Made by a program: the position numbers and the translations under genes. Shown piece after piece: positions 1-20,000 of a DNA stretch of 20,000 nucleotides (within the stretch, counting starts at the first letter, position 1; the number at the start of each line of letters is the position of its first letter). The notes beneath the pieces are model-generated. The model did not search any database, was not told where the DNA came from, and was given only the letters and a program-made list of their open reading frames with translations. Source of the DNA: an uncultured virus (IMG/VR IMGVR_UViG_3300028888_000117) (lineage: Duplodnaviria; Heunggongvirae; Uroviricota; Caudoviricetes); IMG/VR virus record IMGVR_UViG_3300028888_000117, one strand, 5' to 3'.

Positions 1-1093
1 TTTCTATGTAAAATTTTTCATTATAATATGCAAACATATTACGATACATTTCACTGATATCATCATTAAAGTTATATATTTCTTCTTCAATATTAACAAA
101 ATGATATTCATTCTTATAAAGACTTATTACATCTTCATAATTTTCTGAAACACAGAAAAATTCATTTTTATTAGAATCATATTCTAACTTTAATGTTGAT
201 TTATTAAAATAGTTTGTATTTTCAATGTTATTTATTATAATACTTATTGGTGAGTTAGAATCAAAATTATTAGTTTTATCAGGATTATAAGATGTGGTTC
301 CTTCTAATACATCAATATCAATAAATTCTGGACGTAAGAATGCAAATCCCATGTCAGCAGAATTTTCATAATTTGAATACTGAAATAAATCTCTAAATGA
401 ATTCTTATATAAATCACCAAGAATATTTGCATTAAATATTTGAATATCCAAGTTAAACTTATTTATATAAGTATTATTGTCTTCATCCTTATCCCTATAA
501 AGTCTAAGTAAAATATAATAAGATGAATTATTATCACTATAAACATGATGAACTTTTGCAATATAAATTACTTTATTTGATGAAGTATCATATTTATAAT
601 ATAAAAGAATTGCATTGTCTAAATCAGTATCATCATATCCAATAATCTTACCTACAGCAATTATAGTCAATATATTATTTTCATTTGATATGATTGTTCC
701 TTTACAATATTTTTCAATTCCACTTATAGGAATTGTAAAACTAAATTCATTATCAAAATATAATAAGTTATTTACTGATTTAGTAGTTAATGAATCGATA
801 ATCTTATCAGTATTGGTCTTTATATTATTTAGACCAAATATTGCTACAGGATCATCATTTTCATCTTTCTTATAATCAATATATCCTATATAATCATTTA
901 ATGAATATTCATCTTCACTGCTATTTATTAAATCTAAAAAACTGAATGATCTATATGCAAGTCCATCTCCTTTTATACCCATTCTTTGACCTAGATTTGC
1001 TAATGCCTGAAGAATATATTCTTTTTGGGCTTTATTGAATATATCGGTACTTAAGTCTGTTTCTGACTGTAATAAATTTATATTTCTTTTCAT
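1..1093 (-). CDS. Hypothetical protein, runs off the left edge (MKRNINLLQSETDLSTDIFNKAQKEY..., >364 aa)
   Basis: Hand translation: ATG at 1093, 1 nt after the TAA of the upstream gene, with no stop before position 1. Absent from the ORF track, presumably because it has no stop in the window. Confidence 0.88.
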   Translation of the reverse strand, partial: MKRNINLLQSETDLSTDIFNKAQKEYILQALANLGQRMGIKGDGLAYRSFSFLDLINSSEDEYSLNDYIGYIDYKKDENDDPVAIFGLNNIKTNTDKIIDSLTTKSVNNLLYFDNEFSFTIPISGIEKYCKGTIISNENNILTIIAVGKIIGYDDTDLDNAILLYYKYDTSSNKVIYIAKVHHVYSDNNSSYYILLRLYRDKDEDNNTYINKFNLDIQIFNANILGDLYKNSFRDLFQYSNYENSADMGFAFLRPEFIDIDVLEGTTSYNPDKTNNFDSNSPISIIINNIENTNYFNKSTLKLEYDSNKNEFFCVSENYEDVISLYKNEYHFVNIEEEIYNFNDDISEMYRNMFAYYNEKFYIE

Positions 1094-1094
1094 T

Positions 1095-4000
1095 TTACTT
1101 TAATGTGAATTTATAGGATATCTTATATAATTTTTTAGTTTTTTCAGAATTCAATTTATGTATATCTGATTGATAGCTAACAACATATTTATTAAATAAA
1201 AATAAAATAATATTAATATTTAACTGTTTTTTAGTTATTCTATTTACATATTTTTTAAATAAATATAATGCTTTTTCTTCTGTTTCATATTCATTCACTA
1301 ATTGGTCATAATCAATAATATCTTTTAATGAAATTATAAACTCTTCTTCTAAATTATATAATGAATTATCATTAAAATGTTTATATTCATATTGATACAC
1401 AAAATCGTGTTCTGTATCATTATTAATAACATCATCATATTTATTTACTACATACAATGGGTTATACTTATATATGTTGACTGGAGTATTATACAAAATA
1501 TTATATTTTTGCGTATCTGTATTATTTTCTTTATATATGTATTTGTTTTCCCAAACATTTTCAATAATAGTTTTCTTTTGAATCAATGGTGTTATATAAT
1601 TAAAATATCTTAATAACTTAATTCTACGTTCTTTCGTATATTTTATGATATCTTCATATAAAGTATCTGTTTCAGATTTTTTAAGCATAACATATTTAGA
1701 TTCATCATCAGGATTAATCTTACGAGTAACATAATTGATATTAATATCCATTTCATTAGGGAATACAATAACATTTTTAATATCTGTTACAAAGCTCTTA
1801 AATATATTAACTTTTAAGAATGGATTAATAATTCTAAATATTGATTTAATATAATCTGAACCATATAATGATTGAATATTTAATGGAGAACTATTACTTT
1901 CACCAGTCATTATATGCTTATTATTTATATACTTAAATGCTGTAGATACATCATATGAATTATTGATGTTAAATGTATTATTAGTATTATCTAATAAAAC
2001 ATCTATAAAATAGAAACCGTATTTAGTACCATTTTCATCAGTTAATATATTAATGATATTATCTTTACCTTTATGTACTTCATATTTATCACTTTCAAAA
2101 TTATTATATGATAAGTGATTAATATTGTATATACTATATAATGTCAATCCCAATGAAGGTATATATGTTTCATGAAAATATTCATCATGTTCTTTAATCT
2201 TATTAATAACTTCAAATTTGTTTAAATCATTAATTTCTTCATAAGGTTCTTCACCAAGTTCAATTAATGCATTATTTAATGATTCTTGCGTTGATAATTC
2301 AAATACATATGAATCAACATTAATTTCTTTAAAATAGTTTTCATTATTTACATATGTATCTATATAGATTTTATTATTATGAATCATACTATATATGACA
2401 TCAACATCAACATCATTAATATATACATTATTGAATAATGGCATTAAGAAATCGTCTAATTCATTAATACGTGTAGTTCTTGGTTTTTGAGTATCAACAA
2501 AATAATTTGAACCATCAGAAACTTCATTACCATTTGCAATAAATATGTTTGACTTACCAGTAATAGAATCTTTTCCAGTTTTTGATTTATAATAAGTTTC
2601 ACCAAGAATTAATGATTCTCCAGAACGTACTGCTTCAAAATCTTTTTCATAGTATATTTTCCAAGTATCAGCATTTTCTTTATATTGACTTCTATAATAT
2701 AAGTATAAATAACATCTATCATCATTAAGCATCATATTATATAAGTCATTATTAAGTTGTATGAATTCTTTATAGAATACTAAATCAAGTTCAATCTTAA
2801 AATCATCATCCAAGAATATTTCAAATTTATCATTTACATTACGTTTCTTACTTATCATATTAATAAGTAAATTATTTGCAGTATCATATCCCCAATGATG
2901 CCTTATATGTAATAAATTTTCAACATAAGTTAATTCTCTTGTTTTATTATCAACAACATTTTTAAAATATTCATATAATTGAATGTATCTATCTTTAATA
3001 GTTATTTTTTCATTTTTATCAATATACCATACTCTTTCCTTTACATATAAATTATCTAAAAGACTGAAATTAATATTATTAGTATCTATACCATCTTCAC
3101 TAAATGCATTTTCTGCTTTTATTAATTGTTCGCAATATTTTGAAATGTGTGTTCTATCTATAAGACGTGCAAAGAATGATTTTCTAATATATCCATCATT
3201 TTTATCAGCTCTTAAATAAGGTATTTTATATTCTTTATCTTTATTATATAATTCAATGTATTTATTTAAATTATATGTATCTACATAAACATGATGGTCA
3301 TCATTAACTTTATTCTTTACAAAGAAATTAAACATTCGTAATCCATCTTCATATTCATAAGGACAGAAATTATATGTATCTAATTTTTCAATATCACCAT
3401 ATATACTTGGCAATAATGGCGCAGTATCCATATAAATATTTTTCTCATTATGATATAAAGAAACATCTAAACGTGTAACCTCGCCATTTATAATTGCATC
3501 ATAATATAAAGAATTTAATGCATTATGTTTGAAAGTATTATATCTTTCTATAATAGCTTCTTCATTCAAATCATCATATTTTTCTAATGTCTTATTATTT
3601 GCATTAGTCAATATTTCATTTAATGTATCAGCTGTAACGAATTGACCTAATTTTAATTCTGGATGCCAAGAAGTTCTCCAAACAGATTTCTTAATTAATA
3701 TTGAATTTAAGAAATATAAAAGATCTGCTTCATTAATAAAGTCATATTCTATATATATTCTAAAATTATCATAATAATTAACATTATCTTTAATCTTAGA
3801 ATATATTTCAGTTAAAGGTATCTTTTCATTATTATATGAAGATGCAATATACCAAGCATTATCATTATACCAAGAATTTGCTATGAATTCATTCGTTTCT
3901 GTTATTGATCTATAATGTCTAACATTATCATTCGTATAATAAATGTTAAATAAATTAATTGGTTTATATATATCTATCTTTTCATATCCATGTATTCTAA

Positions 4001-6026
4001 ACTTATTAATTTCATTTTCAAGATCTAATACATTATACTTATTTTGTCCAATTTGATTAATTATTATTCTTTTAATTTCTTTAAGATTATAATACTTATT
4101 TTCATTATAATAATTATTTATAAGTACATATGAACCATATTTGTCTCTTTTCATTTTTTCATTATAAAGTAAATATGATACATATGATGAACTAGATTTA
4201 TATAAATTAGACTTATATGATATTTCTTTATGCGTAATATCTCCTGGTGTAAAACTTGTATAAAGACTATCATTTTGAATACGTGGCAAATATGCATTAA
4301 TATCTTTCACACCATAAAATGTATTACCATTATAATTAAATTCTAATCTATATCTTTGAGGCCACTTAGATAATTCTGAATCAATCTGGAGAACACCATT
4401 AATATCAAAAGTATAAGTTATGTCTTTACATATGTTAGAATCAAAAGTAAATTGATCAATTACGATACTATTTTTTTGCTTTTCATTTGTCAATACATAT
4501 TTTGCTCCTAATATATCATTAATAGCTGTGTCATTATCTATATAACTCATATTGATATTAAGGAATACACCAAATCTATCAATATTTTCTCCAATGATAT
4601 CTTTTGAAGTCTTATATAATACTCCTCTAAAATATGAATATTCATTATCTACGGTTGACCATAATGTAGAATCTTTAAACATATCACTGTCATCATAGTA
4701 TATATTATACCATGTTGAATAGAAGTTTGACATTAATTTTACATACTTATCAATATTAGACTTATTTGAATCATATTCATTTATTTTAGATTCTCCAATA
4801 GGAAGATACATATTTTCATTCTTAACGACTGCTTTAGGAAATATGTCTTTAAACATTGTTGGAAATTCTCCATACTTCTTATTTGGTGTTTCTAATTCAG
4901 AAAATGCATAACTCATATTAGTTATATAAGGAGTATCATCTGATGAATTCGCTAACTTAAATCTACAATATGTTGGAGTTATCTTATTAGTAAATCTATA
5001 CTTCGCATATTTAGATTCATTAAGTGATGGATAACCAACATTCATTATATTGATTTTATTATCATTAGAATCATATCCGAAGTCTTGTTTGTATTCACCA
5101 GTTTCTTCATCATATTTTAAATACTTTTCATATAAGTCTGTATAGTCTATTGAAAAGTCATAGAAATCTTGACGGATATTTTCTTTATCATAATAATATC
5201 CTGTTATGTTTAATTTCCAAAACGAGAAGAATTTCTTTTCATGATAATTAAATATGTCATTAATATTTATTAAGAAACTTAAAGGTATGATCTGACGCAT
5301 GATTAAACCATTTCGTTCAAAACCATTGCATATCATATAATCAAAATTATTTATAGTATTCTGATTATTATATAAGTTTCCAAATACATTATCAACATAT
5401 TTTACTAAACCACCCTTCTTTACATCAATTCCAAAATATGCAGCTTGTTTAGATTCTGGTAAGCAGAATATAACTCTATTGTCTATATGTTTAACATATT
5501 TCTTTAAATATGATCTTAAATAATTTGATGTATTTTCTTTATCAATATATATTTTAACATGCTTAACAAGATTATCGTTCAATCTAATATTAAGCATAAA
5601 ATATTCTGGTAAATCGTCAACATCATCAATATAGAATGGAGCATAAAAACTAAATTGATATTCTTGTTGCTTATAATACAATCTTTTGCATCCAAATTCA
5701 TAATCTTTATTACGTCCATTATTTAATGATTTACTTTCATATTCATCTATCTCTGCGAAATTATTCTTATTGTATGAATAATTTGCTTTATAAAACATAT
5801 TAGAATATACATTATAGAATTTTCTTACTACATATTCATGTTGATCTTTTACAAGGTTCAATTCAATGTTCTTTGTAAAAAGACTATTTTGCAAAGGCAT
5901 GAGGCATCCTTCTCTTACATATGTTTCATATTCATTAGAAGTTATTTGATTGAAATCGTTTAATTTACATCCTATTGTAAAATTGCCACTTAATGATGGA
6001 ATAGTTCTTAATAAAGATTTAAACAT
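1095..6026 (-). CDS. Large hypothetical protein (1643 aa), N/Y/D/I-rich; possibly virion-associated
   Basis: 4.9-kb uninterrupted ORF; no domain recognised by eye. Confidence 0.92.
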   Translation of the reverse strand: MFKSLLRTIPSLSGNFTIGCKLNDFNQITSNEYETYVREGCLMPLQNSLFTKNIELNLVKDQHEYVVRKFYNVYSNMFYKANYSYNKNNFAEIDEYESKSLNNGRNKDYEFGCKRLYYKQQEYQFSFYAPFYIDDVDDLPEYFMLNIRLNDNLVKHVKIYIDKENTSNYLRSYLKKYVKHIDNRVIFCLPESKQAAYFGIDVKKGGLVKYVDNVFGNLYNNQNTINNFDYMICNGFERNGLIMRQIIPLSFLININDIFNYHEKKFFSFWKLNITGYYYDKENIRQDFYDFSIDYTDLYEKYLKYDEETGEYKQDFGYDSNDNKINIMNVGYPSLNESKYAKYRFTNKITPTYCRFKLANSSDDTPYITNMSYAFSELETPNKKYGEFPTMFKDIFPKAVVKNENMYLPIGESKINEYDSNKSNIDKYVKLMSNFYSTWYNIYYDDSDMFKDSTLWSTVDNEYSYFRGVLYKTSKDIIGENIDRFGVFLNINMSYIDNDTAINDILGAKYVLTNEKQKNSIVIDQFTFDSNICKDITYTFDINGVLQIDSELSKWPQRYRLEFNYNGNTFYGVKDINAYLPRIQNDSLYTSFTPGDITHKEISYKSNLYKSSSSYVSYLLYNEKMKRDKYGSYVLINNYYNENKYYNLKEIKRIIINQIGQNKYNVLDLENEINKFRIHGYEKIDIYKPINLFNIYYTNDNVRHYRSITETNEFIANSWYNDNAWYIASSYNNEKIPLTEIYSKIKDNVNYYDNFRIYIEYDFINEADLLYFLNSILIKKSVWRTSWHPELKLGQFVTADTLNEILTNANNKTLEKYDDLNEEAIIERYNTFKHNALNSLYYDAIINGEVTRLDVSLYHNEKNIYMDTAPLLPSIYGDIEKLDTYNFCPYEYEDGLRMFNFFVKNKVNDDHHVYVDTYNLNKYIELYNKDKEYKIPYLRADKNDGYIRKSFFARLIDRTHISKYCEQLIKAENAFSEDGIDTNNINFSLLDNLYVKERVWYIDKNEKITIKDRYIQLYEYFKNVVDNKTRELTYVENLLHIRHHWGYDTANNLLINMISKKRNVNDKFEIFLDDDFKIELDLVFYKEFIQLNNDLYNMMLNDDRCYLYLYYRSQYKENADTWKIYYEKDFEAVRSGESLILGETYYKSKTGKDSITGKSNIFIANGNEVSDGSNYFVDTQKPRTTRINELDDFLMPLFNNVYINDVDVDVIYSMIHNNKIYIDTYVNNENYFKEINVDSYVFELSTQESLNNALIELGEEPYEEINDLNKFEVINKIKEHDEYFHETYIPSLGLTLYSIYNINHLSYNNFESDKYEVHKGKDNIINILTDENGTKYGFYFIDVLLDNTNNTFNINNSYDVSTAFKYINNKHIMTGESNSSPLNIQSLYGSDYIKSIFRIINPFLKVNIFKSFVTDIKNVIVFPNEMDININYVTRKINPDDESKYVMLKKSETDTLYEDIIKYTKERRIKLLRYFNYITPLIQKKTIIENVWENKYIYKENNTDTQKYNILYNTPVNIYKYNPLYVVNKYDDVINNDTEHDFVYQYEYKHFNDNSLYNLEEEFIISLKDIIDYDQLVNEYETEEKALYLFKKYVNRITKKQLNINIILFLFNKYVVSYQSDIHKLNSEKTKKLYKISYKFTLK

Positions 6027-6208
6027 TATTTATTGTATTGTTTTTATGTATTTTCTATATATAAATAAAAATAAATTTCTTAATTATATGGTTAAGAAAA
6101 AAATTTAGAAAAAAAATTGAATTTTTTTGACCATTTTACAATTTTATTATTATAATTATTTAAATTTAGAAAACATTAGAAAATAATATTAAGTAAACAG
6201 AAATTATT

Positions 6209-6313
6209 ATGATGCAACTCAGTCAACATATTGAATTTATTTTTGGATCATCTTTTTCAGGTGAACCTTGTGGATTGGGTGTAAATAAAGTTTCTGGTTA
6301 TACTGAAATATAA
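6209..6313 (+). CDS. Leader peptide of tRNA array 1 (34 aa, MMQLSQHIEFIFGSSFSGEPCGLGVNKVSGYTEI)
   Basis: ATG after an A-rich leader, TAA at 6311-6313; overlaps the antiterminator strand; codons 1-25 match the array 1 anticodon set. Confidence 0.8.
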   Translation: MMQLSQHIEFIFGSSFSGEPCGLGVNKVSGYTEI

Positions 6314-6386
6314 ATTTTGAATATACAGTACTTATAATATAAAGTAAGATCTCCAGAAACAAAATTCTGGAGATTGTTTGTTTTTT
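6290..6386 (+). terminator. Attenuator 1: intrinsic terminator with competing antiterminator
   Basis: Hairpin ATCTCCAGAA (6349-6358)/TTCTGGAGAT (6365-6374) followed by TGTTTGTTTTTT; GTTTCTGG (6290-6297) is the exact complement of CCAGAAAC (6353-6360). Confidence 0.8.
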
Positions 6387-6438
6387 ATAAAGCGTTATAA
6401 AAATTCTTTAAAAAATTCTTAAAAAAATTCTTAAAATA

Positions 6439-6483
6439 TTTGAAATTAATTTTTAAGTTACTATATTATTAATATAATATTTG
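6439..6483 (+). promoter_or_regulatory. Repeated promoter-like motif TTTGAAATTA...ACTATATTATTAATATAATATT
   Basis: Close copies at 14887-14930 and 15453-15495; TTGAAA-N16-TATATT spacing. Confidence 0.55.
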
Positions 6484-6512
6484 AATACTAATATTATTTA
6501 AAATACAAACTT

Positions 6513-6584
6513 GGCCCGTTCGTCTATCGGTAAGGACTACAGGTTTTCAACCTGCCAAGAGGGGTCCGACTCCCCTACGGGCTA
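6513..6584 (+). tRNA. tRNA-Glu(TTC)
   Basis: Cloverleaf; anticodon arm CAGG-TTTTCAA-CCTG. Confidence 0.9.
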
Positions 6585-6621
6585 CTGAAACATAATTTGA
6601 TTAAGTTCAATAATGTTAAAC

Positions 6622-6644
6622 GTTCTTTGACATGTTGGTACAAT
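6622..6644 (+). promoter_or_regulatory. boxA-like antitermination element GTTCTTTGACATGTTGGTACAAT
   Basis: Identical 23-mer at 15545-15567, each shortly after the first tRNA of an array; resembles rrn boxA. Confidence 0.65.
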
Positions 6645-6734
6645 TAAGATATTTATAAAGTTAAACGTTGCTGTGAAAGCAATGACTAATCAGTTTCCAT
6701 TAAAGATTACTAATACTTTTGAGAGTGGATGTTC

Positions 6735-6827
6735 GGAGGTTTACCCAAGTTGGTGAAGGGGGCACACTGCTAACGTGCTAGGTCGGTGTAACCCATCGGC
6801 GCGGGGGTTCAAGTCCCTCAGCCTCCG
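6735..6827 (+). tRNA. tRNA-Ser(GCT)
   Basis: Class II cloverleaf, loop CTGCTAA, G73. Confidence 0.9.
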
Positions 6828-7060
6828 CTAAATATTCAAATATATCCGTAAGGAGTCAGAAGTTTAAATCTTTCCCTGGGTTTGAACTGCCTGGGTGGCA
6901 GAATGTTGAATGATTGCAATATTTGAATATTAAAATAGATATATGTCTGTATCACTGGTGTGATTAATAATTTGAAGCGTGGTTCGAAACCGCAACTAGG
7001 ATAGTTCAATTCTTGACTGGGCATGGGTGCAATATAATTATTCTTATATCTATTTAAATT

Positions 7061-7146
7061 GGAGAATGAACTGCGGCGGCCCGCAGGACTGTCTTGAAAA
7101 CAGCTCGTTCGGTGAAACGGATTGGGATCGACACCTACTTTCTCCG
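7061..7146 (+). tRNA. tRNA-Ser(TGA) with 8/4 fold (allo-tRNA-like)
   Basis: Acceptor GGAGAATG/CTTTCTCC, 6-bp D stem CTGCGG/CCGCAG, loop CTTGAAA, 4-bp T stem TGGG/CCTA. Confidence 0.75.
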
Positions 7147-7151
7147 CAAAC

Positions 7152-7327
7152 AAATCTACTAGTGTAGGATAGAGTTACTTCATAAGAAAGCTGATAACTT
7201 CTCAAAATTTTTCCAGTAAATGGAATACGGGTTCGAGTCCCGTCCATGGCATCGTGCCGCGGTGGTGAAATTGGTATACACGAAATTTTTATCTAATAAT
7301 TACTTTATTCATTAATTCTGTAGATTT
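7152..7327 (+). ncRNA. Y-RNA (YrlA)-like RNA with circularly permuted tRNA domain
   Basis: Closing stems AAATCTAC/GTAGATTT and GGATAGAGT/ACTTTATTC enclose a T arm (ACGGG-TTCGAGT-CCCGT), a loop-closed acceptor (CCATGGCA-TCG-TGCCGCGG) and then a D arm. Confidence 0.65.
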
Positions 7328-7334
7328 TATATTT

Positions 7335-7421
7335 GGTCAGGTGCCCGAGTCTGGTTGATGAGAGTAGTCTGCAAAACTATTGGAAGAAATTCCCGCGTGG
7401 GTTCAAATCCCACCCTGGCCT
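7335..7421 (+). tRNA. tRNA-Cys(GCA), long variable arm
   Basis: GTAGT-CTGCAAA-ACTAT, U73; variable hairpin GGAA-GAAA-TTCC. Confidence 0.85.
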
Positions 7422-7422
7422 C

Positions 7423-7563
7423 AAAATTATCTGGTGTATATAAGAGTTACTTCACGATTTTTAATTAAGTGGTTTTAATGCAATTTTTCCAGAATTGAAT
7501 CCTTGGTTCGAATCCAAGAGAATCGATATTTATTTATACTTTTATAGCTGTTCCGATAATTTT
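7423..7563 (+). ncRNA. GAGTTACTTC-stem RNA copy 2 (contains a T arm only)
   Basis: AAAATTATC/GATAATTTT closure, motif at 7444-7453, T arm CTTGG-TTCGAAT-CCAAG. Confidence 0.55.
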
Positions 7564-7568
7564 ATTTT

Positions 7569-7643
7569 GGGTCTGTGGTGTAGGTGGTTGTCGCTCGTCG
7601 GACTGAAAATCCGAAGGCACTTGTTCAACTCAAGTCGGACCCA
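7569..7643 (+). tRNA. tRNA-Phe(GAA)
   Basis: TCGGA-CTGAAAA-TCCGA. Confidence 0.88.
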
Positions 7644-7931
7644 CAATATAGATTACAGCCAAAAATGCTATGGAAAATATGTTGTAATTTATATTATAAA
7701 GACTTAGAGTAAATTTAGTAAAAGTCCCAGACGTGTATCTAAGTCTAAAACTATTTAAGCTCAACATTGGTTGAGTAAGCTCTGAAAACAATTATTTTAA
7801 TTTAACACGTGTCCTATAGTTGTTTTCATTATCTTAGAGCTATCTTGTACTTAAGGCGCCAAGAAGTACCTCGCCTACGCGGAATGTAGAGGAAATATTA
7901 AGTATGAGGATTTGGAAAGATTTATATTAAT

Positions 7932-8011
7932 CAGGGTGTAGCCGGTAATAGGTGACCGACTCGCTTTGGAAGCGAGATTAAGTTATGCAGGTTCGAGTCC
8001 TGTCTCCCTGA
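7932..8011 (+). tRNA. tRNA-Pro(TGG)
   Basis: CTCGC-TTTGGAA-GCGAG; C1:G72, A73. Confidence 0.88.
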
Positions 8012-8471
8012 CCTAATTGTAATTTTCAAGACCTGCGGACAAACGTTAAAGCAGCTGCAAGTCCAGCTCCAATATGGTATAGGACTCGGTAAGACCTATG
8101 TGGTCGATAGCTACGAACCCCATAGTGAGACGAGGAAAGTGAGAAGATTACAATTATCTTATATACGGAGATACGTGGTGAGACACCTAGTATGGCCCGC
8201 AAGGTTTGATAGTTTAAGATAGAATACCGTATAACAAATAAATGTTAGGAAATTGCCCACCGAGATTTAAGGTAGCTCCTTAAACAGCTGAATGGGAAAC
8301 ATGCAAGCTATGTTATGATATTGAATATCGGCCGTAAAATATCAATAACTTGAAGAGAAATAGTTAACATTTATTTTTGAAAAATATAATGATAATATCT
8401 ATTTATTATTATATAATCGGAATGTAGTAATTATTAATGATAGAAAAAATTAATAAGTTTCTTGAATATTT

Positions 8472-8555
8472 AGGGGTGTAACCGGTAATTGGTACCCGCC
8501 CGCATTTGGGATGCGGAAGCTTCGGCCTATGCGCGTTCGAGTCGCGTCGCCCCTA
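8472..8555 (+). tRNA. tRNA-Pro(TGG), enlarged variable region
   Basis: CCGCA-TTTGGGA-TGCGG; variable region AAGCTTCGGCCTAT. Confidence 0.85.
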
Positions 8556-8577
8556 CGATCTCAATCTTGGCAAATTT

Positions 8578-8646
8578 AATTGATTAGTGTAGTAGAGAGT
8601 TACTTCTAGGAATGCTTAAATACTTTCTACGATTATTCTATCAATT
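8578..8646 (+). ncRNA. GAGTTACTTC-stem RNA copy 3 (minimal)
   Basis: AATTGAT/ATCAATT and GTAGAGAGT/ACTTTCTAC stems, motif at 8597-8606. Confidence 0.55.
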
Positions 8647-8649
8647 TAT

Positions 8650-8721
8650 GCTCGGTTCATCTAAGGGTTAGGATTCAAGATTTTCATTCTTGCCATACGA
8701 GTTCGAATCTCGTACCGAGTA
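8650..8721 (+). tRNA. tRNA-Glu(TTC)
   Basis: CAAGA-TTTTCAT-TCTTG. Confidence 0.9.
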
Positions 8722-8722
8722 C

Positions 8723-8796
8723 AATTCCTTGTTGAAGAATAGAGTTACTTCAAGAATGGGTCTTTAAAAATACTTTATTCGCTTATTACAGGAATT
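8723..8796 (+). ncRNA. GAGTTACTTC-stem RNA copy 4 (minimal)
   Basis: AATTCCT/AGGAATT and GAATAGAGT/ACTTTATTC stems, motif at 8742-8751. Confidence 0.55.
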
Positions 8797-8803
8797 TTAA
8801 TAT

Positions 8804-8875
8804 GGGGCTGTCATCTAACGGTCAGGATCTCAGGTTTTCAACCTGGTCATCGGAGTTCGAGTCTCCGTGGCCCTA
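8804..8875 (+). tRNA. tRNA-Glu(TTC)
   Basis: TCAGG-TTTTCAA-CCTGG. Confidence 0.9.
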
Positions 8876-9102
8876 CAAAAGTTCATTATCCTAGACGATA
8901 GGTAAAGTTGGCATTAGAGATATGGGTTATCCGGAAATTTACCACATATCACTTGCCGGAGTTGTCATAATCGAGTGTACATAAGTAAAGAACTCCCAAA
9001 GGCTTGAGCTTTAATACATTGGGCGAGATGGAACAGAACTTTTATTTAAGTCGCTTACTAAAACGCTGCGGGTTTTTGAGGTTATCCATAAACCTCAAAT
9101 TT

Positions 9103-9175
9103 AGGGCTGTCGTCTAACTGGTAAGGATTTATCCCTGATAAGGATAAGATCCCGGATCATACCCGGGTGGCCCCA
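9103..9175 (+). tRNA. tRNA-Ile(GAT), atypical T loop ATCATAC
   Basis: TATCC-CTGATAA-GGATA; T stem CCCGG/CCGGG. Confidence 0.75.
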
Positions 9176-9185
9176 CAAATTAAAT

Positions 9186-9259
9186 TGGGATATACAGTAT
9201 AATGGTTAGTACAGCGGACTCTGACTCCGCAGGTTTCGGTTCGAATCCGGATATCCCAA
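9186..9259 (+). tRNA. tRNA-Gln(CTG)
   Basis: GCGGA-CTCTGAC-TCCGC; U1:A72. Confidence 0.9.
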
Positions 9260-9337
9260 CAATATAAGGTGACGAATTGGTGTCAGGTAGTCCGAAAGTA
9301 CAAGCCCACATTACGGGAAGAGCCTTATATTTATAAT

Positions 9338-9411
9338 TGGGCTATGCTGTGTAACGGTTAGCACGTCAGCCTTTGAAGCTGAAGGTCTGGGTTCGAATCC
9401 CGGTAGCCCAA
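9338..9411 (+). tRNA. tRNA-Gln(TTG)
   Basis: TCAGC-CTTTGAA-GCTGA; U1:A72. Confidence 0.9.
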
Positions 9412-9413
9412 CT

Positions 9414-9511
9414 AAGTAAGTAATATTTGAAGAGGATAGGTTCGACTCCTTAGTGTAACGGTAGCACACTTCGTATATATTTAATGCATTAATATATAAA
9501 ATTACTTACTT
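9414..9511 (+). ncRNA. Permuted tRNA-elbow mimic (T loop directly followed by a D arm)
   Basis: GGTTCGACTCC then TAGTGTAACGGTAGCAC inside GAAG/CTTC and AAGTAAGTAAT/ATTACTTACTT stems. Confidence 0.5.
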
Positions 9512-9517
9512 TTTAAT

Positions 9518-9591
9518 TGGGGCATAACTCAGTTGGTTAGAGTGTCAATCTGATACGTTGAAAGTCCCGTGTTCGAGTCACGGTGCCCCAA
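9518..9591 (+). tRNA. tRNA-Ile(GAT)
   Basis: TCAAT-CTGATAC-GTTGA. Confidence 0.9.
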
Positions 9592-9594
9592 CTT

Positions 9595-9825
9595 TGGGAA
9601 TTAGCAAAATGATTCGTATGAAAGTTATTATTTATAAATATTTGCGTAAGGCCGCAATTAGACTGAAAGTTCTCGAGATCAATAATATTTATAATAATGA
9701 TAAGTAATGACAGAAAGATAAAGTAATAAGAATAGCTAACTTACGAAATTGAATTTGAAAATGCGAACATACTGCGCTACCCGTGGGTGGGTAGAGGTCC
9801 TGTGAAAGTCAGTGGTTCCCGACCA
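9595..9825 (+). ncRNA. Pro-like tRNA scaffold with a ~160-nt insertion in the D region
   Basis: Acceptor TGGGAAT/GTTCCCG followed by ACCA; arm CTACC-CGTGGGTG-GGTAG; degenerate T arm. Confidence 0.4.
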
Positions 9826-9826
9826 T

Positions 9827-9902
9827 GCCGAGGTATACCCTCGCTCTCATAAGGCGTTGAAAGGTTAGTTGGTTCACGTGAGTTCGACCCTCACCCTCGG
9901 TA
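9827..9902 (+). tRNA. D-armless tRNA-like gene, anticodon CAT
   Basis: Acceptor GCCGAGG/CCTCGGT, CGCT-CTCATAA-GGCG, variable arm TGAA-AGGTTAGTTGG-TTCA, T arm GTGAG/CTCAC. Confidence 0.65.
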
Positions 9903-9930
9903 CATTTATATTAATATAAAGATATTATAT

Positions 9931-10003
9931 GCGGCTGTCGTATAACGGTTTATTATACTCGCCTTCCAAGCCAGTGACGTGGGTTCGACTCCCATCAGCC
10001 GCT
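9931..10003 (+). tRNA. tRNA-Gly(TCC)
   Basis: CTCGC-CTTCCAA-GCCAG (C:C mismatch), U73. Confidence 0.88.
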
Positions 10004-10178
10004 CGCATTAGTAATGGAGTTTGGTAACGAAGGGTGCTCCCAAGGTTCTCCACGTTAAATCCTTCATAGGAGTTTGAATGATTAATTTCATCAAATATTA
10101 AAAACTGTCTTTAATGTGGGCACCGTTTTATATTAAAATTTAAATTATATTAATGATATAATACGGTGCCTATATAAT

Positions 10179-10254
10179 GCATCTGTCGTATAACGGTTCA
10201 GTACGTTCGCCTTCCAAGCCTAAGACGTGGGTTCGACTCCCATCAGATGCTCCA
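10179..10254 (+). tRNA. tRNA-Gly(TCC), weak anticodon stem, CCA encoded
   Basis: TTCGC-CTTCCAA-GCCTA; ends TCCA. Confidence 0.8.
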
Positions 10255-10266
10255 TTCTTAATTGAT

Positions 10267-10340
10267 GGCCCTCGGGACAGATTGGTTTAAGTCGTCGGTC
10301 TCTCAAGCCGGAATAACGGGTTCGAATCCCGTGGGGGCTA
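10267..10340 (+). tRNA. tRNA-Glu(CTC)
   Basis: TCGGT-CTCTCAA-GCCGG. Confidence 0.9.
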
Positions 10341-10430
10341 CACGGCAGGTTTAACAAGGTTTCCTGCGTAATTTATAATTACTTAAGGTTAAGAAAAAAT
10401 GTTGTGACTAATAGGAGAGACTATTTATTT

Positions 10431-10561
10431 CGCGGAGTGGTGAGATTTTTTAATACTTTATTCGCTGTTGCTTCAATATGAATGCTGTAGATTAGAGTTA
10501 CTTCGGTATACACGCTTTTATTTGGAAAAAGATTATGTTGGTTCGAGTCCAACCTCCGCGA
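10431..10561 (+). tRNA. tRNA-like gene (loop ATTTGGA, TTG as written) with the GAGTTACTTC module in its D loop
   Basis: Acceptor CGCGGAG/CTCCGCG, D stem GTG...CAC split by ~60 nt, CTTTT/AAAAG arm, T arm GTTGG-TTCGAGT-CCAAC. Confidence 0.65.
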
Positions 10562-10710
10562 CAAACTTCTTTGATTATTTCTTTAAAGAAATATCCTATG
10601 ACTATATAATTGAATTACGTAATATATATTATATAGGAAGTATGCATAGGCGAGGGTTCAGATGGCGTGACACGGAACTAAGTTTTCGGATCTAAGGAAA
10701 ACCGAATAAT

Positions 10711-10782
10711 GCAGTGTAGGTGTTTATGGTTGCATATGAGATCGCCATTCTTAAGGAGCCAGTTCGAATCTGGTACGCTGCT
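10711..10782 (+). tRNA. tRNA-Gly(GCC), C at position 33
   Basis: TGAGA-TCGCCAT-TCTTA, U73. Confidence 0.8.
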
Positions 10783-10986
10783 CAATATGCAGGGAGCTGT
10801 GAGGTACGCAGCATGTCCGCCCTGCTCCAATAGAGGATACCCCTGAGGCCTCTTATAAATCCGCTTAGGGCCGTACCGAGGTTTACGTTGAAATCCCGCC
10901 CTCGCAGCTTGTGCAGTCATATGCCTTGAATATGATGAAAAACGTATCGGGACATATCAGGGAGCGCGGTTGACCTGATTTAATAT

Positions 10987-11061
10987 GGTGTCGTTAACTT
11001 AACTGGTAAAAGGCGGTGACTGTGAATCACTGAGATGTCGGTTCGAATCTGACACGATACC
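10987..11061 (+). tRNA. tRNA-His(GTG)
   Basis: G-1:C73; GGTGA-CTGTGAA-TCACT. Confidence 0.9.
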
Positions 11062-11226
11062 CAATAAAATCATCTGAGGGTCTGAAAAGAACTATATTCT
11101 AATGGCAAAGAATATGGATATTCAGAGAGGAGAACAGTTGGATGCCATTTCTATTTAAATAGAACCTTCTAGTTTCATGGCGTTAAGGATGACTTGAAAT
11201 AGTCTGTGTAAGATGATTTTATATAT

Positions 11227-11310
11227 GGTGGTATTCGTCTAGTGGCCGATGACGCCAGATTGTGGTCCTGGTAGCGAGAGCTCACGTTGGTTCGAATCCA
11301 ACATACCACC
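11227..11310 (+). tRNA. tRNA-His(GTG), long variable arm
   Basis: G-1:C73; loop TTGTGGT; variable hairpin AGC-GAGA-GCT. Confidence 0.85.
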
Positions 11311-11458
11311 TCGTGAATATCTTGAAGGAAACATCTATCTTAATAAATAGAAGAAGTTACCGTAGGCAACCAATGTGTAGCAACATACATTAGTGTATCA
11401 TTCATCAAGGCAAAATATTAGAGTTGTACGGGATAGTGGAATGTAAAGGTATTATTTT

Positions 11459-11549
11459 GGAGATGTAAGCCTAATTGGTAAGGCAGTAGTCTTGAAAACT
11501 ACTAGTAATCGTGAATAACGGTGTGTCGGTTCGAGTCCGGCCGTCTCCG
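11459..11549 (+). tRNA. tRNA-Ser(TGA)
   Basis: GTAGT-CTTGAAA-ACTAC; class II; G73. Confidence 0.9.
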
Positions 11550-11572
11550 CAGATATATAATATGTAGAGAAA

Positions 11573-11893
11573 ATGAAAATAGATGATAATAGATTTTTGA
11601 AAGATAGTGATAAGACTGGTCGTTTTATTGTTAAATCAAAAATCACAGGAAAGAAATATTTTATAGAACCTATAGGTAATACTCATTCTGCTGATTGGGG
11701 AGATTTGGATCCTGCAACTAAGAAAATGACAGGATCATACGGAGAACGATATGAAGGATGCGTACCAGAGAAAGATTCATTAATTACTAAAGAAAATGGA
11801 TTTGAAAAAATAGAATTATTAAATGCTGGTGTATCACCTTTGTCAGAAATAGACAGAAGAGATAAAGAATACCAAAAACAAATGGGTTTATAA
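11573..11893 (+). CDS. Hypothetical protein (106 aa) inside tRNA array 1
   Basis: ATG start, protein-like composition (..FIEPIG..WGDLDPATKK..GSYG..), fills the gap after tRNA-Ser. Confidence 0.85.
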   Translation: MKIDDNRFLKDSDKTGRFIVKSKITGKKYFIEPIGNTHSADWGDLDPATKKMTGSYGERYEGCVPEKDSLITKENGFEKIELLNAGVSPLSEIDRRDKEYQKQMGL

Positions 11894-12129
11894 ATTAAAG
11901 CATGCCGTCATAGGTTGGTGCACAGGCCTATGAATCGAAGTAGCCTAATATTATGGTGTTAGGAGAAATCGTACGTTCTGTTCCTTAAGTGCGTGGTCTG
12001 AGGAATCTATAGAAGCGTTAGTTAGAGTTGTTGTACCTGTATCTTCAGATATGTACCACATCCTATAGAGGGCGAGGAACCTCAGAAAGATACCATATCT
12101 TTCACGAAACTCGAAAGAGCCACGTGTAT

Positions 12130-12198
12130 CGGGGGTTAGCTCAACGATAGAGCCATGGATTTTACTATGAGACGGTTGTTTAACTCAATCACCCCTGA
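12130..12198 (+). ncRNA. tRNA-like element with a 6-nt anticodon loop (ATTTTA)
   Basis: Acceptor CGGGGGT/ACCCCTG, D arm GCTC/GAGC, T arm GGTTG-TTTAACT-CAATC. Confidence 0.55.
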
Positions 12199-12208
12199 CA
12201 AATTAAAT

Positions 12209-12267
12209 TGGTTACGCAGTAAATGGTACATGTATGCTAGCTATTTGGTTCGATTCCAACGTAACCA
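12209..12267 (+). ncRNA. Miniature tRNA-like element (~59 nt) without a proper anticodon arm
   Basis: TGGTTACG/CGTAACCA, GTA-AATGG-TAC, TTGG-TTCGATT-CCAA. Confidence 0.5.
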
Positions 12268-12291
12268 TCTATAAATGTTGATATTAATAAT

Positions 12292-12370
12292 ACCCTGCTA
12301 GACGAATTGGTATAGTCAGTAGCCTTAGAAGCTATCCTTAGGGGTCTGGGTTCGAGTCCCAGGCGGGGTA
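12292..12370 (+). tRNA. tRNA-Leu(TAG)
   Basis: GTAGC-CTTAGAA-GCTAT. Confidence 0.9.
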
Positions 12371-12386
12371 CAAAATTAAAATATAT

Positions 12387-12460
12387 AGGGCTGTAGCTTA
12401 GTGGTTTAAAGCACTTGCCTTACAAGCAAGGGAGCGTGAGTTCGACTCTCACCAGCCCTA
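12387..12460 (+). tRNA. tRNA-Val(TAC)
   Basis: CTTGC-CTTACAA-GCAAG. Confidence 0.92.
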
Positions 12461-12710
12461 CGAATACGATACCGTTTTTATATGTAGTTAAACCGGTTAA
12501 AATAAAACTACAAATTAACTCTTTGTTCAATGACTTGATGACAGGAATTTATCGTTACCTGTGAAAAAAGGAAATCATCAAGCTGAAAGAAATTGTAAAG
12601 AATGTCCCTGAGGGGGGTAACGTCTTTATAATTTCAAGTAAGACCAAGAAGTATGAATTATCTGTATGTCGCGAGTACATTTATTCAGAAGGTTAGAATA
12701 AAGAGAAAAT

Positions 12711-12790
12711 GGGGTTATGGCGCAATGGTCGACGCAGCAGCCTAAGACACTGTCCTTAATTGGGTGTGGGTTCGAATCCCACTAACCCCA
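12711..12790 (+). tRNA. tRNA-Leu(AAG), A34
   Basis: Leu-type D loop and variable arm; loop CTAAGAC. Confidence 0.82.
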
Positions 12791-12829
12791 CATCAAACAA
12801 ATTTAAGAAAAATATATAGAGGTATTATT

Positions 12830-13078
12830 ATGATTACTCATGATTTAAAAACTATCGTAAAAGGATCCGCTGTTTTAGATTGTGTTAAATCTGGTGGAAT
12901 TGCAGTTTATCATATAACTGTAGAAGATGGGACTGTCTATTCATTAGATATAGATTTGTCAGATAAACATGATGTTGGAGAAACTGCTACATTTATGTCT
13001 CATTATGATAAAGCATTAATATTGATGAGATGGATAAGACGAGCAATTGACAATAATGAATTATACAAAATTTCATAA
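12830..13078 (+). CDS. Hypothetical protein (82 aa, MITHDLKTIVKG...LMRWIRRAIDNNELYKIS)
   Basis: Start moved from 12764 (inside tRNA-Leu) to ATG 12830, which follows an SD-like AGAGGT. Confidence 0.82.
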   Translation: MITHDLKTIVKGSAVLDCVKSGGIAVYHITVEDGTVYSLDIDLSDKHDVGETATFMSHYDKALILMRWIRRAIDNNELYKIS

Positions 13079-13200
13079 TTTTATTAATGAACTTTATAAA
13101 ATTTCTTAATTGTATCAATATATAATACTGAACTTATCCGGTGATAGCGCGCGATAAAGAATTACAGAATGGTTCAACTCCATTAAGTTCAGTATATTTT

Positions 13201-13279
13201 GGCCCGATGGCGGAATTGGTCTACGCAGCCGTCTCAAAAGCGGTCCTTATGGGTCTGGGTTCGAATCCCAGTTGGGCTA
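13201..13279 (+). tRNA. tRNA-Leu(CAA)
   Basis: GCCGT-CTCAAAA-GCGGT. Confidence 0.9.
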
Positions 13280-13380
13280 CTCGCAATTGACACAAATATC
13301 CCAATAAAGTTATGTATATATTTTATTAATATATATGTAACTTTTTTTATTTTTAATATATAAATACATTAAACTTAGAA

Positions 13381-14553
13381 ATGATACAATTATGTGAATA
13401 TATGTCAGAATATTCTTGTGATAGAGCAATATTCTTAGAAACAGTTAATTTAATTGCTGATGAACTTATAACAGAAAGTTTTCAATCATCAATATTGACT
13501 AGTTTAGCAAAAGCTATTAAAGACGCAGAATCTAAACATGCTGAAAATGATAAAGCAGCAGAAAAACGTTATAAAGAAGAAGGACGTGGTTATTCTCCAA
13601 CAAAAACTGCTAAATCTTTTGCTTCTATATTTGGTCCATTAACAGAAACATCAAGATATGGAAATAATAAAAAGACAGGTATTCGTGGTTTAAAATGGTC
13701 AGAAATTAAAGATGATGACTTCCAATATTTTGAAGCAGATTCTGAAGATTGGGATAAGAAATTCATTAAGTTATTAAGATCTGTATATCAAAAGAAAATA
13801 ATGGCTGATGTAATTTGTTGTAAACCAGGAACTAAAGATGTTGTTTGTTTCATAAAAGGTTATGTAAAAACTTTAGGAGACGTAAGAGTATATTATTTCC
13901 CAACAACAGGATATAAATCTGGTGTACAAGAAAAGACTGCAACTAAATATAAGTATGGAGAACGCTCATTAAAACTTGATGAAGCTATTGATGTTGTTTC
14001 AGGATTAGACATATATTTCCTTGAAATCAAAGAAGATATGGTTAAAGACTATGATGTACTTCATAAAGAACGTGAAGAATCTCAAAAGGGAGTTGTTAAT
14101 CTTGATGAAAGAAGTTTACGTGATCTTCTTAAGCAACAGCAAGGTCGTTATCGTGCAATGGTAAAAGAAATTAAAGCACAGAAACTTCAATCAGATCCAA
14201 ATATTTTATTTGATGAAATCAAAAAGACTAATGATGAAGTGGTTGCTTTATTCCAAAAGGTAATGTCTAAACCAGAAAACATGGATCAACGTTTTAGCTT
14301 AGATGATCTTATGCGTTATGTATCTTATGCTTATGAACAATTTTATAAGGCAATGAAATATAAGAGAGATTCAGAACGTACAAAGGAACGTTATAAGAAA
14401 CGTGCTGAAGAAAAGGGAGAAGAATGGGATGAAGAAAAATTTAAAGACTGGGATTATGATGCATCTTCATCAGATGAAGCTATACGTGATGCTAAGGAAT
14501 ATGTACAGAAAGTAAAGAAAATGATCTCAGAAATTGAAGAAAACTTAAAATAA
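13381..14553 (+). CDS. Hypothetical protein (390 aa), charged helical/coiled-coil C-terminal half
   Basis: Long ATG ORF between the two arrays; no family recognised. Confidence 0.9.
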   Translation: MIQLCEYMSEYSCDRAIFLETVNLIADELITESFQSSILTSLAKAIKDAESKHAENDKAAEKRYKEEGRGYSPTKTAKSFASIFGPLTETSRYGNNKKTGIRGLKWSEIKDDDFQYFEADSEDWDKKFIKLLRSVYQKKIMADVICCKPGTKDVVCFIKGYVKTLGDVRVYYFPTTGYKSGVQEKTATKYKYGERSLKLDEAIDVVSGLDIYFLEIKEDMVKDYDVLHKEREESQKGVVNLDERSLRDLLKQQQGRYRAMVKEIKAQKLQSDPNILFDEIKKTNDEVVALFQKVMSKPENMDQRFSLDDLMRYVSYAYEQFYKAMKYKRDSERTKERYKKRAEEKGEEWDEEKFKDWDYDASSSDEAIRDAKEYVQKVKKMISEIEENLK

Positions 14554-14659
14554 AATATAAAATAAATAAATTATTTGAATTTTTCTATAAAAAATATCTA
14601 ATTTATTTATATAAAATCTTAGAATATTTTTATTATAAATTAAATTAATTAAATATCAA

Positions 14660-14773
14660 ATGCAACAAGTCAATACATATAAACAAATATTAGACCAAAT
14701 ATTAGATAATAATACTTGGAATAAGAATTATGCGTTATGTAAAGACCACTTGCATGGAGATTCTGAGATATAG
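14660..14773 (+). CDS. Leader peptide of tRNA array 2 (37 aa, MQQVNTYKQILDQILDNNTWNKNYALCKDHLHGDSEI)
   Basis: ATG after an A-rich leader, TAG at 14771-14773; overlaps the antiterminator strand; codons 1-32 largely match the array 2 anticodon set. Confidence 0.8.
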   Translation: MQQVNTYKQILDQILDNNTWNKNYALCKDHLHGDSEI

Positions 14774-14844
14774 GGGTACAATAAAATAGAAATGATATAA
14801 ATGCAAGTGGTTGGATTAACAAAAATCTAACCACTTATTTGTTT
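14745..14844 (+). terminator. Attenuator 2: intrinsic terminator with competing antiterminator
   Basis: Hairpin AAGTGGTTGGATT (14805-14817)/AATCTAACCACTT (14824-14836) followed by ATTTGTTT; ACCACTTGCAT (14745-14755) is the exact complement of ATGCAAGTGGT (14801-14811). Confidence 0.8.
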
Positions 14845-14886
14845 AAATAAAACAAACATAATATTTTTAAAAATTTTCTTAATTAA

Positions 14887-14930
14887 TTTAAAATTATAAA
14901 ATAAAGTACTATATTATTTATATAATATTT
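14887..14930 (+). promoter_or_regulatory. Promoter-like motif copy (..ACTATATTATTTATATAATATTT)
   Basis: Similar to 6439-6483 and 15453-15495. Confidence 0.45.
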
Positions 14931-14938
14931 AAAAATAT

Positions 14939-15059
14939 ATAATATTTATAAATGTATATCACAATAAATGTGATTAATATTTGAATACTAATAATATTTA
15001 TAAATGTATATCACAATAAATGTGATTAATATTTGAATACTAATAATATTTATAAATGT
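14939..15059. repeat. 52-bp perfect tandem repeat, ~2.3 copies
   Basis: AATATTTATAAATGTATATCACAATAAATGTGATTAATATTTGAATACTAAT starts at 14941 and 14993, partial copy at 15045. Confidence 0.9.
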
Positions 15060-15331
15060 TTAGGTCTTTGAAATACTGAACTCAATAGAAAATAAAATCC
15101 ACTGGATTATTGAAGAATAGGTTCAATTCCAATTCTATAACGTAGTCAGCCGATACTCCTAAATAGGCAAAAGGAGCAATAATTCAGTAAAAGTACAAAG
15201 GTACTATATATGAGGGATTGATAATTTCCATGGGAATTTGAAAATCAGGGTAAAGTGACCCACCACATGTAGAGCAAGGATTCACACTTAAATGAACATT
15301 ATAGGAGAATAGTACCGGATTTTTACTATAT

Positions 15332-15411
15332 GCCTCAATGGCGGAATGGTCTACGCAGAGCACTTAAAATGCTTCCTTAATTGGGTCTTGGTTCGAATCC
15401 AAGTTGAGGTA
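15332..15411 (+). tRNA. tRNA-Leu(TAA)
   Basis: GAGCA-CTTAAAA-TGCTT. Confidence 0.9.
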
Positions 15412-15452
15412 CAAAATTAATAAATAATTCTTTATAAATTTTTTCTTAGAAA

Positions 15453-15495
15453 TTTGAAATTATTTTTTAAAGAACTATATTATTAATATAATATT
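15453..15495 (+). promoter_or_regulatory. Promoter-like motif copy
   Basis: TTTGAAATTATTTTTTAAAGAACTATATTATTAATATAATATT, near-identical to 6439-6483. Confidence 0.55.
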
Positions 15496-15544
15496 CAAAT
15501 TCTAATTATATTTGAAAAGATATTATTTAGATTTTTGAAATTGA

Positions 15545-15567
15545 GTTCTTTGACATGTTGGTACAAT
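15545..15567 (+). promoter_or_regulatory. boxA-like antitermination element, second copy
   Basis: Identical to 6622-6644. Confidence 0.65.
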
Positions 15568-15828
15568 AAAATAAAAAATATTAAAGATATATGTGGGTAG
15601 CGTCACGGAGGACCCCTCCAAGCCAATATTTGGTGAGATTGCTTTATTGAGGTAAATAATCAGTACGGACAGAGGTCATTAGCATAAAATCGCATGTACT
15701 TTAATATTAACAACTGATTTGGAAGAGGTTAGGTGGAAAACCACTGCCAATGAGATGCCAAGCACCTCAGCGGTATAGTTCAGTAAATATATGCAGTAAT
15801 GTAAACAGAATTTCCTTATCATTAAGAA

Positions 15829-15916
15829 TTCCTGATTAGCTCAGATATTATAAGAGCGCTCATCGTTGCCTATGAAGTAACAGAGAGGTCATTGGTGTAA
15901 ATCCAATATTAGGAAC
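15829..15916 (+). ncRNA. tRNA-like element with an extended anticodon arm (loop CT-ATG-AA)
   Basis: TTCCTGAT/ATTAGGAA, D arm GCTC/GAGC, CTC..GTTGC-CTATGAA-GTAAC..GAG, T arm ATTGG-TGTAAAT-CCAAT. Confidence 0.5.
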
Positions 15917-16356
15917 TTAATATGAATGCCTTCGATGTTAGTAGTTAGACTATTTAATAAGTTGGAACAACATTCATAATTTTGGCTGAGGAAGTACCAC
16001 AGGAGCAGATTGAAATAAGTATTAGCCGATGTGGAATAATATTTTTGATGAGGCCATTTTTAATATGGGTCAAACCGATAAGCTGTAGCTGGAGGTCTGG
16101 AGGCTACCAACCGTTTGTACAGAATATGGACTATAGGCAAAAGTACTCGGAAACAGGTGGTGCTGTCGATGAAATTGTTCACCTTTAGGGTTCGATTCCC
16201 TAATGACCTGCAAAGATGTTAGAAAAGGTATAAAGTTCGAACATACCTGAGTAAATTAAATGTGATAATTCGTGCCCCACCGACGGTTATGATGAATGAT
16301 TAGTTGGGTTAAGTGATTGGATGAGGATTCACGACCTCAGCACAGCATCTTTATTT

Positions 16357-16428
16357 GGTGGTATAGTATAATGGTTATTATTTCGGCTTTGTAACCCGAC
16401 GATTTCAGTTCGATTCTGAATACCACCT
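16357..16428 (+). tRNA. tRNA-Thr(TGT)
   Basis: TCGGC-TTTGTAA-CCCGA. Confidence 0.85.
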
Positions 16429-16550
16429 CAAATATATTCTTCTGGTCTGGGAGGTTGGTTCAGACATGCTGCTAAATGTTGAAACATACAGGATTAAGCT
16501 CGGAGAAAATGCATTAAGAGGGTTCGATTCCCTTGAGAATATATTTATTT

Positions 16551-16623
16551 GGGGTTGCATGTTCCAAGGCAGGCGATGGACCTTTGCAAGGTTTGTGGGA
16601 GAGTTCGATTCTCTTCAGCTCCA
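16551..16623 (+). tRNA. tRNA-Ala(TGC)
   Basis: G3:U70, A73; GGACC-TTTGCAA-GGTTT; irregular D arm. Confidence 0.82.
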
Positions 16624-16809
16624 CAAATGGTTAATGTAATGTAAAATAAAAAACTTGGGATGTTATAATAAAACCATTACATTTGCGATTCGTTTCCTAT
16701 TTCCCATAGGTGTCGTTAAGAGGTCGGCTCGGTTGCTAGTTAAGGTTCGGTTTTGTACCGCTTAACTATATTCTGGTCAGCACAGAACGGTTCTCCAATT
16801 TTTAATTTT

Positions 16810-16883
16810 GCTCCTGTAGCTCAGCTGGTGGTAGCATCTGACTGTTAATCAGAGGGTCGCAGGTCCGAGTCCTGCCGGGAGCG
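16810..16883 (+). tRNA. tRNA-Asn(GTT)
   Basis: TCTGA-CTGTTAA-TCAGA, G73. Confidence 0.92.
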
Positions 16884-17063
16884 CTGAACATGGCTAATTC
16901 AATATCAGTGAAAACTCCAGCTGCAATTAATGGAAGAATAGTAACTGTGAGAATTAACAAATCATTACTTATTGCAGAAGTAATTTATCATCTGGTGTAA
17001 TGGTAGCATACCGGGATCCCTCGGAGGAAAGGTTCAATTCCTTATTGATAGCAAATATTTTAT

Positions 17064-17149
17064 GTGTCTTTGGCCGAGCGGTTTAAGGCAGTTGGCTGTT
17101 AACCAACCGAGGTGAATAACCTCCGAGGGTTCGAATCCCCCAGGGCACG
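17064..17149 (+). tRNA. tRNA with Asn anticodon (GTT) on a class II body
   Basis: GTTGG-CTGTTAA-CCAAC; variable arm GAGGT-GAATA-ACCTC; G73. Confidence 0.85.
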
Positions 17150-17229
17150 CGAGTGGTTTGAGTGTTGAATTGACAACTGAAAGGATGAAGAGCTTCCCGT
17201 GGTCCGAAAATGCTAAGTTCATCCATGAT

Positions 17230-17318
17230 GGCTCGATGATGGAATTGGTCTACATGTGGCACTTAAAATGCCATGGGCCGTAAGGCCCTTGCGGGTTCGA
17301 GTCCCGCTCGAGCTACCA
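17230..17318 (+). tRNA. tRNA-Leu(TAA), CCA encoded
   Basis: TGGCA-CTTAAAA-TGCCA. Confidence 0.92.
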
Positions 17319-17444
17319 ATAATATGAGTGTGGAAATAACTTGTAACTCAAGTAGAGAGTTTCCAGTAAATGGGTGGCAAGAAGAGTAAAGAGCTTACAA
17401 TTTAGCCATATTATTATTTTAGATCATTTAGGTGACAGATATTT

Positions 17445-17517
17445 GGTCTCTTGGTTGAATGGTTACAATGTCAGACTGTCGATCTGTACGGTACGGGTTC
17501 GAATCCCGTAGGGACCG
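17445..17517 (+). tRNA. tRNA-Asp(GTC)
   Basis: CAGA-CTGTCGA-TCTG, G73. Confidence 0.88.
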
Positions 17518-17702
17518 CAAATAGAAATTAATAATTTATAAATATAAAATTTAAAACATATGAAAACAATGAAACGAAAACGTTAGTTGTGTATGTTTCC
17601 TGAGAGAAATTGGTATTAAGCAGTTTAACCAATTAGAAGCATGCACGTTAAATCAAAATTAAACGCAAATTATTATTAAGTTTAATACAATTTATTGTGT
17701 AT

Positions 17703-17775
17703 GCCCTCTTAGCTGAGTTGGTAAAGCTGCGGCCTTTTAAGCCGAGGATCCAGGGTTCGAATCCCTGAGGGGGTA
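17703..17775 (+). tRNA. tRNA-Lys(TTT)
   Basis: CGGC-CTTTTAA-GCCG. Confidence 0.9.
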
Positions 17776-17782
17776 CTAATTT

Positions 17783-17857
17783 GCTCTCATGGCGTTAATT
17801 GGTCAGCGTACAAGACTTTTAATCTTCGAGGTCTGGGTTCGAGTCCCAGTGGGAGCA
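17783..17857 (+). tRNA. tRNA-Lys(TTT)
   Basis: AAGA-CTTTTAA-TCTT. Confidence 0.88.
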
Positions 17858-17870
17858 CAAATAATATAAT

Positions 17871-17944
17871 GCTCCGTTAGCTCAGTTGGTTAGAGTAGTT
17901 GCCTCTTAAGCATCGGGTCCAGGGTTCGAATCCCTGCCGGAGTA
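17871..17944 (+). tRNA. tRNA-Lys(CTT)
   Basis: GTTGC-CTCTTAA-GCATC. Confidence 0.88.
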
Positions 17945-17952
17945 CATATATT

Positions 17953-18025
17953 GGGGAGGTCGTTTAGTGGTCCAGGACAGTAGGCTTACATCCTACCAAC
18001 CAGAGTTCGATTCTCTGCCGCCCCA
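17953..18025 (+). tRNA. tRNA-Val(TAC)
   Basis: GTAGG-CTTACAT-CCTAC. Confidence 0.88.
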
Positions 18026-18222
18026 CTCTTGCATGCCATGCAAAACTTATGGAGAAATTTACAGCTACGGTTGATATTGATAGTTCGAAATATTAAATAT
18101 CTTATCCATAAGTACTTATAATGATAAAGTAATGACGGTAGAAGTCCGTGGTAACTACTTTGACGCTATATTACTTGAGATAACAGAACGGATTATCCTT
18201 TATAAGTCAAACCGAAGCTTTT

Positions 18223-18295
18223 GGTCTCTTGGTTGAACGGTAACAATGTCGGATTGTCGATCCGTACGGTACGGGTTCGAATCCCGTAGGGACCG
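18223..18295 (+). tRNA. tRNA-Asp(GTC)
   Basis: CGGA-TTGTCGA-TCCG; close paralog of 17445-17517. Confidence 0.88.
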
Positions 18296-18504
18296 CGATT
18301 CATTATAACATTTTGTAATGAATTAAGGGAAGAAATGGAAGATAGATTATTAAATTTGTTTGTGAAAATAGATTTAATAGAAAAGGGTAAAACTCAAAAG
18401 CGATTGGGAATATAACCATCCCCTTTATAGATGGGATTTTTACCATCATGGTAAAGATTTGGTTGAATCTAAACTAATCCTAAGTACAAATACGTTTAGC
18501 AGTT

Positions 18505-18533
18505 AGTAGAAACACTGGGAGTTTCTACTTTTT
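18505..18533 (+). terminator. Terminator-like hairpin inside array 2
   Basis: AGTAGAAAC-ACTGGGA-GTTTCTACT plus a T run, directly before tRNA-Tyr. Confidence 0.4.
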
Positions 18534-18536
18534 ATT

Positions 18537-18620
18537 GGGGGTTTATTCCGTAAGTGGTAGCGGGGATGACTGTAAATCATCTGGCTTCGGCCTCGGGGTG
18601 TTCGACTCACTCAGCCCCCA
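18537..18620 (+). tRNA. tRNA-Tyr(GTA)
   Basis: GATGA-CTGTAAA-TCATC; class II. Confidence 0.9.
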
Positions 18621-18706
18621 CAATAATATTATTAATAAATTTAAAAGTTAAGAGTTATGAAGGATTATTATTATTGCTATAACGAAGATGATAGTAATTA
18701 TAGCAA

Positions 18707-18802
18707 GCCGACGTAACCGAAGCGGTCCGTAAAACCGTTCTGCTCTATCAAATCTCGGTATTGGCCTCTAGCAGTAAGTAGGTTCGAATCCTACCGGCGG
18801 CA
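18707..18802 (+). tRNA. D-armless tRNA-like gene, loop CC-GTA-AA
   Basis: GCCGACG/CGGCGGC, GCGGT/ACCGT arm, variable stem CTGCT/AGCAG, T arm GTAGG-TTCGAAT-CCTAC. Confidence 0.6.
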
Positions 18803-18819
18803 CAAACAATTCTTAACTA

Positions 18820-18952
18820 TGCTGGTTTATTACGGTATATTGGTAACCGTACCGCCCTGTGAAGGCGGTCTTACTAACCGAAGATTATTACAACCGCGGA
18901 TAAGTAATAATTAATAGGAGTAAGTATGGAGGTTCGATTCCTTCGAAGGCAC
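18820..18952 (+). tRNA. tRNA-His(GTG)-like gene with a ~60-nt variable domain
   Basis: D stem TACGGT/ACCGTA, CCGCC-CTGTGAA-GGCGG, T arm GGAGG-TTCGATT-CCTTC; irregular acceptor. Confidence 0.55.
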
Positions 18953-19065
18953 AATGGTTTTACAAATCAAATTAATCAATGAGGTAAAATCTCAATTCTA
19001 AGTTTTTGATGAAACACTTTGGTTCGGTAAAATTCCGATATGAATTTATTTGATTAAGGAGATTT

Positions 19066-19138
19066 GCGCTCTTAGCTCAGTTGGGAGAGCAACGGGCTTT
19101 TAATCCGTGGGTCCTGGGTTCGAGTCCCAGAGGGCGTA
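19066..19138 (+). tRNA. tRNA-Lys(TTT)
   Basis: ACGGG-CTTTTAA-TCCGT. Confidence 0.92.
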
Positions 19139-19144
19139 CAATTT

Positions 19145-19216
19145 ACCCCTATGGCAGAAGGGTTCATGCAATAGACTCTTAATCTATCTATCAGGGTTCG
19201 AGTCCCTGTGGGGGTA
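19145..19216 (+). tRNA. tRNA-Lys(CTT)
   Basis: ATAGA-CTCTTAA-TCTAT. Confidence 0.9.
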
Positions 19217-19222
19217 CAATAT

Positions 19223-19294
19223 CGCGGAAGCAGTGTGTAGGTCGCATACAAGGCTCATAACCTTAGTGGTGGAGTTCAATTCTCACTTCCGCAA
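19223..19294 (+). tRNA. tRNA-Met(CAT), initiator-like
   Basis: C1:A72 mismatch; AAGG-CTCATAA-CCTT. Confidence 0.8.
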
Positions 19295-19498
19295 CAATAT
19301 TTTAATCAGGACGGAGTTAATCAATGAGAGTACAATGTGAGTAGTAGGGTTACATCTACAGGTTATGGTGAAAGCAAAGGAAATTGATTACGATGGTGGT
19401 ACAGGTATTAGGAGGTGTACAACTCGCGAAATATCCGAGGCCGGAGGATAGTTTAGTGAACCATATCACGGAAGACTAGGTGGGTTAAAATATTATTT

Positions 19499-19577
19499 AC
19501 AGCGGTATCGTCACAGTCTTATACACTGACATTAACCACGTAATTGGTGTATGTGGGTTCGAGTCCCACCCGCTGTA
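19499..19577 (+). tRNA. D-armless tRNA-like gene, anticodon TAT (Ile AUA reader?)
   Basis: ACAGCGG/CCGCTGT, CAGT-CTTATAC-ACTG, variable region containing ACGTAATTGG, T arm GTGGG-TTCGAGT-CCCAC. Confidence 0.65.
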
Positions 19578-19784
19578 CACCAGTTGGAGTAACGCACCGA
19601 CTAGTATCGGGCACAATACGACGAGAAATAGGATGGCATCCTATATGTGTCAAAACTGATGAGTAGGTCTTGTATCGCGGAGGAGCAGATGTCAGTTGAT
19701 TAAAAGTTGCAGTCTGGTATACGCGAGCAGATCCCCAGAAAAGGCAAGGATCTGTGAGTTACCGGTCTCAAAATACCGGTTTAT

Positions 19785-19857
19785 GCGTCTTTGGTCTAAT
19801 GGTTAAGGCACTGGACTCCAAACCCAGTAGATGAGGGTTCGACTCCTTCAGGGCGCG
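19785..19857 (+). tRNA. tRNA-Trp(CCA)
   Basis: CTGGA-CTCCAAA-CCCAG, G73. Confidence 0.88.
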
Positions 19858-19863
19858 CATTAT

Positions 19864-19977
19864 GGGTAGGTAACATAAAAAAAGATTTAAAACTTCGTTC
19901 GTTGTTCTCCGTAAGGTAGTGTAGAATCGTGAGTTACTTCAAAGGTTAATGTATTTGTCTGTTAAACAAAAGAGTGT
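19864..19977 (+). tRNA. 5' part of a tRNA-Asn(GTT)-like gene with the GAGTTACTTC module in its D loop; T arm not seen
   Basis: GGGTAGG-TA-ACAT...insert...GGTTA-ATGT-A-TTTGT-CTGTTAA-ACAAA, after which the sequence folds back on itself. Confidence 0.5.
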
Positions 19978-20000
19978 ACACTCTTTTGTTTAACAGACAA
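19955..20000. repeat. Perfect loopless palindrome, at least 46 bp, reaching the window edge
   Basis: TTGTCTGTTAAACAAAAGAGTGT|ACACTCTTTTGTTTAACAGACAA, centre 19977/19978. Confidence 0.95.

Follow-up and report, generated by a model that had tools for sequence, protein, structure and literature searches.

The enterobacterial attenuators of amino-acid operons include those of trp, his, leu and phe as well as the multivalent leaders of thr and ilvGMEDA. In E. coli, the pheM leader attenuator of pheST senses one amino acid by means of its Phe codons and gates a synthetase, and the T-box riboswitch (RF00230) binds uncharged tRNA directly, an ORF being unnecessary. Why phages carry tRNA genes and how these genes are controlled has been debated for decades, codon compensation being one proposal. 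Leader-peptide transcription attenuators are treated in PMC3082878 and PMC6614838, and escape from tRNA-cutting host defences is a more recent proposal for phage tRNA genes that is put forward in PMC10264068. In the literature that was searched, no description of a codon-matched attenuator ahead of a phage tRNA array was found.

The window, that is, the whole stretch of 20,000 nucleotides analysed here, belongs to an uncultured huge (giant) phage from the rumen, the hosts of which are ruminant gut bacteria. It carries the layout of an attenuator twice, each time as a short ORF, a strand late in that ORF (region 2), an intrinsic terminator and then a block of tRNA genes. Judging from the sequences of the window and its relatives, units 1 and 2 are probably, though with appreciable doubt, ribosome-mediated attenuators, each sensing the supply of the tRNAs that it gates.

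Similar to the amino-acid operon attenuators, each unit possesses a short leader ORF, an intrinsic terminator and a predicted antiterminator that overlaps the 5' arm of the terminator; the putative regulatory codons lie upstream of the antiterminator strand, and a ribosome finishing at the stop codon would disfavour the antiterminator. In contrast, the phage units precede tRNA genes instead of genes for biosynthetic enzymes, their leaders list about a dozen amino acids with one to four codons each instead of runs for one to three amino acids, two paralogous units divide the code, a promoter-like box lies downstream of the terminator, and the predicted pairing of regions 1 and 2 that would serve as anti-antiterminator has no support from co-variation. 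Attenuation of a component of the translation apparatus, which would feed back on decoding capacity, would be shared with pheM/pheST; unlike pheM, the phage leaders appear to sample many tRNA species and to gate the tRNA genes themselves. A terminator/antiterminator switch that responds to tRNA status and feeds back on genes for translation supply would also resemble the T-box, from which the phage units differ in that features of an ORF are conserved and in that no T-box match was obtained over the window with the Rfam covariance model at E up to 0.1.

Layout of the two units in the window and in its relatives

Unit 1 and the tRNA array behind it comprise the following features.

6127..6156, + strand: sigma-70-like promoter candidate for leader 1, with 11 of 12 consensus matches
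6209..6313, + strand: leader ORF 1, 34 codons and TAA, with an ATG ATG start
6215..6283, + strand: proposed sensing zone of leader 1 (codons 3-25), 23 of 23 codons readable by array-1 tRNAs
6245..6267, + strand: conserved hairpin within leader ORF 1 (A5 consensus fold, columns 103-125)
6290..6297, + strand: region 2 of unit 1, the putative antiterminator strand in codons 28-30, a perfect 8-nt complement of 6353-6360
6348..6386, + strand: intrinsic terminator 1, an 11-pair stem (6348-6375) with a T-rich run to 6386; region 3 is 6353-6360
6440..6490, + strand: promoter-like box 3' of terminator 1 (TTGAAA, 16-18 nt, TATATT type), with a conserved 10-nt box at 6460
6513..13280, + strand: tRNA array 1, 24 ARAGORN tRNAs for E, S, C, G, F, P, I, Q, H, L and V
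7060-7146 and 9827-9903, + strand: tRNA-like elements in array 1
9827..9903, + strand: the second of these, a CAT element without D-arm, found by reading 9592-9931

Unit 2 is a paralogous unit located before the second array.

14660..14773, + strand: leader ORF 2, 37 codons and TAG
14695..14719, + strand: conserved hairpin within leader ORF 2 (A4 consensus fold, columns 95-119)
14745..14755, + strand: region 2 of unit 2, the putative antiterminator strand in codons 29-32, an 11-nt perfect complement of 14801-14811
14801..14846, + strand: region 3 (14801-14811) and intrinsic terminator 2 (stem 14805-14836) with a T-rich tail, from scan, co-variation and fold
14908..15050, + strand: promoter-like box at 14908 and a tandem pair of AT-rich repeat units, 3' of terminator 2, with another box at 15474
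15332..20000, + strand: tRNA array 2, which continues beyond the window; 16 tRNAs by ARAGORN, for L(taa), T, A, N, D, K, V, Y and W
19224-19293 and 19499-19577, + strand: extra Rfam tRNA matches in array 2, the first called Met(cat) by permissive ARAGORN

Both units are kept in huge-phage contigs from ruminant gut metagenomes, where leader 1 was found as 18 homologous ORFs with 10 distinct sequences and leader 2 as 26 ORFs with 17 distinct sequences; the variants are relatives of each other, and binomial and Fisher figures computed across them therefore overstate how independent they are. The 390-aa neighbour protein shows 34-93% identity across the leader-bearing loci, and one locus (L012) is 99.9% identical to the window only over 3381-15350 and divergent beyond. 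An ATG-started ORF of 32-43 codons is present in all 10 leader-1 and all 17 leader-2 variants, and the distant relatives L010 and L011 possess the same architecture with different stem sequences. A tight DNA pattern search returned five contigs, all among the known loci, together with a chance match without tRNAs (L170); a loose pattern gave chance matches, and loci from L052 onward were not used. A profile search of a protein library added 17 leader-1-like small peptides of 32-60 aa, which are sequences without genomic context. No match was obtained for the three long ORFs of the window in PHROGs and Pfam, for 6100-6520 as DNA or the 390-aa protein by tblastn in the GenBank phage collection, or, in usable form, in the protein atlas.

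The earlier note on this DNA had proposed a 34-codon ORF ahead of array 1 that overlaps an antiterminator strand complementary to the 5' arm of a terminator. The ORF is present, and the 8-nt complementarity co-varies among the relatives. In the window alone this complement is only mildly unusual, as 116 of 5000 shuffled and 175 of 5000 Markov-simulated sequences did equally well; across the variants, 90% of the antiterminator is paired, a value reached by 2 of 500 shuffles. In 4 of the 10 sequences, a switch between TCT and TCC in region 2 goes together with A/G in the terminator arm, TCC being a rare codon. An intrinsic terminator follows the leader in 10/10 variants. In nine of them the distance from the start of region 2 to the stop codon is exactly 19 nt, with ORF lengths of 34-40 codons, and this fixed spacing would place a terminating ribosome over region 2. 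The leader-1 variant of L005 is a frameshifted tail variant.

In unit 2, the 11-nt complement was equalled by none of 5000 shuffles and by 2 of 5000 Markov simulations. Its antiterminator helix has 94.6% of cells paired and six of 11 pairs changed on both sides (0/500 shuffles as high; slid controls 25-41%), and terminator 2 has 95.9% of cells paired and six of 13 pairs changed on both sides. Since four of the antiterminator pairs that changed on both sides lie outside the terminator stem, this co-variation is not a by-product of the terminator. The scan found a terminator after 16 of the 17 leader-2 variants, and inspection by eye found one after the last. In 12/17 variants, the stop codon comes 26 nt after region 2 begins, a spacing at which a terminating ribosome would hardly cover region 2, and unit 2 therefore needs the predicted 1:2 fold. 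Wherever the 390-aa gene sits, leader 2 is located between Leu(caa) and the first tRNA of array 2; to judge from this position, leader 2 is tied to the tRNAs and not to the neighbouring gene.

The alternative folds of each unit are predicted to be near-equal in energy, with -13.7 kcal/mol for the unit-1 antiterminator, which forms when the 3' arm of the terminator is withheld from the fold, versus -15.0 kcal/mol for terminator 1, and with -18.1 versus -16.6 kcal/mol for the antiterminator and terminator of unit 2. For the leader-internal 1:2 pairing, rod-like folds are predicted in the window and are absent from the consensus folds; one side of the 1:2 helix is the invariant start-codon region and hence uninformative for co-variation. 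The hairpin within leader 1 comprises eight pairs, both bases of one pair being swapped in 4/10 sequences, and also appears in the window's own fold; it is possibly a pause hairpin for RNA polymerase. That within leader 2 likewise has eight pairs, one of which is C-G in 11 and U-A in six sequences.

Upstream of leader 1, a -10-like element occurs in the relatives at a similar spacing to the ATG (alignment A5). A Bacteroidetes-type -7 promoter motif was dropped, its spacing misfitting by eye. Metatranscriptome run X2 contains 0.69 of the sampled words from 5950-6950, and some other RNA runs contain small shares of them, all of which is uninformative on expression either way. Downstream of terminator 1, the promoter-like site that the earlier note had pointed out is present at 6440-6469. 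The box or a close variant stands between the terminator and the first tRNA in 10/10 leader-1 units printed, and boxes of the same type (TTGAAA, ~17 nt, TATATT type) lie downstream of each terminator in printed relatives. Transcription of the arrays may start from these boxes without passing the attenuator, and their conservation counts against exclusive control by read-through.

Codons of the leaders and anticodons of the arrays

Codons 1-25 of leader 1 contain exactly 12 amino acids (M, Q, L, S, H, I, E, F, G, P, C, V) and none of A, D, K, N, R, T, W or Y, as the earlier note had stated in matching them to the 12 amino acids of array 1. Because Met is present in any ORF, the real match is that of 11 amino acids to 11, and the exact alphabet does not extend to all relatives: codon 2 of leader 1 is Lys or Thr in 6/10 variants, and the 17 library peptides include Arg within the first 25 residues in five, Trp in two, and Asn, Thr or Lys at positions 2-5 in several. 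The codon and anticodon pairs listed for leader 1 all hold, CTC/AAG presuming a modified A34. The readings of TCT and CCT in leader 1 presume wide wobble of U34.

The twelfth amino acid had been assigned to a D-armless CAT gene. A tRNA-like element does exist at 9827-9903; it combines an acceptor stem and a T-arm with an anticodon-type loop that contains CAT, the D-arm being absent. Neither ARAGORN, in default or mitochondrial mode, nor Rfam (E up to 0.1) called it as such, and permissive ARAGORN gave an overlapping intron-bearing Ala(cgc) gene at 9780-9903. Relatives have a normal Met(cat) gene at the same position of the array. A BLAST search for a homologue of this gene in array 1 of the window found only 20-nt matches, in the D-arm region of another tRNA.

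For the readability counts, each locus was scored against its own array, with the assumptions that U34 reads four-fold boxes and that A34 is read as inosine. The end of the sensing zone was set by a ribosome-footprint rule (first nucleotide of the A-site + 12 < region 2), which puts the end of the leader-1 zone at codon 23. In the window, only 0.404 of the codons of the three long genes are readable by array 1, versus all 23 of leader-1 codons 3-25. N-terminal runs of 22-25 codons readable by array 1 occur in 5 of 1449 six-frame ORFs (at least 30 codons, 20 loci), the next best run being 14. The number of these ORFs agrees with that of the five leader-1 homologues having Met at codon 2.

Across the variants, the core array-1 set can read 67 of the 72 distinct column-codon states in codons 3-23 of leader 1 (background 0.421), and the array-2 set only 14/72. 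In the leader-2 zone the relation is reversed, with 83 of 84 states readable by the array-2 set (background 0.639) and 22/84 by the array-1 set. Scored against its own array, leader 1 has 223 readable codons and 7 others in the zone and 61 and 47 in the tail under default ARAGORN, or 230 and 0 in the zone and 62 and 46 in the tail under relaxed calling; for leader 2, the figures are 165 and 15 in the zone and 54 and 47 in the tail. Foreign codons are concentrated in the tails. In the 10 leader-1 variants, the first of them starts 2-11 nt before region 2 (worked by hand), the point at which masking of region 2 by a ribosome would set in. Many of the substitutions in the zones are non-conservative yet stay inside the tRNA-readable set.

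The exceptions, beyond codon 2 of leader 1, are a TTA in leader 1 of L005, where Leu(taa) is missing under default tRNA calling, and a TCA in leader 2 of L050. In the window, the leader-2 zone contains four CAA and two ATA codons for which the part of array 2 inside the window offers no tRNA; in relatives, this array includes Gln(ttg) and Ile(tat).

The leaders also follow differences between arrays. Multiple TTA codons in leader 1 are confined to L006 and L028, which are the loci with Leu(taa) in array 1, and Arg codons in the leader-1 zone are confined to the variant of L019/L031, array 1 of L031 having Arg(tct) and Arg(acg). In L006, Ile(tat) is kept in array 1, and leader 2 has no ATA in its first 24 codons; in the distant L011, the Trp and Val tRNAs are in array 1, and the leader-2 zone is without W and V. 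A check that had been proposed for this locus, co-variation of the leader codon set with the array anticodon set, gave a positive result, as permuted leader-to-array pairings were as good in only 169 of 20000 cases under default and 49 of 20000 under relaxed tRNA calling.

These results bear on the reading that the attenuators report general translation capacity, such as ribosome availability, elongation rate or host shut-off, with the codon match as a secondary matter. The architecture itself needs no codon specificity, codons outside the set are tolerated at positions 2-3, and most leader codons are used only one to four times each. On the other hand, general capacity gives no account of complementary alphabets that track two arrays, of foreign codons confined to the tails, or of a leader whose content changes where Leu(taa), Arg, Ile(tat), Trp and Val tRNAs have been gained or moved, and we regard it as unlikely, if the most serious of the rivals. 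The low copy number also bears on the sensing of individual tRNA sets: classical attenuators use runs of the regulatory codon, and with single to four copies here, sensitivity to a mild tRNA shortage is doubtful.

Proposed switch and competing explanations

In the proposed mechanism of tRNA-supply sensing, the short ORF would be translated while RNA polymerase moves ahead, and region 2, located late in the ORF, could pair with region 3, the 5' arm of the terminator. When tRNAs are sufficient, a ribosome that reaches the stop codon of unit 1 would cover region 2, whereas in unit 2 this strand would be taken up by the leader fold; in either case, the terminator hairpin could form and transcription would stop. 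A ribosome waiting within the first 23-25 codons would leave region 2 free to pair with region 3, by which the terminator would be blocked and the polymerase could continue into the tRNA genes. Because the early codons are nearly all read by the block downstream, each unit would report the usable tRNA, of host and phage together, for its own set. The logic would be that of an OR-gate over about a dozen tRNA species, with negative feedback by which each set is topped up. We infer that the ORFs are translated, that ribosomes stall in them and that read-through contributes meaningfully to transcription of the arrays; in nature, the switch could be triggered by feedback on supply, by codons that are mismatched to the host or by tRNA-cutting nucleases of the host. 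The leader-peptide attenuator of the earlier note is supported in its design by the comparison of relatives, as ORF, terminator and antiterminator are kept with co-variation, the stop spacing is fixed and unit 2 matches array 2.

An RNA switch with a non-ribosome input, that is, a protein or a tRNA as in a T-box, would make the ORF incidental or leave it a second role. Some conservation is indeed at the level of RNA: region 2 and the mid-ORF hairpins are conserved as such, two reading frames are used in the tail of leader 2, and the third codon positions of the leader-2 zone are highly conserved. Such a switch is nevertheless improbable in view of the reading frames. Start codon and open frame through region 2 are kept in 10/10 leader-1 and 17/17 leader-2 variants, in the latter even though region 2 is read in two frames, despite AT-rich and stop-prone DNA, and the 19-nt position of the leader-1 stop is fixed. 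In leader 1 synonymous variation is present, and variability peaks at the third codon position (entropy 0.79 vs 0.57 and 0.58). Furthermore, the amino-acid alphabet rule is meaningful only if the frame is read, and no Rfam family, the T-box included, was matched at E up to 0.1.

Slightly less probable still are two ordinary small protein genes with their own promoters and terminators, standing beside arrays that are driven independently. Conserved peptide sequences, the promoter-like box after each terminator and the frequency of small genes of unknown function in phages would fit this explanation. It is opposed by the substitutions, which are often non-conservative but inside the set defined by the tRNAs, by tails that are conserved as RNA rather than as peptide, by a strand within the ORF that co-varies with the terminator arm and its 5' flank, and by a leader content that co-varies with array content; in addition, Pfam gave nothing meaningful for the leader peptides, the single match (E 0.12) being far under the cut-off.

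A nascent-peptide arrest leader of the tnaC, erm or secM type, stalling on a small molecule or factor, would suit this architecture as would any stall-dependent attenuator, and the core of leader 1 (~codons 18-22) is nearly invariant in amino acids, but it is very improbable, since that core overlaps the conserved RNA hairpin, the remaining zone varies freely within the alphabet, leader 2 is a different peptide with the same logic, and no reason is given for the match to the arrays.

The two leaders as a possible gauge of the tRNA pool

If tRNA-supply sensing by the two units is true, the phage would measure decoding directly and dose its tRNA sets by need, and the leader would show which tRNAs are treated by the phage as one regulatory unit. 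Attenuation would be extended to tRNA genes, beyond genes for amino-acid biosynthesis or synthetases, with a leader that covers roughly a dozen amino acids in place of one to three. Such a unit would also provide a simple and testable sensor of single-tRNA shortage.

A further and more tentative reading, to which we give somewhat less than even chances, is that the leaders together may constitute a species-by-species gauge with which the phage reads the tRNA pool, the loss of any one species turning on the half that corresponds to it in a nearly complete set of replacement tRNAs. Such a loss might arise if phage and host match poorly, if the phage induces tRNA turnover, or through anticodon nucleases of the host, and the leader would change with every move of a tRNA gene from one array to the other. 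This change of the leader upon a move of a tRNA gene is a prediction that can be checked on any new genome of the clade. The two leaders jointly spell 18-19 of the 20 amino acids, Arg being absent, and these are split between the leaders in exactly the way in which the tRNA genes are split between the arrays.

tRNA arrays of the window and the leaders before them

The window belongs to a huge uncultured phage of ruminant guts; the stretch occurs in sequencing runs of sheep, goat and bovine gut metagenomes, and no match to the window sequence searched turned up among GenBank phages. The G+C content of its coding parts is approximately 22%, and ARAGORN placed 40 tRNA genes on the plus strand between 6513 and 19858.

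Features of the window
Running off the window start, minus strand: ORF of 364 aa, no family match
1095-6026, minus strand: ORF of 1643 aa, no Pfam or PHROGs match, divergent from the leader-1 promoter region
6209-6313: leader ORF 1
6348-6375: terminator 1, followed by a T-run
6513-13280, plus strand: array 1, 24 tRNAs (ARAGORN)
13381-14553: 390-aa gene separating array 1 from array 2
14660-14773: leader ORF 2, 37 codons, TAG stop
14805-14836: terminator 2
From 15332, running off the window, plus strand: array 2, 16 tRNAs (ARAGORN)

The earlier note had claimed leader ORF 1, its terminator and T-run, and an 8-nt strand (6290-6297) complementary to 6353-6360, all of which are present. On its own, the 8-nt complement is weak evidence; 116 of 5000 shuffles were equally good. 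The note had also equated the 12 amino acids of leader codons 1-25 with those of array 1. The 12 stand, and by ARAGORN array 1 serves 11 of them, the twelfth, Met, depending on a tRNA-like element (9827-9903) that has a CAT loop but no D-arm. This element occupies the place of a normal Met(cat) gene in relatives; none of the tools used called it a Met gene, and permissive ARAGORN reads a stretch overlapping it as an intron-bearing Ala gene. Under the decoding rules chosen for this analysis, array-1 tRNAs can read 0.404 of the codons in window genes versus all leader-1 codons 3-25, and N-terminal runs of 22-25 array-1-readable codons occurred in 5 of 1449 six-frame ORFs from 20 loci, the next best run being 14.

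Reading on through the window revealed an arrangement before array 2 that matches unit 1 (leader 1 with its terminator). In this unit 2, the 11-nt strand 14745-14755 is a perfect complement of 14801-14811, a segment overlapping the 5' arm of terminator 2, and no shuffle of 5000 was equally good. N, T, Y, K, D, W and A are frequent in the first 24-26 codons of leader 2; they are exactly those served by array 2 and avoided by leader 1. Within the zone, the early codons proposed to sense tRNA supply, leader 1 contains every one of the nine amino acids exclusive to array 1 and none of the seven exclusive to array 2, and leader 2 contains six of these seven, the seventh, Ala, being at codon 25. Zone 2 also contains Ile as ATA and Gln as CAA, and it counts against the proposed attenuator reading that Gln(ttg) and Ile(tat) were not seen in array 2 up to the window end, where the array runs off.

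Codon content of the leaders among related loci

The loci compared lie on viral and metagenome contigs as long as 435 kb and were reached via the 390-aa protein, which has 98 relatives in the protein collection at 34-93% identity. A profile search of all their small plus-strand ORFs placed leader-1 homologues at 18 sites (10 distinct sequences) and those of leader 2 at 26 (17 distinct), with a terminator after every homologue found; 17 further small peptides of the family came from a profile search of 1.84 billion proteins. Leader 2 invariably follows Leu(caa) and precedes the first array-2 tRNA even though the 390-aa gene sits inside array 1 in L003, L005 and L009 (10001-11170), so the leaders are tied to the tRNA sets and not to this gene. 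The last five residues are common to some leader-1 and leader-2 variants, so units 1 and 2 are probably duplicates whose early parts were rewritten.

Of 72 distinct column-codon states in leader-1 codons 3-23, the core array-1 set can read 67 (background 0.421), and all five others are TTA; only 14 of the 72 fit the array-2 set. The leader-2 zone is the converse, with 83 of 84 states fitting the array-2 set (background 0.639) and 22 the array-1 set. Formal probabilities for such counts overstate independence because the sequences are related. Replacements are often chemically unlike and yet remain within the set, such as Glu to Val, Ile or Ser and Phe to Ser or Pro, which argues against a conserved functional peptide. 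Compared with each locus's own array, leader 1 is readable at 223 of 230 zone codons (230 of 230 with relaxed tRNA calling) and at 61 of 108 in the tail that follows; for leader 2, whose arrays are cut by locus ends, the values are 165 of 180 and 54 of 101. The first foreign codon, worked out by hand in ten leader-1 variants, starts 2-11 nt before region 2, the antiterminator strand late in the ORF. Codons 2-3 escape the rule, and 5 of the 17 further family peptides have an early Arg; both are counted against the attenuator reading.

The leader-array co-variation that the earlier note had proposed to test was borne out; permuted pairings equalled it in 169 of 20000 trials and, under relaxed tRNA calling, in 49 of 20000. 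Leu(taa) is in array 1 of L006 and L028, the only two loci using TTA more than once in leader 1. Arg codons enter the zone only in leader 1 of L019 and L031, the latter with Arg(tct) and Arg(acg) in its array 1. Array 1 of L006 retains Ile(tat), and no ATA occurs among codons 1-24 of leader 2 in this locus. In the distant L011, Trp and Val tRNAs are in array 1, and the leader-2 zone is free of W and V, with all 19 codons readable by its array 2.

Putative translation of the leaders and the proposed switch

Several traits suggest that the leader frames are translated. Variation in leader 1 (34-40 codons) peaks at the third codon position, and its stop codon lies exactly 19 nt after the start of region 2 in nine of ten variants; given the usual ribosome footprint, a terminating ribosome would sit on region 2 and cover it. 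All 17 leader-2 variants keep the frame open across region 2 despite its being read in two frames; the constraint thus acts on the tail as RNA and on the early part as codons. The unit-2 stop codon is too far downstream for simple masking in 12 of 17 variants, which is counted against attenuation of this kind.

The unit-2 antiterminator helix is paired in 94.6% of cells, and 6 of its 11 pairs have changed on both strands; shuffles never reached this level, and slid controls reached 25-41%. Four of the antiterminator's pairs lie 5' of the terminator stem, and their co-variation is therefore not a side effect of the terminator, which itself shows co-variation as well. In unit 1, the region-2 Ser codon is TCT with A in the arm and the rare TCC with G (4 of 10 sequences). 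When the 3' arm is withheld, the antiterminator forms in the fold with an energy close to that of the terminator. Each leader has a conserved mid-ORF hairpin with one co-varying pair, possibly a pause signal, and the start region is predicted to pair with region 2 in folds of the window only. The stretch from each terminator to the first tRNA contains a conserved promoter-like box. Transcription may thus enter the arrays by two routes, read-through being just one, and this is likewise counted against the attenuator reading.

The codon-matched leader is a confirmed observation, and the putative attenuator design together with the codon match is well supported by the comparison. It is moderately likely that the units function as attenuators. 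They would be a variant of leader-peptide attenuation, sharing the logic of the trp, his, thr, ilv and pheM-pheST systems but differing in which genes are controlled and in the way the leader is composed. Rfam gave no match to T-box or any other family. Searches of open full-text literature turned up no account of leader peptides preceding tRNA arrays and no paper with "tRNA array" and "leader peptide" together.

Other features of the arrays

The 390-aa protein is conserved and always embedded in tRNA arrays at a variable position; without a match in Pfam, PHROGs, GenBank phages or the protein atlas, it is possibly a tRNA-related factor or the product of a mobile gene. L012 1-11969 is 99.9% identical to window 3381-15350 up to the start of the first array-2 tRNA, which is Leu(taa) in the window and Gln(ttg) in L012, and diverges thereafter, a mosaic exchange of array segments with the break just after the leader-2 unit.

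Downstream of terminator 2, two tandem AT-rich units of ~52 nt each (14940-15050) end, by eye, in the same promoter-like words; L001 has fewer copies. The ~280 nt leading from the promoter-like box to array 2 (~15050-15330) contain a T-arm-like piece and are conserved in L001, L002, L003, L005, L006, L009, L015, L028 and L041; with no Rfam match at E up to 0.1, this is conceivably a structured RNA. Inside array 2, a G+C-richer stretch of ~800 nt (15560-16357) gave no tRNA or Rfam call, with intron-bearing calls by permissive ARAGORN only, and its 15712-16214 part is 82% identical to L012 12468-12950.

A tRNA gene at 7060-7146 was missed by ARAGORN; its L001 counterpart is called Ser(tga), and it scores 43.8 bits, below the gathering score, against the Rfam tRNA-Sec model. 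In relatives, tRNAs in or at the end of array 2 carry anticodons cta or tta, which would read the stops TAG and TAA (L006/L007 19863; L011 12830; L001 19542, by permissive call only), a hint that stop codons are reassigned or suppressed. In the window's clade, the stop of leader 2 is TAG. Several tRNAs, Leu(aag), Cys(aca), Thr(agt) and Arg(acg), begin their anticodon with A (window 12711-12791; L001 5667; L003 14273; L005 12009), which is unusual in bacteria outside Arg(acg) and may imply A-to-I editing in this system. Finally, a recurring ~12-nt word lies shortly before tRNA 5' ends (window 6625-6650 and 15547-15570) and, in many relatives, before first tRNAs, possibly as a processing signal or part of a promoter.

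Follow-up and report, generated by a model that had tools for sequence, protein, structure and literature searches.

The three genes described here and their relatives are very likely working tRNAs with a rewired core, judged from comparative sequence analysis. Canonical residues ~9–20, that is the 5' strand of the D stem and the D loop, would be transposed to the 3' side of the anticodon arm, and the normal L shape would probably be rebuilt by this different wiring. The genes lie in a 20,000-nt stretch of DNA (the window, by which we mean all of the DNA analysed) with two tRNA arrays on the + strand beside long unannotated ORFs, and 40 ARAGORN calls. A 106-aa ORF of the window matched 10 IMG/VR loci on contigs of 93–435 kb, three of which (L001, L002 and L003) are syntenic with the window across the tRNA arrays; these matches suggest that the source is most likely a jumbo phage with rumen-type relatives. 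RNA runs containing the window region were mostly from sheep and cattle gut. None of five window proteins had a PHROG match, and the 1643-aa window protein had no match among GenBank phages.

Architecture and detection of the three genes

A preliminary description had noted three genes without a D hairpin and with otherwise normal arms, and parsing confirmed these at 9827–9902 (gene 1), 18707–18802 (gene 2) and 19499–19577 (gene 3), all on the + strand. Each consists of a 7-bp acceptor, U8-A, a strand of 5–6 nt, an anticodon arm with a 7-nt loop and a long 3' segment, followed by a 5-bp T stem, a TTCRANY loop and A73. None of the three window genes encodes the CCA end. With 7–8 nt from the acceptor to the anticodon stem, the D hairpin is absent between positions 9 and 26, and the partner of the short D-region strand is the segment 3' of the anticodon arm. 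Genes 1 and 3 have U33 and a purine at 37 in the anticodon loop; position 33 is C in gene 2. U33 and R37 are present in nearly all members of the family, and the discriminator matches the anticodon.

Standard tools largely pass over these genes. ARAGORN called none of the three in the window and none of 168 compact members collected below. With the Rfam tRNA model, gene 3 (31.1 bits) was the only one of the three that was scored, and six homologues reached 26–31 bits, around the cut-off of 29; gene 1 had no Rfam match up to E=5. The tRNA-like domains of tmRNA and bacterial Y RNA have no anticodon arm. No match to either (RF00023, RF02553) was found over the three genes or the six homologues, all of which have a full anticodon arm. 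Folding of single sequences gave z values of −0.2, −1.1 and −2.1 for the three genes and the structure was not seen; as this approach was uninformative, the evidence for structure is comparative.

Census of relatives

At least 215 distinct relatives were collected, comprising 168 of the compact type (like the CAT gene, gene 1), 38 of the Tyr type (gene 2) and 9 like the TAT gene (gene 3). Members are 75–96 nt long, have a 7/5 acceptor–T branch throughout, and their predicted identities take in Ile, Met (or Ile2), Arg, Val and Tyr. In the compact type the search patterns left the bases of the D' helix (the pairing of the D-region strand with the 3' segment) free; G18-G19 was fixed by most patterns. 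Loci that failed to parse were left out. Parsing depended on the acceptor, anticodon and T stems, and D' pairing was never a requirement. With a CAT-anchored pattern, 23 loci parsed as the rewired architecture among the 121 viral loci listed. When an anticodon-blind pattern for the 3' segment was used, 102 of the 119 viral and 13 of the 120 GTDB loci listed could be parsed. The first set held at least 118 distinct sequences, 110 compact and 8 of other types; the anticodons of the 110 were TAT (57), CAT (18), GAT (15), ACG (10), TCT (8), CCT (1) and TAC (1). A held-out metagenome scan found the scaffold in 68 of the 117 loci listed, yielding at least 58 new distinct genes and adding CCG and GCG anticodons. 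Scans for the Tyr type gave 30 distinct genes (58 of the 114 loci listed) and then 8 more out of 9 new candidates (24 of the 119 loci listed), and the type of gene 3 is represented by at least 9 distinct genes (17 of the 119 loci listed). By this census the putative rewired tRNAs are a widespread, unannotated class in phages.

The compact type

Gene 1 (anticodon CAT at 9848–9850) is a compact member. On the basis of covariation, its D' helix is formed by ACC at 9837–9839, in the role of canonical residues 23–25, and GGT at 9863–9865, in the role of 10–12. The relocated D loop, placed at 9867–9877 by the 15:48 covariation and by the coupling of position 20 to the anticodon, contains A14, G15, G18-G19 (9871–9872) and position 20 (9873), and a linker leads from it to C48 at 9877, which would pair with G15. 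With model R1, whose training alignment includes it, gene 1 scored 77.5 bits vs at most 28.4 for canonical tRNAs. An identical copy is present in L001.

The compact consensus reads acceptor, TA, T-xyz-C, an anticodon arm with 4 bp and a mismatch, NGAAA, x'y'z', TA-R-TTGG, 5–6 nt and the T arm. The D' triplets xyz and x'y'z' are Watson-Crick paired in all 110 distinct compact genes of the first set, in 10 combinations (mean 22.5 and maximum 41 after shuffling), and in 56 of the 58 held-out genes. In a 94-row alignment 98.0% of the cells of this structure are paired, vs 34–44% in slid controls. RNAalifold, unaided, recovered the same D' helix. The helix is nested and extends the anticodon hairpin, so no pseudoknot is needed in gene 1; in this respect the pseudoknot claimed in the preliminary description fails for the compact type, and it holds for the Tyr type, in which a variable stem crosses the D' helix. 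The CCT/AGG register proposed for gene 1 was not borne out either, being present in 50 of 110 compact homologues vs 110 of 110 for ACC/GGT. That register and a variable stem TGAA/TTCA, both rejected for the compact type, reached 80.9% and 68.9% paired cells in the 94-row alignment; the TGAA/TTCA stem occurs in 3–4 of 110 compact homologues and has no two-sided change. One G-C opposition of the rejected stem is invariant (94/94) and may be a 1-bp remnant of it.

The moved block behaves as a D loop in several respects. In the 110 compact genes, counts inflated by the kinship of the sequences, positions 15:48 are A:T in 73, G:C in 27 and other in 10, a Levitt pattern; T48 occurs in 52 of the 58 held-out genes, where the search pattern fixed a motif with A15. 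A20, which is part of the D loop's variable pocket, is described as the main determinant for ArgRS (PMC9976931). It was present in 19 of 19 members with Arg anticodons vs 1 of 91 others in the first compact set and in 16 of 16 vs 0 of 42 in the held-out set (pooled, 35/35 vs 1/133), counts to which kinship again contributes. Every Ile, CAT or Tyr member counted has A73. When column pairs were ranked by corrected mutual information, the first 17 were helix pairs and the next were 35-20, 35-73 and 15-48. Tree-aware tests, of low power, gave 4 independent pairs on supported branches for 15:48 (none opposite, p 0.25) and 2 for Arg/A20 (none opposite, p 0.5). The positions of G18:U55 and G19:C56 are invariant on both sides, and since the GG was fixed by the patterns, covariation cannot arise there. 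U8, A14, R15:Y48 and the canonical TTCRANY T loop are kept in the family. At the level of sequence, three features of the rewired family are demonstrated by covariation: the D' helix, the pairing of 15 with 48, and a link between the base at position 20 and an Arg anticodon.

Because C3-G70 and A5-U68 are present in gene 1 and C4-G69 is absent, its predicted identity leans, with modest preference, to elongator Met over Ile2; C3-G70 and A5-U68 are given as Met determinants in PMC9976931. Two other CAT variants have the same acceptor stem as one Prevotellaceae CAT tRNA, in which C4-G69 is present. The slot of gene 1 holds a canonical CAT tRNA in L002 and L003. An argument for its function had been drawn from the short ORF that leads the array, in which an internal ATG was matched to gene 1 as the only Met-type RNA. 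This argument is weak: the ATG is codon 2, the leader also has an ATA codon, and the ATG is absent from the L002 homologue, yet a CAT tRNA occupies the same L002 slot. The window also has an initiator-type CAT tRNA at 19223–19296. The corresponding argument for gene 3, from the use of ATA in the leader of array 2, is weak as well.

The Tyr type and the type of gene 3

Gene 2 (anticodon GTA at 18729–18731; C33, one acceptor mismatch, so 6 of 7 acceptor pairs) scored 99.1 bits with model R2, in whose training alignment it is included. The complement ACCGA/TCGGT had been given correctly: ACCGA at 18716–18720 and TCGGT at 18755–18759 form a 5-bp D' helix spanning 18716–18759. A variable stem is formed by CTGC at 18740–18743 and GCAG at 18771–18774 (18740–18774), and the alignment places the D-loop motif ATTGG (18760–18764) inside this stem together with the 3' strand of the D' helix.

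All five D' pairs are kept in 30 of 30 Tyr-type genes, with changes on both sides at three pairs; over the three free pairs the helix has 10 variants (mean 9.9 and maximum 19 of 30 after shuffling). A sixth D' pair, paired in 17 of 30, is not conserved and was rejected. The 4-bp variable stem has 99.2% of its cells paired, with its 3' strand partly fixed by the search pattern, and one pair is changed on both sides (4/30). When the 3' strand of the variable stem was left free, both helices were kept in 8 of 9 new candidates. The variable stem crosses the D' helix and the Tyr type is thus a pseudoknot, with 97.8% of the cells of the whole structure paired. In the compact and Tyr alignments two-sided changes are found in every helix. 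The preliminary description had proposed that the D stem and D loop are rebuilt from the segment 3' of the anticodon arm, and that a lack of covariation among homologues would speak against it; the D-region strand pairs with the 3' segment across the relatives, and the covariation strongly supports the proposal. Features of Tyr identity are retained, namely A73 (30/30), G1-C72 (27/30) and the variable stem. C33, as in gene 2, occurs in 3 of the 30 rows.

Gene 3 is a putative rewired tRNA-Ile (anticodon TAT at 19520–19522) of an intermediate type with an 8-nt linker. It scored 55.1 bits with model R1, and it is not in the training set of that model. The complement named for it, CGT/ACG, also proved correct, with CGT at 19509–19511 and ACG at 19538–19540 in the D' helix; the D-loop motif AATTGG is at 19542–19547. 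The helices of this type are CGT/ACG, CGC/GCG and one mismatched variant, and a 2-bp CA/TG stem is fixed by the search pattern. In L002 the slot of gene 3 holds a canonical tRNA-Ile(TAT) with the same anticodon loop. In five window ORFs, 108 of 239 codons for Ile are ATA, which fits a tRNA with a UAU anticodon.

Carriers among phages and cellular genomes

Cultured phages carry the family as well. The crAss-like phage tikkala has rewired Tyr and Ile(GAT) genes, both unannotated and the latter with two acceptor mismatches, and a canonical Tyr or Ile(GAT) tRNA was not found in it. The same rewired Tyr gene occurs, unannotated, at MH675552.1:4141–4235 in crAss001, between Lys and Phe; the paper on this phage counted 25 tRNAs for 17 amino acids (PMC6235969). 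Streptomyces phage Mildred21 has unannotated rewired Ile(GAT) and Arg(ACG) genes; its sole canonical Arg call is CCT, and its Arg genes of the rewired kind are ACG, TCG, which is filed as Phe, and a looser TCT, filed as 'OTHER'. The GenBank record NC_042008.1 (L607) gives the name tRNA-Phe(gaa) to a rewired Arg(TCG) gene at 29368–29443, and tRNA-OTHER to a looser one for Arg(TCT) at 24380–24454. The genome G005 has no canonical Tyr call. In the tRNA regions of the related phage G004 (L623–L626), a tRNA with a CTA anticodon was seen among 65 ARAGORN calls; it is possibly an amber suppressor or a sign of recoding.

Taken as predicted tRNAs, the rewired genes stand in for canonical isoacceptors at syntenic slots, and in the cultured phages they fill gaps. 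Redundancy also occurs: a canonical tRNA-Tyr (18537–18621) adjoins gene 2, both forms are present in G003 and A3Wally, and L003 has a canonical Ile(TAT). TilS was found in none of 3 phage records searched.

At least 13 GTDB loci carry members of the family, several of them in tRNA arrays; some of these loci may be phage DNA. The GTDB loci include one on a contig of 1.67 Mb from Chryseolinea sp. H1M3-3. In the cellular sampling, 2 of 121 family genomes and 1 of 151 phylum genomes were positive, the centre genome included, with 31–39 candidates scored per genome. All 5 cellular carriers tested keep TilS, and the cellular UAU gene would therefore be accessory.

Genomic setting of the arrays

Short ORFs at 6209–6313 and 14660–14773 (+) lie one ahead of each array, and their codons largely match the downstream tRNAs; that at 6209–6313 is conserved in L001 (3273–3377) and L002 (3447–3560). 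Both may act as leaders of the attenuation type, sensing a shortage of tRNAs. The third such mini-ORF, MKTMKRKR (17560–17586), precedes the Lys tRNAs. The initiator-type CAT tRNA at 19223–19296 (+) has a C1:A72 mismatch and is missed by ARAGORN and by a whole-window Rfam scan; a local scan gave 30.4 bits. No Pfam or PHROG match was obtained for a protein of 390 aa that is encoded between the arrays (13381–14553, +) and has 98 relatives.

Several non-coding elements accompany the genes. Just upstream of gene 1, 9567–9826 is conserved at 79–91% identity in L001–L003 and is without an Rfam match at E values up to 5; it is possibly a novel structured RNA or a processing element. Within this stretch a AATGATAAGTAATGAC motif occurs at 9696, and again at 18120. 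Upstream of gene 3, a variable non-coding element at 19300–19495, also without an Rfam match, has a GGTGGTACAG core that is kept in L001–L003. Motifs like GAGTTACTTC are repeated within hairpins at 7171, 7443, 8596, 8741, 10494, 17356 and 19931, and these hairpins flank or enclose odd tRNA-like elements, e.g. at 7455–7526 and 10431–10561; no Rfam family other than tRNA reached its gathering score in these regions of the window. Elements of 60–69 nt at 12130–12198, 12209–12268, 13129–13192 and 16985–17052 have acceptor and T arms with irregular middles and were not called by ARAGORN. In L001, directly after the copy of gene 1, there is an AT-rich ORF-like insert with Cys-rich motifs (~6730–7600) that is absent from the window; as a guess, it is a candidate homing endonuclease.

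Part of the region 9300–10400 is contained in 14 RNA runs, one of which contained 0.80 of the sampled words; as RNA runs can contain DNA, this is only a hint of expression. A promoter scan revealed nothing specific.

Proposed fold and alternative explanations

In the proposed fold U8 would be joined by a single A to the D-stem 3' strand, and the chain would continue into the anticodon arm. After this arm a short linker, NGAAA, would lead to the D-stem 5' strand, then to A14-R15-G18-G19-N20, to Y48 and to the T arm. U8, A14 and A21 lie together in the core of canonical tRNA, and a shortcut from U8 is for that reason plausible; the role of A21 would be taken by the A after U8 or by an invariant A before position 48. 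The moved block of the Tyr type would be inserted in the loop of the retained variable stem, creating the pseudoknot. The GG is expected to dock on the T loop with the L shape kept, and host synthetases, EF-Tu and ribosomes would use the RNAs.

Decayed pseudogenes or chance look-alikes would account for genes that ARAGORN misses and that fold weakly as single sequences, but for the family as a whole this reading is refuted, with next to no probability left to it, by at least 215 distinct sequences, by the 98.0% and 97.8% of cells paired, and by two-sided changes in every helix. It is improbable that the RNAs are decoys of the same fold, which soak up synthetases or tRNA-cutting defence enzymes without decoding. 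The frequent redundancy with canonical isoacceptors and the C33 of gene 2 would suit a decoy, as would reports that phage tRNAs counter tRNA-targeting defences (PMC11555353; PMC12445682). Nearly all members, however, combine a 7-nt anticodon loop, U33 and R37 with a discriminator that matches the anticodon; several phages have no Tyr, Ile(GAT) or CGN-reading Arg gene other than the rewired one; and rewired and canonical tRNAs swap at fixed slots.

The family is known from its sequences, and the D' pairing might be thought only to lengthen the anticodon helix, with the GG strand as a loose linker and no canonical elbow. There is a mitochondrial precedent in human mt-tRNA-Ser(GCU), whose D-replacement strand is paired with the V loop, extending the anticodon stem; that RNA is described as having no tertiary core and a remodelled T loop (PMC9427863), whereas the rewired family keeps U8, A14, R15:Y48 and a canonical T loop, with position 20 tied to ArgRS identity, and we regard this explanation as very improbable. 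Scrambled genes, whose transcripts are cut and religated into an ordinary cloverleaf like those of permuted tRNA genes, would give the same covariation, and several carrier phages encode RNA ligases. When the block was moved back in silico, ARAGORN called 167 of 168 compact members with their own anticodon vs 0 of 168 in native order, a result that is only partly discriminating, as 107 of 168 were called in the shuffled control. Such processing would require three cuts and three joins within one molecule and leave a variable region of 8–9 nt, and an intron or spacer was seen in no member; the permuted genes described in PMC4033280 swap whole halves via a BHB motif and come from archaea and algae only. 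Religation into a cloverleaf is thus given hardly any weight.

Comparison with known tRNAs

Read as tRNAs with a rewired core, the members resemble the canonical cloverleaf (RF00005, class I and II) in the 7/5 acceptor–T domain, the TTCRANY loop, the 7-nt anticodon loop, U8, A14, R15:Y48 and G18-G19, and in the identity elements A20 (Arg) and A73, G1-C72 and variable stem (Tyr). They differ from it in having no D hairpin; the 5' strand of the D stem is placed, together with the D loop, 3' of the anticodon arm. In mammalian mt-tRNA-Ser(GCU), too, the D arm is replaced by a short strand that lengthens the anticodon helix by pairing with the variable region (PMC9427863; type III in PMC7609411). 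That RNA is mitochondrial and is described as having neither D loop nor tertiary core (PMC9427863), whereas the rewired family keeps the D-loop bases elsewhere and is found in phages and some bacterial genomes.

In permuted tRNA genes of algae and Thermofilum the order of the tRNA parts is also changed. By definition, however, the 3' half of such a gene precedes the 5' half and BHB splice sites are present, and splicing of the swapped halves restores the cloverleaf (PMC4033280); in the rewired family an internal block is moved, the acceptor strands are in normal order without a spacer, and the mature RNA would most likely be a non-cloverleaf. Allo-tRNAs are non-standard tRNAs that likewise come from metagenomes and phage tRNA clusters, but they have 8/4 or 9/3 branches and keep the D stem-loop (PMC5389517), unlike the 7/5 members described here, in which the connectivity is changed. 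Mini-HisT, an artificial tRNA without a D arm, is accepted in bacterial translation by the HisRS, EF-Tu and ribosomes of E. coli; it is simply truncated, with no relocated D loop (PMC11551756).

The same paper, of 2024, presents all known bacterial tRNAs as cloverleaves and arm-less tRNAs as mitochondrial only (PMC11551756), and in the available text of the review PMC7609411 the terms 'phage', 'pseudoknot' and 'permut' are absent. No description of the rewired fold was found in the searchable literature; with most subscription journals, figures and bioRxiv supplements outside that scope, we allow a small chance that the fold is already in print. On the present evidence the proposed rewired family is a new architectural variant of tRNA.

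Biological meaning

Why phages keep such tRNAs may be answered in different ways. There is nearly an even chance that they escape host enzymes that cut or block tRNAs; phage tRNAs are reported to counter tRNA-targeting defences also in PMC10264068 and PMC11464382. It is possible, if somewhat doubtful, that they are a neutral topological isomer that has spread through tRNA arrays, and a tuning of AUA decoding seems unlikely. Taken as a whole, we think it likely that these RNAs are a natural class of non-cloverleaf tRNAs in bacterial translation, carried by many phages and missed by standard finders: a topological isomer in which the moved D-loop block supplies the elbow and the base read by ArgRS, and which may aid escape from defence. 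If this is true, another path of the chain can also give the L-shaped core, a result relevant to the evolution of tRNA and to the question of which features synthetases, EF-Tu, RNase P and modification enzymes actually recognise. Phage tRNA inventories would be corrected, with Tyr, Ile and Arg tRNAs that appeared to be missing now present, and the rewired tRNAs would provide a natural alternative tRNA scaffold.

What the first reader, a model, noticed from the sequence alone, without database searches (positions are those of the whole stretch)
14660..14844. Second, sequence-distinct leader attenuator matching the largely complementary tRNA set of array 2
Seen: a 37-codon ORF with an 11-nt antiterminator strand (ACCACTTGCAT/ATGCAAGTGGT) competing with a 13-bp terminator. 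Codons 1-32 use M,Q,V,N,T,Y,K,I,L,D,W,A,C,H and lack E,F,G,P,R,S; array 2 in this window has no Glu, Phe, Gly, Pro, Arg or Ser tRNA. Codon matches include TTA x3/Leu(TAA) x2, ACA/Thr(TGT), AAA and AAG/Lys(TTT) and Lys(CTT), TGG/Trp, and ATA x2/the TAT gene. Gln and Cys have no partner in the visible part of array 2. The same architecture with different sequence and a switched codon set replicates the array 1 observation. Inference: tRNAs are partitioned into separately sensed operons.
Basis: partly seen in the sequence, partly recalled or inferred. Interest (0 to 1): 0.92.

Follow-up and report, generated by a model that had tools for sequence, protein, structure and literature searches.

The report
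Leader-peptide switch before phage tRNA array
A tiny translated gene in front of a large phage's second block of tRNA genes is spelled almost only in codons that this block decodes and is wired to a switchable transcription stop, so the phage probably makes more of these tRNAs when ribosomes read those codons slowly.

Summary
A 37-codon ORF lies at 14660-14773. An 11-nt strand inside it (14745-14755) pairs with 14801-14811, which overlaps the 5' arm of a 13-bp terminator (14805-14836).

Twelve relatives from viral and metagenome contigs keep the ORF open despite in-frame indels. Both mutually exclusive helices show compensatory changes: 5 of 12 antiterminator pairs and 6 of 13 terminator pairs.

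The codons more than 13 nt upstream of the antiterminator strand use only amino acids whose tRNAs lie in the downstream array. A second leader at 6209-6313 does the same for array 1. No amino-acid label shuffle matched this (0 of 200,000, in each of four genomes). Substitutions in these windows are mostly non-synonymous yet stay inside the array's set. The ORF tails sit at background.

Best reading (about 0.68): trp-style ribosome-mediated attenuation that senses the array's own tRNAs.

Caveats:
- A conserved general promoter motif lies between the terminator and the array in most relatives, though not in L079.
- A third, Arg-tRNA cluster has no leader.

Three literature searches found no published account. 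This scan's earlier AI notes describe similar leaders in other phage genomes.

The parts
14575..14617 (+). Promoter-like block in front of leader 2 (TTGAAT, 18 nt, TAATTT, then TATATAAAAT). Inferred, not measured.
   Evidence: The conserved block starts here in window, L001 and G001, directly after different upstream genes. It resembles the general promoter motif seen. It is not among the sites shown by the sigma-70 scan.
14660..14773 (+). Leader ORF 2: 37 codons plus TAG.
   Evidence: Open in 13 of 13 versions with in-frame indels; L077 and L088 are cut by contig ends.
14663..14731 (+). Sensing window of leader 2: codons 2-24, each starting more than 13 nt before strand 2.
   Evidence: 17 of 23 codons are decodable by the visible part of array 2. 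The other six are 4 CAA and 2 ATA. Gln(ttg) is in array 2 of 6 of 6 relatives, and a UAU tRNA-like gene lies at 19499-19577.
14745..14755 (+). Strand 2: the antiterminator 5' strand, inside the ORF (codons 29-32).
14801..14811 (+). Strand 3: the antiterminator 3' strand, overlapping the terminator 5' arm.
   Evidence: the 12-bp helix is 96.2% paired in 13 sequences, and 5 pairs carry changes on both sides.
14805..14846 (+). Intrinsic-terminator-like hairpin (13 bp, loop 6) plus a T-rich tail.
   Evidence: 97.0% paired in 13 sequences, and 6 pairs carry changes on both sides.
14887..14929 (+). General phage promoter motif (core ACTATATTATTTATATAATATT at 14908-14929), downstream of the terminator.
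   Evidence: The same motif precedes protein genes in L003/L007/L011, L009 and L012, and at 4 of 7 sites in G003.
15332..19858 (+). Visible part of tRNA array 2: 16 ARAGORN genes for Leu, Thr, Ala, Asn, Asp, Lys, Val, Tyr and Trp. A second promoter-motif copy has its core at 15474-15495.
19499..19577 (+). Non-canonical tRNA-like gene with anticodon UAU, which would read ATA.
6127..6156 (+). Promoter-like site of leader 1 (TTGACC, 18 nt, TATAAT).
   Evidence: 11 of 12 consensus matches.
6209..6313 (+). Leader ORF 1: 34 codons, MMQLSQHIEFIFGSSFSGEPCGLGVNKVSGYTEI. Strand 2 lies at 6290-6297.
   Evidence: Codons 3-23 are all decodable by array 1.
6348..6385 (+). Leader 1 terminator (11 bp, loop 6, T tract). 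Strand 3 lies at 6353-6360.
6513..13280 (+). tRNA array 1: 24 genes for Glu, Ser, Cys, Gly, Phe, Pro, Ile, Gln, His, Leu and Val. It is preceded by the promoter-motif core at 6460-6481.

Best explanation
This is a ribosome-mediated (leader-peptide) transcription attenuator placed in front of tRNA array 2 of a large AT-rich phage. A sister unit stands in front of array 1. Transcription that enters from the leader's own promoter-like block, or from upstream, meets a 37-codon ORF. If ribosomes decode codons 2 to about 25 quickly, the ribosome runs over strand 2 (14745-14755) and sits at the stop codon while strand 3 emerges. The 13-bp terminator (14805-14836) then forms and transcription ends. 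If decoding is slow at any of those codons, strand 2 is free when strand 3 emerges. The 11-bp antiterminator forms and RNA polymerase reads on into the tRNA genes. Those codons are written almost only in the amino acids and anticodons supplied by array 2, so the switch reports shortage of exactly the tRNAs it controls. That is negative feedback on tRNA supply, block by block. Shown from sequence: the ORF, the two competing helices with covariation, and the codon-to-array match and its co-variation across genomes. Inferred: translation of the ORF, termination at the hairpin, the direction of the response, and its size relative to the promoter motif that lies behind the terminator.
For: (1) Anatomy. 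The ORF, the antiterminator and the terminator are present, and the two hairpins are nearly iso-energetic (-16.3 against -15.8 kcal/mol). The nascent RNA prefers the antiterminator in both leaders.
(2) The ORF is open in 13 of 13 leader-2 versions, two of them cut by contig ends. It carries +6, -3 and -3 nt indels and shifted stops. The leader-1 ORF is open in 6 of 6 versions; G005 is frameshifted in its tail.
(3) Covariation in 13 leader-2 sequences. In the antiterminator, 96.2% of cells pair and 5 of 12 pairs change on both sides; 1 of 500 shuffles reaches this. One pair shows G-C, G-U and A-U, and one A-U to G-C change is mirrored in strand 4. In the terminator, 97.0% of cells pair and 6 of 13 pairs change on both sides; 0 of 500 shuffles reach this. 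In 6 leader-1 sequences the antiterminator is 92.9% paired, with U-A and C-G split 3 to 3, and the terminator is 100% paired.
(4) Codon match, own-array decodable codons in the sensing windows. G003: L1 24/25, L2 22/22. G004: 23/24, 24/24. G006: 24/25, 22/22. L001: 21/22, 21/23. Binomial P ranges from 2e-7 to 5e-4 against proteome fractions of 0.45-0.62. The ORF tails sit at background, 5/11 to 9/13.
(5) Amino-acid label permutation: 0 of 200,000 shuffles reach the observed match, in each of 4 genomes.
(6) Among 653 ORFs of 30-45 codons in the 376-kb G003 genome, leader 2 is the only one with at least 23 of 24 codons decodable by array 2. Leader 1 is one of three with at least 23 of 24 decodable by array 1.
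(7) Substitutions. Derived codons in the sensing windows stay in the own set in 27 of 30 cases (L1) and 13 of 15 (L2). Only 10 and 1 of them are synonymous. In the tails the figures are 13 of 22 and 13 of 25.
(8) Leader and array co-vary. G003 has no tRNA(UAU) in array 2, and its apparent Ile(tat) call in array 1 is a Gly-like gene. Its leader-2 sensing window has lost the ATA codons that the other versions keep. G003 alone has Leu(taa) in array 1, and its leader 1 has three TTA codons. G003, G004 and G006 have Met(cat) in array 1 and an internal ATG in their leader-1 windows.
(9) Coverage. The leader window uses every amino-acid type of its array in L001 L1 (11 of 11), G006 L1 (12 of 12) and G004 L2 (12 of 12).
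(10) In L079 a tRNA-Leu(taa) gene starts about 17 nt after the terminator with no promoter motif between them.
Against: (1) In the window and in most relatives a strongly conserved promoter-like motif lies between the terminator and the tRNAs (core at 14908-14929, and another copy at 15474). The same motif precedes protein genes. The array may therefore be transcribed mainly without passing the attenuator.
(2) The Arg/Thr(cgt) tRNA cluster of G003 has that motif but no leader or terminator, so the control is not universal in this phage.
(3) In the window itself only 17 of 23 sensing codons are matched by visible array-2 genes. The four CAA codons rest on relatives, because the window ends at 20000. 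The two ATA codons rest on a weak, odd tRNA-like gene.
(4) Misses remain. Codon 2 of leader 1 is Lys, or a second ATG, in all 6 versions. G005 leader 1 has one TTA, and its TCA codons are covered only by a low-score Ser(tga) call.
(5) Several matches need U34 to read U- or C-ending codons of family boxes (GTC, ACT, GCT, CCT, TCT). I assumed this rule.
(6) The relatives are one phage lineage, so the base pattern is close to one evolutionary observation. The independent events are the substitutions and the few tRNA relocations.
(7) There is no Shine-Dalgarno sequence, although the phage's other genes seen lack one too. The T tract is interrupted, and the host is unknown.
Confidence: 0.68

Rival explanations
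1. The switch is real but matters little for array 2. The hairpin mainly ends transcription coming from array 1 or the 390-aa gene and from the leader's own promoter. The tRNAs are driven by the promoter motifs at 14887-14929 and 15454-15495. The antiterminator only tunes a small read-through component, or insulates the two units from each other.
For: The promoter motif lies behind the terminator in the window and in most relatives. It is a general promoter class that also stands in front of protein genes. A further copy lies inside array 2. The Arg cluster runs on the motif alone.
Against: This does not explain why the ORF's sensing window is restricted to the downstream array's amino acids, or why that restriction is maintained through mostly non-synonymous change. 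In L079 a tRNA gene follows the terminator directly, with no motif between.
Confidence: 0.15
2. The ORF is an ordinary small phage protein gene with its own promoter and terminator. The pairing of its 3' part with the terminator arm, and the composition match to array 2, are by-products.
For: Parts of the peptide are well kept (VNTYKQ, DQ.L, W, Y) in 13 versions. The unit has a promoter-like block and a terminator of its own.
Against: Pfam finds nothing at E up to 0.01. In leader 1 the changes are radical but confined to the array's set: position 9 is E, I or V, and position 10 is S, F, V or P. Antiterminator covariation includes changes that alter the peptide, His to Arg and His to Gln. The permutation result is 0 of 200,000. 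The two leaders split the amino acids just as the arrays do.
Confidence: 0.08
3. It is chance: a spurious ORF and an accidental inverted repeat in AT-rich intergenic DNA next to a plain terminator.
For: AT-rich DNA offers many short ORFs and hairpins. The sigma-70 and terminator scans give many hits (87 promoter-like sites against 60 expected).
Against: The fold z-score is -4.64. The ORF is open in 13 of 13 versions. Both helices covary. Only 1 of 653 small ORFs in G003 reaches leader 2's match.
Confidence: 0.02

Closest known systems
Leader-peptide transcription attenuators of enterobacterial amino-acid operons (trpL, hisL, leuL, thrL, pheL; multivalent ilvGMEDA and thr leaders). Named from established knowledge; no paper on them was read here.
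   Same: A short ORF sits ahead of the regulated genes. The antiterminator (2:3) and terminator (3:4) helices are mutually exclusive. The regulatory codons are placed so that a stalled ribosome leaves strand 2 free. The distance from the stop codon to the end of the terminator is about 70 nt.
   Different: The regulated genes are tRNA genes, not biosynthetic enzymes. There is no run of one codon; instead 10-12 amino acids appear a few times each, nearly a full list of the array's isotypes. Out-of-set codons are kept out of the sensing window. A promoter motif lies behind the terminator. There is no sequence relation to these leaders: Rfam gives only tRNA hits above threshold.
pheM leader of pheST (attenuation of an aminoacyl-tRNA synthetase operon). 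Recalled, not read here.
   Same: A leader peptide reports on decoding and controls a component of the translation apparatus itself.
   Different: It senses one tRNA (Phe) and controls a synthetase, not the tRNA genes themselves.
T-box riboswitches.
   Same: A terminator/antiterminator switch that responds to tRNA status.
   Different: A T-box binds uncharged tRNA directly through a specifier codon and the T-box sequence, with no translation. No Rfam T-box match was found in 14500-16400 at E up to 1 or in the whole window at gathering scores.
'Leader-peptide attenuators gating phage tRNA arrays' in this scan's earlier AI notes on other genomes (e1-5836933, e1-5870437, e1-5886956, e1-5926054, e1-6024449, e1-6040601; also e1-2978539).
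   Same: The same architecture and logic are described: a test ORF in the array's codons, followed by a switchable terminator, one per tRNA block.
   Different: They concern other DNA. No look-alike of this leader was found in the notes by sequence. They are unchecked AI notes, except that e1-2978539 is marked 'what was seen stands'. I did not re-test them.

Membership tests
Ribosome-mediated (leader-peptide) transcription attenuator | A short ORF with start and stop codons, upstream of the regulated genes and on the same strand. | tested here: met
   ORF 14660-14773. Open in 13 of 13 versions.
Ribosome-mediated (leader-peptide) transcription attenuator | An intrinsic terminator between the ORF and the regulated genes. 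| tested here: met
   A 13-bp stem, 6-nt loop and T-rich tail at 14805-14846. Covariation supports the stem. Termination activity itself is not testable here.
Ribosome-mediated (leader-peptide) transcription attenuator | An antiterminator helix that excludes the terminator, with its 5' strand reachable by the translating ribosome. | tested here: met
   14745-14755 pairs with 14801-14811. 96.2% of cells pair, and 5 pairs carry changes on both sides in 13 sequences. The energies are similar.
Ribosome-mediated (leader-peptide) transcription attenuator | The regulatory codons correspond to what the regulated genes supply, and lie where a stall frees strand 2. | tested here: met
   The first out-of-set codon lies 1 to 3.3 codons before strand 2 in the eight leaders I checked by eye in the table (window, G003, G004 and G006, both leaders).
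Ribosome-mediated (leader-peptide) transcription attenuator | No independent promoter between the attenuator and the regulated genes. | tested here: not met
   A promoter-like motif lies at 14887-14929 in the window and in most relatives. The feature is met only in L079, for the first tRNA gene.
Ribosome-mediated (leader-peptide) transcription attenuator | Read-through rises when the cognate charged tRNA is scarce. | not testable with these tools
   This needs reporter, Term-seq or in vitro assays.
Rfam leader families (Trp, His, Leu, Thr and similar leaders) | A match to the family's covariance model. | tested here: not met
   Only tRNA reaches gathering score in the window. There is no leader family at E up to 1 in 14500-16400.
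T-box riboswitch | Stem I with a specifier loop, plus the T-box motif. | tested here: not met
   No Rfam T-box hit.

The most novel reading that the evidence does not exclude
Large phages keep each block of their tRNA genes under a 'roll-call' leader peptide. This is a test ORF that lists nearly every amino acid of its own block and no others in the part that can trigger antitermination. The virus can therefore sense, block by block, whether the tRNA supply meets demand, for example after host tRNA loss, and top up only the block that is short. This would be the first leader-peptide attenuation known to act on tRNA genes, and it may be widespread among phages with tRNA arrays.
Probability: 0.55. 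Interest if true: 0.9.

Novelty: new variant of a known kind. Interest (0 to 1): 0.85.

Why it matters
Phage tRNA arrays are usually discussed as codon-usage aids or as replacements for host tRNAs that are lost during infection. How their expression is set is largely unknown. A translation-coupled switch written in the array's own codons would be a direct feedback loop from decoding speed to tRNA gene transcription. It would extend the classic trp/his attenuation logic from amino-acid synthesis to the tRNA pool itself. It would also explain why the tRNAs are sorted into isotype-specific blocks. The idea is directly testable with a defined in vitro translation system, and it offers compact natural sensors of individual tRNA availability. 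Three full-text searches (listings and abstract starts only) found no paper describing such control of tRNA genes.

Tried and rejected
- Whole-genome context: none is held for the window.
- Pfam on the six ORFs: no family. PHROGs on five ORFs (the mini-ORF was not included): only weak matches to families of unknown function.
- The GenBank phage collection by blastn: no match.
- Transcript evidence. The look-up of sequencing runs listed RNA-labelled libraries. X1 holds 0.62 of the sampled words of 13381-15340, and the others hold 0.29 or less. All are kept as contigs. Nothing was laid, so no statement on expression or habitat is made.
- The leader-1 pattern scan gave two unrelated chance hits, L045 and L048, which were dropped.
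- I first read G003's ARAGORN call 'Ile(tat)' in array 1 as a relocated tRNA. On inspection it is a Gly(tcc)-like gene with an insertion, so the claim was reduced to 'G003 has no UAU tRNA called in array 2'.
- I looked for a third leader upstream of the Arg tRNA cluster of G003. There is none, only overlapping protein ORFs and the promoter motif.
- Rfam at E up to 1 on 14500-16400 gave nothing beyond tRNAs and sub-threshold noise. The conserved 270-nt block 15060-15331 has no exceptional fold.
- L087 has an upstream half and a leader identical to the window's, but it cannot stand in for the window's missing end of array 2, because its array 2 is ordered differently.
- No protein-search, structure-prediction or complex-prediction job was run; none bears on the question.

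Full report
CONTEXT. The window is AT-rich DNA (20-43% GC in 1-kb steps). It holds 40 ARAGORN tRNA genes, all on the + strand. No whole genome is held for it. The protein gene between the two tRNA blocks (13381-14553, 390 aa) has no Pfam family. It has a 91%-identical homologue on a 435-kb viral contig, L001. Pattern scans and record searches brought in more relatives. L001, G001, G003, G004, G005 and G006 are viral contigs of 39-435 kb; G003 is rated 98% complete at 376 kb. Sixteen metagenome stretches carry a further six distinct complete leader-2 versions. So this is a lineage of large phages.

- The ORF is 14660-14773, 37 codons plus TAG.
- ACCACTTGCAT at 14745-14755 is the exact complement of 14801-14811.
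- That stretch overlaps the 5' arm of a 13-bp, 6-nt-loop hairpin (14805-14836) followed by a T-rich tail.
- The region folds far better than shuffles: z -4.64, and 0 of 200 shuffles fold as well.
- The terminator alone (-15.8 kcal/mol) and the antiterminator stem-loop alone (-16.3) are nearly equal. RNA cut before strand 4 folds into the antiterminator.
- A sister unit heads array 1. It has a promoter-like site at 6127-6156, a 34-codon ORF at 6209-6313, strand 2 at 6290-6297 pairing with 6353-6360, and a terminator at 6348-6375.

THE ORF AND BOTH HELICES ARE CONSERVED.
- Leader 2 is an open frame in 13 of 13 versions; L077 and L088 are cut by contig ends. The alignment shows a 6-nt insertion near the start in G004 and L073, a 3-nt deletion at codon 16 in most versions, a 3-nt deletion near codon 33 in G003, and shifted stop codons.
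- On 13 aligned sequences the 12-bp antiterminator is paired in 96.2% of cells, and 5 pairs carry changes on both sides. One of 500 shuffles reaches that count, and slid controls pair at 24-36%.
- One position runs G-C, G-U (G001, L086), A-U (L081).
- In G003 and L073 an A-U to G-C change in the antiterminator is matched by the corresponding change in strand 4 of the terminator.
- The terminator is paired in 97.0% of cells, with 6 of 13 pairs changed on both sides; 0 of 500 shuffles reach this.
- Leader 1 (6 sequences) behaves alike: the antiterminator is 92.9% paired, with U-A and C-G split 3 to 3, and the terminator is 100% paired.
- Several of these changes alter the peptide (His to Arg, His to Gln). 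The RNA pairing, not the residue, is what is kept.

THE CODON-TO-ARRAY MATCH. I defined a 'sensing window' as the codons whose first base lies more than 13 nt upstream of strand 2. This rests on the established size of the ribosome footprint 3' of the A site. A ribosome waiting at such a codon leaves strand 2 free. I scored each codon as decodable by an array if an ARAGORN anticodon in that array reads it: G34 reads C and U, C34 reads G, A34 reads U, C and A, and U34 reads A and G, or all four in family boxes. This wobble rule is my assumption.

Own-array hits in the sensing windows:

| Genome | Leader 1 | Leader 2 |
|---|---|---|
| G003 | 24/25 | 22/22 |
| G004 | 23/24 | 24/24 |
| G006 | 24/25 | 22/22 |
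| L001 | 21/22 | 21/23 |

- The fraction of codons in 164 long G003 ORFs that each array can read is only 0.45-0.62. The binomial P values therefore run from 2e-7 to 5e-4.
- The remaining codons of the same ORFs (the tails) match at 5/11 to 9/13, which is background.
- Shuffling the 20 amino-acid labels never reached the observed match: 0 of 200,000 in each of four genomes.
- Among all 653 ATG-ORFs of 30-45 codons in the G003 genome, leader 2 is the only one with at least 23 of 24 codons readable by array 2. Leader 1 is one of three with at least 23 of 24 readable by array 1.
- In the window itself, leader 1 scores 21 of 22; the miss is the second ATG.
- Leader 2 in the window scores 17 of 23 against the visible part of array 2. 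The six unmatched codons are four CAA and two ATA.
- Gln(ttg) lies in array 2 of 6 of 6 relatives, beyond where the window ends.
- A tRNA-like gene with anticodon UAU lies at 19499-19577. It scores 31.1 bits on Rfam's tRNA model and has an atypical D region.
- The six further metagenome versions also use only A, D, I, K, L, M, N, Q, T, V, W and Y before the first out-of-set residue, which lies next to strand 2. I read this by eye from the outputs; their arrays are mostly not on the short contigs.

IT IS NOT SIMPLY A CONSERVED PEPTIDE. Taking the majority codon per aligned position as reference:
- Leader 1 has 30 derived codons in its sensing windows, and 27 stay within the own array's set. The misses are codon 2 twice and one TTA in G005.
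- Leader 2 has 15 derived codons, and 13 stay in the set. The two misses are the window's CAA and ATA discussed above.
- Only 10 of 30 and 1 of 15 are synonymous.
- Leader-1 position 9 is E, I or V. Position 10 is S, F, V or P. Position 12 is F, L or I.
- In the tails, 13 of 22 and 13 of 25 derived codons are in the set.

Selection therefore appears to act on membership in the array's set, not on the peptide sequence.

LEADER AND ARRAY CHANGE TOGETHER.
- G003 has no UAU tRNA called in array 2. Its 'Ile(tat)' call in array 1 is a Gly(tcc)-like gene with an insertion. Its leader-2 sensing window has none of the ATA codons that the six other versions carry. An ATA appears only at codon 25, outside the window.
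- G003 alone has Leu(taa) in array 1 (two genes), and its leader 1 has three TTA codons.
- G003, G004 and G006 have Met(cat) in array 1 and an internal ATG in the leader-1 window. The window and L001 have neither.
- Counter-example: G005 leader 1 has one TTA without Leu(taa) in array 1. Its TCA codons are covered only by a low-score Ser(tga) call.
- Coverage runs the other way too. The leader window uses every amino-acid type of its array in L001 L1 (11 of 11), G006 L1 (12 of 12) and G004 L2 (12 of 12). Each has a probability of about 0.03-0.04 even for in-set draws.
- At anticodon level, 9 of 10 to 16 of 18 species are represented. Many of the missing ones are C34 species (ctc, ctg, ctt, ccc, cta); the others are tac, tgc, aag, tag, acg, gat, tga and gct.

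WHAT SPEAKS AGAINST A SIMPLE ATTENUATOR.
- A roughly 45-nt motif (TTGAAA/T, about 14 nt, then ACTATATTATTWATATAATATT) lies downstream of both terminators, with cores at 6460 and 14908, and again at 15474 inside array 2.
- The same motif stands after terminators and 30-60 nt before the start codons of protein genes in relatives (L003/L007/L011, L009, L012) and at 4 of 7 sites in G003. All seven G003 sites are on the + strand. It is very likely a general promoter.
- The arrays therefore probably have attenuator-independent transcription. The switch would add, or withhold, read-through from the leader's own promoter-like block and from upstream units. How large that share is cannot be told from sequence.
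- One relative, L079, lacks the motif at this place. There a tRNA-Leu(taa) gene begins about 17 nt after the terminator. That is the classical arrangement.
- The complete G003 genome has a third tRNA cluster, with four Arg genes (anticodons acg, tct, tct, cct) and Thr(cgt), at 92-95 kb. It has the motif but no leader.
- No expression data could be obtained.

MECHANISM, WITH STATUS.
- Shown from sequence: the ORF, the two competing helices with covariation, and the codon-set restriction with its boundary next to strand 2.
- Inferred: the ORF is translated. It has no Shine-Dalgarno sequence, like the other phage genes seen.
- Inferred: fast decoding carries the ribosome over strand 2 to the stop codon, so the terminator forms. 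Slow decoding at any codon of the window leaves strand 2 free, the antiterminator forms first, and polymerase continues into array 2.
- The result is negative feedback on exactly those tRNAs. The trigger, such as host tRNA loss during infection, is speculation.

COMPARISON AND NOVELTY.
- It works like the trp, his, leu, thr and ilv leader-peptide attenuators (established knowledge, not read here). It is not a member of any Rfam leader family, nor a T-box.
- It differs in its target (tRNA genes), in listing 10-12 amino acids rather than a run of one, in excluding other codons from the sensing window, and in the promoter behind the terminator.
- Three full-text searches returned no paper on leader-peptide control of tRNA genes or arrays. 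I saw listings and abstract starts only.
- This scan's earlier AI notes report the same kind of unit in other phage genomes. None shares sequence with this one. I did not test those notes, and my reading was formed before I saw them.

Noticed in passing
G001, G003 and G005 at the end of array 2 (loci L036/L037, L031, L053); L007:488-886: A tRNA with anticodon CUA (amber-suppressor type) closes array 2 in three relatives, with low-score calls in three more. A phage ORF in L007 carries one in-frame TAG and stays open when TAG is read as a residue. TAG recoding therefore seems likely in this lineage. Seven of 13 leader-2 ORFs, the window's included, end in TAG. In the window, read-through would carry the ribosome to a TAA at 14798-14800, next to strand 3.
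   Followed up: partly
window 15060-15331: A block of about 270 nt lies between the promoter motif and the first tRNA of array 2. It is almost invariant in L001, L006, L008 and L013. It has no Rfam match at E up to 1 and no exceptional fold (z -0.97). It is unexplained.
   Followed up: partly
window 14930-15056: Two tandem copies of a unit of about 58 nt lie directly after the promoter motif. They are absent from L001.
   Followed up: no
G003 (loci L057-L072, L030-L032): The nearly complete 376-kb relative carries arrays 1 and 2, an Arg x4 plus Thr(cgt) cluster at 92.1-94.9 kb, and a tmRNA at 103.3 kb. Only 2.7% of the codons in its long ORFs lack a tRNA in arrays 1 and 2. The phage therefore encodes an almost complete decoding set.
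   Followed up: partly
L087: A metagenome contig has 1 mismatch in the 9988 nt upstream of leader 2 compared with the window, and an identical leader 2. Its array 2 is ordered differently and starts with Gln(ttg). This is a mosaic or recombinant junction at or just after the leader.
   Followed up: no
window 7335-7422, 7932-8013, 8472-8556, 11227-11312, 17064-17150, 19499-19577: Several tRNA genes of types that are normally about 75 nt long are 82-88 nt here (Cys, Pro, His, Asn). The UAU gene has a 4-nt D region and a 20-nt extra arm. These are insertions or atypical architectures.
   Followed up: no
window 6410-6509, 14858-14957, 15424-15523; G003 95559, 110559, 122611, 193143, 328004, 338722, 339344: A lineage-wide promoter-like motif (TTGAAW, about 14 nt, then ACTATATTATTWATATAATATT) serves both tRNA blocks and protein genes. 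It usually lies right after a terminator hairpin.
   Followed up: partly
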